Source: an uncultured virus (IMG/VR IMGVR_UViG_3300050821_008714) (taxonomy: Duplodnaviria > Heunggongvirae > Uroviricota > Caudoviricetes). From it: a stretch of 64,000 bases of DNA. The notes beneath the pieces were generated by a model. That model was not told the DNA's origin and made no database searches. It worked only from the letters and a program-made list of their open reading frames with translations. Below, piece after piece: positions 1-64,000 of this stretch. The first letter of the stretch is position 1. Each line of letters starts with the position of its first letter. Where the stretch lies: the IMG/VR virus record IMGVR_UViG_3300050821_008714; one strand, given 5' to 3'. The position numbers and the translations under genes were made by a program.

Positions 1-510
1 GCCGACAGACACGGCACCGACGCTCTGGACAGGATCGTGCGCGGATCGGTGGCGCAGCACGACATGGTGCTGCTGCACGGGCGCGCGCAGCTGGGCCGCG
101 TGAAGCCCGGCGACCGCGTCCACGAGCCAGGTTTCCTGTCCACCACCACGGACGGGGCGACGGCCAAGACGTACGCCGGGGTCGGCAAGGGGGCGGCGGT
201 CGTCCGGGTGCGCCTGAAGAAGGGCGAGTCGGCCCTGTCCACCCGCGGCCTGTCGAGCAACCCGTCCGAGAAGGAGGTTCTGCTGCCCAAGGACCAGGAC
301 TACCGGGTCCTGAAGGTGCAGCAGGCCACCGGCCAGTACGGCCAGCCGATCCGCCTGGTCGATGTGGAAATCGACCACGGCGGGGGATCGGGAGCCACCG
401 GCGGCACCGGCGCCACGGCACTGTCCATGGAGCTAAAGCTGCACAATGGTCTACCAGGCGGTATCATGCCCCCAGAAACGATCTCTGCGCAGGCGCGCAC
501 GGGAGGATAG
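1..510 (+). CDS. C-terminal ADP-ribosyltransferase (VIP2/C3-like) domain of a head-module protein, 5'-truncated; probably a MuF/minor-head fusion
   Basis: Frame +1 is open from base 1; motifs MVLLHG, GFLSTT and SEKEVLLP correspond to the R/STS/ExE layout; lies between portal (window end) and protease. Confidence 0.8.
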   Translation, partial: ADRHGTDALDRIVRGSVAQHDMVLLHGRAQLGRVKPGDRVHEPGFLSTTTDGATAKTYAGVGKGAAVVRVRLKKGESALSTRGLSSNPSEKEVLLPKDQDYRVLKVQQATGQYGQPIRLVDVEIDHGGGSGATGGTGATALSMELKLHNGLPGGIMPPETISAQARTGG

Positions 511-515
511 GCCAC

Positions 516-1541
516 ATGGCGACGCACGCCGGAGCCCCACCGGGATCAGGATCCAACTTCGAGAAGCTGTCGGCAGCGCTGGCGGCCCGCGGGGCGCACA
601 ACCCCGACGCCCTGGCGGCGCACATCGGCCGGCAGAAGTACGGGCGCAAGGGCATGGCGAAGCTGTCGGCCACGGGCCACGCGCACAGCAGCGCCCTCGG
701 CCTGGCAGCTGGGTCCGAAGAGGGCGGCTACGAGCACAGCCACGTCGTGACGCACAGCCACGATTTCGCGTCGCTCGCGCACACGCACAACGGCACGGGC
801 GCCGGCTACCCATCCGGCGGCAAGATGGACGAGGGACAGGGCACGTCCGGCGGCGTGGGCGACTTCGAGAAGGGGTCGTCCAAGCTGCGCGCCCCGCAGG
901 CCGGCGACCAAAAGTCGACCGGCTTCCAGGGCCAGCGCCTCGGCGTCGGGGCGAAGGGCGGGAACTACGGCTCCCAGTCCAACACCGGCGGCCAGTCAAT
1001 CGGCCTGTCCAAGCGCCTTCCGGTGACCAGCCCGTGGGACATCCTCGTCAGCCGGGGAGCCGACGGCGTCGCACAGGTGCGGCACCGCCGCGGCGGCGTG
1101 GACATCGGGCAGATCAAGCGGCAGGAAGACGGCAGCTGGTCGGCCACCCCGTCCGGCGGCAGCCCGCTGCCCGGCAAGACGCACCAGCGGGCCGCGCTCA
1201 TGGATCTGCTCGGAACCTGGAACCGCGCGTCGACCACGCCCGAGCGGTCCGCCGTCCCCTACGCGCAGCCGCCCGAGCAGACGCCGCTGATGCAGAAGTT
1301 CGGCGTCCCGGCGATCAGCGCCCTGGCCACCCCGACCGTGTCGGCCGGAGACGGCCCGCGGCTGACGGCCATGTCCAGCGACGACACCTCCGGGGCAGAG
1401 CCCACGGACGGGCTGACGCCGAAGGGCAAGGCGATCTACGCCAAGCTGCGGGGACGCGGCTTCCCGGCCGACCGCGCGCTGGCGTTCGCCAAGCGCGCGC
1501 AGAACATGAGCGCCGGGAAGTTCACCAAGGCCTCGTCGTGA
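516..1541 (+). CDS. Hypothetical head-associated protein (341 aa)
   Basis: GGAGG RBS; stop overlaps the protease start (GTGA); His-rich patch and small basic helical domains at both ends. Confidence 0.75.
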   Translation: MATHAGAPPGSGSNFEKLSAALAARGAHNPDALAAHIGRQKYGRKGMAKLSATGHAHSSALGLAAGSEEGGYEHSHVVTHSHDFASLAHTHNGTGAGYPSGGKMDEGQGTSGGVGDFEKGSSKLRAPQAGDQKSTGFQGQRLGVGAKGGNYGSQSNTGGQSIGLSKRLPVTSPWDILVSRGADGVAQVRHRRGGVDIGQIKRQEDGSWSATPSGGSPLPGKTHQRAALMDLLGTWNRASTTPERSAVPYAQPPEQTPLMQKFGVPAISALATPTVSAGDGPRLTAMSSDDTSGAEPTDGLTPKGKAIYAKLRGRGFPADRALAFAKRAQNMSAGKFTKASS

Positions 1542-2719
1542 CCACGGCCGTCCTCACCCCGTTCACCGGCACGCAGGCCGTCGAGCTCGGCAACCGGGTG
1601 TGGCGCAAGCGCGTCCTGCCCGTCGGCGATGTCGACTACAAGGGCCGGACGCTGCACTTCACCCGGGACTACCTGGCCGGGCTGGCCAGGTCGTTCCAGG
1701 AGCGCGCCTATGACCAGGTGCCGTTCCAGCTGGCCGGGAGTGACAACAGCCACACCAACGATGTCGAGCGGTTCGGCGGCGAGATCACCGACTTCGAGGT
1801 GGCGGAAGACGGGCTGTATATCAAGCTCGCGGCCACCGAGCGCGGCGAGAAGGTCCTGAAGGAGAATCCGAACCTCGGAGTGTCCGCCCGGATCGTGGAG
1901 GACTACGCGCGCAGCGACGGCAAGTTCTTCACCGCCGCCGTCCAGCACGTGCTCGGCACGCTCGATCCGCGTATCCCCGGGCTCGGCGGATGGGAGGCCG
2001 TAGAGGCGTCCAACGACGCCGAGGCGGTCCTGGACCTTTCAACATTCAGTTTCACGGGCGAGGAGATGACCGTGTCTGGCGACCAGTTCACTGCCGAGGA
2101 GCGCGGTAAGCTCTCGAAGCTGCTGCAGATCCCCGAAGACAAGATCGACGCGCTCACGGCGCTCGCCGACGCGGACCTCAGTCTGCTGGCCGGCGACGGC
2201 GCCGACGCGGAGCTGACCGACGAGGAGCTCGCGCAGCTCATCGCCGAGATGCCCGACGAGGAGCTGGCCGCCCTGCAGGCCGAGTTCGAGGGGCAGGTGG
2301 CCGCCGCGGCTCCTGGCCTGTCGAACCAGGCCGCGATGGCGATTGAGATGGCCAACGTCCGCGCCGACGAGAACGCCCGGCAGCTCTCGGTGATCACCTC
2401 CGAGCTGGACACCCAGCGGTACGAGGCCGAGCGGGCGCGGCTCGTGCGCGACTCCGGCGTGCCGCCGTTCCTCGTGGAGCTGGCCCGGCCGCTGCTGGAA
2501 GGCACCGGCCACACCGTCGACCTGGCGAACGGCAAGGCGGTCGACGCCGGGCAGATCATGCGCAAGGTTCTGACCGAGTACGCCAAGGCCGCCAAGATGA
2601 TGGACCTGTCGGTCGAGCTGGGCTCGGCGATGGACGAGCCCGAGCAGACCGGCGCCGCCGCCCAGGAGCGCGACGAGGTCGTCTCCCGGGCCCGCATGCA
2701 GATGTTCGGGATCGGGTGA
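1538..2719 (+). CDS. Mu gpI-like prohead protease fused to scaffolding domain
   Basis: GTG at 1538; KRVLPVG..SHT..GEI..GLY..GVSARI..HVLGTLDPRIPGL protease core followed by an acidic helical scaffold. Confidence 0.85.
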   Translation: MTTAVLTPFTGTQAVELGNRVWRKRVLPVGDVDYKGRTLHFTRDYLAGLARSFQERAYDQVPFQLAGSDNSHTNDVERFGGEITDFEVAEDGLYIKLAATERGEKVLKENPNLGVSARIVEDYARSDGKFFTAAVQHVLGTLDPRIPGLGGWEAVEASNDAEAVLDLSTFSFTGEEMTVSGDQFTAEERGKLSKLLQIPEDKIDALTALADADLSLLAGDGADAELTDEELAQLIAEMPDEELAALQAEFEGQVAAAAPGLSNQAAMAIEMANVRADENARQLSVITSELDTQRYEAERARLVRDSGVPPFLVELARPLLEGTGHTVDLANGKAVDAGQIMRKVLTEYAKAAKMMDLSVELGSAMDEPEQTGAAAQERDEVVSRARMQMFGIG

Positions 2720-2723
2720 CCCG

Positions 2724-2927
2724 GTGGCACGCTACGTGGTGACCGTCCCGGTGACCGTCGCCGGGTCCGGGTACAACTCGCCGCCCCGGGTGGTCCACAA
2801 GAGCGAGGTGCTGGAGCTGAGCGCGGCCGAGGTCACCGCGATCGGCGCGGGCAACCTCCGTGCGGTGGCCGCGACGACCACGCACGAAACGTCCGGCGAG
2901 GCATTCGCCGTGGCCAACGGATTCTGA
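2724..2927 (+). CDS. Small virion-associated protein (TAIGAGNL family)
   Basis: Position in the head module; motif shared with 5690-6010 and 6947-7171. Confidence 0.7.
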   Translation: MARYVVTVPVTVAGSGYNSPPRVVHKSEVLELSAAEVTAIGAGNLRAVAATTTHETSGEAFAVANGF

Positions 2928-2940
2928 GGGGGCGGGAACT

Positions 2941-3186
2941 GTGGCTAGCGGCGATATCTGGGCGGAGTACACCGTCACCGTGGCGTCGAAAACGGACGAG
3001 GTGTCCACGTTCTCGTCAGGCGCATGGCAGAACGACCAACGCACACAGGTTCTGGACGGCGCGGCAGAGTCGGGTCCGGCAGGATCCATCCGAACGACCA
3101 CGATCGTGTCAGTCGATGAGATCGGTTACGAGGTCTTCATCCTGGACCCGTCCAAGTCGTACACGTTGACGATCACTGAGAACTGA
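2941..3186 (+). CDS. Hypothetical protein
   Basis: GTG at 2941 after a purine-rich RBS; fills the operon gap. Confidence 0.6.
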   Translation: MASGDIWAEYTVTVASKTDEVSTFSSGAWQNDQRTQVLDGAAESGPAGSIRTTTIVSVDEIGYEVFILDPSKSYTLTITEN

Positions 3187-3199
3187 GGAGGAGGAGCCG

Positions 3200-3700
3200 A
3201 TGTCTGCGGTTCTCCCGCACTACAAGCAAGGGCCGATGAACAAGCAGGTGTCCACGCTTGTCATCGGCGGAATGATCGTCGGCCCGACGACTCCAGGCTC
3301 ATCCACCGACCTGACCGTGGCACCGACGTCCACGGGCACCAACGCCCCGTACTACCTGGGTGTGGCGGGCAAGGACGCCAACACCATCGCGGTGCAGACC
3401 GGCGCGGCCAACGCATACGGCCAGCCCGCGATCGACATCTCCGTCCTGGACGACTACACGTCCGTCTACTACGGCATGGTCGATATCTGGGTCTGGTACA
3501 ACGGCATCGTGCCGGAGGGCATGGCCCTGATCATCAGCACCACCACACCGGGTACCGTGGTCACGGGCAGCGCCGTCACCGATCCGAAGCTGATCGTCGG
3601 CAAGTGCACGCATCCCGGCGGCGTCACGTCCGGCATGCTGGTCGCCAACACGCTGATCGGCGGCGGCACGTACTTCCTCGGCCGCGCCCGGATCTTCTAG
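3200..3700 (+). CDS. Capsid decoration/cement protein
   Basis: Strong GAGGAGGAGG RBS; beta-rich, 166 aa, directly upstream of the major capsid gene. Confidence 0.6.
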   Translation: MSAVLPHYKQGPMNKQVSTLVIGGMIVGPTTPGSSTDLTVAPTSTGTNAPYYLGVAGKDANTIAVQTGAANAYGQPAIDISVLDDYTSVYYGMVDIWVWYNGIVPEGMALIISTTTPGTVVTGSAVTDPKLIVGKCTHPGGVTSGMLVANTLIGGGTYFLGRARIF

Positions 3701-3713
3701 AGAGGAGTGACCG

Positions 3714-4625
3714 ATGCCTACTGGCGCTCGCGGGTACTCAGACTCACCGCGAATCACAGTCAACGAGCTGCTGAAGGACCCGCTGGTCATTCCTGCGCTC
3801 ATCCTGGACATCACGCAGAACGAGTTCATCGTGGACTCGGTCCTGCGCAACGGCGGCGCCGCACCGAGCGGCGCGGTCCGCTACTCGGAGTCGACGCCGC
3901 TGTACGCGGACGACTACCCCGAGGTCCGGCCCGAGTTCGGTGAGGTCCCGGTCGTGCCGACCAGCATCGGCATCCCGCGAGTTGTGTTCACCCACGAGCG
4001 CGCGATGGCGATCATGGTCTCCGATGAGATGCGCCGCCGCCAGACCATCGACCCAGTGACCCGGCAGCTGCTGCAGGTCAAGAACACGATGGTCTACTCG
4101 TGGAACACCGCGTTCTACTCGGCCGTCGTGGCGAACGCCTCAATCCAGACCCTGGCCGTGTCCAACGCCTGGGCCAGCGCCTCGGCCACGATCCGCGCGG
4201 ACATCGCGCAGGCCTGCTACCTGGTGGAGAACGCCAACATCGTAAGCCCGTCGGGCGTCACGCAGTGGCTGGGCTTCGAGGCCGACACGCTGATCATCAA
4301 CCACGGCACGAAGAACACGCTGCTGCAGTCCAGCACGTTCGCCGCGCCGTACATCGGCGACATCGCGTCGGAGAACCTGCTGTACACCGGCGTCCTCCCG
4401 CAGAAGATCTTCAACCTGGACGTGCTGGTCTCCCGGCAGGTCCCGGCTGGCAACGCGATCGTCATGCAGCGCAACCGCGCCGGTTTCTACGCGGACGAGC
4501 TGCCGTTCCTGGCCGGTCCGCTCTACCGCGACGAGCCGCGCAAGACCTGGCGCTCGGACACCCAGCGGGCCAGCGCCATCGGCCTTGACCAGCCGTACGC
4601 CGTCGCTCTGCTGTCGGGGGTCTGA
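3714..4625 (+). CDS. Major capsid protein (HK97 fold)
   Basis: 303 aa after protease/decoration genes; ITVNELLKDP..EFGEVP..VSDEMRRR..GLDQPYAV resemble actinophage capsid proteins. Confidence 0.85.
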   Translation: MPTGARGYSDSPRITVNELLKDPLVIPALILDITQNEFIVDSVLRNGGAAPSGAVRYSESTPLYADDYPEVRPEFGEVPVVPTSIGIPRVVFTHERAMAIMVSDEMRRRQTIDPVTRQLLQVKNTMVYSWNTAFYSAVVANASIQTLAVSNAWASASATIRADIAQACYLVENANIVSPSGVTQWLGFEADTLIINHGTKNTLLQSSTFAAPYIGDIASENLLYTGVLPQKIFNLDVLVSRQVPAGNAIVMQRNRAGFYADELPFLAGPLYRDEPRKTWRSDTQRASAIGLDQPYAVALLSGV

Positions 4626-4626
4626 C

Positions 4627-5022
4627 ATGCCCCGCTGGCAGGCGCTGATGAACATCTCGCTGCCCCGCAAGGGTGACGTGGACAAGCAGACCGACCTGAT
4701 CCCCCCGGGCGATACGTTCGAGGCGGACGAGGCCCGGGTGCAGAACCTGCTGAACCCGAAGTTCGGGCCGCCGCGGATCCGGCGCATCGAGGACCAGAAG
4801 CTGGAGATGCCGAACATCCTGCCGCGCATGGTCTCCAACCGGCAGTTCGGCCCTCCGGCCGGGGCCCGGCCGGACCCGGTCCAGTCCAGCGCCGTCCAGG
4901 TGCTGGAGAAGATCCCGGAGCTCACCGAACCGCAGCCGGACAGCGAGCAGAAGCCGGTGGAAGAGGCCGTCGACATCCCGCCAAGGCGCGTCCGCGCGCA
5001 GGCGGCGAAGGGGACAGGGTGA
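4627..5022 (+). CDS. Hypothetical head-associated protein
   Basis: ATG at 4627 immediately after the capsid stop. Confidence 0.7.
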   Translation: MPRWQALMNISLPRKGDVDKQTDLIPPGDTFEADEARVQNLLNPKFGPPRIRRIEDQKLEMPNILPRMVSNRQFGPPAGARPDPVQSSAVQVLEKIPELTEPQPDSEQKPVEEAVDIPPRRVRAQAAKGTG

Positions 5023-5030
5023 GGTGAGCC

Positions 5031-5690
5031 ATGGCGTCGTCGGGAATCCCGAGCGAGCCGGTGGCCGCCGTGGTGACCTGTCCGCGGTGCGGCACCCCTG
5101 TGCGGCGCAGCATGGTCAACATCAACGGCACCGTCTCCCGGTGCGCCGGGTGCGAGTGGCAGTTCACACCCGGTCTGGTGTCCGTCGGATCCGCACCCGG
5201 CGTCCCCGCCAGCGGCACGTCGACCACCAACCTGGTCACCAACAGCACGGGCTCGATCGTCATCGTCACCCTCAGCGGGTTCACGCTGACCTTCGTCTAC
5301 GTCAACGGCGTCCAGGTCGGCACCACCAACGCGGCGTACGCCGTGCCGGCAGGCGGCACCGTATCAGTCACCTACTCCGTGGCCGGCACCTGGACCTGGG
5401 TGCTGCCAGTCAGCAGCGGCTCTGTGGCGGCGGGCGCGGTCGCGCTCCCGGTCGCCGCAGGAGGCGCCTCGTTCATGGCCGGCGAGCAGCTGTACGTCAG
5501 CGACGCCGCGCTGTCGGAGATCGTGACTGTGGGAGCGGGCTCCACCGCGACCTCGATCGTCATCGCGGGGTCGGGATTCGCGAACGCCCACGGCAGCGCC
5601 AAGAGCTTCGGAGACCTGGTGCTCGTCCCCACGTACCCCAACGCGGGGGTCGGCGAAGCCGTCCCGGCGAAGGCCGGGTGGGGGTTCTGA
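5031..5690 (+). CDS. Zn-ribbon (CPRC..CAGC) plus beta-sandwich virion protein
   Basis: Two CxxC pairs; middle domain paralogous to 7171-7593. Confidence 0.7.
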   Translation: MASSGIPSEPVAAVVTCPRCGTPVRRSMVNINGTVSRCAGCEWQFTPGLVSVGSAPGVPASGTSTTNLVTNSTGSIVIVTLSGFTLTFVYVNGVQVGTTNAAYAVPAGGTVSVTYSVAGTWTWVLPVSSGSVAAGAVALPVAAGGASFMAGEQLYVSDAALSEIVTVGAGSTATSIVIAGSGFANAHGSAKSFGDLVLVPTYPNAGVGEAVPAKAGWGF

Positions 5691-6010
5691 TGACGATCAA
5701 CCGCTACCGGCTCACCTCGAAGGTCACGCTGCCCTCCGGAACGTTCCTTGCGGACGACAACAGCACCGGAACCGCATCGACCGCCGTCGGCGTCGGCGCT
5801 CCGGCCAACTTCGGCACCGGCAGCTTCGCCCAGGGATCGGGGAAATGGGGCAGCGGAGCAGGAGGAGCAGCCGGAGGCTCGACCACCTGGCTGCAGGGCA
5901 TGGAGCTGCTGCTCGATCCGACCGGTCCGCTTTACACTGCGATCGGCGCGGGCAATCTGGTGCAGATCACCGCAGTCGACGACGTCGGACATTCCGGCCT
6001 GAGCAACTGA
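5690..6010 (+). CDS. Small Gly-rich virion protein (TAIGAGNL family)
   Basis: TGATG overlap; MTINRYRL...YTAIGAGNL...GLSN. Confidence 0.7.
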   Translation: MTINRYRLTSKVTLPSGTFLADDNSTGTASTAVGVGAPANFGTGSFAQGSGKWGSGAGGAAGGSTTWLQGMELLLDPTGPLYTAIGAGNLVQITAVDDVGHSGLSN

Positions 6011-6021
6011 GAGGAGCGGAC

Positions 6022-6324
6022 ATGCCGACAGCGAACAAGGACGCGCAACCGGTCGAGGGTGAAGGTCAGAAGCCTGCGGCTTCGGACCCCCGCGACGCGC
6101 GGATCGCCGAGCTGGAGAAGCAGCTGGCCGAGATCAAAAGCCCCCGGGTCACCGTCACCGGCACCCCTGCGCGCCTGAAGGTGGAGGCGCCCCACTCGGA
6201 GATGCACTATGCCGGGCGGATCATCGGCACCGAGTTCACCGAAGTACCCGCGAGCATGGCCGCCTCGATCATGGAAGCAGCGGCCGACGCGGGCGTGACC
6301 CTCACCATGGATCAGGAGGGCTGA
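6022..6324 (+). CDS. Hypothetical protein
   Basis: GAGGAG RBS, ATG at 6022. Confidence 0.7.
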   Translation: MPTANKDAQPVEGEGQKPAASDPRDARIAELEKQLAEIKSPRVTVTGTPARLKVEAPHSEMHYAGRIIGTEFTEVPASMAASIMEAAADAGVTLTMDQEG

Positions 6325-6325
6325 C

Positions 6326-6934
6326 ATGCCCGGCGCGCCTCTTGTCTACTCACCGCCGAACTACACCACCACCAACGTGGTGTACGGGGCCGGCATCCTA
6401 TTCACCGCGGCCACCGGCACCGCGGTCCCGTCCGACCAGAACCTGGGCGTGGGCAGCGCGTGGACCGGCCTGGGCTGGGCGTACGTCGGCGCCACCGAGG
6501 CCGGGGTCACGGTCACGTTCAACCCGACAACGCAGAACATCATGATCGAGGAGCAGCCGACGCCGGTCGGCGTGGCCGTCAACACCGCCGACCTGCAGAT
6601 CACCACCTCGCTGACGGAAGAGACCCTGGCCAACGTCAATCTCGCCTACGGCAACTGCGGCACGATCGCGGTCACCCCGGCGGGGGCTGGCCAGCCCGGC
6701 AAGTCGGTGCTGACGCTGTCCACCACCTTCAACAACGTGGCCATCGCGGTCGTCGGCAAGAACCTGTACGGGTACGCCCGGGTGGTCTACGTCCCGACCG
6801 TCGTCTCCGCCGGCCAGGTGCAGACCGCCTACCGGCGCGCGGCCCAGCAGCGGGTCTACCCACTGACCCTGTCGGCCATCTGCCCGTTCAACCAGATCAC
6901 GTACACCGACCTGACGGCGGTTGCGACGTCGTAA
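6326..6934 (+). CDS. Major tail tube protein
   Basis: NVVYGAG..W..VGATEAGVT..IEEQPTPV..LTEETLANV pattern typical of actinophage tail tube proteins; 202 aa. Confidence 0.8.
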   Translation: MPGAPLVYSPPNYTTTNVVYGAGILFTAATGTAVPSDQNLGVGSAWTGLGWAYVGATEAGVTVTFNPTTQNIMIEEQPTPVGVAVNTADLQITTSLTEETLANVNLAYGNCGTIAVTPAGAGQPGKSVLTLSTTFNNVAIAVVGKNLYGYARVVYVPTVVSAGQVQTAYRRAAQQRVYPLTLSAICPFNQITYTDLTAVATS

Positions 6935-6946
6935 GGAGCATGCGCG

Positions 6947-7171
6947 ATGGGTGCCAACGTGCGGATGGTGAACACGGACACGGTGTTCACCTACGACGGT
7001 GCCAGCCAGCGGATCCAGGCGGGCACCCTGATCGACGTCCCTGCGGGCAGCGCGCTGGAGACGGCGATCGGGGTGGGCAACCTGACCAGCCTGTCCGTCT
7101 CTCAGGACACGATCGACGCCGGGGGCGACACGCCCCCGGACGACCCGGATGCGGGAGGAGGCACAACCTGA
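6947..7171 (+). CDS. Small virion protein (TAIGVGNL family)
   Basis: AAGGAG RBS; shared motif. Confidence 0.7.
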   Translation: MGANVRMVNTDTVFTYDGASQRIQAGTLIDVPAGSALETAIGVGNLTSLSVSQDTIDAGGDTPPDDPDAGGGTT

Positions 7172-7593
7172 TGTCGGTTCCCAGCCCGGCTTTCCCGTTG
7201 ACCACCGTCAAGGTCCCCAACACGACCGGCCAGTACGTGTGGGTGGCGCTCACCGGCGGCACGTCGACCTTCATCTACATCTACGACCAGTCGGGGAACC
7301 AGACGCAGGTCGGCACCACGACGCCGCAGAACGTCCTGCTGCCGCCGGGGTACTCGATCTCGGTCACCTTCTCGGCCGCGCCGACCTGGGCGTGGACCAA
7401 CCCGCAGAACGTGGCGGACTACCCGCCCGTCTACTCGCAGCCGAACCTGGTCACCGCGGCGGCCTCGCCGAACACCCTGATCCAGCAGCTGCCCGGCAAC
7501 GTCTACGCCCCGAGCCGCAGCCTGGCGGGCGGCACCGGCTGCTGGGCGGGCACCGCCTCGGCGGCCGGTCTCTCCGCGGGAGTGAGCAACTGA
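7171..7593 (+). CDS. Beta-rich virion protein, paralog of the 5031-5690 middle domain
   Basis: TGATG overlap; VPNTTGQYVWVALTGG..QVGTT..PPGYSISVTFS..TWAW. Confidence 0.7.
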   Translation: MSVPSPAFPLTTVKVPNTTGQYVWVALTGGTSTFIYIYDQSGNQTQVGTTTPQNVLLPPGYSISVTFSAAPTWAWTNPQNVADYPPVYSQPNLVTAAASPNTLIQQLPGNVYAPSRSLAGGTGCWAGTASAAGLSAGVSN

Positions 7594-7594
7594 C

Positions 7595-8143
7595 GTGACC
7601 ACCCTGTACGCATCGCTGGCAGACCTCCGGAACACCATGGACGGCACCGACTCCGGTACCGGCACCGCGGCGCAGCTGACCGACGCCCAGCTCACGCTGG
7701 CGCTGCAGGCCGCGTCCAACCGGGTCAGCATGTACGCGGGCAACGTCTTCGACTCCTCGTCGCCGCAGGCCGTACCGCCGGACATCTTCCATGACCTGAC
7801 CCTCGACCTGGCTGCGTTCTGGGCGACCGTCACCTACATGAAGAACAAGGCGATCGAGCCGACCAACCCGGTGTTCCTGCGGTACAAGGACGCCCAGGCC
7901 ATCCTCAACGACGTCCGCGACGGAAAGCTCCGGCTCGACGTCCAGATCCCCGGCAGCGTCGGCGAGGAGACCGGAGTAGTGATCAACAACATCCCGAACA
8001 TCTTCAACGGCGACGACTCGAACACCACGATCAACCCGATGACGGGCGGCCTGCAGGCCGACGTGCCGTCGGACATGTGGCGCCCGGGGTACGCGGACAT
8101 CGCCGAGCAGATGGGCGAGGGAAGCGCGTGGTACCAGGGATGA
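7595..8143 (+). CDS. Head-to-tail adaptor (Mu gp36/DUF1320-like)
   Basis: YASLADLR..AL.AASNRV..RYKDAQAILNDVRDGK signature. Confidence 0.8.
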   Translation: MTTLYASLADLRNTMDGTDSGTGTAAQLTDAQLTLALQAASNRVSMYAGNVFDSSSPQAVPPDIFHDLTLDLAAFWATVTYMKNKAIEPTNPVFLRYKDAQAILNDVRDGKLRLDVQIPGSVGEETGVVINNIPNIFNGDDSNTTINPMTGGLQADVPSDMWRPGYADIAEQMGEGSAWYQG

Positions 8144-8670
8144 CCGGGACGTTCGCCGAGCGGATCGCCGAGCTGCGAGACAGGACCGGCAGCCGGGAGG
8201 GCACGATCCGCGCCGTCGTCACCGTCGACCAGATCTACGCGCACTACCAGCACGAGCACCTGGAGTTCCACCACCCTCGCGGCGGCACGGCGAAGTTCCT
8301 CGAACGCCCGCTGATGGAGCACTACCGGGACTACCTGTCCGACTACGCGCGCACCGTGCTGGCCGACGGCGGCCAGGAGGCGATGAAGCGATCGGCCGAG
8401 CACCTGTCCGACCAGGTCGAGCTGACCTCGCCGCGCGAGTGGGGCGACCTGATGAAGTCCGGCCACCCGCAGGTGCAGCTCGGGCAGCGCACGGTCTACG
8501 ACCGGCCGCCGAAGGTGCACCGGCTCACCAAGGGCGAGCTTCGGATCAAGAGCCGCGCCATCCTCCGGGCACGGCTGGCGGCAGGCCTCACGGTCTACTT
8601 CATGCGCAACGGCAAGGTCATGCGCATCCCCGGCAAGAACGAGCCGCACCCGAAGCGCGGCCGGCTGTGA
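8140..8670 (+). CDS. Neck/tail-completion protein (HK97 gp10-like)
   Basis: YAHYQHEHLEFHHPRGGTAKFLERPL motif; ATGA overlap. Confidence 0.7.
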   Translation: MTGTFAERIAELRDRTGSREGTIRAVVTVDQIYAHYQHEHLEFHHPRGGTAKFLERPLMEHYRDYLSDYARTVLADGGQEAMKRSAEHLSDQVELTSPREWGDLMKSGHPQVQLGQRTVYDRPPKVHRLTKGELRIKSRAILRARLAAGLTVYFMRNGKVMRIPGKNEPHPKRGRL

Positions 8671-9077
8671 CCGCGCAGACGCAGGTCGTCATGGACTGGA
8701 TCGCCTCCCTCGGCTGGGACACCCGGCAGGAGGCGGGCTACCCGCTGCTGCCGGGCCCGGAGATCGTGGACGAGCCGGACAAAGCCGTGTTCGTCACCGG
8801 CAGCGGCGGCCCGGGCTACACCACCGAGGAGCCGGCCACCGACGCGTGGGCCTTCCAGGCCAGGGTCCGCGGGCCGTCCGACGACCCGCTGGCACCCGAG
8901 GACGCGGCACGGCAGCTGGACGCGCTGATCCTCGGCGCGAGCTTCCCGGCCACCGTGGACGGAGTGAAGATCGTGCACGTGCACCGGCTGGCGGGGCGCC
9001 CTTCACCGCTTCCCCTCGACCCGGCGGACCGCCGCTTCGAGTACACCTGCAACTACGTGATGATCGCGGGAGTGTGA
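8667..9077 (+). CDS. Tail terminator protein
   Basis: Position; FQARVRG..A..LD..I..D..RRFEYTCNY pattern. Confidence 0.7.
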   Translation: MTAQTQVVMDWIASLGWDTRQEAGYPLLPGPEIVDEPDKAVFVTGSGGPGYTTEEPATDAWAFQARVRGPSDDPLAPEDAARQLDALILGASFPATVDGVKIVHVHRLAGRPSPLPLDPADRRFEYTCNYVMIAGV

Positions 9078-9080
9078 GAC

Positions 9081-9578
9081 ATGGCCACAGGACCACGGTC
9101 GTTGGTTCAGCCGATCCCCCTGAACCTGTACCCCAACATGCAGGCGTCCTCCGTCTTCCCGGTGTCGGGCAACGGCTTCGACACCGGGTCGCCGGGCGGC
9201 ACGTTCACCGCCTGGACCGTGGCGTCCACGCTGGGCATCATGATCCCGAACAACGGCGAGGTCTTCCTCTGGTACGTGAACGGGGCCACGGCCGCCGTCC
9301 CCTACCAGGTGCTGATCGGCGACCTGATCGGGAACACCGGCCAGGTCGCCCCGGCCACCACGATCGCGGGGACAATCGCGGCGAGCAGCTCCGGCTGGCT
9401 GGGCCCGTGGTCGCCCGCCACGTACAATCAGCAGGCACCCATGAGCGTGACGTACACCGGAGCGACCAACACGCAGGCGCTGACCTCCGCCGCACAGGGC
9501 TGCGTCGTGATCGACTTCACCACCCCCACGATCACGTTCGCCGTACGGGCGTACACTCTGACCCCCGTCTCGCCGTAA
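9081..9578 (+). CDS. Beta-sandwich virion/tail decoration protein
   Basis: PNNGEVFLWYVNG..GPWSPATYNQ; lies between terminator and chaperone genes. Confidence 0.55.
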   Translation: MATGPRSLVQPIPLNLYPNMQASSVFPVSGNGFDTGSPGGTFTAWTVASTLGIMIPNNGEVFLWYVNGATAAVPYQVLIGDLIGNTGQVAPATTIAGTIAASSSGWLGPWSPATYNQQAPMSVTYTGATNTQALTSAAQGCVVIDFTTPTITFAVRAYTLTPVSP

Positions 9579-9588
9579 GGAGCCGCGC

Positions 9589-10035
9589 ATGCCGAAATTC
9601 GACGCAGGAGCCGTAGTCGAGCCGCTCGACTACGACTTCACCACGGTCCGCGGCTACACGCGCAAGTCGGCGAAGGGCACGATCACCGAGCCCAGCGACG
9701 AGAAGATCGCGGCCTTCATCGCCAGCCTGCGCGACATGATGCAGGAGGCCGGGTCGATCGTCGGGGACGGCGGCGACATCACCAACCCGGCGACCTTCCT
9801 CGGGCAGCTCGACTCCTACGACCCGGAGAAGCTGCTGGGGGTGTTCCGAGGCCTGGCGAGCGCCTACTCCACCCTGTGCTCGGGGAGTCCGTCGGTCGAG
9901 GAGATCATCGACCTGCCGCTGCGCGTCCGGGTCCGGTTCTTCGCCTGGCTGCAACAGGAGGTCGTCTCCCCGGAAGTCGGGCCCGGCGCTGGGACCGCGG
10001 CGGTGATTCCGCTCCGATCCGCAGCCGCCGGGTGA
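9589..10035 (+). CDS. Tail assembly chaperone (G-like)
   Basis: AAGGAG RBS; first of two overlapping ORFs preceding the tape measure. Confidence 0.75.
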   Translation: MPKFDAGAVVEPLDYDFTTVRGYTRKSAKGTITEPSDEKIAAFIASLRDMMQEAGSIVGDGGDITNPATFLGQLDSYDPEKLLGVFRGLASAYSTLCSGSPSVEEIIDLPLRVRVRFFAWLQQEVVSPEVGPGAGTAAVIPLRSAAAG

Positions 10036-10304
10036 TCCTCTGCACGGTACGGCGCTACCTGAACATCACCCCGGCCGAGTGGGATTCGCTGGGCTGGGAC
10101 TACCAGCAGATGTACCTGGACCATCTCGACCAGGACGAGGAGATCCCGTTCCGCATCGAGACGTCGCAACCGAACGAACCCGCGGGCGCCGACGGTCCGG
10201 CGACCAGGGAGAATGTTGATATCGGCGCGTCGGTTCTGGACCTGAACGCCATGCGCGCCGATCTGGAGGAGGCACGTAGGAGACGGAGAGGCGGGCTGAG
10301 CTGA
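9969..10304 (+). CDS. Tail assembly chaperone, -1 frameshift extension (T-like)
   Basis: -1 frame is open from before C-CCG-GAA (9969-9975) to 10304; alternative start GTG at 10032. Confidence 0.6.
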   Translation, partial: PGSRARRWDRGGDSAPIRSRRVILCTVRRYLNITPAEWDSLGWDYQQMYLDHLDQDEEIPFRIETSQPNEPAGADGPATRENVDIGASVLDLNAMRADLEEARRRRRGGLS

Positions 10305-13300
10305 TGTCGTTCGACGCCGGCAGCATCGAAGCCTCCATGACCGTCAAGCTCGACCAGTTCAACCGCGATATGGACCAGGCCGAGGCGCGGGTCAGCAAGT
10401 TCGAGTCGGAGAAGCACGAGGTCAAGATCTCCGCCGTCTTCGACACCGCCTCGATGACCCGCGCGCGCAAGCTGTTCGCCGACCTGGACCAGCAGATCTC
10501 CCGGGATGCGGCGCAGCGGCTGCGCACCAACCCGCAGGGGTCCGTGCTCGGCTCGCTGAACTCGCTGTTCTCCCCGCACCCGGTGACCGGCGCCCCGGCC
10601 GCCCAGCAGGCCGGGCAGCAGGGCCTGCTCGGCAAGATGTTCAGCTCCCCGGGCGGCGCGGGCGGCGGCAGCACGGGCGGCACGAACAGCAGCAACAACG
10701 GCGGCATATTCGGCAGCAACAGCTTCCTGTCCGGGCTGATCGGCCGGATCACGGGCGGCGGGTCGTCGTCCGACAAAGCGGCCCAGGACGCCGCCGCGGC
10801 GCAGACGGCAGCCGCCAAATCCATGGCGGACGACTCCAAGAGGCAGACCGGCCTGCTGCAGAAGGCCCTGGCAGGCGACCGGTCCGCCGGCGGCTTCGGC
10901 AACGGCATAGCCGGCGGCATCGGGCCGGGAATCCTCGGCATGGGGATGAAGGCCACCGGCGCCATCGGCATCGGCGGATCCCTGCTGGGAGCCCTGCCCG
11001 CCGCGCTGACGGGCCTCGGCGCGCTCGGCATCGGCGGCGTGGGCATCGGCGCCAGTGCGGCGCTGTTCAAGGGGATCCAGTCCCAGATCACCCCGGTCAG
11101 CCAGCAGGCCGCCCAGATCTCGCAGCAGCAGGCCGCCGGGCTCGGCAACACCGCCGCCGGCGCGCAGCAGATCGCCCAGGAGCAGCAGGCGCTCGCCCAG
11201 TCCACGGCCGCGCTGGGCCCGGCCATGGGCTCGATCTACAAATCCGAGCAGCAGATCTCGAACACCTGGTCGACCTTCACCAACAACTTCGCACCGCTGT
11301 TCGCCGGGGCCATGTCCTCGGTGGCCTCGGTGTTCCAGAAGCTGCAGCCCGCGCTCCAGGGCTTCTTCGGCAACGCGACAAAGCTTATACAGCCGTTTAT
11401 ACAAGGACTCGGCGACGTGGCGGCCCAGGTGCTGCCGCTGCTCGGCCAGGCGTTCGCGGCCGTGGCCCCGCTGATGCGCCCCATGCTCGACGGGATCGGC
11501 GCCCTGTTCACCGGACTGCTGCCCGGCTTGACCACCGCGCTGAAGGGCGCGCAGCCGGCGGTGAACGCCCTGTTCGGCGGGCTGGGCATCATCGGCAAGG
11601 GGCTGGGCCAGATGTTCACTGCCTTCGCTCCGGCGATCAAGGCCAGCAGTGTTGTGCTGAATTCACTCCTGTCGCTCATCTCCGCCCTGCTGCCCACCAT
11701 CGGCACCCTGGCGTCCGTCTTCGCCACGGCCCTGGCCCCCGCGTTCACCGCCTTCGCCGGAACGATCAAGTCCCTGCTGCCCTTCCTGACCGTCGTCGGC
11801 CAGGTGCTGGGCTCCCTGGCGTCGGCCGTCCTCGGCGACCTCGTGTCCGCGTTCACCGCCCTGGCCACGCTGCTGACCGACATCGCGCCCAGCCTGAAGA
11901 TCGTCGCGTCCGTGCTGGGGCAGGTGTTCACCACGCTGGAGAACTCCGGCGTGTTCGCCGACCTCGGCAACGTACTCGAAGCCGTGGTCACGCCGCTGTC
12001 CAAGCTGATCAACCTGCTGGTGGCGCAGCTCGCCCCGCTGCTGCCCGTGATCATCACCATCGTCTCCCAGTTCGCGAACATCCTGGTCAACCTGCTGGCG
12101 GCCGGGCTGACCTCCGTCCTGGAGGGGATCACCTGGCTACTGACCAAGATGCCCTGGCTCGTGCCGCTGCTCGCCTCCATCACGATCGGGGTCTGGGCGT
12201 TCAACGCGGCCCTGGCGGCCAACCCCATCGGGCTGGTCGTGATCGCGGTCGTCGGGCTGATCGGCGCGATAACCCTGCTGGTCACGCACTGGACGCAGGT
12301 CTGGGGCGACATCAAGCACTGGGCGGAGGACGCCTGGAATTTCATCTACAACGGCTTCGGCAAGTACCTGCTGCCGCTGCTCGGCCCGGTCGGCCTGATC
12401 GCCCTCGGCGCGCTGGAGCTGTACCAGCACTGGAACACCGTGTGGGGCGCGATCAAGCAGGTCGGCCTCGACTTCTACCAGTGGATCTGGTCCGACTTCG
12501 GCGCCAAGATCGCCAACTTCCTCACGAACACCCTGCCCAACGCGTTCACCAGCGCGGTAAACGCGATCAGCAGCACCTGGGGCTCGATAGAGGGCATCTT
12601 CAAGACCCCCGTGAACTTCCTGATCAACACCGTGTACATGGGCGGGATCCGCCGGTTCTGGGACGACGTGATGGGCGCGATCGGGCTCAGCAGCCTGAAC
12701 CTGCCGGTGGTGAACGGCCTGGCGGCGGGCGGCGTGATCACGTCCGGGACCGGGCCGACGTCCGACGACGTGCTGATCCGCGCCAGCCGCGGCGAGACCG
12801 TCGTGTCGGCCGCCCACTCGGCCGTGCTCGCCCCGGTGTTCGCGGCCGTCGGCGTGCCGGGGTACGCGGGCGGCGGGGTCGTCGGCGTGCCGAGCATCGT
12901 CGGGCAGATCCTCTCGTCGGCGGTGTCGTCCGGCGTGAAGGATCTGGGCAACGAGCTGCTCAAGCTGATCGGCGTTCCCGCGGGAACGGGCGGCGACCTG
13001 GCGAAGATGCTGGTCGGCATCCCCACGACGATCATCAGCAAGGCCGCTAACTGGGCTCTGAGCGCCATCGGCCTCGGCGGAGGCGGAGGCGGGGGCACCG
13101 CCGGGAGCCCGTCCGGCGGCGCCCCGGCGGCGAACGCTCTGCTGGCGCGGCAGCTGGCCGCGGCCGGCCTGGCGCCGTCGTGGGCGTCCGGGGCTGACTG
13201 GATCAGCTGGAACAACATCGCGATGGCCGAGTCCGGCTGGAACAACTTCGCGAGGAACCCGAGCAGCGGCGCGTACGGCATCCCGCAGGCGCTGCCGTAC

Positions 13301-13729
13301 ACCAAGATGCCGAAGCTGGCCTGGCCCGCGTCGGCGGGCGGCAGCTCCGACCCGTCCACGCAGATCGCCTGGATGATCAACTACATCCAGAGCGTGTACG
13401 GCACCCCGGAGACGGCGTGGGGCCACGAGCAGGCATTCCACTGGTACGGCGGCGGACTGGACGCGATCTTCAACCACCCGACCGTCATCGGCGTCGGCGA
13501 GCGCGGGCCCGAGGCGGTCAGCGTCACGCCGCTGGCGTCCTACGGGGCGAAGGGCGGCGGATCGGCCGGACTGCTCCAGCAGCTCATAGCGGCCATCAAC
13601 AACGAGCGCCCGATGATCGGCACGTACCAGACGGCGTTCTACGGCACCGGCGACACCACCTACGCCCTGCGCGAGCTCACCAGCACGCTGCGCCTGTCAC
13701 AACTGCAATCGGTGGTGGGTGGACCGTGA
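10304..13729 (+). CDS. Tape measure protein with C-terminal lytic transglycosylase (Rpf/SLT-like) domain
   Basis: 1141 aa; Ala/Leu/Gly helical repeats, ANPIGLVV and W-spaced repeats; AESGWNNFARNPSSGAYGIPQALP near the C-terminus. Confidence 0.92.
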   Translation: MSFDAGSIEASMTVKLDQFNRDMDQAEARVSKFESEKHEVKISAVFDTASMTRARKLFADLDQQISRDAAQRLRTNPQGSVLGSLNSLFSPHPVTGAPAAQQAGQQGLLGKMFSSPGGAGGGSTGGTNSSNNGGIFGSNSFLSGLIGRITGGGSSSDKAAQDAAAAQTAAAKSMADDSKRQTGLLQKALAGDRSAGGFGNGIAGGIGPGILGMGMKATGAIGIGGSLLGALPAALTGLGALGIGGVGIGASAALFKGIQSQITPVSQQAAQISQQQAAGLGNTAAGAQQIAQEQQALAQSTAALGPAMGSIYKSEQQISNTWSTFTNNFAPLFAGAMSSVASVFQKLQPALQGFFGNATKLIQPFIQGLGDVAAQVLPLLGQAFAAVAPLMRPMLDGIGALFTGLLPGLTTALKGAQPAVNALFGGLGIIGKGLGQMFTAFAPAIKASSVVLNSLLSLISALLPTIGTLASVFATALAPAFTAFAGTIKSLLPFLTVVGQVLGSLASAVLGDLVSAFTALATLLTDIAPSLKIVASVLGQVFTTLENSGVFADLGNVLEAVVTPLSKLINLLVAQLAPLLPVIITIVSQFANILVNLLAAGLTSVLEGITWLLTKMPWLVPLLASITIGVWAFNAALAANPIGLVVIAVVGLIGAITLLVTHWTQVWGDIKHWAEDAWNFIYNGFGKYLLPLLGPVGLIALGALELYQHWNTVWGAIKQVGLDFYQWIWSDFGAKIANFLTNTLPNAFTSAVNAISSTWGSIEGIFKTPVNFLINTVYMGGIRRFWDDVMGAIGLSSLNLPVVNGLAAGGVITSGTGPTSDDVLIRASRGETVVSAAHSAVLAPVFAAVGVPGYAGGGVVGVPSIVGQILSSAVSSGVKDLGNELLKLIGVPAGTGGDLAKMLVGIPTTIISKAANWALSAIGLGGGGGGGTAGSPSGGAPAANALLARQLAAAGLAPSWASGADWISWNNIAMAESGWNNFARNPSSGAYGIPQALPYTKMPKLAWPASAGGSSDPSTQIAWMINYIQSVYGTPETAWGHEQAFHWYGGGLDAIFNHPTVIGVGERGPEAVSVTPLASYGAKGGGSAGLLQQLIAAINNERPMIGTYQTAFYGTGDTTYALRELTSTLRLSQLQSVVGGP

Positions 13730-15135
13730 CGGATCCGATCCTCAGCTCGGGCCAGTACTCCATCGACGGCCTGGTGTTCGGAGCAGGCCAGACCCTGTCG
13801 ATCGCCAAGACGGTGGTCAGCCCCGGCAGCGCGGTCGCGCAGGACGTCCAGCTGGTGAACAACGACGGACGGCGGTTCGGCTTCGACGTGCTGCCCGGCA
13901 TGGCGATCTCCTTCACCGGACAGGCTTTCCTCCAGGGCGACACCGGACTGGCCGAGCTGAACGCGTTCGACGCCTTCGCCGCGGCCTGGGAGAAGAAGTC
14001 GGTCCGGTGGAACCCCGGCGCGATCAGCACCCTGAGGATGCTCTACCGGGGCAGCTCCGTCACCCGGCGCGTCTACGGCCGGGGCCGCAACTGCGCACCC
14101 GTCCTCGGCCTGGTGACGCAGGGGTACCTGCCGTTCACCGCCGACTTCGACTGCGCCGACAACGTGTTCTACGGGGACGTGCTGAACTCCTTCACCCTGG
14201 GCACCGCCTACGCGTTCTCCGGCGGCGGCGTGGCGCCTCCGCTCACCCCGCCGGTGGCCCTGGCCGCGGTGCAGACGGCGAACAACATGGTGCCCGCGGC
14301 CGACTCCGACTTCGAGCTCCCGTGGACGGGCAACTGGACGCCGCAGACGCTGATCTCCTCCCTCGGGCAGTCGACCGACTGGTCCAACATCGGCACGCAC
14401 TCGATGAAGGCCGTGATCACCGGTTCGGGCACCGCGGTCGTCAACTACGCGAACCTGTCCGTGATCGCAGGGCTGTCCTACGACGCCAGCCTGGTCGCCA
14501 AGGTCAGTTCGGGCAGCGGGACGGCGACGCTGTCCGGGCAGTGGCTCAACAGCTCGCTGACGCCCATCGGGTCCCCGGTCACCTTCGGAACCGTGACGGC
14601 CACGACCACCGCGGCCCCGATCACCGGCCTGCAGGCCGCCCCGGTCGGCGCGGCGTGGCTCGCCCTGTCCGTCAGCTACGCGGCGTCGGGCTCCGTCAGC
14701 TTCTACGCGGACACGGTCGTGGTCACGCAGGGCGTCTACTACGGCAACGCGATCCTGAACTCCGGCAGCACCGACACCTGGCCCGTGATCACGATCACAG
14801 GGCCGTGCACCAACCCGTCGATCGTCTACCAGGGGAGATCGGTCTCGCTGATGCTGCAGACCGCCCTGGCCGCGAACCAGACAGCCGTGATCTCCACTGT
14901 CCCGTGGAACCGGTATGTTGGCATCACCAACTCGATCGGAGCCGATCCGTACGGATCCACGCCGGTCGCCGCGTCGCTGTCCGGGATCGTGCGCGGAAAC
15001 CCGCTGGACCAGATGATGGTGCCGGGAGGGGCCCTTGTGCCGGTCACCTACTCGTCCCAGGATCTGACCGGGACCTCGCGGTGCACGGTGTCCTGGCGCA
15101 ACGCTTTCAAGACGATCGGAGGCTCGGTGCCGTGA
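13726..15135 (+). CDS. Distal tail protein (Dit) with inserted carbohydrate-binding-like module
   Basis: First gene after the tape measure; N..DSDFE..W insert; NSGSTDTWPVITITGPCTNP. Confidence 0.75.
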   Translation: MTDPILSSGQYSIDGLVFGAGQTLSIAKTVVSPGSAVAQDVQLVNNDGRRFGFDVLPGMAISFTGQAFLQGDTGLAELNAFDAFAAAWEKKSVRWNPGAISTLRMLYRGSSVTRRVYGRGRNCAPVLGLVTQGYLPFTADFDCADNVFYGDVLNSFTLGTAYAFSGGGVAPPLTPPVALAAVQTANNMVPAADSDFELPWTGNWTPQTLISSLGQSTDWSNIGTHSMKAVITGSGTAVVNYANLSVIAGLSYDASLVAKVSSGSGTATLSGQWLNSSLTPIGSPVTFGTVTATTTAAPITGLQAAPVGAAWLALSVSYAASGSVSFYADTVVVTQGVYYGNAILNSGSTDTWPVITITGPCTNPSIVYQGRSVSLMLQTALAANQTAVISTVPWNRYVGITNSIGADPYGSTPVAASLSGIVRGNPLDQMMVPGGALVPVTYSSQDLTGTSRCTVSWRNAFKTIGGSVP

Positions 15136-16106
15136 CCTGGGTTCAAGGACTGTGGGCGGTCGACGGGAACACCCTCGACGCGTCTCTGTGGCGCCAGGAA
15201 CTGTACGCCGGCACACTCAAAAGGTCCGGGATCATGGCGCCGACGGACCTCAAGGTCACGGCGTTCAGCACTCCCGGCGCGGGAGTCAACGTGGCCGGGG
15301 GGTCCTGCGTCATCGCCGGGCAGGAGCTGTCCGGCGGACAGCAGGGCAGCTACTACGGCTTCAACAACGGCACCGACACGGTGGCCGTGTCGGCCACCGG
15401 CGGATCCGCCCGCTCCGACCTGATCATCGCCAGGGTAGAGGACCCGACGTTCTCCGGGTCCCCCTGGTCGTGGAACCCGGCGACGCAGAACCTGATCTAC
15501 TCGCGCGACCTGTCGGGCGTGGCCGGCGGCACGACGACCGTGCCCGCCGGGACGACCGGCATCCCGCTCGCCCGGATCGACATCCCGTCCAGCACGACGA
15601 ACATCACCAACGCGATGATCACCGACCTGCGGGCGCTGGCCAACCCGGCCCGCGAGACGGACCTGTACGTCCTGACCCCGACGTCGACCGACACGATGAA
15701 CGCCAGCACGGACAGCAAGACGACGATGCGCAACTGGGGCCCGGCGTTCCCCTCCGTCTACATCCCGACGTGGGCCGTGACGATGCGCGTCATGTTCACC
15801 GTCGCGGCGAGCGCTGTCGGCGGCAGCAGCTACGGATGCGCCATCGTGATGCAGATCAAGGTCGGGTCGTCGATCACGTCGCAGGTCGGAGGGATGGGCG
15901 ACCCGGGAGTGGGCGCTATCCTCGCCGGGTTCCAGTCTGTCGGCATGCTCGGCGACAACATCAACGTCTCCTCGCTGCAGGGGCAGACCGTGACGGTCCA
16001 GCCGCAGGCGCGAATCGCCAACACCGTGAACGTCCAGGGGACGATATCGATCAACTCGTCCTCCACGGAGACCCTGATGTGCCACTTCCTGGAGGCACCG
16101 CAGTAG
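15132..16106 (+). CDS. Minor tail/baseplate protein
   Basis: DLKVTA..GVNVAGG..RSDLIIARVEDP..IPLARIDIP..ITNAMITDLR pattern of actinophage minor tail proteins. Confidence 0.75.
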   Translation: MTWVQGLWAVDGNTLDASLWRQELYAGTLKRSGIMAPTDLKVTAFSTPGAGVNVAGGSCVIAGQELSGGQQGSYYGFNNGTDTVAVSATGGSARSDLIIARVEDPTFSGSPWSWNPATQNLIYSRDLSGVAGGTTTVPAGTTGIPLARIDIPSSTTNITNAMITDLRALANPARETDLYVLTPTSTDTMNASTDSKTTMRNWGPAFPSVYIPTWAVTMRVMFTVAASAVGGSSYGCAIVMQIKVGSSITSQVGGMGDPGVGAILAGFQSVGMLGDNINVSSLQGQTVTVQPQARIANTVNVQGTISINSSSTETLMCHFLEAPQ

Positions 16107-17402
16107 ATGGCGGAGCACTGGCAGTACATCGCGCAGCGCATCCTGGACGGCACCTGGCTGGACCGGGTAGGCGCGCAGATGTCGGCCGTCACGATGACCT
16201 GGGACCTGGCCACCGACCAGTTCCAGGGGACGATCAGCCCGCAGGACAAGGAGCGCATCGCCAGCGACGGGCTGCCGCTTTTCGACGAGTGGTCGACCGC
16301 GATCTACGCCGTCGAATCAGGGGTCATCCGCTGGGGCGGCCTGCTGGTCGACTCCGACTTCACTGGGTCCTCGTGGGTGCTCAACGCCGTCGGCTTCCGC
16401 GGGTATCCGAACGGCAACGTGTACAACGGGGCCGTCTACACGCAGAACGCCGTCGACCCACTGTCCGTGGCCCGATACATCTGGTCGTACCTGCAGTCGC
16501 AGCCGAACGGGAACCTCGGGCTCACCGTCGACTCCACGACGAGCTCGGCCCGGATCGGCACGGCCAGCTTCGTCGTATCGACCGGAAGCGAGACGCTGGC
16601 CCAGATCGCGGCGCTGACCAACCTAACCCTGGCGCAGCTCCAGGCGCTGAACACGGCGGCCAACCGGCACGCCAACGGATTCGCGTACCAGACGCTGCCC
16701 GCCACGGGCAACGTACCCAACGGGGTGCAGGTCATCACCGCGCTGGCTCCGTACGTCCTGGCCTGGTACAACGCCACCGACTGCGGGCAGGAGCTGACCA
16801 ACCTCGCGCAGACCGCGCCGTTCGACATGTCCGAGTCGCACGCGTGGACGGACTCGACGCAGAACGCCGTATCCCACCGGCTGATCCTCGGCTACCCGCG
16901 GATCGGCAACCGGGAGCAGGAGCTCCGGTTCGTCGAGGGCGAGAACATCACCGCGCTGGTCGACGTGTCCCGTAACGGAGCCTCGTACGCCAACGAGATC
17001 CTGGGGGTCGGCGCGGGCACCGGTTCGGCCGCGATCCGGGCCGCCGTCGGGTCCCCGGACGCCAACCGGCTGCGCAGGTGCGGATCGGTCGTCAACCAGG
17101 CGATCACCGGCACGAACCAGTTGTCGGTGATCGCCCAGAAGGCGCTGACATCGCTGCAGGCCCCGCTAGGCGGGCAGATCGCCAGCTGCACCTGGCAGAA
17201 CCACCCGAACGCGCCGCTCGGGAGCTTCATGCAGGGCGACGACATCCTGATCACGGTGATGAACGGCTGGCTGGCCGGCCAGTCCATCTGGCACAGGATC
17301 AAGTCGTTCACCTACGACCCGGCGACCAGGACGGGCACGCTCACCCTGGCCCGCAGCGACTCCTTCACCTACCAGCCGTCCGCCACTACGGTGACATCAT
17401 GA
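16107..17402 (+). CDS. Tail hub/Tal-like minor tail protein with LysM-like insertion
   Basis: IRWGGLL..GYPRIG..EGENI..YANE..GAG hub motifs; insert VVSTGSETLAQIAALTNLTLAQLQALN. Confidence 0.75.
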   Translation: MAEHWQYIAQRILDGTWLDRVGAQMSAVTMTWDLATDQFQGTISPQDKERIASDGLPLFDEWSTAIYAVESGVIRWGGLLVDSDFTGSSWVLNAVGFRGYPNGNVYNGAVYTQNAVDPLSVARYIWSYLQSQPNGNLGLTVDSTTSSARIGTASFVVSTGSETLAQIAALTNLTLAQLQALNTAANRHANGFAYQTLPATGNVPNGVQVITALAPYVLAWYNATDCGQELTNLAQTAPFDMSESHAWTDSTQNAVSHRLILGYPRIGNREQELRFVEGENITALVDVSRNGASYANEILGVGAGTGSAAIRAAVGSPDANRLRRCGSVVNQAITGTNQLSVIAQKALTSLQAPLGGQIASCTWQNHPNAPLGSFMQGDDILITVMNGWLAGQSIWHRIKSFTYDPATRTGTLTLARSDSFTYQPSATTVTS

Positions 17403-20400
17403 TCGACCCCGTGCTGGCCAGAGCGCTCACCGCGCTCAACGACGAGATGCGCAAACTGCAGGGGCAGGTCAAGAATCTGCAGCAGGCGCAGACCCAGAGC
17501 CAGCTGGGGCACTCCAGCATCGACGACGGGTTCCTGACAGTCGTCAGCGGCGGCACGGTGCGCCAGATCATCGGGGTGCAGCCCGACGGCACCGTCACCT
17601 CCGTGGACCAGAACGCGCCGGCCCCGCCGAGCCCCTCGACGCCGACCGTGACCCCGGCGCCGGCCGGGCTGACGGTCGCCTGGGACGGCACGTTCCCCGG
17701 CGCGGCGCAGCCGCTGGACTTCGCCAACGTCGAGGTGCACGTCTCCACCACCCCGGGCTTCACCCCCAGCATCGCCACGCTGCGCGGGGCCCTGCTGAAG
17801 GCCGGGCAGACCACCGTGACGCCGCTGTCCTCCGGCACCACCTACTACGTCGGCCTGGTGGCGGCCAACACGTCCGGCGTCGAGAGCGCGGTCAGCGCCG
17901 AGGTGTCCGGCGTGCCGTCGGCCGTCCTGTTCTCGCCGGTCACCGCCAGCGAGATCGGGTACATCGGCGTCCTGAACGCCAATCCCTACTTCACCGGCGG
18001 GGACATCACCGGCTGGATCGCCGGCGGCGGAACGCCGGGCACGGTCAGCGTCGTCAACACGCAGCCGGCCGGGTCCCCCTACGCCTACGCACTGCAGATG
18101 GTCTCGAACGTCACGGGCGGCGGCGACGCCTACGAGCCCGGCCCCCCGGCGTTCCCCGCGATACCCAGCACGCAGTACATGGTCACCGGACTGTTCTACA
18201 CGCCGGGGACCTCGGTGAACCTGGGGCTGTCGTTCCTGCTCAACGGCGTGTGGGTGTCCGATGTGCACAACACGGTCACTGTCACGCCGAACACCTGGAC
18301 GCAGGTCACCACGGTCGTCACCGCGCCGTCGTCCGGGATCAACGGCGCCGGCCCGATGTTCTCCACACCCGGCCAGTCCAGCCAGTACACCATGTACGGC
18401 CAGGCGATCACAGCGCTGCCCCAGGTTCCGGGCGGCCTGATCCAGGCGGGCACGATCACAGCCACGCAGCTGGCGGCGGCCTCGGTCACAGCGGGCGCCA
18501 TCGCGGCCGGGACGATCGTCGCCGGAATCGTCAACGGAACCACGGTCGAGGCGGCCACCCTCCTGGTCGACAGCACGGGCCCGGGCACGGGCGAGTTCAT
18601 CTACAACGGCACGGGCGCCCTCGGCAACCTGATCGGATCGTGGTCGGCCGTCGCGGGCACCGACGCGCACGGAAACCCGTATCCCATCGGGCTGAGCGCG
18701 AACCAGGGCATGCTGACGGGCGTCGGGCTGAGCAACGCGGAGATCGCCTCCAGCCAGCTCGACGCCTGCACCATCAACAACGCCGTGATCAACGCCCCCA
18801 GCAGCTCGGGCGGCACGGCCCTGGAGCTGGCCGTCACCTTCGACACGACCGGCGGCAACCTGCTGATCTACACGTCGACCACGACGACCACGACGATCAC
18901 AACCGCCGGGGAGGGGACGTGGACGGCCCCGGCTGGGTCATCCGGATCAGCGAAGATCGAATGCTGGGGCGCGGGAGGCGGCGCGGGAAACTTCGCGGGC
19001 AGCGCCGGAGGCGGCGGCGGCGGCGGCGGCGAATACGCCTGCGAGCCCAACTACCAGATCACGGCGGGGCAGACCTACACGTACAACGTGGGCGCCGGGG
19101 GCGACGGGACCACCAACGGCGGGGGCGGCAACGGGAACGACACGTGGTTCGACGCCATGAACGTGTTCGCCAACGGCGGCACCGGAGGCGGAACGGATCC
19201 GAACCACATCGGCGGCTACTGGGCCAGAGGGATCGGCGGCACCGGATCCACCAACACCGTCCACCACAACGGCGCCCAGGGAGGCAACGGCTACCAGTCG
19301 GCCAACGCGGGCGGCGGCGGAGGAGGCAGCAGCGCGGGCCCTGCGGCGGCGGGGAACAACGGGCTGGACGGCAACAGCTCGGGCGTCGGCGGCACCGGAG
19401 GCAGCGCGCCCACGGGCGGAGGCGCAGGCGGACACGGCGGGAACTCCAACGTATCGGGATCAGCGGCCAGCGCCCCCGGCGGCGGCGGCGGCGGGGCGGG
19501 GAACAACGGCGGATCGAGCAGCAGGATCGACACGTTCGACCCCACGGGCACCTACTCCTACTACGGATCCGACAACACCCAGGGATTCGCGCTGAATCTG
19601 AGCAACGCCAACGGGAACATGCAGCAGGGCTGCCCTAACAACCCTGCCATAGGAACGTTCTTCAGCTTCGCGCACTACAACTACACGGCCATCCAGGCCG
19701 CGCTGAGCGGCAGGACGATCGACTCGGTGAGCCTCACCGTGGACTGCCTGCACTCCTGGTGGAACTCGGGGATGACCGCCTATCTGGATTACACGAATAT
19801 CGACACCTTCCCGTCGAATATCACATTCCCCAGCTCGACGCATATCGGCAGCTTCGCTATAGGGCAGACGCAGACGGAGGCGTTCTCCCTCCCGACCAGC
19901 GTCGGAACGGCGTTCCAGAGCGGCGCGGCCCACACCCTGATGTTCAGCGCGCCCAGCCAGAACCCCAGCTACTACGGGTACTTCCAGGGAGGCAGCGCGG
20001 GGCCGCCCGCGCCCCGGCTGGTCATCGTCAGCCACTCGGGATCGAGCACGGTGACGTCGGCGGCCGGCGGCAACGGGCAGATGAAGATCACATACATCAG
20101 CGGATCGGCCCTGGCGGCGTCGTTCTCCTCGACGGCGTTCACCGACGCCGGGGGGAACTCGATCCCGATCGGCATCATGACGAACCCGATGTACGCCATC
20201 CAGCCGGGGTCCAGCCCGGCCGTGGAGGAAACCTGGCACGCGGTCACCCCGGCGTCCGGGTGGACCCTGTCCGGGATGCTCCCGGGGCTGTCCTACCGCC
20301 TCCTGCCGGACGGGAACGCGCAACTGGAAGGCAACATCAAGTACTCGGGCACCCCGCTGTCCGGCTGGACGATGACCACGCTGCCGTCGGCGTACTGGCC

Positions 20401-20563
20401 GAACAACCAGAGGTACTACCTCACGCCGACCGGAACCAAGATCTTCCTGATCACGATCAACACCAACGGCACGGTCACCATCTCGGACTGGGCCGGCAAC
20501 GCGGTCAGCTCCCTGACCAACCCGAGCATCTACATCTCGTACGTATATCCGCTCAACCTATGA
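17399..20563 (+). CDS. Tail fibre/receptor-binding protein (FN3, CBM-like, Gly-rich and C-terminal domains)
   Basis: ATG at 17399; FN3-like GTTYYVGLVAANTSG; ECWGAGGG followed by long Gly tracts. Confidence 0.8.
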   Translation: MIDPVLARALTALNDEMRKLQGQVKNLQQAQTQSQLGHSSIDDGFLTVVSGGTVRQIIGVQPDGTVTSVDQNAPAPPSPSTPTVTPAPAGLTVAWDGTFPGAAQPLDFANVEVHVSTTPGFTPSIATLRGALLKAGQTTVTPLSSGTTYYVGLVAANTSGVESAVSAEVSGVPSAVLFSPVTASEIGYIGVLNANPYFTGGDITGWIAGGGTPGTVSVVNTQPAGSPYAYALQMVSNVTGGGDAYEPGPPAFPAIPSTQYMVTGLFYTPGTSVNLGLSFLLNGVWVSDVHNTVTVTPNTWTQVTTVVTAPSSGINGAGPMFSTPGQSSQYTMYGQAITALPQVPGGLIQAGTITATQLAAASVTAGAIAAGTIVAGIVNGTTVEAATLLVDSTGPGTGEFIYNGTGALGNLIGSWSAVAGTDAHGNPYPIGLSANQGMLTGVGLSNAEIASSQLDACTINNAVINAPSSSGGTALELAVTFDTTGGNLLIYTSTTTTTTITTAGEGTWTAPAGSSGSAKIECWGAGGGAGNFAGSAGGGGGGGGEYACEPNYQITAGQTYTYNVGAGGDGTTNGGGGNGNDTWFDAMNVFANGGTGGGTDPNHIGGYWARGIGGTGSTNTVHHNGAQGGNGYQSANAGGGGGGSSAGPAAAGNNGLDGNSSGVGGTGGSAPTGGGAGGHGGNSNVSGSAASAPGGGGGGAGNNGGSSSRIDTFDPTGTYSYYGSDNTQGFALNLSNANGNMQQGCPNNPAIGTFFSFAHYNYTAIQAALSGRTIDSVSLTVDCLHSWWNSGMTAYLDYTNIDTFPSNITFPSSTHIGSFAIGQTQTEAFSLPTSVGTAFQSGAAHTLMFSAPSQNPSYYGYFQGGSAGPPAPRLVIVSHSGSSTVTSAAGGNGQMKITYISGSALAASFSSTAFTDAGGNSIPIGIMTNPMYAIQPGSSPAVEETWHAVTPASGWTLSGMLPGLSYRLLPDGNAQLEGNIKYSGTPLSGWTMTTLPSAYWPNNQRYYLTPTGTKIFLITINTNGTVTISDWAGNAVSSLTNPSIYISYVYPLNL

Positions 20564-20633
20564 TCAGGAGCGGTCGCTGTCACGACGCGGCTGCAGAGAG
20601 CACAATGACCGTTAAGGACACGAGGAGGCACCG

Positions 20634-21317
20634 ATGGCGATCGACCGAGGCCGGGCAGGCGATGCGATGGGCATCGGCGCTGCGCTGACGGACGGCGGCC
20701 GGGAGACCGGCAGCATCAAGATCCTGAAGTGGGACGACGACCAGAGCCACTGGGTGACCAGGAAGATCTTCGGGCACATGGGCGCGGTCGTGCTTGAGGA
20801 CGTGCCGGGGCTGCAGCTGCCCGAGGGCGTGTTCCGGAAGTTCGGCGTCGAGCCGTCCGAGGTGTACGAGAAGGCCGACTGCAACCTGATCACCAAGGCG
20901 GGCTGGGACCACTGCCTGCTGGCAGCCAACTGGAACGGCGGCACGCACACCACGCAGTTCTCCGCCACCGTCGGCCGGATCGGCATCGGCACCGGCTCGA
21001 CGACCCCGACCTACGCCGACACCGCGCTGACCTCGATCACATCGCTGACCGGCACCGGCAACTGGGTGCTGTGCGGCGCCGCGCCGACGATCTCCGACGC
21101 CAGCTCCCCGGCCACCGTCGCCTTCACCTCAAGCTTCACGTCCGCCTACGGGACCGGCGCGGCCTGGGCCGAGTTCGCCGTGGACTCGGGCACCGCGACC
21201 GCCGGCTCCAACACCGTGTCCGCGACCGCCGACATGGTCAACCACGGACTGGCCACGCCCGGCACCAAGGGCGCGAGCACGACGTGGACCGTCACCGTCA
21301 CCCTGAGCTTCACGTAG
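20634..21317 (+). CDS. Putative fibre subunit ('bead') protein
   Basis: NLITKAG..IGIGTGSTTPTYADTAL..F..WAEFAV..NH..K..TWTVTVTLSF, a common phage fibre beta-sandwich pattern; GAGGAGG RBS. Confidence 0.6.
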   Translation: MAIDRGRAGDAMGIGAALTDGGRETGSIKILKWDDDQSHWVTRKIFGHMGAVVLEDVPGLQLPEGVFRKFGVEPSEVYEKADCNLITKAGWDHCLLAANWNGGTHTTQFSATVGRIGIGTGSTTPTYADTALTSITSLTGTGNWVLCGAAPTISDASSPATVAFTSSFTSAYGTGAAWAEFAVDSGTATAGSNTVSATADMVNHGLATPGTKGASTTWTVTVTLSFT

Positions 21318-21331
21318 AGAAGGAGAGCTCC

Positions 21332-21658
21332 ATGGCTGTCGGATTCCCGGCCGGGACCACCACGCAGTCCGTCGTCAGTGGCGCCCAGGGCAAGCTGGCC
21401 ACGCTGCGGGACGCGCTGCGGGACTGCGACAACTTCTACCAGTGGCTCAAGGCGTACTCGGCCGCCGATCTGGAGGCGGCCCCGGTCAACCTGGACGCCG
21501 CGTCGGCGCAGGCCATCCTCAACGCGTTCGCGGACGCCGACGCGCTGTACCAGCTCTACGCCACGGGAGCGCTGGTGAGCCCGCCGTCCGGGTACACCAC
21601 CCCCGGCACGTATGCGTTCGGGGCGAGCCAGCGCGTCGTCATCGGACCGATGAACTAG
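21332..21658 (+). CDS. Hypothetical helical protein (possible fibre chaperone)
   Basis: AAGGAG RBS, ATG at 21332. Confidence 0.65.
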   Translation: MAVGFPAGTTTQSVVSGAQGKLATLRDALRDCDNFYQWLKAYSAADLEAAPVNLDAASAQAILNAFADADALYQLYATGALVSPPSGYTTPGTYAFGASQRVVIGPMN

Positions 21659-21668
21659 GGAGGTCGGC

Positions 21669-22256
21669 ATGTCCTTCCTGACCGGCACGAACTGCGAACT
21701 GATATACGTCAACAACTCGGCTGGCACGGCGAAGAACACCTTCACGTCTGAGGCCCTGATCAACGACACGGCCGGTATGGGCCCACAGCCGTGTCTGCCG
21801 CAGGGATTCTTCTACGGAAGCTCCCGCAAGAGCCTGAAGATCGTGGCGCGGGCCGCCGTCGGCGCCACGACCACAGCGCCCACCTGGACGCTGGTCTTCA
21901 GGGCAGGAGGCAACGCTGCGATCACGGGACCGATCATCGGCCAGTCGAGCGCGGTCACCGGACTGGCCAGCACGACGATCCTTCTGAAGGCTGAGCTGGA
22001 CATCGTGGTCGGCGACTCGGCCGGCTACACGATCGGCACGGGCGCGACGACGGTGCGGGGCACGGGCGACATCATCTGCCCGCGGGGCAGCAGCAACCAG
22101 CTCGGCGAGGTCTGGGGCGGTAACGCTTCGCCGGGCACAGTGACGACGTTCGATCCCTCGGTGACCAACTACATCAACGTGTCGGCGATCTGCGGCACCT
22201 CGAACGCCTCCAATCAGATCCAGCTCGTCCAGCTCCTCATCTACGGGCTCAACTAA
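21669..22256 (+). CDS. Beta-rich virion/fibre protein
   Basis: GGAGG RBS; Thr/Gly/Ser-rich, 195 aa. Confidence 0.65.
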   Translation: MSFLTGTNCELIYVNNSAGTAKNTFTSEALINDTAGMGPQPCLPQGFFYGSSRKSLKIVARAAVGATTTAPTWTLVFRAGGNAAITGPIIGQSSAVTGLASTTILLKAELDIVVGDSAGYTIGTGATTVRGTGDIICPRGSSNQLGEVWGGNASPGTVTTFDPSVTNYINVSAICGTSNASNQIQLVQLLIYGLN

Positions 22257-22284
22257 GGACCCGATGCGGGGGAGGTGACCGGCC

Positions 22285-25128
22285 TTGGCCATCACGCGCG
22301 GTGCGTTCTCCGCCCTGGCCAGCGTCGGGTCCGCCACCACCCTGAGCGTCGTCTGGTCGGGCACGCAGCCCACCGCCGGTTCGAAGATCATCGTATGCGT
22401 TCAGCAGTCGTTCATCTCCTCCGCCAACATGACGGCGGTGGACAACGGCACGACGCCGACGACGTTCACCATGGACGTCTCCACGATCTCCGGCCACGGC
22501 ATGGCCATCATGCGGGCCGACAACATCACGCTGCCTGTCAGCGGCAACTACACGGTCACGCTGACCACGACGCAGCCGGCGGGCACGATCGGGGCCGGGG
22601 GGATCGAGTACCACGGAGCCGCCGCAGGGCCGCCGCTGGCAACCAACACGGGCACCGCCACGGGCACGGCGGTATCCTGCGGCGCCGTCACCGGCTCCGG
22701 ACCGGCGGGTTCGTCGCTGTACATCGGCGGGTTCAGCGACGGGTCGAGCGTCAACCCCGAGACGATCACGCTGAACTGGGCGGACGGCACCCAGCAGTTC
22801 GTGCAGACCAACGGGGCGTCGCTCTGGCCGTGGGCCATGGCGGACTCGATCATAGGCATCGGCTCGGAGAACCCCTCCTGGACCCTGGGCGACTCGATCA
22901 TCTGGGGCGGCGCATCCGCCGTCTACCTGGCTGCTGGGATCTCAATACCCGCGATGCCGCCGCGCTCCAAGATCCGTAGAACAGGCCCGTCGGCACTGCG
23001 CCGTCCCCCAGTGAATCTCCCGTTCATCCCCGTGATCCCGATACCCCTGGCAGACGCGGGCACCGCCGCCGACGCGCTTGCGGTCGCGATCTCACTGTCC
23101 GACTCAGGCGCCGCCGCCGACGCGGTGACCGTCGCGACCGCCTTCACTGACTCCGGCACGGGTGCAGACTCCCTAGCTCCCGCGATCGCCGTCGCCGACT
23201 CCGGAGCCGGCGCCGATGTCGTCTCGATCGCCACCGCCGACACCGACGCCGGCACGGGCTCGGACACGCTGATCATCACGGTCCCTCTGGCGGACAGCGG
23301 AGCAGGGTCCGACACACTCGCGGTGACCGCCGCGGTCCCGTTGCCGGACACGGGCGCGGGCTCCGACACGCTGGTTATCGCGGTATCCACCGCCGACGCG
23401 GGTGCGGGCTCCGATCTGCTCGCGGTATCCCCGGCCCTGCCAGACTCGGGCGCCGCGTCGGACGCGCTTGTGATCGCGGTGTTCTTGGCGGACAACGGCG
23501 CGGGCTCGGACACCGTCGTGATCGGCGTGGCGCTGTCCGACGCCGGAACGGGTGCCGACGCGCTGGCCGTCGCCGTCACCATCGCACTGCCCGACTCCGG
23601 CGCTGGATCCGACGCGCTCGCCACCACCGCCCGGCTTGTCGATGCCGGAGCCGGGTCCGACACGCTCGTATCAGCCCTGGCGCTGGCGGACAGCGGAGCA
23701 GGGTCCGACACCGTCTCGCCCGCCGTCACGATGCCCGACGCCGGCACGGGCTCGGACACGCTGATCATCACGGCCGTCCTCGCCGACGCGGGCGCGGGCT
23801 CCGACATCATCACGGTCACCGCGACGGTGCCGCTGGCCGATTCGGGCGCCGAAGCGGAGACGCTGACCGTCGCCGTCGCGTTCACCGATCCGGGAACCGG
23901 CTCCGACGCCCTCGCGATCTCGACCGCCGTCGCGCTGTCCGACGCGGGCGCCGGATCCGACGCCGTCGCGGTGGCCCTGGCGCTGCTCGACACGGCCGTC
24001 GGAGCCGATTCGCCGGCCATCGCGATCGCCGTCTCCGACCCGGGCTTTGGCGCCGACGCCCTCGCTACCGCGGCCCTGCTGTCCGACGCGGGCGCCGCGT
24101 CGGACGCGTTCGCGGTCACCGTCCGGATATCCGACTCCGGCGCCGGGTCGGACACGCTCGTGCTCGCGACCGCGCTGGTCGACAGCGGCGCCGGGTCCGA
24201 CTCCGTCTCTCCGGCGGTCTCCTTCGCAGACCCGGGCACCGGCGCCGACGCGCTGGCCCCGGCGTTCTCCCTGATTGACACCGGCTCGGCCGCAGACGTG
24301 CTCGTACTCGCGTTCGGAGTCGCGGACGCAGGCGCAGGGTCGGACACATCCATGGTCGTGGTCCTGCTTCCCGATACGGCCACCGCCGCCGACACGGTGG
24401 CCCTGGCGACCGGGCTGTCCGACGCGGGCTCGGGCGCGAGCACACTCGTCCCGGCGGTCGCGTTCGCGGATGCCGCCTCCGGTTCCGACGTCCTGCTCAT
24501 CCCCGCGGCCACGGTGCTCCTCGGCGACGGCGGCACCGCCGCCGACACCGTCGTGGCCGCATTCCGAGTCGCCGACGCGGGCGCGGGCGCCGACACGCTG
24601 TACCTCCCGGCGCCGGGCAACACGGGTATGGCGGCGTGGCGGGCCGGGGCGCTGCCGCGCAAGTGGAGGGCGGAACCATCGCGACCGCGGTGGTCCGCCG
24701 AGGCGGTTGCCGGCAGATGGACAATAAAGGCGACCCGACGGTGGGCCGCCGAGCCCGCCGGTCTGAGATGGAAGGCGGTGCTGATGGCCGGATTCACGCC
24801 CATCGCTTCGATCAGCCTGCAGGAGATCAACGTCCTGTGGACGTCCGACCTGGCGGGCACGGTGGTCGACCCGACGGCCGCTCCGCTCGTCGTCCAGATG
24901 GCGTTCCCGGTCTCCAGCGGCAACGTGCTCGCCCCGGCCCAGCCGGTCACCTGGTACACGGCCAGCTGGCTGACCGGGACCACCATCAAGGGCTGGGTCG
25001 CGCAGTGCCTGGTCGGCCCCGGCGGGATGCTGACCCTGGCGGCCGGTCAGAGCTACGACGTGTGGTCTCAGATCCAGGGGACACCAGAGATACCGAAGGT
25101 CTTCGCGGGAACGCAGCAGGTGTACTGA
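22285..25128 (+). CDS. Repeat-containing fibre 'string'/ruler protein with N-terminal beta-domain and C-terminal adaptor domain
   Basis: TTG start after GGAGGT; about 32 repeats of xxD(S/A)GxGxDxxxxxxx; Trp/Arg repeats; distinct C-terminal domain from ATG 24784. Confidence 0.75.
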   Translation: MAITRGAFSALASVGSATTLSVVWSGTQPTAGSKIIVCVQQSFISSANMTAVDNGTTPTTFTMDVSTISGHGMAIMRADNITLPVSGNYTVTLTTTQPAGTIGAGGIEYHGAAAGPPLATNTGTATGTAVSCGAVTGSGPAGSSLYIGGFSDGSSVNPETITLNWADGTQQFVQTNGASLWPWAMADSIIGIGSENPSWTLGDSIIWGGASAVYLAAGISIPAMPPRSKIRRTGPSALRRPPVNLPFIPVIPIPLADAGTAADALAVAISLSDSGAAADAVTVATAFTDSGTGADSLAPAIAVADSGAGADVVSIATADTDAGTGSDTLIITVPLADSGAGSDTLAVTAAVPLPDTGAGSDTLVIAVSTADAGAGSDLLAVSPALPDSGAASDALVIAVFLADNGAGSDTVVIGVALSDAGTGADALAVAVTIALPDSGAGSDALATTARLVDAGAGSDTLVSALALADSGAGSDTVSPAVTMPDAGTGSDTLIITAVLADAGAGSDIITVTATVPLADSGAEAETLTVAVAFTDPGTGSDALAISTAVALSDAGAGSDAVAVALALLDTAVGADSPAIAIAVSDPGFGADALATAALLSDAGAASDAFAVTVRISDSGAGSDTLVLATALVDSGAGSDSVSPAVSFADPGTGADALAPAFSLIDTGSAADVLVLAFGVADAGAGSDTSMVVVLLPDTATAADTVALATGLSDAGSGASTLVPAVAFADAASGSDVLLIPAATVLLGDGGTAADTVVAAFRVADAGAGADTLYLPAPGNTGMAAWRAGALPRKWRAEPSRPRWSAEAVAGRWTIKATRRWAAEPAGLRWKAVLMAGFTPIASISLQEINVLWTSDLAGTVVDPTAAPLVVQMAFPVSSGNVLAPAQPVTWYTASWLTGTTIKGWVAQCLVGPGGMLTLAAGQSYDVWSQIQGTPEIPKVFAGTQQVY
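23047..24600 (+). repeat. About 32 tandem coding repeats of 16 aa (some 18-19 aa), consensus L(A/S/P)D(S/A)GAG(S/A)D(T/A)L
   Basis: Counted by eye in the translation. Confidence 0.9.
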
Positions 25129-25130
25129 GA

Positions 25131-25469
25131 GTGTTCGAACTCGGAATCTCCGCACTGCAGGCCAGTGCGGGCGCGATGCTGTGCCTGACGATCGTCCTGG
25201 TCCTGACCGGAAAGCTCGAATGGCACAAGCACCACGCCGAACAGCTCCGCGATGTTCGGAAGGACTGTGACGAGCGGGTGAAGCAGTCGAACGCCGAGGC
25301 CGCCCGCTGGCGAAACGCCTACGAATACAGCGAGGAGGCACGCAGAATCGATGCACGGCACGCAGAGCACCTACTGGACCTGGGATACGCCAGCAACCGC
25401 ATCATCGCTGCGCTGCCCATCGCGCCCAAGGAGGATCCAGATGCGTCTGCACCTGCCGTGGAAGAATAA
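25131..25469 (+). CDS. Single-TM membrane protein (holin/antiholin-associated)
   Basis: N-terminal hydrophobic segment followed by coiled coil. Confidence 0.65.
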   Translation: MFELGISALQASAGAMLCLTIVLVLTGKLEWHKHHAEQLRDVRKDCDERVKQSNAEAARWRNAYEYSEEARRIDARHAEHLLDLGYASNRIIAALPIAPKEDPDASAPAVEE

Positions 25470-25722
25470 GGAGGATGAGTCCGGCCGAGCGCAGGAGGGC
25501 CGGGAGAGGAAGCAGGAGGCCGAGGTGCGCGAGGCCAGTCTGCTGGAGGCCAAGACCGCCGAGAAGGTCGCGAAGGATGCCGTGGCCGATGCCAGGGCGC
25601 GAGGGCCGGAGGTGCAGCGCCTGCTGGACAGGGTGCGGGAGATGCAGCAGGTAAACCATATCGGGGAGCGCGTGGCGAAGGCGCTGCGCGATGGGTACGA
25701 AGGAGAAGCGCATGGCCATTGA
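25441..25722 (+). CDS. Hypothetical coiled-coil protein (lysis-cassette type)
   Basis: GGAGG RBS; MRLHLPW..NHIGERV pattern. Confidence 0.65.
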   Translation: MRLHLPWKNKEDESGRAQEGRERKQEAEVREASLLEAKTAEKVAKDAVADARARGPEVQRLLDRVREMQQVNHIGERVAKALRDGYEGEAHGH

Positions 25723-26086
25723 GATACTTAAGTCAGGGTTCTTCTTCGCATTCTTCTGCTCGGTCACGTACATCAGCGGCTACTGGATACTCGCGCCCTG
25801 GTGGAGGAACCCCTGGGGCCGCGGCATGGTGATCTTCTCAGCCGCCACCCAGTTGCTGCTGCTGCCGACCCTGCTGCACATCACGTTCGGTATCAACTTC
25901 AACCACGGGTTCGCCGTCTGGTACTACATCGTGTCGCTCTACCTGGCCGGGTTCATCGAGCTGTACCGGCTTCGCTGGGCCTACCGGGTCCAGCAGCACG
26001 ACACCCCGCGCGGACACAGGCAGGACGCCCGAAACCTGGACCGAGCGGAGCACGACGAGGGGGTGGCCCATGGACGAGAAACGTGA
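25712..26086 (+). CDS. Putative holin (3 TM)
   Basis: Three hydrophobic segments; APWWRNPWGR; charged C-terminus. Confidence 0.65.
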   Translation: MAIEILKSGFFFAFFCSVTYISGYWILAPWWRNPWGRGMVIFSAATQLLLLPTLLHITFGINFNHGFAVWYYIVSLYLAGFIELYRLRWAYRVQQHDTPRGHRQDARNLDRAEHDEGVAHGRET

Positions 26087-26459
26087 GACGTCCCAGGAGG
26101 CCTTCGACCGTGGGCACCACGAGGGCGGCGTCGAAGCCCGTCTCCGGGAGCACGAGAAGCACCTCAACTCGATCAACGGGTCGATCGAGCGCGGCGTGAC
26201 CGGGCTGGCGGACGTGAAGACGGCCCTGCAGCAGCTGGCCAGCGACACGAAGGCCGGGCTGGACACGGTCATCGCCACGGCGAACGCGGCGGCGGCCACG
26301 GTGGTGGCCACGGCCGACGCGCTGGCCAAGGCGGACGAGGCCCGGCGCAAGAAGAGTGATGCGTCCTGGTCGCCCTGGCAGAAGTTCATAGGCCTGATCA
26401 CATCACTGGTGATAGCCGCCGGTGCGGCGGCGGGCATATACGCGACCCTGCACCATTGA
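26070..26459 (+). CDS. Coiled-coil protein with C-terminal TM helix
   Basis: RLREHEKHLNSINGS coiled coil; hydrophobic C-terminus. Confidence 0.65.
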   Translation: MDEKRETSQEAFDRGHHEGGVEARLREHEKHLNSINGSIERGVTGLADVKTALQQLASDTKAGLDTVIATANAAAATVVATADALAKADEARRKKSDASWSPWQKFIGLITSLVIAAGAAAGIYATLHH

Positions 26460-26482
26460 CGGGCGCGGCTAGCATGTTGGGT

Positions 26483-26791
26483 ATGAGCAGGCAGGATGTG
26501 ATCCGCACCGTGGCGGCGATGGAGACGCTTCTGGAGTCCGGCGTCGAGCAGGTCAGCGTGCGCCGGGTGCTGCGGCTGCTCGGCCGGGACGTCCAGGACC
26601 GCGAGCACCCGCCGGAGGAGCCGCGACCGAGGCTCAACCCGAGGGCGGATCCGTTGACCGGATGCCTGCCCGTGACGGCCCAGGGAGGCCAGGATGACAG
26701 CTCAGGCCAGGAAGATCGCCGATTCAGCCAAGAAGACCGCCGCGTCGGCCAAGAAGACCGAGGAGCTCGCCGAGGCGGCTTCCGAGCCTGA
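26483..26791 (+). CDS. Hypothetical protein, possibly leaderless
   Basis: ATG 7 nt after TAGCAT; 3' part overlaps the next ORF. Confidence 0.4.
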   Translation: MSRQDVIRTVAAMETLLESGVEQVSVRRVLRLLGRDVQDREHPPEEPRPRLNPRADPLTGCLPVTAQGGQDDSSGQEDRRFSQEDRRVGQEDRGARRGGFRA

Positions 26792-26984
26792 GGCCGAGAA
26801 GCCCAAGGCAGCCGAGAAGCCCGCCCGGAGGCACGCCAAGCCGGAGAAGGAGCCCGAGCCGACCCACCGGGTGCTCCGGCAGATCGTGATCAAGGGCGAG
26901 CAGCGCGAGGTCGATGATCTCGTGCACCTGGACGGGCTCGACGCCGCCGAGCTCGAAAGCCTCGGCTACGTGCTCAAGACCTGA
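26694..26984 (+). CDS. Lys/Glu/Ala-rich protein with small C-terminal domain
   Basis: GGAGG RBS; last gene before the convergent terminator. Confidence 0.65.
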   Translation: MTAQARKIADSAKKTAASAKKTEELAEAASEPEAEKPKAAEKPARRHAKPEKEPEPTHRVLRQIVIKGEQREVDDLVHLDGLDAAELESLGYVLKT

Positions 26985-27084
26985 CCGCCCCACTTCATCC
27001 CACTCGATGAGCTGGTCACGGGATTGTTTTGTATTGTTGCCAGCAGAGGACCCGAGTCGTCAGAGCCCCGGATCCGAGAAACGC

Positions 27085-27121
27085 CGAAGGGCGGAACCGT
27101 GTGAACCGGTTCCGCCCTTCG
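27085..27121. terminator. Bidirectional hairpin terminator between the convergent late and early arms
   Basis: 15-bp perfect stem CGAAGGGCGGAACCG / CGGTTCCGCCCTTCG with 7-nt loop. Confidence 0.8.
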
Positions 27122-27127
27122 CTCTGC

Positions 27128-27442
27128 TCAGCAACCCCCGTCGGCTGGCTCCGGGACTGCGATCTCGACCGCCACATCCCCGCCTTGCGCATTTCGCGCC
27201 TGCGCCAGGTAGTTCACCCCCTGGAACGGTCCATCCGAGGCCGCTGGGATCTCGCCCTCGACCTGAAGCCGGTACGTGGCCTTCAGGCCCTCGGTGTATG
27301 CGGCGGTCCAGATCTTGGACTCCATCAGGTCCGGCGCCACGCGCTGGACGTGGTCGATGAACGCCTGGACGTCGTTCAGGGTGATGCCGAAGTCGTCACC
27401 GGATACGATCTCCAGCTTCATGCCTGGCTTTGCGTGGGTCAT
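27128..27442 (-). CDS. Hypothetical protein
   Basis: GAGGAGG RBS; 104 aa. Confidence 0.65.
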   Translation of the reverse strand: MTHAKPGMKLEIVSGDDFGITLNDVQAFIDHVQRVAPDLMESKIWTAAYTEGLKATYRLQVEGEIPAASDGPFQGVNYLAQARNAQGGDVAVEIAVPEPADGGC

Positions 27443-27585
27443 GATGTTACCTCCTCGATCTGCTCGGCGACCGCCTCGGCGTCCGCCATGGCCTGGGCCG
27501 ACTGCTCGGACAAGGCACGCGGGTACGGACGGATCGCCCCGGTCGGCCGTGCGCGCCGCTGGACCCTGATCTGCGCCTGCCGCAT
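27439..27585 (-). CDS. Small hypothetical protein (48 aa, MRQAQIRVQRR...)
   Basis: Fills the gap exactly, with ATGA overlap; below the ORF-track cutoff. Confidence 0.5.
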   Translation of the reverse strand: MRQAQIRVQRRARPTGAIRPYPRALSEQSAQAMADAEAVAEQIEEVTS

Positions 27586-27586
27586 G

Positions 27587-28006
27587 TCAGGACCCCATCA
27601 GGTCGGTCAGGCGGACGCGCGGGGCCTTGCCGCCCTTGGGCGCCCTCGGGTCGGCCAGCTCGTATCCGTCGATCACGGAGTCGAGCAGGGCCCGGTCCGG
27701 GTAGGCGAACACGGGGGTGAGCCGGTGCTTGCGGGTGACGGCCCATCCGCACTGCTGCGGCTCGGCGCCCGTCTCGGCGCGGTATGCCTTCGCCACGGCG
27801 CGGCCGACGGCGGAGCGCATGCGGCGCGCCAGCTCGTCGTCGGCGCCGCGCGCCTTCAGGGCGTCCTCGACGGTGGCCACGGCGCGGTTGCGGTAGGCGG
27901 CCACGGCGCGCTCCCAGTGCGTGCCGGGCTTGCCGCAGGCGCGGCGCGGGGCCTTGCGCTGGCGGTCGAGCGGCTGGCGGATGCTGCGTGCGGTGTCACT
28001 GGTCAT
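27587..28006 (-). CDS. Basic hypothetical protein
   Basis: Preceded by GTTCAGGGAAGA and TTGTCATCAG motifs. Confidence 0.7.
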   Translation of the reverse strand: MTSDTARSIRQPLDRQRKAPRRACGKPGTHWERAVAAYRNRAVATVEDALKARGADDELARRMRSAVGRAVAKAYRAETGAEPQQCGWAVTRKHRLTPVFAYPDRALLDSVIDGYELADPRAPKGGKAPRVRLTDLMGS

Positions 28007-28061
28007 TTAGATCTTCCCTGAACTACGGGCCTTGCGGCCTTACCTGATGACAACTAGGAGA

Positions 28062-28385
28062 CTAGCGCACCTTGTCCGCACTCGCAACAGGGTACTTCCA
28101 GCCCGATCCGTAGGGTCCGGGGATGCCCCGCCTCAGCCAGGAGTCGACCTGCTCTATGTCGAACCACCGGTAGCCGCGCGGTGATCCTTCCGCCTTCCGG
28201 GTGATCTCCACAGGCTGTGGAAAAGCCTCTCCGGCGGCGTTCAGGGTGCCCCGGTGCCACCAGTCGCGGATCCGTCGGCGGTCCAGCGGCGGGTCGATGG
28301 CGTAGCGCTCCGACAGGATCGCCGCGAGCCCCTGGAATCCGGCCCTGCCGTCTCTTTCCTCCCACAGCCTGCCGACGGGCGACAT
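28062..28385 (-). CDS. Winged-helix/AlpA-Xis-like DNA-binding protein
   Basis: AAAGGAG RBS before ATG 28385; GFQGLAAIL..RRRIRDW..FPQP..RWFDIEQVDSW. Confidence 0.6.
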   Translation of the reverse strand: MSPVGRLWEERDGRAGFQGLAAILSERYAIDPPLDRRRIRDWWHRGTLNAAGEAFPQPVEITRKAEGSPRGYRWFDIEQVDSWLRRGIPGPYGSGWKYPVASADKVR

Positions 28386-28406
28386 CGCACCGTCTCCTTT
28401 CCCGCA

Positions 28407-28550
28407 TGGATGCAGTACCAGTGCGCGGAGTCGAACCGCACTCGACCAGGGCAGGCTCCCCGAAGGTCGCTTTTCGCCGGCTCGCCCGTTGTGTCGCGGC
28501 GGCGGGCTAGAAACCTGGCCACCCCGCACCTTCGTGCGGACTGGTACTGA
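28407..28550 (-). ncRNA. About 140-nt tRNA-like structured RNA (acceptor-like stem, D-position hairpin, branched anticodon-position domain, canonical T arm, downstream CCA)
   Basis: 10-bp closing stem CAGTACCAGT/ACTGGTACTG; CCGCAC-GAAG-GTGCGG; GGCCAGG/CCTGGTC; GTGCGG-TTCGACT-CCGCGC; begins at the predicted TSS. Confidence 0.7.
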
Positions 28551-28584
28551 TGACAACTATAGCCGTCCGCCGACCGACCCGCAA
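28547..28584 (-). promoter_or_regulatory. SigA-type promoter TTGCGG-N17-TATAGT followed by the TTGTCATCAG motif
   Basis: -35 at 28584-28579, -10 at 28561-28556. Confidence 0.75.
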
Positions 28585-28596
28585 GCCCGGCACGTG

Positions 28597-28629
28597 GAAG
28601 GGGCCCCTGCGGCGGCGAGGGGCCCCTTC
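28597..28629 (-). terminator. Hairpin terminator downstream of the replication operon
   Basis: 12-bp stem GAAGGGGCCCCT/AGGGGCCCCTTC. Confidence 0.7.
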
Positions 28630-28721
28630 GCTTCCCCCGTAGCGCCCCGGCCGCGCGGTTGGCCCGCCCCTCGGGGGGAGAAGGGGCAGACCTGGTCACA
28701 CGCGGCCGGGTGCTTCGCAGC

Positions 28722-29762
28722 CTACTGCGCCCAGGGCGGCTGCGGCGCGCCCTGCGGGCCGCCCTGCTCGGGCTGCTGCGCGGGCGCCTGGCCGTTCCAT
28801 GGCGCGTTGCCGGGCGCGGGCGCGGGCGCCGCGGCGGGCTGCTGCGGCTGCTGCGGGAATGGCGCCGGAGCCGCGCCGTAGCCCGGCTGCGGCGCCTGCT
28901 GCGGCTGCTGCATCGGGTTCCACGGCTGCTGCTCGGGCACGGGCGGCTGCGCCCACGGCGGGACCGCACTGCCGCCGGGCTGCCCGCCGTTGGCGGCGGG
29001 GACGCCCTCCAGCTGCTGCCACGGGTCGACGGGCGCGGGCGCCGCGGCGGGCTGCTGCGGGCCGCCGTAGGGCTGCTGCGGCTGCGGCGTGGCCCACGGG
29101 TCCGGCTGCGGCGGCTGCGCGTAGCTCGGCTGGCTGTAGTCCGGCTGCGGCTGGACGTACGCCGTCGGAGCCTGACCGTAGCCGGGCTGCGGCTGCGGGT
29201 ACTGCCCGTAGGCGGGCTGTGACTGCGGAGCCTGCTGCGGCGGGAACTGCGGCATGCCGCCGTTGAAGCCCATCTGCTGCTGCATCGGGCCGTATCCGGG
29301 CATGGCGGCGGGCGCCTGCGGCTGCTGGAAGGTCGGCCAGGTGGTCGGGGCGCCGGGCCGCGGCGGGCGGACGTCGCGCACCTTGTTGCGCTGCACGCCC
29401 TCGTACTCGTCGAGCACGATCCGGATCAGCACCGGCTTGCCGACCATCGCCTGGGCGATCTGCTCCTCGGGCGGGTTGGTCTTGATCCAGGCCTCCGGGA
29501 TGCCCATGGCCTCCAGGTGCCGGAACATGATGCCGAGCGCCTGCGGGTTGTCGGCGGTGATGGTCATCGGGAACCGGACCTGCGCGCGTCCGGCGTTCGG
29601 GCCGGTCGTCACGCGGAACCGTACGTCCCACTGCCCCTTGTCGCCCGCCTTGGTCTTGCCCCACGTGCTCGACTCGACCACGGCGTCGACCTCGCCGGCG
29701 TCGTAGACGAAGATCGAGCTGTCGGCCTGTCCGTACAGCGAGTTGAAGTCGTACTGTCCCAT
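28722..29762 (-). CDS. ssDNA-binding protein (DUF669-like OB fold) with ~210-aa Q/P/G/Y-rich tail
   Basis: GEVDAVVE..KTKAG..F.VTTGPNAGR..EYEGVQRNKVRDV; follows the AAA and exonuclease genes. Confidence 0.75.
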   Translation of the reverse strand: MGQYDFNSLYGQADSSIFVYDAGEVDAVVESSTWGKTKAGDKGQWDVRFRVTTGPNAGRAQVRFPMTITADNPQALGIMFRHLEAMGIPEAWIKTNPPEEQIAQAMVGKPVLIRIVLDEYEGVQRNKVRDVRPPRPGAPTTWPTFQQPQAPAAMPGYGPMQQQMGFNGGMPQFPPQQAPQSQPAYGQYPQPQPGYGQAPTAYVQPQPDYSQPSYAQPPQPDPWATPQPQQPYGGPQQPAAAPAPVDPWQQLEGVPAANGGQPGGSAVPPWAQPPVPEQQPWNPMQQPQQAPQPGYGAAPAPFPQQPQQPAAAPAPAPGNAPWNGQAPAQQPEQGGPQGAPQPPWAQ

Positions 29763-29765
29763 GGT

Positions 29766-30533
29766 CTAGTTCCTTCTTCCCTGGAGAACCTGCGTGAGCA
29801 TGGTTTCCGCCGTGTATCCGGGGTGGTAGACGTCCCCGATCTTCATGGTGTACGGCAGGCGTCCTCCCAGGCGCTCGCCTGTCTCGAACTGCGGGTGCGG
29901 GCCGATGAACATCAGCCGGTTGCCGTCCTGCTGCGCGCCCAGGTAGCCGAGCACGTCCACGTAGTAGGGCAGGTAGTCCTGGGCCTGGCCCTGCACCATC
30001 GGGCGCCAGCGGCCCTCCTTCAGGTGCGTACCGGCCACGAAGGTCATCGTCCACATCGGCTTGACCGGGTGCGTGATCAGGTCCCGGTACTGGCGGACCA
30101 TCGAGGACACCTGGCGCAGCAGCGCGTTCCAGTGGTCTCGCTCGATCTTGCCGTTACCGGCCAGGTCGTCGATCACCCGCTGCTGGACCTCGGTGACCGA
30201 GTCCATCGAGCAGGAGTTGAACGGGTGCTGGCCGGAGTTCAGGACGCGGTACGTCGCGGACACCGTGCGCGCCTCGCGCACGAGCACAATCGCCGTGTCC
30301 CAGCTTCCGTCCGGCACCGGCGGCGGCTCGCGCAGCGGGTCCCAGTAGATCTTCCTCGACGGGGTCCAGTACGAGGACCCCTCGACGTCGAGCACGAGGC
30401 GCGGCACCGGCCCGGAGTCGGCGAAGGTGGACTTGCCCGCCTTCGGCAGCCCGTGCACGAGGAACGACAGGCCCTGCGCCTTCCGCTGCTGGGGCTGCCG
30501 GACAAATGCAGCGGGCTGCTGCTGGACGGTCAT
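29766..30533 (-). CDS. AAA_24/Sak4-like ATPase (recombinase)
   Basis: Walker A HGLPKAGKST; LVLDVEG; MDSVTEVQ; YVDVLGYL. Confidence 0.85.
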   Translation of the reverse strand: MTVQQQPAAFVRQPQQRKAQGLSFLVHGLPKAGKSTFADSGPVPRLVLDVEGSSYWTPSRKIYWDPLREPPPVPDGSWDTAIVLVREARTVSATYRVLNSGQHPFNSCSMDSVTEVQQRVIDDLAGNGKIERDHWNALLRQVSSMVRQYRDLITHPVKPMWTMTFVAGTHLKEGRWRPMVQGQAQDYLPYYVDVLGYLGAQQDGNRLMFIGPHPQFETGERLGGRLPYTMKIGDVYHPGYTAETMLTQVLQGRRN

Positions 30534-30772
30534 CCGACGACCGCGTTCCAGATCTCCAGGCACGCCATCGCCAGGGTGAACACGACCGCCAGGTTGAACG
30601 CCGCGCGGGTGGTGGTCGTGATCCTGCCGTTGAGCCTCTTCTGCTTCGCCTCGCTGACCGCGTTGCGCTCCGCGATCTTGTTGGCCGTGTCGATGTGCCG
30701 GGCCGCCTGCTCGCCGAGCACGCCCTCCACGACGCTGCGCGGGACGCGGGGGTTGGTTGTCTGTCCATCCAT
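30530..30772 (-). CDS. Small membrane protein
   Basis: Overlapping start/stop on both sides; C-terminal TM segment. Confidence 0.6.
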   Translation of the reverse strand: MDGQTTNPRVPRSVVEGVLGEQAARHIDTANKIAERNAVSEAKQKRLNGRITTTTRAAFNLAVVFTLAMACLEIWNAVVG

Positions 30773-31746
30773 CAGATCTTCGCCATCTCTTCCCTGATCG
30801 TGCGGAGCGCGTCGTCCCTGTAGTACTCGTAGGGGTCCGCCTGGCGGAACCTCCCACTGCGGACAAGGCTACCAGACCAGTCACTGCCGTCGTTCATCAT
30901 GGGGCAGATTTCCTTGAAATCGCACCACCACTTGCAGTCGTTCGGGATCTCCGTGGGGAACATCTCCGACTGCTGCAGCGGGTTGATCACGGACAGGTCT
31001 CCGCCGCTGCGCCGGTACGTGTCATCCAGCAGCGCCCGGTGCTCCATGATCTCCGTAGCCACGGTCTGCACCTTGAGCAGCGTGGCGTGGATCTCGTCGG
31101 GCGTGTACGTGAACGCGTCGCGCCGGTAGAACGGCGGCTCGGCCTTCGCGGTCCGCTTCACCCGGCGCAGCGTGTCGATTGTGAACCCGGCCAGCTTCGG
31201 TCCGTCGGGGCCCGAGGCGAGGTGCTGCACCAGCGTGTAGAACTTCATCTGAGGATTGATCTTCAATTGCTCGGCGACCTCGAACCCGGTTCCGGTCTTG
31301 TAGTCGCGGAACAGCAGCGCCCCGTCCGAGATGCGCTCGGCCACCTGGTCCATCCGCGCGCGCAGTCGCACCCCCGGCACGCCGGGCAGGTCCACCCGGA
31401 TGTCGGTTTCGGTGGCGACGGTCCGGAAGTCGGCGTCGGCGCCCTCCTCGGCCAGCCACTCGACGTATCCGGACACCATGGCCTCGGCCAGCTCGTGCTC
31501 CTTGGCCAGGTCTGCGGCGGATTCCGGAACGCGGTTCGCCTCGATCCTGTAGAGCAGCGCGAGCACCGCGAGCGGGTCGAGCTGGTAGCCGTAGTAGGCC
31601 TCTAGCGCGGTGTGCACCCGAGTGCCGAGCTGCCGGTTGCCGACCGGCGATTCGTCGGTCGGTACGAAACCCAGGTAGTAGGTTAGGTACCAGTTGCGGC
31701 GGCACCTCGTCCACGCGTAGATCTCGGACTGCGAAATCATGGTCAT
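30772..31746 (-). CDS. Cas4/AddB-like PD-(D/E)xK exonuclease with Fe-S cysteines
   Basis: ISQSEI..CRR; GTRVHTALE; RMD..DYKT; CKWWCDFKEIC. Confidence 0.88.
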   Translation of the reverse strand: MTMISQSEIYAWTRCRRNWYLTYYLGFVPTDESPVGNRQLGTRVHTALEAYYGYQLDPLAVLALLYRIEANRVPESAADLAKEHELAEAMVSGYVEWLAEEGADADFRTVATETDIRVDLPGVPGVRLRARMDQVAERISDGALLFRDYKTGTGFEVAEQLKINPQMKFYTLVQHLASGPDGPKLAGFTIDTLRRVKRTAKAEPPFYRRDAFTYTPDEIHATLLKVQTVATEIMEHRALLDDTYRRSGGDLSVINPLQQSEMFPTEIPNDCKWWCDFKEICPMMNDGSDWSGSLVRSGRFRQADPYEYYRDDALRTIREEMAKI

Positions 31747-32906
31747 CTTCCCTGTTCTCCTTCCATGCGGGCCACCAGGCGGCGCAGCGCCTCGGCGCCC
31801 TGCTGCGGCACGACGCCGTTGCCTATGGCCTTGAGCTGGTGGGTGCGCGGGATGCTGGGCACCGCAGTGACCCATCCGTCGGCCAGGCCCATCATCCACT
31901 CGGGGAACCGCGGGCTGAGCCTGGGCCCCGTCCTGCCCGGCGCCGTCGGGCACGGCGCGGCGCGGCCGAGCACCAGCTCCCAGCGCCGGACGGCGGAGGT
32001 GTATACGCCCCAGTCGGGACCCCGGTGGTGCTCGACCTCGTCCGCGAGGGTCGGTCCATGCCCGCCCGCCCTGCGCTTGTCCGGGTCCTGCGAGCCACCG
32101 TTGACCGCGAGCTGCGCGGTCGGGGTCTTGAACAGCCGGATGATCCTGGTCTCCAGGTTGTCCTGCGACTCCGGGCGGGTCAGCGGGTAGACGCCGCCGG
32201 TGGCGTCCTTCGCCCTGGGGGTCGGCATCATCCTGATCGCGTCGAGGAGCGTCGGGCCGTACCCGTCCCCGTACGGCGTTCCGTCCGGCTGGAAGTTCGC
32301 CGTCGAGCCGGGGGAGGAGGATGTCGGGGTCGGCAGCAGGGTCGGCGCTATCGAGTCCAGGGATGACCTGACGGCCGCTCCGGGCGTCGGCGACTGGTTG
32401 CTGCCGTACGGCGTCGCGGTCGGCGTGGGCATCATCCGCATGACCGCGCTCGGCAGCATCAGGTCCCCGGACGATCCGCGCTGGTTCGGGCCGCCCTTGG
32501 TGCCGTCGGTGGCGCGGGGCGTCGGCAGCGGCCTCTGCTCCCCGAACAGGTGGCGGATCATGCAGGACTCCAGATCCTCGGCCGGCCTGGCCGGTCTGGC
32601 CGTCACGGCCACGGCGCCCGACAGGGTCGGGTTGCCGCGCGGCATCGCGGCGCTGGTGCGCTCACCGTCCGAGCGGGTCGGCGTCGGCAGGCCAGGCGAG
32701 GACGAAGAGCCTTGACCGGGGGTGCGGGGCGCCGATGTCGGACGCTCGTATACACTCCCACTCCGCATCGAACCCGAGCGCGGCAAGATCTGCGAGAACG
32801 ATTTCGAGGCCGCGCCTGAGGAGGGCTGCGACATTCTCCAGCAGGACGAGCCGGGGTCGTAGCTCGCCAACGGCCCGTGCGATCTCCGGCCAGAGCCAGC
32901 GGTCAT
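31743..32906 (-). CDS. DNA cytosine-5 methyltransferase, C-terminal subunit (variable region plus motifs IX-X)
   Basis: GGAG RBS and ATG 32906; six (L/M)PTP-type modules; LSPRFPEWMMGL..W; QLKAIGNGVVP. Confidence 0.8.
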   Translation of the reverse strand: MTAGSGRRSHGPLASYDPGSSCWRMSQPSSGAASKSFSQILPRSGSMRSGSVYERPTSAPRTPGQGSSSSPGLPTPTRSDGERTSAAMPRGNPTLSGAVAVTARPARPAEDLESCMIRHLFGEQRPLPTPRATDGTKGGPNQRGSSGDLMLPSAVMRMMPTPTATPYGSNQSPTPGAAVRSSLDSIAPTLLPTPTSSSPGSTANFQPDGTPYGDGYGPTLLDAIRMMPTPRAKDATGGVYPLTRPESQDNLETRIIRLFKTPTAQLAVNGGSQDPDKRRAGGHGPTLADEVEHHRGPDWGVYTSAVRRWELVLGRAAPCPTAPGRTGPRLSPRFPEWMMGLADGWVTAVPSIPRTHQLKAIGNGVVPQQGAEALRRLVARMEGEQGR

Positions 32907-33213
32907 CTTCCACTCCCAGCTTCTTGCCCGCGTCGGACACCGGCTGGCACGGGAAGCCCGCCGTGAGGATGTGCACCCGCTGCACCTTCGAGTAGTCGAC
33001 GGCCGCGATGTTGCCGATGTTCGGCACGCCGGGCCAGTGGTGCGCCATGATCTGCGCGGCGTACTGGTTGGCGTCAGGATTCTTCGTCTTCCTGTCCGGC
33101 GGCTCCCACTGCGCGTACCAGGCGAGCCGCGCCTGCGGGAACACATCCTCGACGGCCAGGTCGAGGCCGCCGTACCCGGAGCACAGGGATCCGATGAGCA
33201 GCTCATCCGCCAC
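32662..33213 (-). CDS. DNA cytosine-5 methyltransferase, N-terminal catalytic subunit (motifs I-VIII)
   Basis: SLCSGYGG (I), AGFPCQ (IV), LLENV (VI), GAPHPRSRLF (VIII); stops before motifs IX/X. Confidence 0.9.
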   Translation of the reverse strand: MADELLIGSLCSGYGGLDLAVEDVFPQARLAWYAQWEPPDRKTKNPDANQYAAQIMAHHWPGVPNIGNIAAVDYSKVQRVHILTAGFPCQPVSDAGKKLGVEDDRWLWPEIARAVGELRPRLVLLENVAALLRRGLEIVLADLAALGFDAEWECIRASDIGAPHPRSRLFVLAWPADADPLGR

Positions 33214-33412
33214 CGTCGCCCCTCACGAACTCTCCGTAGATCACCCGCACCCGGGGCCGCACGGACACCTGCATCTCGTCACGGGCGATCCCGGCCGACG
33301 TCACGGACTCGAACGGGATCTCGATCACGAGCTCGTCGTCACGGTAGTGGATGTCCAATCCGCCGTAGGGGCGCGGGAATCGGATCTCCAGCATCCCTCC
33401 GCCCTCACCCAC
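33203..33412 (-). CDS. Small hypothetical protein
   Basis: Fills the gap with overlaps at both ends. Confidence 0.55.
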   Translation of the reverse strand: MGEGGGMLEIRFPRPYGGLDIHYRDDELVIEIPFESVTSAGIARDEMQVSVRPRVRVIYGEFVRGDGGG

Positions 33413-35288
33413 CGGACTCGCCGCCGATCAGCCAGCGCAGCATGTCGGCGTCCCTGGTGACCTGCGCGGCGCGCTCGCCCTTCTCCTGGCCGAGCTGGTA
33501 GAGGCGCTCCTCGACACTCTTGGGCGTGATCGAGTAGACGATGCGGATGCCGCCCTGCGGGTGCCCCTCCTGTCCGATCCTGTCGATGCGCGAGATCTTC
33601 TGCTCGCGGGACCGCCAGCTCGGGTCCGGCTGCATGAAGTAGATCGTGTGCGCGGCCGTCAGCGTGATGGACTCGGCACCGGCCGCGGTGATGAAGATGA
33701 CCCGGCAGTCGCCGCGCTGGAACCAGGTCACAGCCTGGTCCATGGCGTCCGCGTTCATCCCTCCCACGATCTTGCAGTGCGTGATCTTCTTGGCGGCCAG
33801 GGCCTTCTCCGCCAGCGCGACCAGCTGCGGCGAGTTGGAGGCCACGACCAGCTGGCCGTCCTCGTCCTCCAGGAAGTCGACCAGGTCGGCCACCTTCGAG
33901 CTCGGCGCGACCATGCGCGGGTTCTCCGTGGTGAAGCCGTCGGCGTCCTCGCCCTCGACGACCTCCAGCATCGAGCTGGCCAGCTGGCACAGCCGGGAGA
34001 AGGAGACCAGGTCGTTCTGCGCGACGACCAGGCGGCCTTCGAGCTCGGCCATGGCCGACTTCTTGATCTTGTCGTAGGTGCGCTTCTGCGCCGGGGTCAT
34101 CTCCGGGTACCGGAACACCGGCTCCATCCGCTTCGGCAGGAACGGCAGCGCGATCGCGCGCGGGATGCGCCGGATCAGCGGCTGCACGAAGCTGTGGAAG
34201 GTCTCCGCCGTGTCCGGCCGGATGCCGAGCACTGTGGATCCGCCGTGGAAGTTGTGCTCCTTGATCGCGAACAGGTCCAGGTACCGGCTGCGGGACGGCG
34301 CGGTGGCGATGTCGAGCCCGTGCAGCAGCGGCCACAGCTCGCCGATGTGGTCGCCGATCGGCGTGCCGGTGGCCAGCCAGCGGTACTCGGCCTGGTGCAG
34401 AAGCCACCACAGCGCGCGGGTCTGCTTGGACCTGGCGTCCTGCATGCGGTGCGCCTCGTCGGCGATGACCGTCCGCCAGGGCACGCCGCGCAGGTTCAGA
34501 TCCTTCGCGTGCACCTCGCAGCGGGCCGGTGCGATGCCGTCGTCGATGCCGCCGCAGGCCTTGCACCGGACGAACCGGACGCCCGGGTAGGCCTCCAGGC
34601 GGGTGTGCGCGCGGACGTTCGGCCAACCCATGATCCACACGTCGGCGTCGTCGCGCTCGATCGCCTGGCGGCGGCGCAGCGCCGTGCCGTCGACCACGAC
34701 GGTGCGCAGCTCGGGAGCCCAGTTGGCGATCTCCCTCTCCCAGTTGCGCACCGCCGCGACCGTGCACACCACCAGGGCGGGGAAGGGCCCTGACCCGACC
34801 GAGCCTAGCGCGCGGACGAGCTGCATGGCCCGGATCAGCTGCGCGGTCTTGCCCTGCCCCTGCTCGTCGCCGAGGATGCCGCGTCGGCGATCGGCCAGGT
34901 AGGCGGCCCCGCCGCGCTGGAACGGGTAGAGGCGGCGCGGACGGCCGTCCTCGAACGGCACGCTGAGCTCGTCGAGCCCGTCGAGCACGGCCATCACGTC
35001 CTCGTTGGACTCGTCCGCCGCGCGGTCGTCGAGGGCGCCGCGCAGCTTCCAGGAGTACAGGACGTCTTCGTACGCCTCCTTGGACCAGGCCTGCAGCTCG
35101 GGGCCGCGATCGAGCTGCTGGCCGTGCCAGAGCATGTGTAGCGTGACGACGGTCGCCCAGGACAGCGGGGCGTGCCAGGTGTTCTTATCCTTGTCGAAGT
35201 TGCAGCCGGGGAGCTGGGTGGCGAGGTGGTTCTCCACCGTGCTGCACCCGATGGTGATCTTGCCGTTGATGATCTCAGCCCACGCCAT
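33405..35288 (-). CDS. SNF2-family (SF2) DNA helicase with Zn-finger insertion
   Basis: DEQGQGKT, IADEAH, ATGTP, QKISRIDRIGQ; CKAC..CEVH insert. Confidence 0.9.
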   Translation of the reverse strand: MAWAEIINGKITIGCSTVENHLATQLPGCNFDKDKNTWHAPLSWATVVTLHMLWHGQQLDRGPELQAWSKEAYEDVLYSWKLRGALDDRAADESNEDVMAVLDGLDELSVPFEDGRPRRLYPFQRGGAAYLADRRRGILGDEQGQGKTAQLIRAMQLVRALGSVGSGPFPALVVCTVAAVRNWEREIANWAPELRTVVVDGTALRRRQAIERDDADVWIMGWPNVRAHTRLEAYPGVRFVRCKACGGIDDGIAPARCEVHAKDLNLRGVPWRTVIADEAHRMQDARSKQTRALWWLLHQAEYRWLATGTPIGDHIGELWPLLHGLDIATAPSRSRYLDLFAIKEHNFHGGSTVLGIRPDTAETFHSFVQPLIRRIPRAIALPFLPKRMEPVFRYPEMTPAQKRTYDKIKKSAMAELEGRLVVAQNDLVSFSRLCQLASSMLEVVEGEDADGFTTENPRMVAPSSKVADLVDFLEDEDGQLVVASNSPQLVALAEKALAAKKITHCKIVGGMNADAMDQAVTWFQRGDCRVIFITAAGAESITLTAAHTIYFMQPDPSWRSREQKISRIDRIGQEGHPQGGIRIVYSITPKSVEERLYQLGQEKGERAAQVTRDADMLRWLIGGESGG

Positions 35289-35313
35289 GTCTCTTCCCTG
35301 ATCTCTTGGCCGA

Positions 35314-35778
35314 CTACAAGATGTCAGCAGTGCTGAGCGTAGCACGCCAGTGGTTCGGCAGGTTGTTGCTGCGCAGGCACCACGCCACCAGGTGCTGAGC
35401 CGCGCTCTGCGCGTCGTCCTTGCCGGAGGGCCAGATGCCCAGCTTGCGCAGGACGGCCGGGCTGGCTGGCTTGCGGTCGTCCGGCGCGGCCGGGGTGAGG
35501 AGCCGCACGTGGTGGGTCTTTGCCAGGTACTTGACCACGCCGATCATCTCGATCGTCTCGTGCACCGGCTCCTGCGTCAGCTTGTGCGTGTTCGGGCCGA
35601 TGTGGAATCGCTCAAAACCCAGCATGCCGCCGTGGTTCCACCGCTCGCAGAACGTGGCGATCATCTGCCCGGCCTGGAATGGTGGAAACTCGTCAGCCCA
35701 GAAGAACTTTCCACTCGTCAGCGTGGCGATGCCTGTCATTCCGCCGGGATCAAGCCAGAGTACTGCCGGAGGTAGCAC
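35314..35778 (-). CDS. RuvC-like Holliday junction resolvase
   Basis: LWLDPGGMTG..ERF..EMIGVV..DDAQSAAQH. Confidence 0.75.
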   Translation of the reverse strand: MLPPAVLWLDPGGMTGIATLTSGKFFWADEFPPFQAGQMIATFCERWNHGGMLGFERFHIGPNTHKLTQEPVHETIEMIGVVKYLAKTHHVRLLTPAAPDDRKPASPAVLRKLGIWPSGKDDAQSAAQHLVAWCLRSNNLPNHWRATLSTADIL

Positions 35779-35779
35779 G

Positions 35780-35995
35780 TCAGTCCCTCGCGTCGATGAG
35801 CAGCGGATACAGGGAACCGCCGTCGAAGTCCTTGGACGGCGGGATCTTCGTCCACACCCGCCCCTTCTGGTCCAGCCAGCCGACCCGGCGCAGGGTGGCG
35901 ACGTGGCTGAGCTCCTCGCCCGCCGGATCGGCTGGCACCTTCCAGTCCTCACCCTCGTACGCCTTCATGTCGGTCTGCGCGCCGGGGTACCTCAC
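35780..35995 (-). CDS. Hypothetical protein
   Basis: GTGA overlap; operon packing. Confidence 0.55.
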   Translation of the reverse strand: MRYPGAQTDMKAYEGEDWKVPADPAGEELSHVATLRRVGWLDQKGRVWTKIPPSKDFDGGSLYPLLIDARD

Positions 35996-36327
35996 GTGAG
36001 CCGCCCTCCGGTCTTGTAGTCCACGGCGATCATGACCAGGCGCCATTCGCCGGGCTGCAGGTCCATGTTGACCCTTACAGGGATCTTGAGCTTGTCGAAC
36101 GCGTTCGGCTCGGTGTGCGCGAATTCGATGTCCGGGTCGCGCAGCAGCGTCAGGCGCGTCATCGGATGCATCTCCAGCCGCAGGCTCTCCGGCACCCGGT
36201 TGGGGTCTCTGTCCCAGTACGGGTACGCCTGGTCGAGGTACTCGACGATGGACTGGTGCAGCACCCTGCGCGGGCCGTACAGCTTGAGCGCGGCCATCTC
36301 TTCGAGAGTGCGGTCCTGTTCGCTCAT
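35992..36327 (-). CDS. Hypothetical protein
   Basis: ATGA overlap with the polymerase stop. Confidence 0.6.
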   Translation of the reverse strand: MSEQDRTLEEMAALKLYGPRRVLHQSIVEYLDQAYPYWDRDPNRVPESLRLEMHPMTRLTLLRDPDIEFAHTEPNAFDKLKIPVRVNMDLQPGEWRLVMIAVDYKTGGRLT

Positions 36328-38111
36328 CCCTTCACCCATCTCTCTTCTAGGATCTTGCCGTCCCAGGTGAGCGGCACCCGGTACGTCTCGCGGTCGGTCA
36401 GGATGCGGGTCATCGTGGCCAGCGCGTCCTTAGCCTGGTCCTTGGGGAACTCGCCCATGATCTCGTCGTGGATCGTCAGGCGCAGGAACGGGCCGAGCCC
36501 GGCCGCGTCGAGCTCGATCACCTTGAGCTTGAGGATCTCCGCGCTGTGCCCCTGGATCATGTAGTTCAGGCCCGCGTACTCGCGGTTGCGGTCGGTGTAC
36601 AGCACCCGGCCCGTCGGCGTGGTCACGAAGCCCCGGCGCCCGGCGCGCACCTCGGCCTTGCACCGCATGATGATCCGCTGCATCAGCCGGTCCAGGCCCG
36701 GATACATCTGGCCGAACGCGTTGTACACCGGCTCTGCCTGCGCCACCGGCACACCGGCCGTCAGCGCCATGCGATCGAGGCCGGACCCGTAGATCCGCGC
36801 GTACGTCGAGTTCTTCGTCAGCTGGCGGCGCACGTCGGACTTCGGGATGTCCTTAGGGTCCTCCTGGAAGATCCGACCGGCCATCAGCCGGAAGAAGTCG
36901 ATGCCGGACCCGTCGGCGTCGTGGAACATCTCGATCATGCCCGGGTCGTCGGAGAAGTGCGCGGCCATCCGCGCCTCGATCTGGTCGGCGTCCACGGTGA
37001 CGAACGCGCTGCCCGGACGCGGCCGGTACGATCCCCGGATCATCGGCACGTCCCGGTCGAAGGTCTGCATCGGCGGATCCGTGACGGACTGGCGCGAGGT
37101 GCGCGCCTGGCAGGTGTTGATCGAGGCGTGGATCACGTCGTCGGAGTCACGCAGCTCCAGGAACTTGCGCAGGTGGTCGTTCACGATCTTGTTTGTCTTG
37201 CGCGCGTAGCTGATGGTCTCGATCAGGTGCCGGTGCTCCGGGTAGGTGTTCGCATACAGCTTCAGCGTGTCCTTGTCGGTCGACGCCGCCCCGTTCTTCG
37301 TCCACACCAGCGTCGGGATGCCGACCGAATGCAGCGCCCGCTCGATCTGCGCGGCCGAGTTGACCGAGGTGAGCCCGAACTCCTGACGCAGCCAGGCCAT
37401 GGCGCCGCGCTGCCACGTCTCCATCTGCTCGATCTGCCGCTCGATGTACGGCACGTCGAGCAGCATCCCCGCGTCCATCATGCCGGCCGCGATCCGGCCG
37501 GTGGCCCGCTCCAGGTCGTACGCCTCCCGGAACTGACTCATGATCTTCGGTCCGTGCTTGTGGAACAGGTGCGCGGTGAGCACGGGGTCGAGAGCGCCGT
37601 ACGCGGTGTAGCCCGGATAGTCGAGCGGCACCGTGGCCCACGTCCAGTGGTTCTTGGCCATGGCGTCCTGCAGGATCTTCTCGCCGACCATCGCGCGCGG
37701 GTCGATGTCTTGAGCGGCGCGGGGCTTGAGCCCGTGCGCGCCGAGGGAGTCGTTCAGGTGCGTGATGGGCAGCGTGTCGTGGATCTTAGCCCAGTTGAGC
37801 TTCAGGCCCATCTGCCTGTCGATCACCCGGTAGTCGTACGGCGCGTTGTGCGCGCCGAGCTCGCCCCGGTAGTCGCGCAGGATCTCCAGGACGCCGCCGC
37901 CCCACAGCTTCGCCGGGGCGGCCCATCCGGTGCGCATGTCGCCGATCTGGATCAGACGGCACTCGTCCCGGTACGGGCTCAGGCCCGCCGACTCGGTGTC
38001 GAACATCAACGGCGTTTCCCTGCGCTCCCCGGCCCACCGCTTGCACTCGGCCAGGTCGTCAATCGACGTGATCGTACGCAGGCTCACGCCGTCAAGAACT
38101 CCGCCGGTCAC
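36324..38111 (-). CDS. polA: DNA polymerase family A with 3'-5' exonuclease (no 5' nuclease domain)
   Basis: FDTESAGL (ExoI), HNAPYD, VDADQIEARM (A), RQLTKNSTYARIYG (B), TIHDEI (C). Confidence 0.95.
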   Translation of the reverse strand: MTGGVLDGVSLRTITSIDDLAECKRWAGERRETPLMFDTESAGLSPYRDECRLIQIGDMRTGWAAPAKLWGGGVLEILRDYRGELGAHNAPYDYRVIDRQMGLKLNWAKIHDTLPITHLNDSLGAHGLKPRAAQDIDPRAMVGEKILQDAMAKNHWTWATVPLDYPGYTAYGALDPVLTAHLFHKHGPKIMSQFREAYDLERATGRIAAGMMDAGMLLDVPYIERQIEQMETWQRGAMAWLRQEFGLTSVNSAAQIERALHSVGIPTLVWTKNGAASTDKDTLKLYANTYPEHRHLIETISYARKTNKIVNDHLRKFLELRDSDDVIHASINTCQARTSRQSVTDPPMQTFDRDVPMIRGSYRPRPGSAFVTVDADQIEARMAAHFSDDPGMIEMFHDADGSGIDFFRLMAGRIFQEDPKDIPKSDVRRQLTKNSTYARIYGSGLDRMALTAGVPVAQAEPVYNAFGQMYPGLDRLMQRIIMRCKAEVRAGRRGFVTTPTGRVLYTDRNREYAGLNYMIQGHSAEILKLKVIELDAAGLGPFLRLTIHDEIMGEFPKDQAKDALATMTRILTDRETYRVPLTWDGKILEERWVKG

Positions 38112-38254
38112 CGCGCGGTCCAGTTCCTGCCGGCCTTGAACACCCATCCGTTCCAGCCCTTGCCGCAGGTGCTGCAGTAGTAGAAGAACGCGTAGCCGCG
38201 TCCGGGCATCGACGTGCGGTGCCCGTTGGCGCGGTGGAAACGGTACCGGATCAC
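38108..38254 (-). CDS. Small Zn-ribbon-like protein
   Basis: GTGA overlaps; YYCSTCGK. Confidence 0.5.
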   Translation of the reverse strand: MIRYRFHRANGHRTSMPGRGYAFFYYCSTCGKGWNGWVFKAGRNWTAR

Positions 38255-38427
38255 CACGCGGCCTCCTTCTTGCACGCCGAGCACACAGGGAGCGTCCGCT
38301 CGACGTCGTCGCGCCAGGCCATGTACGTGGCATATCCGCACAGCGGGGCACGGCCACCGAGCGGCAACAGGTGCGCCACCGTGTTCGGGACCGCGTACAC
38401 GGGCCGGTACAGCGTGCTCGGGATCAT
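38251..38427 (-). CDS. Small Zn-binding protein
   Basis: AHLL..LCG..CSAC. Confidence 0.55.
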   Translation of the reverse strand: MIPSTLYRPVYAVPNTVAHLLPLGGRAPLCGYATYMAWRDDVERTLPVCSACKKEAAW

Positions 38428-38936
38428 CGGATCACCGCCGACTGCGGGATGAGGGCCAGCAGGTTCGGATGCTTGCGCCCGGCCGCCACGAGCAGCTCGA
38501 CGACCGGCTGGGACCAGTACGGCGTGCCGGTCCGGCGGTCCACCGTCAGGTCGTCCACCACCTGCTTGTCCGTGTCGAGCAGGTGCACGTTGTCGCGCGG
38601 GATCTCGATGCGCACGACGGCGTCCGGATCCAGCGCGTCCCGCTCCGGCGGGCGGCACTTCGCGCACGGCTCGGCGTCGCCTTCGAGCTGGGCCGCGGGA
38701 AGGCACACGCCGGGGCGCGCCTGCTTCGGAGTGCGGCATGTGGTGTCATCCCGGTGGTACAGGACCGACATCGAGCGCCGGTGCACCGCCCAGCCGGATG
38801 CGTCGTCGCGCCGGTACAGCGTGATCTCGATCCAGCGTGCCCGTTCGCCGTCGTCGCTGGTCACCTCGGCCACCATCTCGCCCTCAAAGGCGGCGAGCGT
38901 GCGTCCGAAGTGGTCTTGGATGGCTACAGAAGTCAT
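38424..38936 (-). CDS. Hypothetical protein (H/C motifs)
   Basis: First gene of the leftward arm; GTTCAGGGAGGAAGG upstream. Confidence 0.7.
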   Translation of the reverse strand: MTSVAIQDHFGRTLAAFEGEMVAEVTSDDGERARWIEITLYRRDDASGWAVHRRSMSVLYHRDDTTCRTPKQARPGVCLPAAQLEGDAEPCAKCRPPERDALDPDAVVRIEIPRDNVHLLDTDKQVVDDLTVDRRTGTPYWSQPVVELLVAAGRKHPNLLALIPQSAVIR

Positions 38937-38944
38937 CGGCCCTT

Positions 38945-39004
38945 CCTCCCTGAACTTGTCCTCAGATCAGGATACACTGAAATCCGCACGATCGTTCAGG
39001 GAGG
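38945..39004. promoter_or_regulatory. Divergent control region bounded by 11-bp inverted repeats
   Basis: CCTCCCTGAAC (38945-38955) ... GTTCAGGGAGG (38994-39004); contains TTGTCCTCAG and TACACT. Confidence 0.65.
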
Positions 39005-39009
39005 ATGGG

Positions 39010-39927
39010 ATGGACTGTCAACATCAGGACTTCGACTCGCGCGACCCGATCACCCGGCAGTACGGGCTCGGCGCCGCGGCGCTGCGCTACCAGGGCCAGG
39101 GGTACGCCGTGCTGGCTTTGGCGCGCGGCCGGAAGCGCCCGCACCGGATGCTCGGCTCATACGGCGGCGTGCACTGGGCCTCGATCGACGGCAAGGCCGC
39201 CAAGTGGTCGTGGTCGCAGGACCCGGCGGCCAACGTCGGCGTGGCCTGCGGGTCGCCGTCGCGGCTGGTCGTGGTCGACCTGGACGTCAAGCACGGGGAC
39301 GACGGGCCCGGCGAGCTGACGAAGTTCATGAACGCCGGGGGCTTCGGGATCCGGGACGCGCCCATCGCGGAGACGCCGTCCGGCGGCGTGCACCTGTGGC
39401 TGCGCACACCGCGCGGGCTGCGGATCCAGGGCCGTCCCGGGATCCTGCCCGGGGTCGACATCCTCGGAGACGGGAATTTGGTGGTCGCCCCGCCCTCGAT
39501 GGCCATGCTGACGGACCGCGGAGGAGAGTCGGTCCCGGTCCCGTACCGGTGGACCCGCGGATGCTTCTGCTCGGCGCCGGACGCGCCGCCGTGGCTGCTG
39601 CAGTGGATCGCATCGGCCGGGCCCGCATCCGGCGCCGGGGAATGGCACAGCGAGGAGGACGTCGACCTCGACGGGCTCAAGGACAAAGGCGCTCCGGTCG
39701 GCTCGCGGAACAGGGAGCTGTACCGCGCGGCCTGCAAACTGCACCGCAAGCTGCCGCCGGATGCGGTGCTGGACGAGCTGAAGGCCATCTGGATGGCCGG
39801 GGATACCTCGGGGATGCCGTGGCGCGAGGTCATGGTGCTGAATGAGAGCGCCCGGAAGTTCATCGACGCGCAGAAGCGGCGCGAGTACGCGCTGCGGGAC
39901 GCCTGGCTGAGAGGCAGGACACGATGA
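39010..39927 (+). CDS. Bifunctional DNA primase/polymerase (Prim-Pol)
   Basis: ANVGVACG..LVVVDLDVKHG..TPSGGVHLW..GVDI..VVAPPS; C-terminal GSRNRELY. Confidence 0.9.
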   Translation: MDCQHQDFDSRDPITRQYGLGAAALRYQGQGYAVLALARGRKRPHRMLGSYGGVHWASIDGKAAKWSWSQDPAANVGVACGSPSRLVVVDLDVKHGDDGPGELTKFMNAGGFGIRDAPIAETPSGGVHLWLRTPRGLRIQGRPGILPGVDILGDGNLVVAPPSMAMLTDRGGESVPVPYRWTRGCFCSAPDAPPWLLQWIASAGPASGAGEWHSEEDVDLDGLKDKGAPVGSRNRELYRAACKLHRKLPPDAVLDELKAIWMAGDTSGMPWREVMVLNESARKFIDAQKRREYALRDAWLRGRTR

Positions 39928-40298
39928 AGGACATCGGACCGGCGTGGCTCGGAGACGACCAGGCACCCTGCCTGTACCGGGAGCTGTGGGAGGGGCGGGT
40001 CACCGAGGTGAACGCGGAGCCGGACGGCGATGACGACTGGTGGTTCAGCGCGTACCTCGCGCCGGTGGACGGCATCGGCAACGGCTACACCGGGCACTTC
40101 GCGCGATCCGTCGTGGCCGAGCAGGAGCGGGACCGGATGGCCGTCGGCGCCGTCGTGTGGGCGATGCAGGAGAGGGTCCACGTCGGCGGACACGTCGAGT
40201 CACGCTACGCGATCCAGATCCGCAGGGACACGGGCATCGGCGACCAGTCGTCCTGGTCCGGAGGCGCGTGGTCGTCCTGGTCCGGCGGTGTGCGGTGA
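39924..40298 (+). CDS. Hypothetical protein
   Basis: ATGA overlap. Confidence 0.6.
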   Translation: MKDIGPAWLGDDQAPCLYRELWEGRVTEVNAEPDGDDDWWFSAYLAPVDGIGNGYTGHFARSVVAEQERDRMAVGAVVWAMQERVHVGGHVESRYAIQIRRDTGIGDQSSWSGGAWSSWSGGVR

Positions 40299-40338
40299 GG
40301 GGCCCGGACCGCGGTTCGCGTTCCGCGCCGGGCCCCTC
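40297..40338 (+). terminator. Hairpin terminator
   Basis: GAGGGGCCCGG / CCGGGCCCCTC stem. Confidence 0.6.
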
Positions 40339-40476
40339 GCCGACCCCTGACGCCAGCACTAGTCTGGCACGCACCCCCTCTGGTGGAGGAGGGGACGCTC
40401 TGAGCATTCCTCGCGGAAGGAACACCCGGATGAACATGCTACCCGAACCGTCTGCGGACATCGCGGGAATCCGTCG

Positions 40477-41886
40477 GTGACCGCCACGGCGACCGCCGCG
40501 CCGGCGGCGGTGGACGTGCTGATGGGCATCCTGCAGCGGGACTACTACGTGGCCTCGACCACGGACGGGCGGCCGTTCGCGGTCCGCCTCGACGCGCCCT
40601 CGGTCATGCTCCCGATGAAGGGCGCCGCCAGCCTGAGGCAGCACCTGGCCGTGGACATGTACCGGCAGACCGGGCGCGCGGCGAACAACGAGGCCCTGAC
40701 CACGGTCCTGAACCTCGCCGAGGGCGCGGCCATGGGCAAGGCGCGGGTCACCCCGCACCTGCGCATCGCGTCCTTCCGGGGCTCGATCTACCTGGACCTC
40801 GGGCGCGCGGACGGCAGGGCCGTCGAGCTGAGACCCGGCGCGTGGCGCGTGGTCGACCGGCCGCCCGTGCTGTTCACCCGCACCGCGCTGACCGCCGAGC
40901 TGCCCCTGCCCGCGGAGGAGGGCCGGATGGAGGAGGCACGCGACCTGATCAACATCCCGTCGGTGGACGACTGGGCCCTGTACGTCGCGTGCCGGGTGGC
41001 GTCCCTGTTCCCCGGCATCACGCACCCGATCGAGGTGCTGAGCGGACCGCCGGGGTCGGCCAAGACGGCGGCGACGAGGATCACCACGAATTGGATAGAC
41101 GCCTCGCCCGCCATGCAGCCGGTGCCGCGCGACGGACGCACCTGGGCGGCCCTGGCAGGCGGGCGGTACGTGCTGGCCCTGGACAACGTGTCCGGGGTGG
41201 CGCGCTGGTGGTCGGACGCCCTGTGCAAGGCCGCGAGCGGGGACGGCTGGGTGGACCGGGCCCTCTACACGGACGGCGACCTGTACGTGGCCGCGTTCCA
41301 AAGTGTGATCGTGATGAACGGGATCACCCTGGGAGGTCTGGAGGGCGACCTGGCCGACCGGCTGGCGTCGCACCGGCTGGCCCGGATCACCTCGTACCGC
41401 TCCGACGACGAGGTCGCGGCCGTATGGGCGCTCGCGCACCCGGGCGCGCTGGCCTGGCTGCTGGACCAGACCGTCGCCGTCCTCGCGGCCATGCAGTCCC
41501 TGCCGCAGCCGACCGGGTCGGACCGCCTGATCCGCTTCTCGCAGATCGTGCAGATCATAGACAACCGCTGGCGGACGAATGCGTTGGGGGCATGGCGCGC
41601 GGGGCGGTACGAGGCCCTGGAGGACATCGCCGACGGCGACGTCATCGCGGTCGCCCTCCGCCAGGCTGTGCGCGCCGAATGGCGGGGCACGGCCACCGAG
41701 CTGCTGCACCACCTCGTGATGGCCGGAGGGCTGCAGGACGAGGGAGGGCGCCGGTGGACGCCCCGGATGCTGTCGGAGCGGCTGGAGCGCACGTCACAGG
41801 CCCTGGGGGCCATCGGCTGGCGGATAGACCGGCGCCGGGACGGACACGACCGCAAGCGGATGATCCGGATCATCCCTCCGCAGTAG
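40477..41886 (+). CDS. Primase-associated ATPase/replicative helicase (SF3-like) with C-terminal winged-helix-like domain
   Basis: Walker A GPPGSAKT; LDNVS; RALYTDGD; MNGI..DLADR. Confidence 0.8.
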   Translation: MTATATAAPAAVDVLMGILQRDYYVASTTDGRPFAVRLDAPSVMLPMKGAASLRQHLAVDMYRQTGRAANNEALTTVLNLAEGAAMGKARVTPHLRIASFRGSIYLDLGRADGRAVELRPGAWRVVDRPPVLFTRTALTAELPLPAEEGRMEEARDLINIPSVDDWALYVACRVASLFPGITHPIEVLSGPPGSAKTAATRITTNWIDASPAMQPVPRDGRTWAALAGGRYVLALDNVSGVARWWSDALCKAASGDGWVDRALYTDGDLYVAAFQSVIVMNGITLGGLEGDLADRLASHRLARITSYRSDDEVAAVWALAHPGALAWLLDQTVAVLAAMQSLPQPTGSDRLIRFSQIVQIIDNRWRTNALGAWRAGRYEALEDIADGDVIAVALRQAVRAEWRGTATELLHHLVMAGGLQDEGGRRWTPRMLSERLERTSQALGAIGWRIDRRRDGHDRKRMIRIIPPQ

Positions 41887-41940
41887 AGATACTGCTGACA
41901 AGTGCGGCCCTGCCAGTCTGTGACCGGCAGGGCCGTTCCG

Positions 41941-42264
41941 TCACACGGGCGTGCCGTGCAGAAACCATCGCTTGGCCTCGTCGTCCCACACCCATCCGGG
42001 AGGGACTAGTGCGATCATGCGGGACTTCGGAGTGCGCCACCGGCGCAGCGTCCATCCGTCCAGGCTGCCGTTCGACTCCAGGTCCGAGAGCATGGCGGAC
42101 AGCGCCTGCGGGTTGAACCGCCGATGCGGCGGCAGCGGGCGCAGGACGTCGAGCAGTTCGGTGTACGAACCCCACCACGGCTTTGCGATCTTTTCGAGTA
42201 CGGCGGTACGGACCGCATGCTCGCGGTAGGCCCGGTCTCTGATCTCGTACTTGGTAGCTGACAT
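41941..42264 (-). CDS. Stand-alone paralog of the helicase C-terminal domain (107 aa)
   Basis: WWGSYTELL..RRFNPQALS..GWTLRRWR..RMIALVPP aligns with WRGTATELL..RRWTPRMLS..GWRIDRRR..RMIRIIPP. Confidence 0.7.
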   Translation of the reverse strand: MSATKYEIRDRAYREHAVRTAVLEKIAKPWWGSYTELLDVLRPLPPHRRFNPQALSAMLSDLESNGSLDGWTLRRWRTPKSRMIALVPPGWVWDDEAKRWFLHGTPV

Positions 42265-42544
42265 GCGGACAGCGTACATGACTCGAATGACGCGTGACCG
42301 AATGCGGACGATGGTCGCACGATGTGTACCCACCCTCTGCCCCTCAATTTCTCTGGTACCAGAGAAGGTATAGGGCGGACGGTCCGCACCGTCCGCGTGC
42401 GTCCGCAGAGGTAGTGAGAGGACCCGGGAAGTGCGTCCGCATGGTCCGCAAAGCAGATGTATGTAGGCGAAATGTGCGTCCGCATAGATGTGGAGTGCTG
42501 AGTGTGCGTCCGCGTGCGTCCGCATGATCGGGTGTGCGGACGCA
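42264..42544. repeat. Iteron-like (TGC)GTCCGC(A/G) array around an 18-bp palindrome; candidate replication origin (or pac region)
   Basis: About 12 GTCCGC cores in both orientations; TTCTCTGGTACCAGAGAA at 42349-42366; locally lower GC. Confidence 0.7.
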
Positions 42545-42655
42545 CGATTCGGGGGTGTCAGATGCGGGATGCGAGGTGTGCGTCCTCGCAGGTGGGGGGA
42601 TTTTTGATCGTTGTGATCAGTTTGGCCCTATGGACGGGGATCATGGGGCCGTATC

Positions 42656-43297
42656 ATGCCGAACATGGAGGAGCAGGAGAGGCGCACGATGGACGCGGTC
42701 ATGGCCAGGCTTCTGGGCCCGATCCCGAGCCACCAGTGCAGCGCGAAGAACGCGGAGGGCGGGCCGTGCGGCATGGCGCCCGAGCCCGGCGCGACCGTAT
42801 GCCGCAAGCACGGGGGGTCGGCGCCCAGGATCTCGGCGGCGGCGCAGCAGCGCACGGCGACGCGGCAGGCCGTGCTCGACGCCAAGCGGTCGATCCTCGA
42901 CCTCACCGACGACGAGCTCATCGCGCAGTACGGCGACCCGGCCCAGACGCTGCAGTGGATCATCGCGATCTCGCGCGCGCTGGCCAGCCGGATGCAGGCC
43001 GCGCTCGCCGACAAGGAGGAGCTCACCTACCACGACGCGTTCGGCAACATCCACGTGCGCGGCGAGGTCGGCGCGCTGCTCAAGGCGGCGGACCTGGCCG
43101 GATCGCACGCCGAGCGGGCCCTGCGGCTCGGGCTGGACAAGCGCGGCCTGGACCTGCAGGAGCAGCAGCTGGCCCTGCTGGACCGGGCGCTCGACACCGC
43201 CCTGACGCAGGCCGGGCTCAACACCGAGATGCAGCGCACCGTGCGCCGGGTGCTGAGATCCGAGATCCTTGCTGCGGACAACGCCGGATCGGAGTAG
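42656..43297 (+). CDS. HGGxSTG-domain protein, candidate terminase small subunit
   Basis: CSAKNAEGGPC..VCRKHGGSAP followed by a helical region; possible leaderless start at ATG 42665. Confidence 0.6.
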   Translation: MPNMEEQERRTMDAVMARLLGPIPSHQCSAKNAEGGPCGMAPEPGATVCRKHGGSAPRISAAAQQRTATRQAVLDAKRSILDLTDDELIAQYGDPAQTLQWIIAISRALASRMQAALADKEELTYHDAFGNIHVRGEVGALLKAADLAGSHAERALRLGLDKRGLDLQEQQLALLDRALDTALTQAGLNTEMQRTVRRVLRSEILAADNAGSE

Positions 43298-43337
43298 GGT
43301 GGTGACAAGTAGTCAGATCAGGGAAGGGACAAGGACT

Positions 43338-43556
43338 GTGAACGCATACCGGATCAGCGCCGCGACCACGACCGGGGGCCGGCTCGCCACCGAGTACGCG
43401 CCCACCAAGGCCGCCGCGGTGCACCAGGCCGCCGACCGCTGGATGGACGAGGGCGCGCGCGTCATCGAGATCCACCCCGCCGAGTACCTGGGCACCGTCG
43501 AGCAGTACGAGGCGACGTTCCTCGACTCGCAGCGCGGATGGGCGGCGAAGCTGTGA
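43338..43556 (+). CDS. Hypothetical protein
   Basis: CAGGGAAGG..AAGGA upstream of GTG. Confidence 0.6.
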   Translation: MNAYRISAATTTGGRLATEYAPTKAAAVHQAADRWMDEGARVIEIHPAEYLGTVEQYEATFLDSQRGWAAKL

Positions 43557-44026
43557 AGATCACCATGAGCGACTTCGGCGGGCGCACGGTGCACGTGGAC
43601 AGGGACGGGATCTTCAGCACCGTGGTCGACGGCACCAGGTACGAGGCCGACACCCTCGTCGGGCTGCGCGACGCGGTGATGTTCCGGGCGTACAAGAGGC
43701 CCGCCGAGGCCCGGATCCAGTTCACGGTCATCGAGGGCACCGTGATCCGGCACGGCACGGCCACGGGCATCCGCCGGATCGACGGCACGATCCTCGTCAC
43801 CTGGGAGGACACGCACAAGCCCGGCGTGGTCAGCTGGTCGCACCGCACGATGAGGCGCCTGGGACCGGATGACGCGGACGCGTACCGCGAGCTGTGCGCC
43901 GACCTCGACGCGGCCCGGCACGCCGTCGAGAAGTTCGAGCTGGCCAACGGGATCAACCTCAAGGACGCGATCAGCGCCGCGCTGGCCGCGAGCAACGGCA
44001 ACGGAGACGGGAAGAGGACCGAATGA
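43553..44026 (+). CDS. Hypothetical protein
   Basis: GTGA overlap. Confidence 0.65.
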   Translation: MKITMSDFGGRTVHVDRDGIFSTVVDGTRYEADTLVGLRDAVMFRAYKRPAEARIQFTVIEGTVIRHGTATGIRRIDGTILVTWEDTHKPGVVSWSHRTMRRLGPDDADAYRELCADLDAARHAVEKFELANGINLKDAISAALAASNGNGDGKRTE

Positions 44027-44607
44027 GCGGCGAGCAGACGTTCGGCGCGTGGCTGCTGGAGCAGCGCGAGCGCGACGACACCACCGGCACGCTCGCGCGC
44101 GCCTGGGGGCAGCTGCGCGATGCGCGCGGCTACAACCGGCACACGCGGGCCAAGAGCATCAGGGAGCTGATGTCCAGCTCGCTCGGCGAGGACTGGACGG
44201 GGCTGCACGGCGACGAGGCCATCGACGCGGCCGAGGCCGAATGGAGGCAGGGCACCACGCTGCAGCCCGACCCGCAGCCGGTCCGCTCGTACCTCGGCAC
44301 CGAGGCGCAGCAGATGCCGATACCGGATGCGCCCGCGCCCATGGCCGTGCTCACGGTCGACGGCCGCCGGTACGAGCTCACGCCGGGGCGGCACTACGTG
44401 CTGACGCTGTCGCCCGTGCTGCGCGAGGCGCCGGACGAGGGCGAGCAGCCGGGCGGCGGCATCACCCTGACCGGCGAGCCGACTCTGACCGTGTGGACGC
44501 GGCCCGACGGCGGGTACGACTGGGGCGCGCTGTACGGCGTGGCAGAGCGCAACCTGCCGGACGACTTCGACCTGTCGTCGATCGGCTGGGCGGGCGAGAC
44601 CGGATGA
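44023..44607 (+). CDS. YozE-like SAM-domain protein
   Basis: TFGAWLLEQRERDDTTGTLA resembles the YozE N-terminus. Confidence 0.55.
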   Translation: MSGEQTFGAWLLEQRERDDTTGTLARAWGQLRDARGYNRHTRAKSIRELMSSSLGEDWTGLHGDEAIDAAEAEWRQGTTLQPDPQPVRSYLGTEAQQMPIPDAPAPMAVLTVDGRRYELTPGRHYVLTLSPVLREAPDEGEQPGGGITLTGEPTLTVWTRPDGGYDWGALYGVAERNLPDDFDLSSIGWAGETG

Positions 44608-44807
44608 GCGGGCCCGCACGCACCGCGGCCGTCACGGTGACGGTCGAGCTGAGCGTCACCGACACCGCGACCGAGGGCGAGATGGTCGACGCGGTGAACG
44701 CCGCGATCCGGGCCATCGAGCCTGAACGGAAGCACCCCGGCGCCACCGTCAAGGTGTGCGGCGTCACCACGGAGATCACAACGGCACACACAGGAGGGCA
44801 CCTATGA
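44604..44807 (+). CDS. Hypothetical protein
   Basis: ATGA overlaps. Confidence 0.55.
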   Translation: MSGPARTAAVTVTVELSVTDTATEGEMVDAVNAAIRAIEPERKHPGATVKVCGVTTEITTAHTGGHL

Positions 44808-45001
44808 GCGCGCTGGACCAGTTCCGGCCCATCGGCGAGCTGGCCGAGTCCGAGGACGCGGTGATCATCGAGCGGCGGGACCCCGCGCGCTGGCGCGGCG
44901 TGCTCGCCGAGGCGGTGGACCGGGCCGTGGACGACGGCGACACGGTCTACATCGTCGAGGACGGCCGCCGGGTGGCCGTGATCACGCCGATAGGCGGGTA
45001 G
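44804..45001 (+). CDS. Phd/YefM-like antitoxin-domain protein (orphan)
   Basis: LAEAVDRAVDDGDTVYIVEDGRRVAVITPI. Confidence 0.55.
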   Translation: MSALDQFRPIGELAESEDAVIIERRDPARWRGVLAEAVDRAVDDGDTVYIVEDGRRVAVITPIGG

Positions 45002-45005
45002 CCGG

Positions 45006-45257
45006 ATGGACGGCTTCTTCGAGGCGGGCCACAAGTACGTGCGCACGGACATCGTGGACGCCGGATGCGAGTTCCGGTGCTTCGCCGTGTCCGAGGCGCC
45101 GCAGCCGGGGGCGATCGGCCGGTTCGCCTTCGGGTTCGAGATCAACCGCGGCCCGGAGCAGCTGAACCGGTGGCTGCCCTACATCGAGTGCGAGCGGTAC
45201 GGCAAGCCGGCGGAGGGCGCGTGGGCCGACGCGGGGCTGTTCGTGCTGGAGTGCTGA
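45006..45257 (+). CDS. Hypothetical protein
   Basis: Operon packing. Confidence 0.55.
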   Translation: MDGFFEAGHKYVRTDIVDAGCEFRCFAVSEAPQPGAIGRFAFGFEINRGPEQLNRWLPYIECERYGKPAEGAWADAGLFVLEC

Positions 45258-45391
45258 CGCTGCTGCGGGCGCTGCTCGCCGCCGTGTGCGCCGTCGCCGG
45301 CGGCGAGGCGGCGTTCTGCGCGTGGGCCTTCCGCAACCGGCGGGAGTGTGCCACGCTAGGTGAGGACAAGTCGTTCAGGGAAGAGGAGACA

Positions 45392-45688
45392 GTGGAGAGC
45401 ACACCGCCGAGGACCGTGTCCCGGCACGACGAGCTGGCCATGCGCTTCGACGCCGACCCGGACGCGGTCGAGTGGGCCCGCGAGAAGGTCAAGCGGCTCA
45501 TCGAGCGCGTCGAGAGGTTCGAGCGGCACGCCAACGAGGCCGGGACGCTGGAGGTGGGCGCGCGCTGGCACCTGGCCGCCGCCTTCATGCGCCAGACGAT
45601 GGTCGGCGAGGACGGCCCCGTGGTCGCGGCCTTCGACCGCCGCCTGCCGAGCTGGACCACGTCGTTCCGCAGGGAGGAGAAGCCGTGA
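45392..45688 (+). CDS. Hypothetical protein
   Basis: GTTCAGGGAAGAGGAG upstream of GTG. Confidence 0.6.
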   Translation: MESTPPRTVSRHDELAMRFDADPDAVEWAREKVKRLIERVERFERHANEAGTLEVGARWHLAAAFMRQTMVGEDGPVVAAFDRRLPSWTTSFRREEKP

Positions 45689-46080
45689 CGGTCGACGAGA
45701 TCAAGCAGGCGCACCTGCTGTACTGGAAGCACACCGAGTCGTGCTGGCAGGTCGGCAACCCCGCGCAGGGCACGAGCGGGTGCGCGGAGCACAACCGGCT
45801 GTATGCCGAATGGCAGGCCGCGCTCATGGCGTGCCCCGGCGTGTACGTCAACGCGGCCTCGATCCACGCGACCGGGCAGGGCACGGAGTGGTGGCACGAC
45901 TTCCTGCAGTACCGGGCGACGTACCGGATCATGATGCTGACCCCGTCCGAGTGGCACGTGATGTGCGACAGCGAGGACGACGCGCAGCTGCTCAAGATGC
46001 ACATGCTCGACGGCGGGATCCCGCTGTCCGCGATCAAGCTCAAGACGTACGGCCAGTGCCAGCACCTGCGGGAGGCGTGA
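45685..46080 (+). CDS. Hypothetical protein
   Basis: GGAGG RBS, GTGA overlap. Confidence 0.6.
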   Translation: MTVDEIKQAHLLYWKHTESCWQVGNPAQGTSGCAEHNRLYAEWQAALMACPGVYVNAASIHATGQGTEWWHDFLQYRATYRIMMLTPSEWHVMCDSEDDAQLLKMHMLDGGIPLSAIKLKTYGQCQHLREA

Positions 46081-46292
46081 TGGGCCGCATCGGGCTGTCG
46101 CAGTACGACCGCAGCGGCGACACCACGCCGCAGGCGAGGGCCTCGCGGTTCGCGGCGAACAAGGGACCGGCCGACTACCTGCGCACGATCGCCGGACCGG
46201 GCTGCTGGTGCGGCGGCGAGCTGGGCCACGACTGGCCGGGCAAGCGCGACGGCGCTCCGCACCCGCGAGAGGGGTGCGACGGCAATGGCTGA
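46080..46292 (+). CDS. Small protein with CWCG..HDW motif
   Basis: TGATG overlap. Confidence 0.55.
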   Translation: MGRIGLSQYDRSGDTTPQARASRFAANKGPADYLRTIAGPGCWCGGELGHDWPGKRDGAPHPREGCDGNG

Positions 46293-46521
46293 GGGCGCGC
46301 CGATCGAGCAGGCGGAGACCTTCCTGAAGTGGTCGCTGCCCTTCTGGCGGGCCGTGGCGTACGACGCCGACCAGAATCCGCACGAGCTCACCTACCGCGC
46401 GCTGCGCGCGCTGGTCGACCAGATCCGGCTCGACGACGCGCGGCTGAGCGGCTACGCCGCGCGCGTAGCCGAGCTGCAGCAGATCATCGCCGACGCGGCC
46501 CTTGAGGAGGCGGCGCAGTGA
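46285..46521 (+). CDS. Hypothetical coiled-coil protein
   Basis: Operon packing. Confidence 0.55.
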   Translation: MAEGAPIEQAETFLKWSLPFWRAVAYDADQNPHELTYRALRALVDQIRLDDARLSGYAARVAELQQIIADAALEEAAQ

Positions 46522-46685
46522 GGCTCTTCGGCTCCATCGAGCTCGGCCCGCTGCGCCTCGGCGCGAGCGTCCGGCCCCGCATCTTCCGGCGGCGCAGGCC
46601 GCGCCCCCACTACATCCACTACGGATGCCCGATCCACCACCGGTCCGCCCGCACGGCAGACCGCTGCCCCAACGGGAGGATCTGA
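46518..46685 (+). CDS. Small basic protein (55 aa; H..C..HH..C)
   Basis: GTGA overlap with GAGGAGG RBS; below the ORF-track cutoff. Confidence 0.5.
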   Translation: MRLFGSIELGPLRLGASVRPRIFRRRRPRPHYIHYGCPIHHRSARTADRCPNGRI

Positions 46686-46697
46686 CCCGTGGGCGGC

Positions 46698-46862
46698 ATG
46701 AGCAGGGAAGATAAGATCGCGCAGTACTCGCGGATCGCGGCGGCCCACCTGGCCGCGGCGTACAGCCGGACCGCCACCCCCGAGCAGGCCCAGCGGTCCA
46801 CGGACAACGCCCGCGCCGCGGAGCGGCAGCTGGAGCGGCTGCGCACCGGGCACATCGAGTAG
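46698..46862 (+). CDS. Small helical protein (MSREDKIAQY...)
   Basis: Fills the gap; phage-like codon usage. Confidence 0.5.
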   Translation: MSREDKIAQYSRIAAAHLAAAYSRTATPEQAQRSTDNARAAERQLERLRTGHIE

Positions 46863-46900
46863 CGACGACCCGCATTCCGACCTAGCAGAAAGAGACAGCC

Positions 46901-47269
46901 ATGCCCGCTGAAGTGATGTACAAGGGCCCGACCCCGCCGCCGGGGGAGCAGTGGTGCTTCGTCTGCGCGTACACCTGGAAGACCGCGCTGAACGACCTGT
47001 GCGAGCTGACCATCAAGCAGGCCGGAAGGGAGCCCGACGGCTCCCCGACCGTGTGGATCGACGGCACGTCCGGCAAGGAGCTGCCGCCGCTGGCGGTCGC
47101 GGTGGCCACCGGGCTGTTCGGTCCGATGGCCAACCTCGGCCCGCTCAACCTGTGCTGGAGCCACCTGAACGCGATCCGCCTGCAGACGGCCAGCGGACTG
47201 CACCTGGCCGCACCCGGGCAGATGCCCGGCGGCGGATTCCCGGGGATGAACGGGCTGGGAGGACACTGA
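46901..47269 (+). CDS. Zn-binding hypothetical protein
   Basis: WCFVC..LCWSH. Confidence 0.65.
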   Translation: MPAEVMYKGPTPPPGEQWCFVCAYTWKTALNDLCELTIKQAGREPDGSPTVWIDGTSGKELPPLAVAVATGLFGPMANLGPLNLCWSHLNAIRLQTASGLHLAAPGQMPGGGFPGMNGLGGH

Positions 47270-47754
47270 TGAAGGAAGCCGAGGAGCGCGAGCTGAAGAT
47301 CCTCGCCCTGCTCAACGCGCACGACTGGCAGCGCGGGCCGCTGGTCGTCGAGATGGAGCAGGCCGTCGACATCCGCGTCGCCCTCATGGATAACCGGGCG
47401 TTGCGCAGGCAGATCATGCATCTGCGCAGTACGGCAGCACAGTTGGCCCCGGTGATCCGCCAGCTGTGGGACGCCGCGCTCAAGCACGTCATGCCCGTGT
47501 GGACGATGCTGGCCCCGTACCTGGAGCCGGGCGCGCCTGTCGGCGCCGAATGGGAGGTCGAGACGGCGGCCGGGTACGAGACCGACCCGGTCCCGGCGCC
47601 GAAGGATGACGACCACGGCACGTGCACGGTGTGCGGCGGCGAGATCGAGTTCATCGTGGAGGCTGCGAGCAACGGCGACGCGCTCGACACCTGGTGGGCG
47701 CACCTGGTGCACCCGGCCGACGGACACCAGGCTCAGCTCGGCGGTCCGGCATGA
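47269..47754 (+). CDS. Hypothetical protein with C-terminal Zn ribbon
   Basis: CTVCG..WAH..H; TGATG overlap. Confidence 0.6.
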   Translation: MKEAEERELKILALLNAHDWQRGPLVVEMEQAVDIRVALMDNRALRRQIMHLRSTAAQLAPVIRQLWDAALKHVMPVWTMLAPYLEPGAPVGAEWEVETAAGYETDPVPAPKDDDHGTCTVCGGEIEFIVEAASNGDALDTWWAHLVHPADGHQAQLGGPA

Positions 47755-48215
47755 CGGTCTACGTGGACGACTTCCGGGCCGAGGCGCGCGTCGGCGGGCT
47801 GCACTCGCGCTGGTCTCACATGATCGCCGACACGCCCGAGGAGCTGCACGAGTTCGCGCGGCGCATCGGCCTGAAGCCCGAGTGGTTCCAGGACCCGTGC
47901 GTGAACGGCAAGCCGAGGGCCGAGCCGGGCACCCGCCTCGCGGAGAACTGGCACTACGACGTCACCGACTCGAAGCGCAGGCAGGCCCTGAGCATCGGCG
48001 CGAAGCCGATCTCCTGGCGGCGCCTGCACGAGGTCATCGACGCCCGCTGGCAGGCCAAGCAGGAGATCAGCGAGGAGAGCAGGCCGGCCGAGCTGCGCGC
48101 CAAGGCGGTCGCCGAGCAGGTGCTGGCCCAGCCGGTCCCGCCCGAGCTGCTGGACGTCAGGGGCCTGGAGCCGGAGAACCTGAAGGTCGTCGCGGACGAG
48201 ATGAGCCAGCCGTGA
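47751..48215 (+). CDS. DUF4031-domain protein
   Basis: MTVYVDD..WSHMIADTPEELHEFARRIGLK..WFQ..HYDVT..R..A..GA. Confidence 0.85.
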   Translation: MTVYVDDFRAEARVGGLHSRWSHMIADTPEELHEFARRIGLKPEWFQDPCVNGKPRAEPGTRLAENWHYDVTDSKRRQALSIGAKPISWRRLHEVIDARWQAKQEISEESRPAELRAKAVAEQVLAQPVPPELLDVRGLEPENLKVVADEMSQP

Positions 48216-48409
48216 CCACCTGGAAGCACGCGCTGGTGGAGAGGCGGCCCGCCGACACGGCGGGCCTGCGCGGTCGGCTGCGGCTGGCCTGGTTCAAGCA
48301 CCGGCGGCGCACGCTGGAGGCCAACCTGTTCGGCATGGGCCAGGTGCACCTGTGGCACGTCGTGAAGGATCAGAACACGGCGATGGGGGTGTGGAGGCGG
48401 TGGGTATGA
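48212..48409 (+). CDS. Hypothetical protein
   Basis: GTGA/ATGA overlaps. Confidence 0.5.
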   Translation: MTTWKHALVERRPADTAGLRGRLRLAWFKHRRRTLEANLFGMGQVHLWHVVKDQNTAMGVWRRWV

Positions 48410-49083
48410 CGGCGGCGGAGCAGGTGCGCGAGTTCCACGAGAAGTTCGGCCTGCCGACGGCCGCGACGCCCCGGCGGATCGCGTCCCAACCGGCCTGGAG
48501 GCGGCACCGGCTGCTCACCTCCGAGGTGGCCGAGCTGCAGGACGCGGTCGCCGAGGGCGAGCTGCCCGGCATCGCGCAGGAGCTCGCCGACTGCGTGTAC
48601 GTGCTCTACGGCACGGCGCTGACGTACGGCATCGACCTGGACGCCGTGATCGCCGCGGTGCACGCCGCGAACATGACGAAGATGGGCGCGAACGGCAGGC
48701 CGATCCTGGTGAACGGCAAGGTCCAGAAGGGCCCCAACTACGTCAGGCCGGACGTGGCCGCCGTGCTCGCCCGGCAGGAGGCGCCGGGTCCCTACGGGGG
48801 CCGCGGCACCGGCCCGGACCACCGGCTGACCGTGAGCATGTCCGCGCTCGGCGAGATCGGCGGCCCGCACGTCCTGTACCGCCTGGACCACCCGGCCGAA
48901 TGCGACCGGCTGCCGTACGGGCAGCGCTGCGAGCTGGACACCGGCGCCAGGCGGGGCTGGCCGGAGCAGGTCGGCGAGTTCACGATCTCGGCCTGGTGGG
49001 CCAAGGACTGGACGGATCAGGGATGGGAATATGACGCGGGCGTCGACTGGGCGCCCGTCGAGACCGAGGAGGCGGCACGATGA
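48406..49083 (+). CDS. MazG-like (PRA-PH family) nucleotide pyrophosphohydrolase with C-terminal extra domain
   Basis: VREFHEKFG..SEVAEL..ELADCVYVLYG..VHAANMTK..GKVQKGPNY. Confidence 0.85.
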   Translation: MTAAEQVREFHEKFGLPTAATPRRIASQPAWRRHRLLTSEVAELQDAVAEGELPGIAQELADCVYVLYGTALTYGIDLDAVIAAVHAANMTKMGANGRPILVNGKVQKGPNYVRPDVAAVLARQEAPGPYGGRGTGPDHRLTVSMSALGEIGGPHVLYRLDHPAECDRLPYGQRCELDTGARRGWPEQVGEFTISAWWAKDWTDQGWEYDAGVDWAPVETEEAAR

Positions 49084-49889
49084 CGAGCATGGCACTGCAC
49101 GCGGCGCCGACAGGGCGCAGACGGGGCTGGTTCGCCCGGCTGCGCGACTGGTGGACGGAGAACAGGGAACTGGCCATGGCCGAGCGCGAGCGCGAGGCAT
49201 TCGACTGGACCGAGCCCGAGCCGGACCCCGAGCCGCGCCTGCGCTCGTCCGCCCCGCCGAGCGGCGGAGGATGGCCGACGCTCCCGCCGCCCCAGCCGCC
49301 GCAGACGGTGCACCCGCCGTTCGCGCACAGGCCGGCCCAGCACACGCACGTCGCGATCCGGATGCAGCGCGTCCTGACCGAGGCGTCCTGGGATCCGGAC
49401 CTGACCCCGACGAAGCTGTGGAACTCGATGAGGCCCCTCGTCAACGAGCTGGTCGCGCTGGCCGGGCAGGAGCAGGACCAGCCGAGGCGGATGGAGCGCA
49501 ACCAGCATGCCGCGGTGGCGCAGACGGTGCTGCTGCAGGACGCGGTCCTGCGCGGCGTGCCGGACGAGGCCGCGGTGGAGCAGGCGAAGGAGGGGATCGT
49601 CGGCCGGGCAGGGCACGTGGCCCAGGTCGAGCGCACCGCCGCCATGGAGCCGATCACCGACGACACGCCGGACCCGCGCGCCGCGGACCTGCCGCAGGAC
49701 GTGAACCCCGGCGACGCCGAGGCGCCGCCGGAGCAGTCGCCGGTGCGCGACCCGGACGAGCCGATACCGCTGCCGACCGAGGAGTTCGTGGGCGGCGAGC
49801 ACGGGAAGCAGGATCCGCCCAAACCGCGCAGGTCGCCGCGCACCAAGCGCGCCCCGGCCCCGGAGCCGCAGGAAGCGGGGAGCACATGA
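49080..49889 (+). CDS. Pro-rich hypothetical protein
   Basis: ATGA overlaps; GAGGAGG RBS. Confidence 0.6.
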   Translation: MTSMALHAAPTGRRRGWFARLRDWWTENRELAMAEREREAFDWTEPEPDPEPRLRSSAPPSGGGWPTLPPPQPPQTVHPPFAHRPAQHTHVAIRMQRVLTEASWDPDLTPTKLWNSMRPLVNELVALAGQEQDQPRRMERNQHAAVAQTVLLQDAVLRGVPDEAAVEQAKEGIVGRAGHVAQVERTAAMEPITDDTPDPRAADLPQDVNPGDAEAPPEQSPVRDPDEPIPLPTEEFVGGEHGKQDPPKPRRSPRTKRAPAPEPQEAGST

Positions 49890-51067
49890 ACCGTCGAAAG
49901 CTCGGAGCGGTCGTCGCGGCGGCTGCGCTGGCCGCCGGAGGCGTAGGAGCGCTCGCCGCGGCCAGCGCCGGGCCCGGCCCGGCGGGCGACACGTACACGG
50001 CGGTCGCGCCTGTCCGGATCTGCGACACCCGAGGCGGCACCCAGGTCGCGGGCGGATGCAGCGCCGGGCAGGTGGCGGCCGGCGGCAGCGTCACGGTCAG
50101 CCCGGACGCCGCGGGCATCTCCGGGGAGTCGGCCGTGGTGCTCAACGTCACCGCGACCGGATCGCCCGGCGGCGGCAACATCACCGTCGACCCGGCCGGC
50201 GTCCCGGAGACGTCCAGCTCCAATCTGAACTACTCGAAGGGCCAGACGGTCCCGAACCTGGTGATCGTGCAGACGGGAGCCGGGGACAGGGTCACGCTCT
50301 ACAACAACTCCAGCTCGGGCGTGCAGCTGATAGTCGACCTGGAGGGCTACTACACGGGACCCGGCGCGTCGCCGACGACGCCCGCGCCCACCGCGGCGAG
50401 CGCGAGCCCGGCCCCGCCCGTGCCGCTGGGCATGGCCGGGACGTTCACCCTGATCGGCGGGGACGAGTTCAACGGCACGTCGCTGGACACGTCGATGTGG
50501 ACGCCCGGCTGGTTCGGGACCGGCATCACCGGCCCGGTCAACTCGGGCGAGCACCAGGGCTACGACTCGGCGAACGTCACCGAGCCGGGCGACGGCACGC
50601 TGCATCTGGCGCTCACCTCGGCGCACGGCGCGCTCGTGTCGAGCAACACGCATTTCAGCTTCGCCTCGCCGGGGGCGTACGAGGCCAGGGTGTACCTGCC
50701 AGGCAGCGCGGGCGACCTGTACGACTGGCCCGCCGCGTGGACGGACGGGCAGAGCTGGCCCGCCGACGGCGAGATCGACGCCGTGGAGGGTCTGGGCACC
50801 CCGGACACGCCGTGCTTCCACGTGCACACCAGCGCGGGCGGCCCCGGCGGCTGCCCGGCGGGGGACTTCACCGGCTGGCACACGTACGGGTTCCAGTGGA
50901 CCGGCACGGCCGTCACGTTCTACTACGACGGCGCGGACGTCGGCAGCGAGCCGTACAGCACGGGCAACTCGCCGCAGTACCTGGTGTTCGACAACACGTC
51001 CACCGGCACCCCGGTGCCGGACGTGATGCAGGTCGACTACGTCCGGGTGTGGTCCCAGGTAGGCTGA
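49886..51067 (+). CDS. Secreted GH16 glycoside hydrolase with N-terminal actinobacterial beta-domain
   Basis: Signal peptide MNRRKLGAVVAAAALAAGG; RICDTR..AVVLNVTAT..NLNY..VPNLVIV domain; DEFNG, WPAAW, GEIDAVEG, WHTYG, MQVDYVRVW. Confidence 0.88.
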   Translation: MNRRKLGAVVAAAALAAGGVGALAAASAGPGPAGDTYTAVAPVRICDTRGGTQVAGGCSAGQVAAGGSVTVSPDAAGISGESAVVLNVTATGSPGGGNITVDPAGVPETSSSNLNYSKGQTVPNLVIVQTGAGDRVTLYNNSSSGVQLIVDLEGYYTGPGASPTTPAPTAASASPAPPVPLGMAGTFTLIGGDEFNGTSLDTSMWTPGWFGTGITGPVNSGEHQGYDSANVTEPGDGTLHLALTSAHGALVSSNTHFSFASPGAYEARVYLPGSAGDLYDWPAAWTDGQSWPADGEIDAVEGLGTPDTPCFHVHTSAGGPGGCPAGDFTGWHTYGFQWTGTAVTFYYDGADVGSEPYSTGNSPQYLVFDNTSTGTPVPDVMQVDYVRVWSQVG

Positions 51068-51076
51068 CCGACCAGC

Positions 51077-51110
51077 AGGGGCGGCACCGCGCACAACGCG
51101 GGCCGCCCCT
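51077..51110. terminator. Hairpin terminator
   Basis: AGGGGCGGC / GCCGCCCCT stem between convergent ORFs. Confidence 0.55.
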
Positions 51111-51119
51111 GTCGGCGTG

Positions 51120-51305
51120 TCAGCTGACCGCGATCCCCGAGGCGTGCAGGGCGATCGGGACGAAGTACGCCAGGAAGGCGACGCAGGCGCACGCCCACGA
51201 CCAGCGCGCGGACGGCGGGGTCGGGCCGGTGCGCGCCTCCAGCACTTCGAGGGCCAGCGCGAAGAACATGAAGATCACGGCGATCCAGTCGCAAAACTCG
51301 GTCAT
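51120..51305 (-). CDS. Small 2-TM membrane protein
   Basis: MTEFCDWIAVIFMFFALAL..WACACVAFLAYFVPIAL. Confidence 0.5.
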   Translation of the reverse strand: MTEFCDWIAVIFMFFALALEVLEARTGPTPPSARWSWACACVAFLAYFVPIALHASGIAVS

Positions 51306-51323
51306 ATCCGCACGGTACGGCGC

Positions 51324-51385
51324 TTGACGGCGGGGCGGTAGGTGCGCCATAGTTGTCATCAGTAGGCCGACCGTTCAGGGAAGAG
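51324..51385 (+). promoter_or_regulatory. SigA-type promoter TTGACG-N18-CATAGT, TTGTCATCAG motif and GTTCAGGGAAGA start-associated motif
   Basis: Read directly from the sequence. Confidence 0.75.
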
Positions 51386-51391
51386 AAGACC

Positions 51392-51604
51392 ATGAAGCTC
51401 CGATTCGCCTCCATTGGCACCGTCGTGAAGTTCCGAGACGACTTCGGCGGGACGCGCGCCGTCCAGGGCAAGCTGTTCAGGATCGTCAGCGAGCCGCAGG
51501 ACACGCCCGACGGGCTGGAGTATGTGACGGTCGAGCGCATCGGCCTGAAGAAGCCGTGGAGCCGCCTCGCGTGGCTGGAAGACCTGCAGGTAGTCGAGCA
51601 GTAG
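51392..51604 (+). CDS. Small beta-barrel-like hypothetical protein
   Basis: ATG after the motif. Confidence 0.65.
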   Translation: MKLRFASIGTVVKFRDDFGGTRAVQGKLFRIVSEPQDTPDGLEYVTVERIGLKKPWSRLAWLEDLQVVEQ

Positions 51605-51622
51605 ACCAGGGAAGAGAAGACC

Positions 51623-51901
51623 GTGAAGAAGACCACGCACACCGTCGAGGCCCTCGACGCCCCCGCCCCCGACGGCGGCCCCGCCGTCAAGATCTCCTGC
51701 AACTGCGAGATCTGCCCCGCCGTCGGCATCGCCGCCGTCGTGCGCAAGGCCTACGCCGACGAGCACAACCTCGCCGCCCAGACCGCGCAGGCCTACACCG
51801 AGGTCCACAACCTCATCCACATGGCCAACAGCCCGCTGCGCCGCGCCCCGCAGATCATGGCCAACGGCCCGTGGCCCGCCAGCGCCGTTCCGGAGGCCTG
51901 A
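51623..51901 (+). CDS. Hypothetical protein (CxCxxC..H)
   Basis: CAGGGAAGAGAAGACC upstream, identical to the 51392 leader. Confidence 0.65.
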   Translation: MKKTTHTVEALDAPAPDGGPAVKISCNCEICPAVGIAAVVRKAYADEHNLAAQTAQAYTEVHNLIHMANSPLRRAPQIMANGPWPASAVPEA

Positions 51902-51903
51902 CC

Positions 51904-52329
51904 ATGCGCGTCACGACCCAGCACGCGATGGACCTGATGCCGCAGCTACGCGACATCCTGCAGCTGCCCGGAGACCTGGACCTGCCGAAGCTGGCGCGCA
52001 TCGAGATGGCCGCCGACTCCGTGGATCCGGGCTGGTCGGTGCGCGCGCAGCTGAAGACCCTGCCGACCGACCCGGAGCGCTGGGAGGCGCTGTCGGCGTG
52101 GGGCGGCGGGACCCGCCCGCAGCTGGGGTTCGCGCACATGTCGGACGACTACCCGTCGGGCGCGTACCGGAAGGCCACCGTGGAGATCGCCGTCGCCGAG
52201 GTGTCGGTGGAGATCTGGACGCACGTGGACGCGGAGTTCGAGCCGCCGCAGCGTCCGGCCGACGACCCGCCGGACGACGAGGACACGGACGCCTGGCCCG
52301 ACTTCCACGACGACCCCGGAGACATCTGA
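51904..52329 (+). CDS. Hypothetical protein
   Basis: GGAGG RBS. Confidence 0.6.
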   Translation: MRVTTQHAMDLMPQLRDILQLPGDLDLPKLARIEMAADSVDPGWSVRAQLKTLPTDPERWEALSAWGGGTRPQLGFAHMSDDYPSGAYRKATVEIAVAEVSVEIWTHVDAEFEPPQRPADDPPDDEDTDAWPDFHDDPGDI

Positions 52330-52739
52330 TGGACGACCTCACCCCCGCCCAGCTCGCGGTGCTCCGGGCAGCCGCCGACGCGCCGAGCGTGCGGCGCCCC
52401 GCCCGGCCCGAGCTGAGGGTCGGCGACACGGTCGCCGTCTCGGGCGGCAGCACGCGCAGCACCCACTTCGAGGCCGTCACGAAGATCGGCCCCAAGTGGG
52501 TCACCGTCGGCGCCGACCGCGCGGCGAAGCGGTTCGACCGCACGACCTGGCGCGGCACGTACGGGTACGGCACCGGCATCTCCATCTGCAGCCCGGAGCA
52601 GCACGCCTACGACGAGCGGATGAGTGCGGCCAGGAACAGGCTGTCCGACGCGGGCCTGCGGGGCGCGTACCTGGCGGAGATAGCGGACGGGCGCGTGCTG
52701 GCCATCGCGGCGCTGCTGGACCTGCTGGACGAGCGGTGA
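52329..52739 (+). CDS. Beta-barrel plus helix protein, paralog of 55389-55757
   Basis: LRVGDTV..VTKIGPKW..RF..PEQHAYDER..L..G..LAIAALL. Confidence 0.65.
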   Translation: MDDLTPAQLAVLRAAADAPSVRRPARPELRVGDTVAVSGGSTRSTHFEAVTKIGPKWVTVGADRAAKRFDRTTWRGTYGYGTGISICSPEQHAYDERMSAARNRLSDAGLRGAYLAEIADGRVLAIAALLDLLDER

Positions 52740-53086
52740 CCGCCCGACGCAGGACGCCCGCCCGCCGGATCACCTGCTGCAACTGCCGACGCGCCGACAT
52801 GCCGAATCGCGGCCACGGATGGTGCCCGGCCTGCTACGGCCGCTGGTACCGGGCCGGTATGCCGGACGGGCCCCCGCCCGCGCCCTGGGCGGCGCAGCCG
52901 CTCGACGAGGTCGCCATCGAGCTCGCCGTCAAGGGCACGCGCCCGCGCCTGACCCCGCAGGAGCGGCGGGCCGCCGTCGCCGAGCTGCGGGAGCAGGGCC
53001 TGAGCCTGTCGGCGGTCGCCGACCGGCTCGGCTGCTCCCAGCGCACCGTCGAGCGGCACACCGCAGCGATCAGGACGGAGGCCTGA
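52736..53086 (+). CDS. Zn-finger plus HTH DNA-binding protein
   Basis: CCNC..HGWCPACY; GLSLSAVADRLGCSQRTVERH. Confidence 0.75.
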   Translation: MTARRRTPARRITCCNCRRADMPNRGHGWCPACYGRWYRAGMPDGPPPAPWAAQPLDEVAIELAVKGTRPRLTPQERRAAVAELREQGLSLSAVADRLGCSQRTVERHTAAIRTEA

Positions 53087-53087
53087 C

Positions 53088-53567
53088 ATGGCCGGACAGT
53101 ACGCGGCCGGTACCGAGGTGTCCTCGGACCGGTCCCGCTCCGAGATCGAGCGGACGCTCACCCGCTACGGCGCGACGCAGTTCCTCTACGGCTGGTCCGG
53201 CGGGCGCGCCACCGTCGGTTTCACCGCGCACGGCCGCAGCATCCGATTCGAGCTGCCGCTGCCGAATCGCGGAGACAGGGAGTTCACCCGCACCGACACC
53301 GGGCGGACGCGCTCCGAGACCGCGGCGGCCGACGCCTACGAGAAGGCCGTGCGGCAACGCTGGCGCGCCCTGGCGCTCGTGGTCAAGGCCAAGCTGGAGG
53401 CGGTCGCCTCCGGCATCTCGACGTTCGAGGACGAGTTCCTGGCCGCCACCGTGCTGCCGGGCGGAGCGACCGTGGCGGACACGGTCCGCGACCATGTCGT
53501 CGAGGCGTACAGGACAGGGCGCGTGCCCGCGCTGCTCCCCGATTACCGACAAGCCATAGAGAGCTGA
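53088..53567 (+). CDS. Conserved phage hypothetical protein
   Basis: YAAGTEV..SRSEIE..RYGA..RQRWRAL.LVVKAKLEAV.SGI.TFEDEFLA. Confidence 0.75.
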   Translation: MAGQYAAGTEVSSDRSRSEIERTLTRYGATQFLYGWSGGRATVGFTAHGRSIRFELPLPNRGDREFTRTDTGRTRSETAAADAYEKAVRQRWRALALVVKAKLEAVASGISTFEDEFLAATVLPGGATVADTVRDHVVEAYRTGRVPALLPDYRQAIES

Positions 53568-53568
53568 C

Positions 53569-53829
53569 ATGCCCGTCTACGTGTTCGAGCGCGTCAAGCG
53601 CCACATGACCAAGTACGTCCCGTGTCGCGGCTGCGGTCGGCCGCTGCGCCGCTCCGCCACCTTCGAGCAGACGATCAACCCGTTCAACAAAGGCGCCGAC
53701 GGCGTGCCCAAGACGCGCGAGCAGATCGGCGCCGAGCTCGACGATCAGGCCAAGGGCTGGTACCCGGCCAACGACATCTGCCGCACCTGCGAGATCGCCA
53801 CGCACAAGCCAATCGGCGGCATCTCGTGA
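53569..53829 (+). CDS. Zn-ribbon protein
   Basis: CRGCG..QTINPFN..CRTC. Confidence 0.65.
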   Translation: MPVYVFERVKRHMTKYVPCRGCGRPLRRSATFEQTINPFNKGADGVPKTREQIGAELDDQAKGWYPANDICRTCEIATHKPIGGIS

Positions 53830-54161
53830 GCGGGGATCTCAGGCAGCGCCCCGAGGACCAGCCGCTCCCGGTCAAGGGCCGAGAGGACGTGCAGGCCCGG
53901 CTGATCGAGGCGATCCGGGAGCGCCGGGAGCTCGGCATCCGCCGGTACGGGCAGCCGCTGATGACGCACAACGGGCGCGATGCGATGCGCGACGCCTGGG
54001 AGGAGGTCATCGACCTGGCCGCGTACCTGACCCAGCTGCGGATGGAGCAGGCCGACACGGTGCAGGCCGTCGGGCTGATGAACCGCTGGCTTGACGACCA
54101 CTCCGAGGAGCCGGGCAGCGCGCTGATCGCCATGGCCCGTGACCTGCTGACCGGTGCATAG
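53826..54161 (+). CDS. MazG/dUTPase-like all-alpha nucleotide pyrophosphatase family protein
   Basis: RRELGIRRYGQPL..NGRDAMRDAWEEVIDLAAYL. Confidence 0.55.
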   Translation: MSGDLRQRPEDQPLPVKGREDVQARLIEAIRERRELGIRRYGQPLMTHNGRDAMRDAWEEVIDLAAYLTQLRMEQADTVQAVGLMNRWLDDHSEEPGSALIAMARDLLTGA

Positions 54162-54194
54162 GCCGAGACCAGCGCGCAGCGGTACATTGCGGGC

Positions 54195-54425
54195 ATGACC
54201 ACTCGACTACAGGCGCTCGTGAGGATCCAGGCCGGCACGGAGCGGGCCCGCTGGCCCGACATCGTGCCCGGCGACGTGTGGGACGACGCGGACGACGTCA
54301 ACGCCGCCAACCTGATCAGCGACGGGTCTGCCGTCGCGGCCCCGACCGGCACCGTGAACTACCCGCACGCCGACCTGAAGCTGCTCGACGGCGTGCCGGG
54401 GCTGCGCAGGGCGGTGAGCAACTGA
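54195..54425 (+). CDS. Small protein resembling head-module small domains, ends AVSN; possibly leaderless
   Basis: ATG 6 nt after TACATT. Confidence 0.6.
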   Translation: MTTRLQALVRIQAGTERARWPDIVPGDVWDDADDVNAANLISDGSAVAAPTGTVNYPHADLKLLDGVPGLRRAVSN

Positions 54426-54691
54426 TGGCGATCTACACCCGCCATCCACTGTGGGGCCCCGGCACCGCGCAGCGGCTGCCCCGCCCCGACCAGACCCTGC
54501 GGATCCGGATCAGGCCCGGCGTGCTCTCCGGCCTGTACGCCGCGGTCAGCCGCGATGTATCGAAGGGTGCCCCGCAGGCGCCGCGCGTCGAGACGCGACC
54601 GGCCAACGAGACCGACTTCACCCCCGACGGCGTCGCCGAGCCGGGCACCGAGGTCCCCATGCCGCAGTGGCACCGCGGCGTCACGAACTAA
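54425..54691 (+). CDS. Small protein ending GVTN
   Basis: TGATG overlap. Confidence 0.55.
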   Translation: MAIYTRHPLWGPGTAQRLPRPDQTLRIRIRPGVLSGLYAAVSRDVSKGAPQAPRVETRPANETDFTPDGVAEPGTEVPMPQWHRGVTN

Positions 54692-54709
54692 CAGGGGGGC
54701 CGAAGCCTC

Positions 54710-54745
54710 TTGCAGCGCCGGACCGCCATGCTATGTTGTCATCAG
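54710..54745 (+). promoter_or_regulatory. Promoter TTGCAG..TGnTATGTT plus TTGTCATCAG motif
   Basis: Read directly from the sequence; precedes the tRNA-like element. Confidence 0.65.
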
Positions 54746-54747
54746 GA

Positions 54748-54816
54748 GGCAGCGAGCTAAGCGGTCAGGGACTGCAGCGAGAGCGAGCAAGCCGGTTCGA
54801 ATCCCGGCCGTTGCCA
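54748..54816 (+). ncRNA. Atypical tRNA-like RNA or pseudo-tRNA (Cys-like traces; anticodon stem not formable)
   Basis: Acceptor GGCAGCG/CGTTGCC-A; T arm GCCGG-TTCGAATC-CCGGC; D-loop-like AAGCGGT; CTGCA without a pairing stem. Confidence 0.6.
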
Positions 54817-54853
54817 CTCGGCAGATCGCCGAAGATCAGGTCAGGGAGTGACG

Positions 54854-55327
54854 ATGTTCTCCACCACGCGCAGGAAGGTCGCGGCCGTCATAGCGGCTGC
54901 GGTCGCCGCATCCGTCTTCACGCTGTACGAGACGTCCGGGACCGCCGCCGCCCCGCTGTCGCGGCCTTCGACCGCCGCCCCGGCACAGTCGGCTCCTCCG
55001 ATGCCAGGCGATCCGGTTTCGATCCTGGAGTCGATGCACGTCCCGATCCCGTCCAGCGAGGCCGTCGGACAGGTCGACATCTTCGGGGATCGGTACGCCA
55101 GTGGCTCGTTCGCCGACGGCGAGGAGGTCACGGTGTACACATACGCCGATTCGCAGGCCCTGGCCAGGGACCTGCAGCAGAACCCCTCGAACGACGCCAA
55201 CAAGGAGCTGGTCGGCACGGCTCGCCTGTTCACCGTGACCGTGACCGGCGTGGACACCGGCAATGGGATCAGCTTCCCGGTCCCTGTGTCCGCGCTGGCG
55301 CAGGAGTCCGGGACGGTGCTTGACTAG
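54854..55327 (+). CDS. Secreted/membrane-anchored protein
   Basis: RRKVAAVIAAAVAASVF signal/anchor followed by a Pro/Ala linker. Confidence 0.65.
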   Translation: MFSTTRRKVAAVIAAAVAASVFTLYETSGTAAAPLSRPSTAAPAQSAPPMPGDPVSILESMHVPIPSSEAVGQVDIFGDRYASGSFADGEEVTVYTYADSQALARDLQQNPSNDANKELVGTARLFTVTVTGVDTGNGISFPVPVSALAQESGTVLD

Positions 55328-55330
55328 TCC

Positions 55331-55370
55331 TGCTAGACTTGTCATCAGTAGTTGAACCGTTCAGGGAAGA
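55331..55370 (+). promoter_or_regulatory. Extended -10 TGCTAGACT, TTGTCATCAG and GTTCAGGGAAGA
   Basis: Same architecture as 51348-51385 and 28012-28056 (minus). Confidence 0.7.
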
Positions 55371-55388
55371 TCGACAAGGAAGGCAGTC

Positions 55389-55757
55389 ATGAGCGGCGAG
55401 CTGAAGCCCAAGGTGGAGATCAAGGTCGGGCAGGAGCTGTCGGCGCGCTGGCGCGTCAAGACCCGGTACACCGTGGACCGGCGCAGGGCCGTGGTGACCC
55501 GTGTTGCCCGCGTCTGGGCCGAGGCCGAGGTGGACGGCTATATCGATCCGGTCCGGTTCCGGATCGACACCGGACTGGGCGATGAGGCGGCGCAGTTCCA
55601 CATGGACATCCCCGAGGTGCTGGCCTACGAGCAGCGCATCCGCGACTCCTGGGCGACGCTGAGGGCGCACGGCATGCGGGCCGACGAGTTCGGGGTGAAG
55701 ACCCACGACGCCGACCTGTTCGCCGTCGCCGAATTGCTGGAGAAGGGTGTGAAGTGA
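55389..55757 (+). CDS. Paralog of 52329-52739
   Basis: IKVGQEL..VTRVARVW..RF..PEVLAYEQR..L..G..LFAVAELL. Confidence 0.65.
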   Translation: MSGELKPKVEIKVGQELSARWRVKTRYTVDRRRAVVTRVARVWAEAEVDGYIDPVRFRIDTGLGDEAAQFHMDIPEVLAYEQRIRDSWATLRAHGMRADEFGVKTHDADLFAVAELLEKGVK

Positions 55758-56014
55758 GCAAGGACGGCGCCAAGAAAGACCCGGAGATCTTCGTCATGAT
55801 CAAGGACTGCTGCTGCGGTGTGGACCACCGGATGAAGCGGTCCGCGTGGGATAAGTACCGCCAGGTGGTTAAGGGAAAGCTGCCCACGGTGCCGGTGGGC
55901 ACCGGCATCGCCTGCTGGCGGATCCCGCGCATCTACATCGCCTGCCACGGCATCAAGGCGGCCGAGGTCCCGCTGCTAGCCGAGCGGTACGGATGGGAGG
56001 CGGTCGGGCCGTGA
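55754..56014 (+). CDS. Cys-rich hypothetical protein
   Basis: GTGA overlap. Confidence 0.55.
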   Translation: MSKDGAKKDPEIFVMIKDCCCGVDHRMKRSAWDKYRQVVKGKLPTVPVGTGIACWRIPRIYIACHGIKAAEVPLLAERYGWEAVGP

Positions 56015-56277
56015 CGAAGGACTCGACGCTCGATCCGAGGTGCCCGGTCAAGATCCACTGGGCACGGGGGCAGGAGCACACGACGCAGTGCGACCGCCTT
56101 CGCCACACCGACCCGTACCACCGGGGCAGGTACCCCAGCCCGCACCCGAGCGGGTACACGGTGATCTCCTGGCAGGCGGGCGACCGCCGCGAGTACACCG
56201 GCGAGTGGCCCGGCCCGTGCGTCCTGGTGAAGGGCTGCGTCCTGCACACCGGGCACGTGGGGAAGTGCGCGGTGTGA
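56011..56277 (+). CDS. Cys/His-rich hypothetical protein
   Basis: Duplicated C..C..H..H motifs. Confidence 0.55.
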   Translation: MTKDSTLDPRCPVKIHWARGQEHTTQCDRLRHTDPYHRGRYPSPHPSGYTVISWQAGDRREYTGEWPGPCVLVKGCVLHTGHVGKCAV

Positions 56278-56471
56278 ACGAGTGGCGCAAGCCGAGCGGC
56301 TGCCCCAACAACGCCACCTGCGTCGAGGTGATGGAGGCCGAGGCGGGCTTCTACGTGCGGGATGCCAAGGACGAAGGACGCGGCCCGGCGCTGTTCTTCA
56401 CCCGCGCCGAGTGGGCCGCGTTCCTGGCCGGTGTGAACGCGGGGGAGTTCGACGCGGAGGATGCGACGTGA
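56274..56471 (+). CDS. DUF397 (BldB/AbaA-like) protein, orphan
   Basis: WRKPS.C....CVEV..VRDAK....L.F...EWAAFLAGV.AGEFD. Confidence 0.88.
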   Translation: MNEWRKPSGCPNNATCVEVMEAEAGFYVRDAKDEGRGPALFFTRAEWAAFLAGVNAGEFDAEDAT

Positions 56472-56773
56472 ACGACGTGGACGCGCTCACCCGGTTCCGG
56501 ATGGCCCGGTACGAGCTGGTCGGCAGCGCCGAGGCGCTGCACATCTACGAGTTGGCGAACGCCGCGCTGGCCGAGCAGTCGGCCGAGATCGCCCGGCTCA
56601 AGGACGAGCTGGCCGAGCGGGAGAACCGCGCCGTGCTGCACGCCACCGGCGCGCAGTGCGAGCGGATCATCTCGTCCGGAGAGGCCGACGCCGAGGAGCC
56701 GGGCACGATCCTGCGGTCGACCGACGACACGCGGAGCTGGGAGCGCACGGGGGCGGGGTGGCAGCTGAGGTAG
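56468..56773 (+). CDS. Hypothetical protein
   Basis: GGAGG RBS, GTGA overlap. Confidence 0.6.
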   Translation: MNDVDALTRFRMARYELVGSAEALHIYELANAALAEQSAEIARLKDELAERENRAVLHATGAQCERIISSGEADAEEPGTILRSTDDTRSWERTGAGWQLR

Positions 56774-56789
56774 CGACGGCTGCTCACGG

Positions 56790-56811
56790 GGCCCGGACCT
56801 CGGTCCGGGCC
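56790..56811 (+). terminator. Hairpin terminator ending the accessory region
   Basis: GGCCCGGACC-TC-GGTCCGGGCC. Confidence 0.6.
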
Positions 56812-56896
56812 TTCGGCGTCTCTGGTAGCTTGGCATTGTCCGCAGTACGCTTAGCCGCGTAGCGACCTTGTCGTCAGATGTTGGGGAGATACGATC

Positions 56897-57175
56897 ATGA
56901 GTTTCAGCAGTGTTCTCATCGAGGTCAAGAAGGTTCTCAGCGAGGTGACCGGCGAGGCCGGGCGCGTGGCCAAGGCGGGCCTGGCGGACCTGGAGGCCGA
57001 GGCCGCGAAGGTGCAGAGCGACGTCAGCGGCCTGCTGGCGAAGGCACGGGCCGACGCCGAGACGGCGGTGTCGGCGGCCGAGCCCGAGGTGAAGGCGGCG
57101 GTCAGCGCGCTGATCGCCCAGCTGGAGCTGGACGTCAAGGCCGCGCTCGCCCAGCTCGCCGTGCACTCCCTCTGA
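56897..57175 (+). CDS. Small amphipathic helical protein upstream of the endolysin
   Basis: GGAG RBS; Ala/Glu/Lys/Val amphipathic repeats. Confidence 0.7.
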   Translation: MSFSSVLIEVKKVLSEVTGEAGRVAKAGLADLEAEAAKVQSDVSGLLAKARADAETAVSAAEPEVKAAVSALIAQLELDVKAALAQLAVHSL

Positions 57176-57192
57176 CACGGGAGGGCACCACA

Positions 57193-58140
57193 GTGATCCT
57201 CGGCTGCGACATCGCCTGGCAGAAGCCGACCGGCGCACAGCTCGCGGCCGTCGGCGTCCAGTTCGCCAGCCTGTACGTCGGGCAGGACAACACCGGCAAG
57301 AACATGACACCTGCCGTGGTCGCCGACTACGCCGCGCACGGCGTTTCGGTCATCACGAACTTCGAGTACGGCGCGACGCAGATGCTCGGCGGCGCGGCGC
57401 AGGGCAGGACCGACGCGGCGCTGGGCCTGTCGCAGGCGCGGGCCTGCGGCATGCCGGACGGCCGCCCGATCATCTACTCGGCAGACTGGGCCGCCACCGC
57501 CGCGCAGATCAACAGCGGGATCATCCCGTACCTGGCGGCGGCGCGCGACGTGACCGGGCCCGGCACCGTCGGCGTCTACGGCTCGTACTCCGTGGTCACC
57601 GCCGTGAACGCGTACTGGGCCGCGCACTTCCCCGGCGAGCACCTCTACGTGTGGCAGACGGTCGCCTGGTCCGGCTCGTCCTGGGCGACGGCGCTGGAGG
57701 AGATAGAGCAGCTCGGCGGCAGCATGACTGTCGGCGGTATCACGATCGACCAGGACTATGCACCGGCCGGCGTCGATGTCGGCCAGTGGATCCTCGGAGG
57801 AGGCGCCCCCACCATGACGATGAACTGGACCGACCTGATCGACGGGATCGGCGGACGACCCGGCGGCAACCACGTCAACTACATGCTCACCGATCTGTCC
57901 CGGATGCGCGACCACCTGTACGGCGACTCGACCGCGACGGTTCCGGCCGACTCGCCGCTGGCGCAGATCCTCGCGCTGCCCGCGACGGTGGCCGCGATCG
58001 AGGCGCAGGTGAAGGGCTTGTCCGTGCCGTCCGTGGATGCGGCGGCGCTCGCCGAGGCGCTGGCGGGCAACACGGCGTTCGTGAAGGCCATCGCGCACGC
58101 GTTCGCGGTCGAGATCCACAACGACACCCCGGGGGTCTGA
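57193..58140 (+). CDS. Endolysin, GH25-like DUF1906 (Rv2525c-type) muramidase
   Basis: GCD..GVQF..Y..KN.T..NFE..GMP.GRPIIYSADW..GVYGS..WQTVAWSG..DQD. Confidence 0.85.
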   Translation: MILGCDIAWQKPTGAQLAAVGVQFASLYVGQDNTGKNMTPAVVADYAAHGVSVITNFEYGATQMLGGAAQGRTDAALGLSQARACGMPDGRPIIYSADWAATAAQINSGIIPYLAAARDVTGPGTVGVYGSYSVVTAVNAYWAAHFPGEHLYVWQTVAWSGSSWATALEEIEQLGGSMTVGGITIDQDYAPAGVDVGQWILGGGAPTMTMNWTDLIDGIGGRPGGNHVNYMLTDLSRMRDHLYGDSTATVPADSPLAQILALPATVAAIEAQVKGLSVPSVDAAALAEALAGNTAFVKAIAHAFAVEIHNDTPGV

Positions 58141-58141
58141 C

Positions 58142-59095
58142 GTGACACGCCGCCGCGGCAAGTACGGACGGCTTCCCAACGACCCGCACCGCGCGCGGAT
58201 CCACCTGCACAACTCGCTGACCGGCGTGGTGCCGACGCACCCGGCTGCCGACGACTACCTGTCCCGGCTCTCGGGCTGGCAGATGCTCGGCAACGACCAG
58301 TACGGCGACTGCGTCGCGGTCACCTGGTCCAACCTGCGCAGGCTGACCACCGCCCGGCTCAGCGTCGAGAGCTACCCGCCGCTGGTCCAGGTCGAGGCGC
58401 TGTACACGACGCAGAACCCCGGGTTCCCCGCCGAGGACAACGGCATGGACATCCAGACGTGCCTGGAGTACCTGGTCAAGACCGGAGGCCCGGACGGTGT
58501 CAAGGCGCTCGGATTCGCCGCGGTCGACCACACCAACCCGGACGAGGTCAAGGCCGCGATCGCGATCTTCGGGGCGGTGTGGGTCGGCATCGACGTGCTG
58601 TCGGCCAACGAGACCGAGTTCGACGACGGCCAGCCGTGGGACTACGTGCCCGGCTCGCAGGACGTCGGCGGCCACAGCATCCTGGTCGGCGGGTACGGCG
58701 CGATCGGCACCGGGCAGCTCGGAGGAGATGAGAAGTTCATCACCTGGGCCGAGGAGACGTCGTTCACCGATGCGTTCTGGTCCAACCAGGTCAGCGAGTG
58801 CTGGGCGGTCGTCTGGCCCGAGCACCTCGGTTCTCAGGAGTTCCTGGCCGGGGTCGACCTGCAGCAGCTCGCCGCAGACTACGCCGCCATCACCGGACAG
58901 CCGTTCCCGGCGCCGGTACCGCCCGCCCCGTCCCCCACGCCCACGCCGACGCCGCCGAGCCCCACTCCGCCGCTGCCGCCGGTGCCGACTCCGCCCGCGC
59001 CTCCGGTACCCGTGCCACCGGAGCCCAACGTCATCCAATGGCTGATCAAGGCCCTGGAGCACCTGATCGCCGTCCTAAAGAAGATGCTTCCGTGA
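58142..59095 (+). CDS. Papain-like (C1-type) cysteine peptidase
   Basis: MLGNDQYGDCVA (Cys), GGHSILVGGY (His), ITWA; Pro-rich linker and C-terminal amphipathic helix. Confidence 0.75.
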   Translation: MTRRRGKYGRLPNDPHRARIHLHNSLTGVVPTHPAADDYLSRLSGWQMLGNDQYGDCVAVTWSNLRRLTTARLSVESYPPLVQVEALYTTQNPGFPAEDNGMDIQTCLEYLVKTGGPDGVKALGFAAVDHTNPDEVKAAIAIFGAVWVGIDVLSANETEFDDGQPWDYVPGSQDVGGHSILVGGYGAIGTGQLGGDEKFITWAEETSFTDAFWSNQVSECWAVVWPEHLGSQEFLAGVDLQQLAADYAAITGQPFPAPVPPAPSPTPTPTPPSPTPPLPPVPTPPAPPVPVPPEPNVIQWLIKALEHLIAVLKKMLP

Positions 59096-59619
59096 CTTCC
59101 GGAATCGACCCCCACCAGCCGGGCGACACCGTCCTGGTCCAGATCGAGGGAGCCGTCGGCAGGGCCATCGAGTTCGGCCAGTGGCTGAACGGCGACGGAT
59201 TCACCGTGTTCGAGCACGCCGCGATGTACCTTGGCGGCGGCATGGTCGTCGAGGCGGAGCCCGGCGGGGCGCGCGAGGTGCCGCTGTCCGAGTACGACGG
59301 CCGGGCGCAGTTCTGGTCAACCGGGCACCTGGCGCTCACCGGGCAGCAGCGCGGCGCCGTCGTGGCGGCGGCCCTGAAGTACGCGGCTGCGCGCGTCCCG
59401 TACAGCTTCCTCGACTACGACGCCCTGGCCGTGCACAGGCTGCGCATCCCCGTGCCCGGCCTGAGGCGGTACATCGCCGACACCGGGCACATGATCTGCT
59501 CGCAGCTCGTCGACCAGTGCTACGCCGACGCCGGGGTGCACCTGTTCAAGGACGGCCGCTGGCCGGGCTACGTCACCCCCGGCGATCTCCTCAACCTGTT
59601 CAAGCTGGAGGGCTCATGA
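59092..59619 (+). CDS. Permuted NlpC/P60 papain-like enzyme (YiiX/YaeF-type)
   Basis: PGD..EHAAMYLG..VEA..PYSF..ICSQLVDQCY..TPGDL (His before Cys). Confidence 0.85.
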   Translation: MTSGIDPHQPGDTVLVQIEGAVGRAIEFGQWLNGDGFTVFEHAAMYLGGGMVVEAEPGGAREVPLSEYDGRAQFWSTGHLALTGQQRGAVVAAALKYAAARVPYSFLDYDALAVHRLRIPVPGLRRYIADTGHMICSQLVDQCYADAGVHLFKDGRWPGYVTPGDLLNLFKLEGS

Positions 59620-59906
59620 CGACCACCCGCAGAGAGATCGGACGGGGCGAGTCCGGCCGGCTCGACGAGCAGCTGACCGGGCGCGTCTGGCTGGCCCAGA
59701 ACAGGCCCCAGTGGCCGGTCCAGCTGCTCACCTCCGTGCCCCAGGTGGCCGACTGGCTGAAGATGAACCCCGAAGGCGTCGTCTGGGACTACGAGATCAA
59801 GCCGATCAGCCAGGTGCAGATGATCAATCCAAAGCCGTTTCTGCAAGCGGTGCCCCATGTGACCGCCGCCGAACCCACCGACGTACATGAGGAGAAGCCG
59901 GCATGA
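59616..59906 (+). CDS. Hypothetical protein
   Basis: ATGA overlaps on both sides. Confidence 0.6.
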   Translation: MTTTRREIGRGESGRLDEQLTGRVWLAQNRPQWPVQLLTSVPQVADWLKMNPEGVVWDYEIKPISQVQMINPKPFLQAVPHVTAAEPTDVHEEKPA

Positions 59907-60508
59907 CGGACGACCAGCGCCTGGCCGAGTTCGGGGCGTTCACGCCCGAGGGGGTGCTGACACCCGGCTACGGCGACCACTACCTGTTCCTGGTCGGCCG
60001 CGACGACGTGCACGGCATCCTGCTCAAGCTGCTGTCCTCCGAGACGATGAGCCTCAAGCTCAACATGTTCGGATACGACGACGACGAGCTGAACGCCGCG
60101 ATCCTCGCTCTGATGGAGAACCCGAACATCCGCGTGCAGGGCACCCTCGACAAGTCGCAGTCCGGCGGCGTGCACGAGCGGAAGATCCTCGCCAGCGACG
60201 TGGCCAACCACCCGGACTTCTTCAACTCGTTCGTGGTCGGCCAGTCGGAGACGCACCAGATCAGCCACACCAAGGGCGCCGTCCTGGTCGGCCAGGGCCT
60301 CGGGTTCGAGGGCTCCACCAACTGGTCCGCCTCCGGAGAGGGCGCCGGGATCAAGCTGGACCCGGCGCAGAAGCCGCAGGCCGGGTTCAAGGCGCAGAAC
60401 AACACGCTGCTGGTGTCGGCCAACCCCGTGTTCCTGGCCCGGTTCGGCGCCCGGCTGGACGCCGAGCACATCACGGCTTTGCAGCAGGCGCGCAAGACGC
60501 CATCCTGA
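59903..60508 (+). CDS. Single-domain phospholipase D-family protein (Nuc-like)
   Basis: MFGYDDDEL..LDKSQ..SHTK..GSTNWS..QNN. Confidence 0.8.
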   Translation: MTDDQRLAEFGAFTPEGVLTPGYGDHYLFLVGRDDVHGILLKLLSSETMSLKLNMFGYDDDELNAAILALMENPNIRVQGTLDKSQSGGVHERKILASDVANHPDFFNSFVVGQSETHQISHTKGAVLVGQGLGFEGSTNWSASGEGAGIKLDPAQKPQAGFKAQNNTLLVSANPVFLARFGARLDAEHITALQQARKTPS

Positions 60509-60512
60509 TCAC

Positions 60513-62234
60513 ATGGTGAACCTGCTGTCTGAGTGGGCGCGGAGGATGGACCCCGAGGCCATCGTCGAGAAGGCCTCGGCCGTCTGGAAGCGCGAGGCGC
60601 GCCCGGAGCAGCGGCTGCCCGAAGGCGACTGGCGGGTCGTCTACTACCAGGGCGGCCGTGGCAGCGGGAAGACCCGATCGGGATCGGCCGGGCTGGCCGA
60701 GCTGATCGAAGCCGACCTGGACTTCGATCCGCCCGGCGAGTACGGCATCGTCGCCCCCACCTACCGGGACGCCTGGACGGTGTGCGTCGAGGGCGAGGCC
60801 GGGATTCTGCGGGCGCTGGGCACCACGGCCGGCGAGGTCAAGCACGGCCAGTCCAAGACGGTGGAGTACGCCTACCGCAGCTACGGGGAGATCGGCCTGC
60901 GCAGCGGGCACGTGATCTACGTGGACTCGGCCGACGACGGCGCGCTGCGCGTCCAGGGCAAGAACCTGCGGGCGCTGTGGGGCGACGAGATCGGCCTGTG
61001 GAAGCGCTGGCAGGTGGCCTGGGAGGAGTCGGTCCGGTTCGCCGTCCGCAAGGGCGTGTCGAAGATCATCGTCACCGGAACCCCGAAGGCGTCACGCCCG
61101 GCCCGCAAGCTGGTGCGGCGGCTGATCCGGGCCGGGCGCGGCGACGACGAGTTCGCCGACGGACCGGTCGTCGTGCGGAAGCTGCGCACGATCGACAACA
61201 TCGCCAACCTGGCCGAGTCGTTCTTCCGGTCGGTGGTCGGCGCGGCCAAGGGCACCAGGCTGGAGCGCCAGGAGCTTGAGGGCGAGTTGCTCGACGACGT
61301 CGCCAACGCGCTGTGGACGCGTGAGATGCTGGAGGAGGCGCAGTGCCCCGGCGTCGGCGTCGAGGGCGGACCCGAGTACCTCACCTCGATCAAGATGGGC
61401 GTCGACCCGTCCGACGGCACCGAGGAGTCCGACGAGCAGGCGTACACCATCGTCGGCCTCGGCCCGATGCGCGACCAGGTCTACGTCGTCGAGTCCTGGG
61501 GTGGCCAGGAGGCCCCGGCGCCGTTCGCCCGCCGTTTCCTGGTCCGCGCGTCGCAGCTCGACGCCACCGTCGTCGTGGAGAAGAACCACGGCGGTGAGTG
61601 GATGATGCAGCTGATCGAGCAGGTCCAGCGCGCGCTGATCGCGGAAGGCGTCATCAAGAAGCGGGTGCGCGTGGAGAAGATCCACGCCAGCGAGTCCAAG
61701 CGCACCCGGGCCGAGCCGATCTCCGGGCTGTACGAGCGCGGCATCGTCAAGCACTGCCAGAAGGTCAACCGCTTCCAGATGGCGGATCCGGACACCGGCG
61801 AGATGAAATGGCGCGAGGAGACAGAGCGGTTCACCGAGCTGGAGGATCAGCAGGCGACGTTCACCGGGGCGCACGGCGAGCGGTCGCCGGACCGGCTCGA
61901 CTCTCTGGTGTGGGCGGCCAGCGCGTTCCTGTCGCTGAGCTTCGGACCGGTGACCCACGCCCGCGTGGCCAAGTGGGCCCGCGACGGCGGCCAACTGGCG
62001 AACGCCGTGCCGCTGGAGCGGGAGCGCGGCGGCGACCCGATCGCCGCGCCGGATCCTGAGGACGACCGCGTCGCGGTGCCCCGCGCGGTGCGCCGCCTGC
62101 AACTGCAGCAGGTGGCCGCGCTGGACGGTTTCGGCGACATCGACGGATGGGCTCCGCAGGATCCTGACGACGTTCCCGAGCACGGGCGCCGCGGCAACGT
62201 GCGCGCGTGGTCGTCCGAGTCGTCGCCGATCTAA
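60513..62234 (+). CDS. terL: Terminase large subunit
   Basis: GGRGSGKT Walker A; WGDEIG Walker B; VTGTP; RQELEGE; GVDPS; VEKNHGG; SPDRLDSLVW. Confidence 0.95.
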   Translation: MVNLLSEWARRMDPEAIVEKASAVWKREARPEQRLPEGDWRVVYYQGGRGSGKTRSGSAGLAELIEADLDFDPPGEYGIVAPTYRDAWTVCVEGEAGILRALGTTAGEVKHGQSKTVEYAYRSYGEIGLRSGHVIYVDSADDGALRVQGKNLRALWGDEIGLWKRWQVAWEESVRFAVRKGVSKIIVTGTPKASRPARKLVRRLIRAGRGDDEFADGPVVVRKLRTIDNIANLAESFFRSVVGAAKGTRLERQELEGELLDDVANALWTREMLEEAQCPGVGVEGGPEYLTSIKMGVDPSDGTEESDEQAYTIVGLGPMRDQVYVVESWGGQEAPAPFARRFLVRASQLDATVVVEKNHGGEWMMQLIEQVQRALIAEGVIKKRVRVEKIHASESKRTRAEPISGLYERGIVKHCQKVNRFQMADPDTGEMKWREETERFTELEDQQATFTGAHGERSPDRLDSLVWAASAFLSLSFGPVTHARVAKWARDGGQLANAVPLERERGGDPIAAPDPEDDRVAVPRAVRRLQLQQVAALDGFGDIDGWAPQDPDDVPEHGRRGNVRAWSSESSPI

Positions 62235-62281
62235 CCGGCCAGCGGTACCCTGCTGACAGGCGATCACCAGCGAGGAGAACC

Positions 62282-63925
62282 GTGGCCAAGGGACAGAGCA
62301 GTGCGGCTGCAGCGCCGGATCCGCAGGCGAACGGTTCGGCGAAGATCTACGCGTTCCCGGACATCAAGCCCGCGTCGAAGCGCGAGATCCTCGGCAAGGA
62401 GCTCGGCACCCAGTTCGACCTCGGCCAGCGGCTGTTCGCCTGGTACGGCGAGGGCGACGTATTCGACTACGGCGAGTACACCGCCCGCGACATGAAGGCG
62501 ATGTTCCGCCGGGACGGCATCTGCTCCGCCGTCGAGTCGGTGCTCACCCTGCCGATCCGCGAGGCCGAGTTCTCCATCGAGCCCGCCAAGGGCGACAGCG
62601 GGGAGACCGAGTTCGCGCGCAGCGTCATCATGACCCCGGACACCGACGGCGGCATGGCCACCCCCGTGCACGAGCTGGTCGGGCAGGTCACCAGCGCGCA
62701 GATCTACCGCCGGGCGTTCTTCGAGAAGATCTGGAAGGTCCGCGAGTCCGACGGCCGCATCGTGTACGACAAGATCGCCTTCCGGCCGCCCGCCACCTGC
62801 CAGGCGCGGTACAACTCGCGCACCGCCGTCCCGAACGGGTTCCGCCAGCAGGTCTGGCTGTTCGGCGGCAACCTTATGCTCACCAAGGAGCAGAAGGTCC
62901 CCGGATACGTCGACATCCCGAAGGTCCGGTCCTTCATCCACACCCACGGCAAGTACCGCGAGCCGCTGGTCGGCGTGTCGGAGATGGACGTCAGCTACTG
63001 GGTGTACCAGACGAAGATGAAGCTGCTGTTCCTCTGGTACTACTTCCTGGAGAACCAGGCGATGCAGCGCATCATCGCCTACGGGTCCGACCAGGCCGAG
63101 GCCAACGTCCACGCCGACGACATATCCCAGCTCAAGGGCTCCGGAGTGGTCGGCCTGATCCACCCGCCGGACAGCAAGAAGGCCTTCGAGGTCATCCCGC
63201 AGGGCACAGACGCCGGGAAGTTCTTCATGGAGGCCATGGGCTTCCTGGAGAGCTGGCAGACGCAGAGCGTGCTGGCCGGGTTCATGGGCCTGGTCGGCGG
63301 GGCGACGGGCGGGAAGGGCGCGTACTCGCTGTCGCAGGACCAGAGCGCGTTCTACCTCAAGTCCCGGCAGGCCGTCGCCAAGGAGATCGGCGAGTCGCTG
63401 AGCTACGACGTCCTCCGGCCGCTGGTCATGATGAACTTCGGGCCCGGCGCGGCCTTCCCCAACTGGAAGTTCGGCCCGCTGCAGGACGAGCAGATGGCGG
63501 CGCTGCTGACCCTGTTCGGCCAGCTGGCTGCGGCGCCCGCGCTGCACATCCCCGTGCCGGTGTTCGATCTGATCACCGAGCGGATGGCCTCTATCCTGCA
63601 GCTCGACATCGACCAGGTGCACCAGGCCCTGGTGTCGACGTCCGCGCAGCGGGCCGAGCAGATGGCGTCCAACCCGCCGCCCGGCATGCCGCCCTCGGCC
63701 GCCGGGGGGCTCGGCGCGGTGCAGGGCCTGGTCGGCGCGGCGCAGAACCTGACCAAGCAGGCAGCCGCGAAGCAGGGCGGCGTGCCCGAGGGGCTGCGCG
63801 GGGCGCCCGGCACGGGCGCCCCGCCGCCTCCGGGCGCGGGCTCGTCAGGGCCGCCGGCTCCGCCTCCTGCTCCGTCCCGCCTCGGCGCGGGCGGCCAGGC
63901 GCCGCCGAGGCCGGGGTCGGCATGA
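62282..63925 (+). CDS. Portal protein (Mu gp29/DUF935-like)
   Basis: Follows terL; GAGGAG RBS before GTG 62282; LTLPIR..FFEKIW..SVLAGF..GAYSLS..PLVMMNFG. Confidence 0.85.
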   Translation: MAKGQSSAAAAPDPQANGSAKIYAFPDIKPASKREILGKELGTQFDLGQRLFAWYGEGDVFDYGEYTARDMKAMFRRDGICSAVESVLTLPIREAEFSIEPAKGDSGETEFARSVIMTPDTDGGMATPVHELVGQVTSAQIYRRAFFEKIWKVRESDGRIVYDKIAFRPPATCQARYNSRTAVPNGFRQQVWLFGGNLMLTKEQKVPGYVDIPKVRSFIHTHGKYREPLVGVSEMDVSYWVYQTKMKLLFLWYYFLENQAMQRIIAYGSDQAEANVHADDISQLKGSGVVGLIHPPDSKKAFEVIPQGTDAGKFFMEAMGFLESWQTQSVLAGFMGLVGGATGGKGAYSLSQDQSAFYLKSRQAVAKEIGESLSYDVLRPLVMMNFGPGAAFPNWKFGPLQDEQMAALLTLFGQLAAAPALHIPVPVFDLITERMASILQLDIDQVHQALVSTSAQRAEQMASNPPPGMPPSAAGGLGAVQGLVGAAQNLTKQAAAKQGGVPEGLRGAPGTGAPPPPGAGSSGPPAPPPAPSRLGAGGQAPPRPGSA

Positions 63926-64000
63926 CCGCCCCGGTCCAGCAGCAACCGGTCCAGCAACCGGCGCAGCAACCGGTCCAGCAACCCCCGGGCCCGAGCGACG
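63922..64000 (+). CDS. Start of next head-module gene (probably MuF-like minor head protein), 3'-truncated
   Basis: ATGA overlap with the portal; 12-bp CAGCAACCGG(T/C)(C/G) repeats encoding QQP(V/A). Confidence 0.5.
   Translation, partial: MTAPVQQQPVQQPAQQPVQQPPGPSD

What the first reader, a model, noticed from the sequence alone, without database searches (positions are those of the whole stretch)
28407..28584. About 140-nt tRNA-shaped RNA with its own promoter and a branched domain in place of the anticodon arm
Seen on the minus strand: a near-consensus promoter (TTGCGG-N17-TATAGT) whose predicted +1 falls on the 5' strand of a perfect 10-bp closing stem (CAGTACCAGT/ACTGGTACTG). Inside, in tRNA order, are a CCGCAC-GAAG-GTGCGG hairpin, a 7-bp GGCCAGG/CCTGGTC stem, and a textbook T arm GTGCGG-TTCGACT-CCGCGC. 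The 7-bp stem encloses about 65 nt with sub-hairpins (GCCCG/CGGGC, CC-TTCG-GG). CATCCA follows the closing stem. An upstream terminator insulates it. It is too long for a tRNA and too short for tmRNA, with no G3-U70 Ala stem. It does not follow the permuted YrlA Y-RNA order. Inference: an undescribed tRNA mimic (decoy for anticodon nucleases, synthetases or EF-Tu), or a tRNA-like leader regulating the HTH gene that starts about 20 nt downstream.
Basis: partly seen in the sequence, partly recalled or inferred. Interest (0 to 1): 0.8.

Follow-up and report, generated by a model that had tools for sequence, protein, structure and literature searches.

The report
tRNA-shaped leader RNA in a phage
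An uncultured soil phage carries, right behind one of its own conserved promoters, a 140-base RNA whose upper half copies the acceptor stem and T arm of a tRNA; it sits where related phages have an ordinary gene, and most likely acts as a processing or stability signal for the message that follows.

Summary
The sequence is as described. On the minus strand, 28549-28407, there is a perfect 10-bp closing stem, a 6-bp GAAG hairpin, a possible 7-bp stem around about 63 nt, and a canonical T arm (loop UUCGACU) that abuts the 3' strand of the closing stem. It is not a tRNA, a tmRNA or any Rfam family. A sub-threshold ARAGORN call of tRNA-Arg(UCU) with a 56-nt intron is noise.

New findings:
- The promoter belongs to a conserved family (TAnnGT-TGTCATCAG), with 6 sites in the window and 26 distinct sites across the relatives examined.
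- The RNA fills the slot where all eight divergent relatives carry a 418-aa phrog_1362 gene or its deletion remnant.
- Three of the 4 long leaders behind this promoter family carry the same "T arm stacked on a closing helix" motif. One is a second element in the window (54748-54816). Shuffles give the motif in at most 2 of 2000.
- Metatranscriptome contigs cover only the predicted transcription unit, and one bridges the RNA and the next gene.

All copies found are identical, so covariation cannot be tested.

Best reading (0.4): a co-transcribed mimic of the tRNA top half that acts as an RNase P/Z-type processing or stability module, exchanged as a promoter-linked cassette. A decoy role and a recombination relic are not excluded.

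The parts
28407..28549 (-). tRNA-shaped leader RNA (element 1), 143 nt: closing stem, hairpin 1, expanded third arm, T arm, CAUCCA tail
   Evidence: Sequence read; folds; no ARAGORN or Rfam hit; top-half motif
28540..28549 (-). 5' strand of the 10-bp closing (acceptor-like) stem. Its first 4 nt (CAGT) belong to the conserved promoter-proximal motif
   Evidence: pair probabilities 0.84-1.0
28524..28539 (-). Hairpin 1, CCGCAC-GAAG-GUGCGG, in the place of the D arm and with no linker to the closing stem
   Evidence: p 0.96-0.97
28444..28520 (-). Third arm: a possible 7-bp stem GGCCAGG/CCUGGUC around about 63 nt. The internal fold is uncertain
   Evidence: p = 0.2; alternative MFE pairing
28423..28441 (-). 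T arm GUGCGG-UUCGACU-CCGCGC, with a canonical T-loop at 28435-28429, directly abutting the 3' closing strand
28413..28422 (-). 3' strand of the closing stem, ACUGGUACUG
28547..28584 (-). Promoter-like module: TTGCGG (28584-28579), 17-nt spacer, TATAGT (28561-28556), overlapping the conserved GTTGTCATCAG (28557-28547)
   Evidence: The sigma-70 scanner does not call it
28597..28710 (-). Two GC-rich hairpins after the upstream gene (12-bp inverted repeat at 28597-28629; 10-bp inverted repeat at 28646-28710). They are terminator-like but have no U tract
   Evidence: The terminator scanner does not call them
28062..28385 (-). Downstream 107-aa gene, a candidate excisionase/MerR-like winged-helix protein. 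Ribosome-binding site AAAGGAG at 28400-28394
   Evidence: AlphaFold pLDDT 82; best Foldseek rows are Xis/excisionase/MerR, all with E of 0.4 or more; no Pfam or PHROG hit
27587..28006 (-). Next small gene (139 aa, no family), behind a second copy of the promoter motif at 28044-28054
28722..29762 (-). Upstream gene, SSB-like (phrog_6015); last gene of the replication and recombination operon
54748..54816 (+). Second tRNA-like leader (element 2), 69 nt: 7-bp stem GGCAGCG/CGUUGCC, an inner hairpin, T-like arm GCCGG-UUCGAAUC-CCGGC, then A. It lies directly behind the promoter motif at 54735-54745 and is absent at the same locus in relative G002

Best explanation
The window is most of the genome of an uncultured siphovirus with about 70% G+C. 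Minus-strand bases 28549-28407 encode a structured, non-coding leader RNA.

Transcription starts at a phage-conserved promoter module (TAnnGT-TGTCATCAG) and runs through the RNA into a small gene for a winged-helix-like protein.

The RNA is a four-way junction. Its upper half, a 10-bp closing stem stacked on a 6-bp T arm with the loop UUCGACU, copies the acceptor/T-arm domain of tRNA. Its lower half is not tRNA-like.

I infer that the host's tRNA end-processing enzymes recognise this domain. RNase P would cut at the 5' side of the stem. RNase Z or an equivalent enzyme would cut after the unpaired-equivalent A at 28416. This would release a stable RNA of about 130 nt and leave a trimmed mRNA. 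In other words, it would be a phage counterpart of tRNA punctuation or t-elements.

At the least, it would be a stabilising 5' structure. It would replace the short hairpin that the other transcription units of this phage have at the same place.

The element arrived as a cassette. It replaces a 1.3-kb phrog_1362 gene that all divergent relatives have at this spot, either complete or as a deletion remnant.

Status of each step: the anatomy, the promoter family, the replacement and the enrichment of the motif in long leaders are shown. Transcription is weakly supported. Processing by RNase P or Z is inferred.
For: 1. Anatomy.

2. Promoter family. GTTGTCATCAG with at most 1 mismatch occurs 6 times in the window. 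TATAGTTGTCATCAGT with at most 3 mismatches occurs 5 times, against 0.03 expected. I collected 26 distinct sites in the window and in loci of G002-G005 and G007. In nearly all of them a hairpin, a CAGGGA(A/G)G ribosome-binding site and a start codon follow.

3. Replacement. Homology to L007 and L008 runs up to 28546 and resumes at 28415. L007, L008, L009, L014, L023, L024 and L025 carry a phrog_1362 gene of about 418 aa there (E = 2.8e-64 for L007). L012 keeps only its 3' remnant. tblastn finds no phrog_1362 gene in the window.

4. A model built from the RNA finds no copy in G002-G005 or elsewhere in the window.

5. Class-level support. Of the 4 leaders of 80 nt or more behind this promoter, 3 have a T-loop hairpin within 0-1 nt of a closing helix of 6 bp or more: element 1, element 2 at 54748-54816, and L031. 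L037 does not. In 2000 shuffles of each leader the motif appears 2, 0, 2 and 1 times. The exact string GGTTCGANTCC occurs only twice in the window, both times in these leaders.

6. RNA evidence. Contigs of metatranscriptome X6 lie at 27964-28114, 28103-28253 and 28361-28534, all identical to the window. None lies between 28535 and 29800. X18 covers 28240-28390.

7. An independent analogue. Gordonia phage VanLee has 9 intergenic acceptor/T-arm minihelices with covariation: 98.3% of cells paired, 5 of 12 pairs with compensatory changes, and 0 of 500 shuffles as good.

8. Literature (passages read, PMC3858429). An acceptor stem plus a T stem-loop is a minimal substrate of bacterial RNase P. The precursor of the P1/P7 C4 RNA and the plant t-elements are tRNA-like substrates. 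For t-elements see also PMC1920247.
Against: - No sequence variant of the RNA exists in anything I could reach. G001, L004/G006, L022 and DNA runs X2 and X3 are 100% identical over the element. The structure therefore has no covariation support.
- The overall fold z-score is only -2.4. The third arm has p = 0.2.
- The closing stem is 10 bp stacked on a 6-bp T stem, 16 bp in all, against 12 bp in tRNA. Whether RNase P or RNase Z would measure and cut it is unknown.
- The RNA contigs are at depth 2-3, cannot show ends or strand, and DNA carry-over is not excluded.
- The sigma-70 scanner does not call the promoter.
- One long leader of the family (L037) lacks the motif.
- The element lies in a block of about 1.5 kb (27300-28767) that was shared recently between diverged phages. 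Its perfect conservation therefore says nothing about selection.
Confidence: 0.4

Rival explanations
1. A free-standing tRNA mimic that acts in trans. After release it would titrate or distract a host factor that reads the acceptor/T-arm domain or the elbow. Candidates are a tRNA-cleaving defence nuclease, the CCA-adding enzyme, EF-Tu or a T-loop-modifying enzyme.
For: It rests on the same top-half mimicry as the best explanation. The phage has no canonical tRNA gene that could serve instead. Two unrelated tRNA-like elements were acquired in one genome, which suggests that they are useful in themselves. They sit behind promoters of a conserved family.
Against: Known anticodon nucleases read the anticodon loop. 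Here that position is a weak stem around about 63 nt. ARAGORN's loop reading as tRNA-Arg(UCU) is at noise level: 22 such calls per window at ps92, 50 at ps90, and 25 per shuffled window at ps90. No partner or defence gene was identified. Nothing shows that the RNA accumulates.
Confidence: 0.2
2. A recombination scar without function. A fragment of a degenerate tRNA gene or of another structured RNA was captured when the phrog_1362 gene was lost. It is tolerated because that gene is dispensable.
For: The slot is unstable: L012 has a plain deletion that leaves a 3' remnant of the gene. The RNA is confined to one lineage and has no variants. Four pairs of the 10-bp stem come from the flanking conserved sequence. 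The lengths of its 3' half fit those of a tRNA (stem 5, variable loop 5, T arm 5-7-5, acceptor 7, then A; my own reading).
Against: The motif recurs in 3 of 4 long leaders of the same promoter family, in elements that do not align with one another. Shuffles give it in at most 2 of 2000. The 22-nt variable loop plus T arm matches no genome of 185,579 species representatives exactly, and BLAST finds no phage tRNA, so no donor tRNA is evident. The stems are perfect and not decayed.
Confidence: 0.25
3. A cis-regulatory leader that controls the downstream gene, either a riboswitch or attenuator, or an antisense RNA of the P1/P7 C4 type.
For: It lies in the 5' UTR and ends 22 nt before the start codon. 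C4 is likewise a promoter-proximal, tRNA-like RNA that RNase P cuts out of the transcript it regulates (passage read).
Against: No Rfam riboswitch or C4 match. The best rows are ZTP at 13.3 bits against a 39-bit threshold and LAGLIDADG-2 at 16.7 against 94.9. There is no terminator or structure that hides the ribosome-binding site between the RNA and the gene. Duplex energies to 10 start regions are not unusual: z from -2.25 to +1.72, and +0.23 for the gene directly downstream.
Confidence: 0.08
4. A true tRNA gene, tRNA-Arg(UCU), interrupted by a 56-nt intron in the anticodon loop.
For: ARAGORN with introns allowed and the threshold lowered to 90% reports it at 28415-28545. AGA is a rare codon in G+C-rich hosts (general knowledge).
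Against: The call is at noise level: none at 100% or 97%; 22 calls per window at 92%; 50 at 90%; 250 in 10 shuffled windows at 90%. The Rfam tRNA model gives nothing at E up to 10, although the same scan finds true tRNAs in control locus L021 at 57-63 bits. There is no U8 or 2-nt linker, no D loop with GG, and a C-C mismatch at pair 7-66 (read). 56 nt is far below the size of bacterial group I introns (general knowledge).
Confidence: 0.03

Closest known systems
Plant-mitochondrial t-elements (tRNA-like punctuation signals)
   Same: Both have a tRNA-like acceptor stem plus T arm, with the other arms reduced or aberrant. Both are embedded in mRNA precursors next to coding regions. T-elements direct RNase P and RNase Z cuts that create mRNA ends (PMC1920247, passages; PMC3858429, passages).
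   Different: This element is in a phage of a G+C-rich bacterium and lies right at the transcription start instead of between genes. It has a 10-bp stem, not a 7-bp one, and a large extra arm. No cleavage data exist.
C4 antisense RNA of phages P1 and P7 (Rfam C4 family, recalled as RF01695)
   Same: Both are phage-encoded small structured RNAs placed first in an operon and co-transcribed with the genes behind. C4 has a tRNA-like structure and is a substrate of RNase P (PMC3858429 passage).
   Different: No Rfam match. No significant complementarity to downstream start regions. The host phylum, size and fold differ.
tRNA-like domain of tmRNA, and YrlA-type Y RNAs
   Same: An acceptor/T-arm mimic is joined to a large non-tRNA domain where the anticodon arm would be.
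   Different: ARAGORN finds no tmRNA even at a lowered threshold. There is no G3-U70 pair. I read no stop-terminated tag frame, but that was by eye only. No Ro/TROVE gene was found in the ORFs scanned with Pfam (15 submitted and 25, three of them the same, none with a TROVE hit). The strand order is not permuted.
Acceptor/T-arm minihelix repeats of Gordonia phages (VanLee, Cafasso and others), noticed here; I know of no description
   Same: Both lie in the noncoding stretch directly upstream of a small gene in an actinophage or actinophage-like genome. Both have a T-loop UUCGAYU on a 6-bp stem abutting an acceptor-like helix, followed by A-C-N-G. The Cafasso copy shares 28 of 33 bases with the 3' end of element 1, including GCAUCCA.
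   Different: The Gordonia elements are about 50 nt, have no D-like or third arm, and occur 9 times per genome. They have covariation support. The BLAST link to the window is at chance level (E = 2), so homology is not shown.

Membership tests
Canonical tRNA | Recognised by a tRNA gene finder at default threshold | tested here: not met
   ARAGORN finds 0 genes in the window. With introns allowed, nothing at 100% or 97% of the threshold.
Canonical tRNA | Match to the Rfam tRNA covariance model | tested here: not met
   No tRNA row at the gathering score or at E up to 10 on 161 nt. Positive control L021 gives 62.6 and 57.1 bits.
Canonical tRNA | T arm with a 7-nt T-loop (UUCRANY) closed by G-C, contiguous with the acceptor stem | tested here: met
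   GUGCGG-UUCGACU-CCGCGC at 28441-28423, directly followed by the 3' strand of the closing stem.
Canonical tRNA | 7-bp acceptor, 2-nt linker, D arm with G18 G19, and a 5-bp anticodon stem with a 7-nt loop | tested here: not met
   The stem is 10 bp with no linker. A 6-bp hairpin with a GAAG loop takes the place of the D arm. The third arm encloses about 63 nt.
tmRNA | tRNA-Ala-like acceptor (G3-U70) and a tag reading frame, detectable by ARAGORN | tested here: not met
   ARAGORN in tmRNA mode finds none at default or at 80% of the threshold. The closing stem has no G-U pair.
YrlA / bacterial Y RNA | An Rfam match, and a neighbouring Ro (TROVE) gene | tested here: not met
   No Rfam match. No TROVE hit in the ORFs scanned with Pfam (15 submitted and 25, three of them the same).
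RNase P/Z-processed tRNA-like element (t-element type) | An acceptor-like helix coaxial with a T stem-loop | tested here: met
   Motif found. That this is the minimal RNase P substrate comes from the PMC3858429 passage.
RNase P/Z-processed tRNA-like element (t-element type) | RNA ends that coincide with the ends of the helix (cleavage in vivo or in vitro) | not testable with these tools
   Only assembled contigs of RNA runs were available, and these cannot show ends.
P1/P7 C4 antisense RNA | An Rfam match, and loops complementary to a site in the downstream mRNA | tested here: not met
   No Rfam match. Duplex z-score +0.23 for the gene directly downstream; the best of 10 targets scores -2.25.
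Riboswitch / attenuator | A known aptamer, plus an expression platform (a terminator or occlusion of the ribosome-binding site) | tested here: not met
   Best aptamer row is ZTP at 13.3 bits against a 39-bit threshold. No terminator-like site. The ribosome-binding site lies outside the fold.

The most novel reading that the evidence does not exclude
Soil phages of G+C-rich hosts use a previously undescribed class of promoter-coupled, cassette-like mimics of the tRNA top half. The window has two (28549-28407 and 54748-54816), and relative G005 has a third. The covarying 50-nt minihelix repeats of Gordonia phages would be the minimal form of the same class. Together they would amount to a bacterial-virus version of tRNA punctuation: the host's tRNA-processing machinery is recruited to cut and stabilise phage messages, and the released RNAs may also serve as decoys.
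Probability: 0.3. Interest if true: 0.7.

Novelty: new variant of a known kind. Interest (0 to 1): 0.5.

Why it matters
If the element is processed as proposed, phages of Actinobacteria-like hosts would shape their transcripts with the host's tRNA-maturation enzymes. That strategy is established for organelles and for a few single RNAs (the P1 C4 RNA, tmRNA), but not as a recurrent feature of phage gene organisation.

It would also explain unannotated 50-150-nt gaps in actinophage genomes. It would give annotators a simple motif to look for: a T-loop hairpin abutting a closing helix, placed behind a promoter or before a ribosome-binding site.

The cassette behaviour shows how conserved promoter modules can act as recombination joints in phage mosaicism. 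The evidence for it is the shared promoter, the gene swapped for an RNA, and the identical 1.5-kb block in otherwise diverged phages.

Tried and rejected
- Homologues for covariation. Exact-pattern scans of viral contigs with 26-nt and 21-nt stretches found only the two identical records. BLAST against 50,697 phage records found no match at E up to 1e-5 and only chance-level rows at E up to 10.
- Protein-anchored searches. The downstream protein, the SSB-like protein and the DNA polymerase were used on viral contigs. The alignment of the downstream protein was used on metagenome contigs. They gave relatives that lack the RNA, or identical copies.
- A covariance model built from the single sequence found no copy in G002-G005, in L022-L025 apart from the identical L022, or in L029-L041.
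- Donor search. The 22-nt variable loop plus T arm has 0 exact matches in the species-representative genomes. No internal source exists in the window or in G002-G005.
- ARAGORN with introns gave a tRNA-Arg(UCU) call, which was shown to be noise.
- The hits of model R1 in Cafasso (23.5 bits) and Celia (17.2 bits) come from loci chosen beforehand by BLAST. Celia shares only a UUCG hairpin.
- An antisense role found no support.
- The downstream protein has no Pfam, PHROG or PDB sequence match. Fold resemblance to excisionase and MerR domains is weak.
- A pattern taken from element 2 found two viral contigs that share only the T arm.
- Earlier findings of this scan: nothing on record.
- Literature. 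Searches for "tRNA-like" with "actinobacteriophage" (3 papers hold both terms, 2 were listed; none of the titles or abstract starts is relevant, and in the one I opened, PMC10732093, the term occurs only in the reference list), and for "tRNA-like", "bacteriophage", "RNase P" and "intergenic" together, found no description of such elements. This covers only the held library.
- RNA-run parts without cover (28535-29800 in X6) are noted only as contig-level data.
Full report
**What the window is.** The window has about 70% G+C. It encodes a terminase, a portal protein, a tape-measure protein and minor tail proteins on the plus strand. A leftward arm (27587-38357) carries a family A DNA polymerase, an SNF2 helicase, methyltransferases, a PD-(D/E)XK exonuclease, a Sak4-like protein and an SSB-like protein. 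A rightward arm follows, with a primase-polymerase gene and many small genes. I found no integrase and no tRNA gene. The terminase is at most 32.5% identical to that of any of 50,697 deposited phages, so this is an uncultured phage. Its own assembly is not held. Related IMG/VR records are complete genomes of 72-75 kb with terminal repeats.

**The observation.** The 143-nt RNA runs from 28549 to 28407 on the minus strand. Pair probabilities are 0.84-1.0 for the closing stem, about 0.97 for hairpin 1, 0.54 for the T arm and 0.2 for the 7-bp third stem. The z-score is -2.4.

A perfect 10-bp inverted repeat within 200 nt is not rare here: there are 70 in the window. The combination is rarer. A T-loop hairpin followed within 0-1 nt by a 7-bp closing helix occurs at 3 sites in the window, against 0.325 per shuffled window. 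The looser form of the motif, with a 6-bp helix, appears in 2 of 2000 shuffles of this leader.

The -35 hexamer matches the consensus at 3 of 6 positions, and the consensus scanner calls neither a promoter nor a terminator in 27900-28900.

**What it is not.**
- ARAGORN finds no tRNA or tmRNA.
- Rfam 15 gives nothing at the gathering score. In lax scans it gives only rows far below threshold: LAGLIDADG-2 at 16.7 bits against 94.9, and ZTP at 13.3 against 39. The scan does find true tRNAs in control locus L021.
- With introns allowed and the threshold lowered, ARAGORN reports tRNA-Arg(UCU) with a 56-nt intron. The same setting gives 22 calls per window at 92%, 50 at 90%, and 25 per shuffled window at 90%. 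That call is worthless.
- No Ro/TROVE gene is present among the ORFs scanned.

**The promoter is one of a family.** The -10 region runs into a conserved string, TAnnGT-TGTCATCAG(T/G).
- It occurs at 28557(-), 28054(-), 42610(+), 51352(+), 54735(+) and 55338(+) in the window.
- It also occurs in relatives G002, G003, G004, G005 and G007, giving 26 distinct sites in all.
- The usual unit is a -35 hexamer TTGnnn, the motif, a short GC hairpin, a CAGGGA(A/G)G ribosome-binding site and a start codon, with a leader of 22-68 nt.

This conservation is the best evidence that transcription starts just upstream of the closing stem. The first four bases of the closing stem (CAGT) belong to the motif.

**The RNA occupies the slot of a gene.** Homology between the window and L007/L008 runs through the SSB-like gene, the hairpins and the promoter as far as 28546. 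It resumes at 28415, just before the ribosome-binding site of the small downstream gene.
- Between these points L007 has a 418-aa gene of phrog_1362, of unknown function (E = 2.8e-64).
- The same gene is present in L008, L009, L014, L023, L024 and L025.
- L012 has lost it except for a 3' remnant.
- The window has no phrog_1362 gene anywhere.
- The 130-nt insert has no source in the window or in G002-G005.

The copies I found are 100% identical over the element: G001, L004/G006, L022 and the contigs of DNA runs X2 and X3. L004 shares an almost identical block, 27300-28767, with 5 differences. To the left of 28768 it differs at 2-58 positions per 100 nt as far as about 30900. The module was therefore exchanged recently between diverged phages.

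**It is not alone.** The exact T-arm core GGTTCGANTCC occurs twice in the window. The second occurrence lies in the leader behind the promoter at 54735. There, bases 54748-54816 form a 7-bp stem (GGCAGCG/CGUUGCC), an inner hairpin and a T-like arm (GCCGG-UUCGAAUC-CCGGC) that abuts the 3' strand, followed by A. Relative G002 has only a 13-nt spacer at that locus.

Among the 26 promoter sites, four have leaders of 80 nt or more. Three of them (element 1, element 2, and L031 of G005) carry a T-loop hairpin within 0-1 nt of a closing helix of 6 bp or more. The fourth (L037 of G002, about 300 nt) has a T-like hairpin but no abutting helix. Shuffles of the four leaders show the motif in 2, 0, 2 and 1 of 2000 (the hit for element 1 comes, because my leader-length heuristic cut it short). 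The three elements do not align with one another, and model R1 does not find the others. What recurs is the architecture, not the sequence.

**Transcription.** Contigs of one soil metatranscriptome (X6) match the window perfectly at 27964-28114, 28103-28253 and 28361-28534. A second (X18) matches at 28240-28390. Neither has any contig between 28535 and 29800, apart from one 34-nt partial match of X18 with 3 differences.

This is the pattern expected for a unit that starts at the proposed promoter. One contig joins the RNA to the start of the downstream gene. The depth is only 2-3, contigs show neither ends nor strand, and DNA carry-over cannot be excluded. I count this as weak support.

**The downstream gene.** The downstream gene (28385-28062, 107 aa) has no Pfam, PHROG or PDB sequence match. 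An AlphaFold model (pLDDT 82) resembles excisionase, Xis and MerR-type winged-helix domains. These include 2kvv, 4j2n, 4lhf, 8dgl and 3hh0, but all have E of 0.4 or more. "HTH gene" is plausible but not shown.

**Mechanism.** The conserved feature is the tRNA "top half". According to the passages I read, an acceptor stem plus a T stem-loop is a minimal substrate of bacterial RNase P. RNase P also processes the tRNA-like precursor of the P1/P7 C4 RNA and tmRNA. In plant mitochondria, tRNA-like t-elements direct RNase P and RNase Z cuts that make mRNA ends (PMC3858429; PMC1920247).

I therefore propose that element 1 is cut out of the primary transcript by the host's tRNA end-processing enzymes. 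It would thereby set the 5' end and the stability of the downstream message. At the least, it would act as an elaborate 5'-terminal stabiliser in the position where sister units have a simple hairpin. These steps are inferred. The 16-bp stack is longer than the 12 bp of tRNA, which may or may not be tolerated.

**Rivals.**
- A trans-acting decoy. It rests on the same evidence and is untested.
- A neutral recombination scar. The unstable slot and the lack of variants favour it; the recurrence of the motif speaks against it.
- A riboswitch or antisense leader. There is no platform, no family match and no complementarity.
- An intron-containing tRNA. This rests on a noise-level call.

**In passing.** A chance-level BLAST row (E = 2) led to Gordonia phages. 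VanLee has nine unannotated intergenic elements of about 50 nt, each with an acceptor-like stem, a GGUC variable-loop-like linker, a T arm and A-C-G (0.57 expected). Compensatory changes occur in 5 of 12 pairs, 98.3% of cells are paired, and 0 of 500 shuffles reach this. Copies also occur in Cafasso, Aleemily, ObLaDi, Morgana and Trine.

Rfam reports nothing there. It also missed VanLee's tRNA-Arg(tct), which ARAGORN finds, so that negative result is soft. These repeats show that tRNA top-half mimics in front of small genes are a real, selected feature in at least one group of actinophages.

**Verdict.** The element is real, and the motif statistics and the promoter context show that it is not random. 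It matches no described family.

Its most likely role is a tRNA-like processing or stability module in a leader (0.4). The tRNA-mimic decoy reading remains open (0.2), as does a functionless relic (0.25). I rate it a new variant of a known kind, with interest 0.5.

Noticed in passing
L027 (Gordonia phage VanLee NC_073474.1, 60648-84560 reverse complement): T-loops at 4679, 5181, 6324, 7015, 8290, 8925, 9304, 11883 and 12369. Also L019:1183-1233 (Cafasso): There are nine unannotated intergenic minihelices of about 50 nt, each with an acceptor-like stem, a T arm (UUCGAYU loop) and A-C-G. They lie on the sense strand before small genes. Covariation is strong: 98.3% of cells paired, 5 of 12 pairs with compensatory changes, and 0 of 500 shuffles as good. 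Copies also occur in Aleemily, ObLaDi, Morgana and Trine. VanLee also encodes a Ro-like RNA-binding protein next to a tRNA-Arg(tct) gene.
   Followed up: partly
window 54748-54816 (+), behind the promoter motif at 54735-54745: A second tRNA-sized element of 69 nt, with a 7-bp stem and a T-like arm whose loop has 8 nt. ARAGORN and Rfam do not call it. It is absent at the same locus in relative G002, which has a 13-nt spacer there.
   Followed up: partly
window 28044-28054(-), 28547-28557(-), 42610-42620(+), 51352-51362(+), 54735-54745(+) and 55338-55348(+): A conserved promoter and leader module: TTGnnn, a 17-18-nt spacer, TAnnGT-TGTCATCAG(T/G), a short hairpin, then (C)GTTCAGGGAAGA before the start codon. 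It is shared with relatives G002-G005 and G007. It resembles the start-associated sequences known from some mycobacteriophages (recalled, not checked).
   Followed up: partly
L037:1512-1808 (G002) and L031:1352-1500, minus strand (G005): Two more long structured leaders (about 300 nt and about 150 nt) lie behind the same promoter in relatives. L031 has the T-arm-plus-closing-helix motif. The two share a CCCG(A/U)U(G/C)AACUCGGGGUC hairpin. Neither has an Rfam or ARAGORN hit.
   Followed up: partly
window 42396-42546 (+): A cluster of repeats of GTGCGTCCGC(A), direct and inverted, lies in a 770-nt stretch that my gene filter left without a called gene. The stretch lies between the gene ending at 41886 and the promoter motif at 42610. 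It could be an origin of replication or an array of binding sites.
   Followed up: no
window 27300-28767 compared with L004 and DNA runs X2 and X3: A nearly identical block of 1.5 kb (5 differences) abuts a strongly diverged SSB-like gene (up to 58 differences per 100 nt). There is a sharp recombination boundary at about 28768, at the end of that gene.
   Followed up: partly
window 55389-55757 (+): A small protein with a phage ProQ C-terminal-like domain (PF24203, E = 9.7e-10), a possible RNA-binding protein. It is encoded two genes downstream of element 2, behind its own copy of the promoter.
   Followed up: no
L021:1379-2157 (Streptomyces phage TunaTartare): The Rfam tmRNA model matches across 779 nt (50.5 bits, threshold 47). 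The match spans an annotated endonuclease VII gene and lies next to tRNA genes. It may be an interrupted or two-piece tmRNA. A further weak, unannotated tRNA match lies at 937-1012.
   Followed up: no
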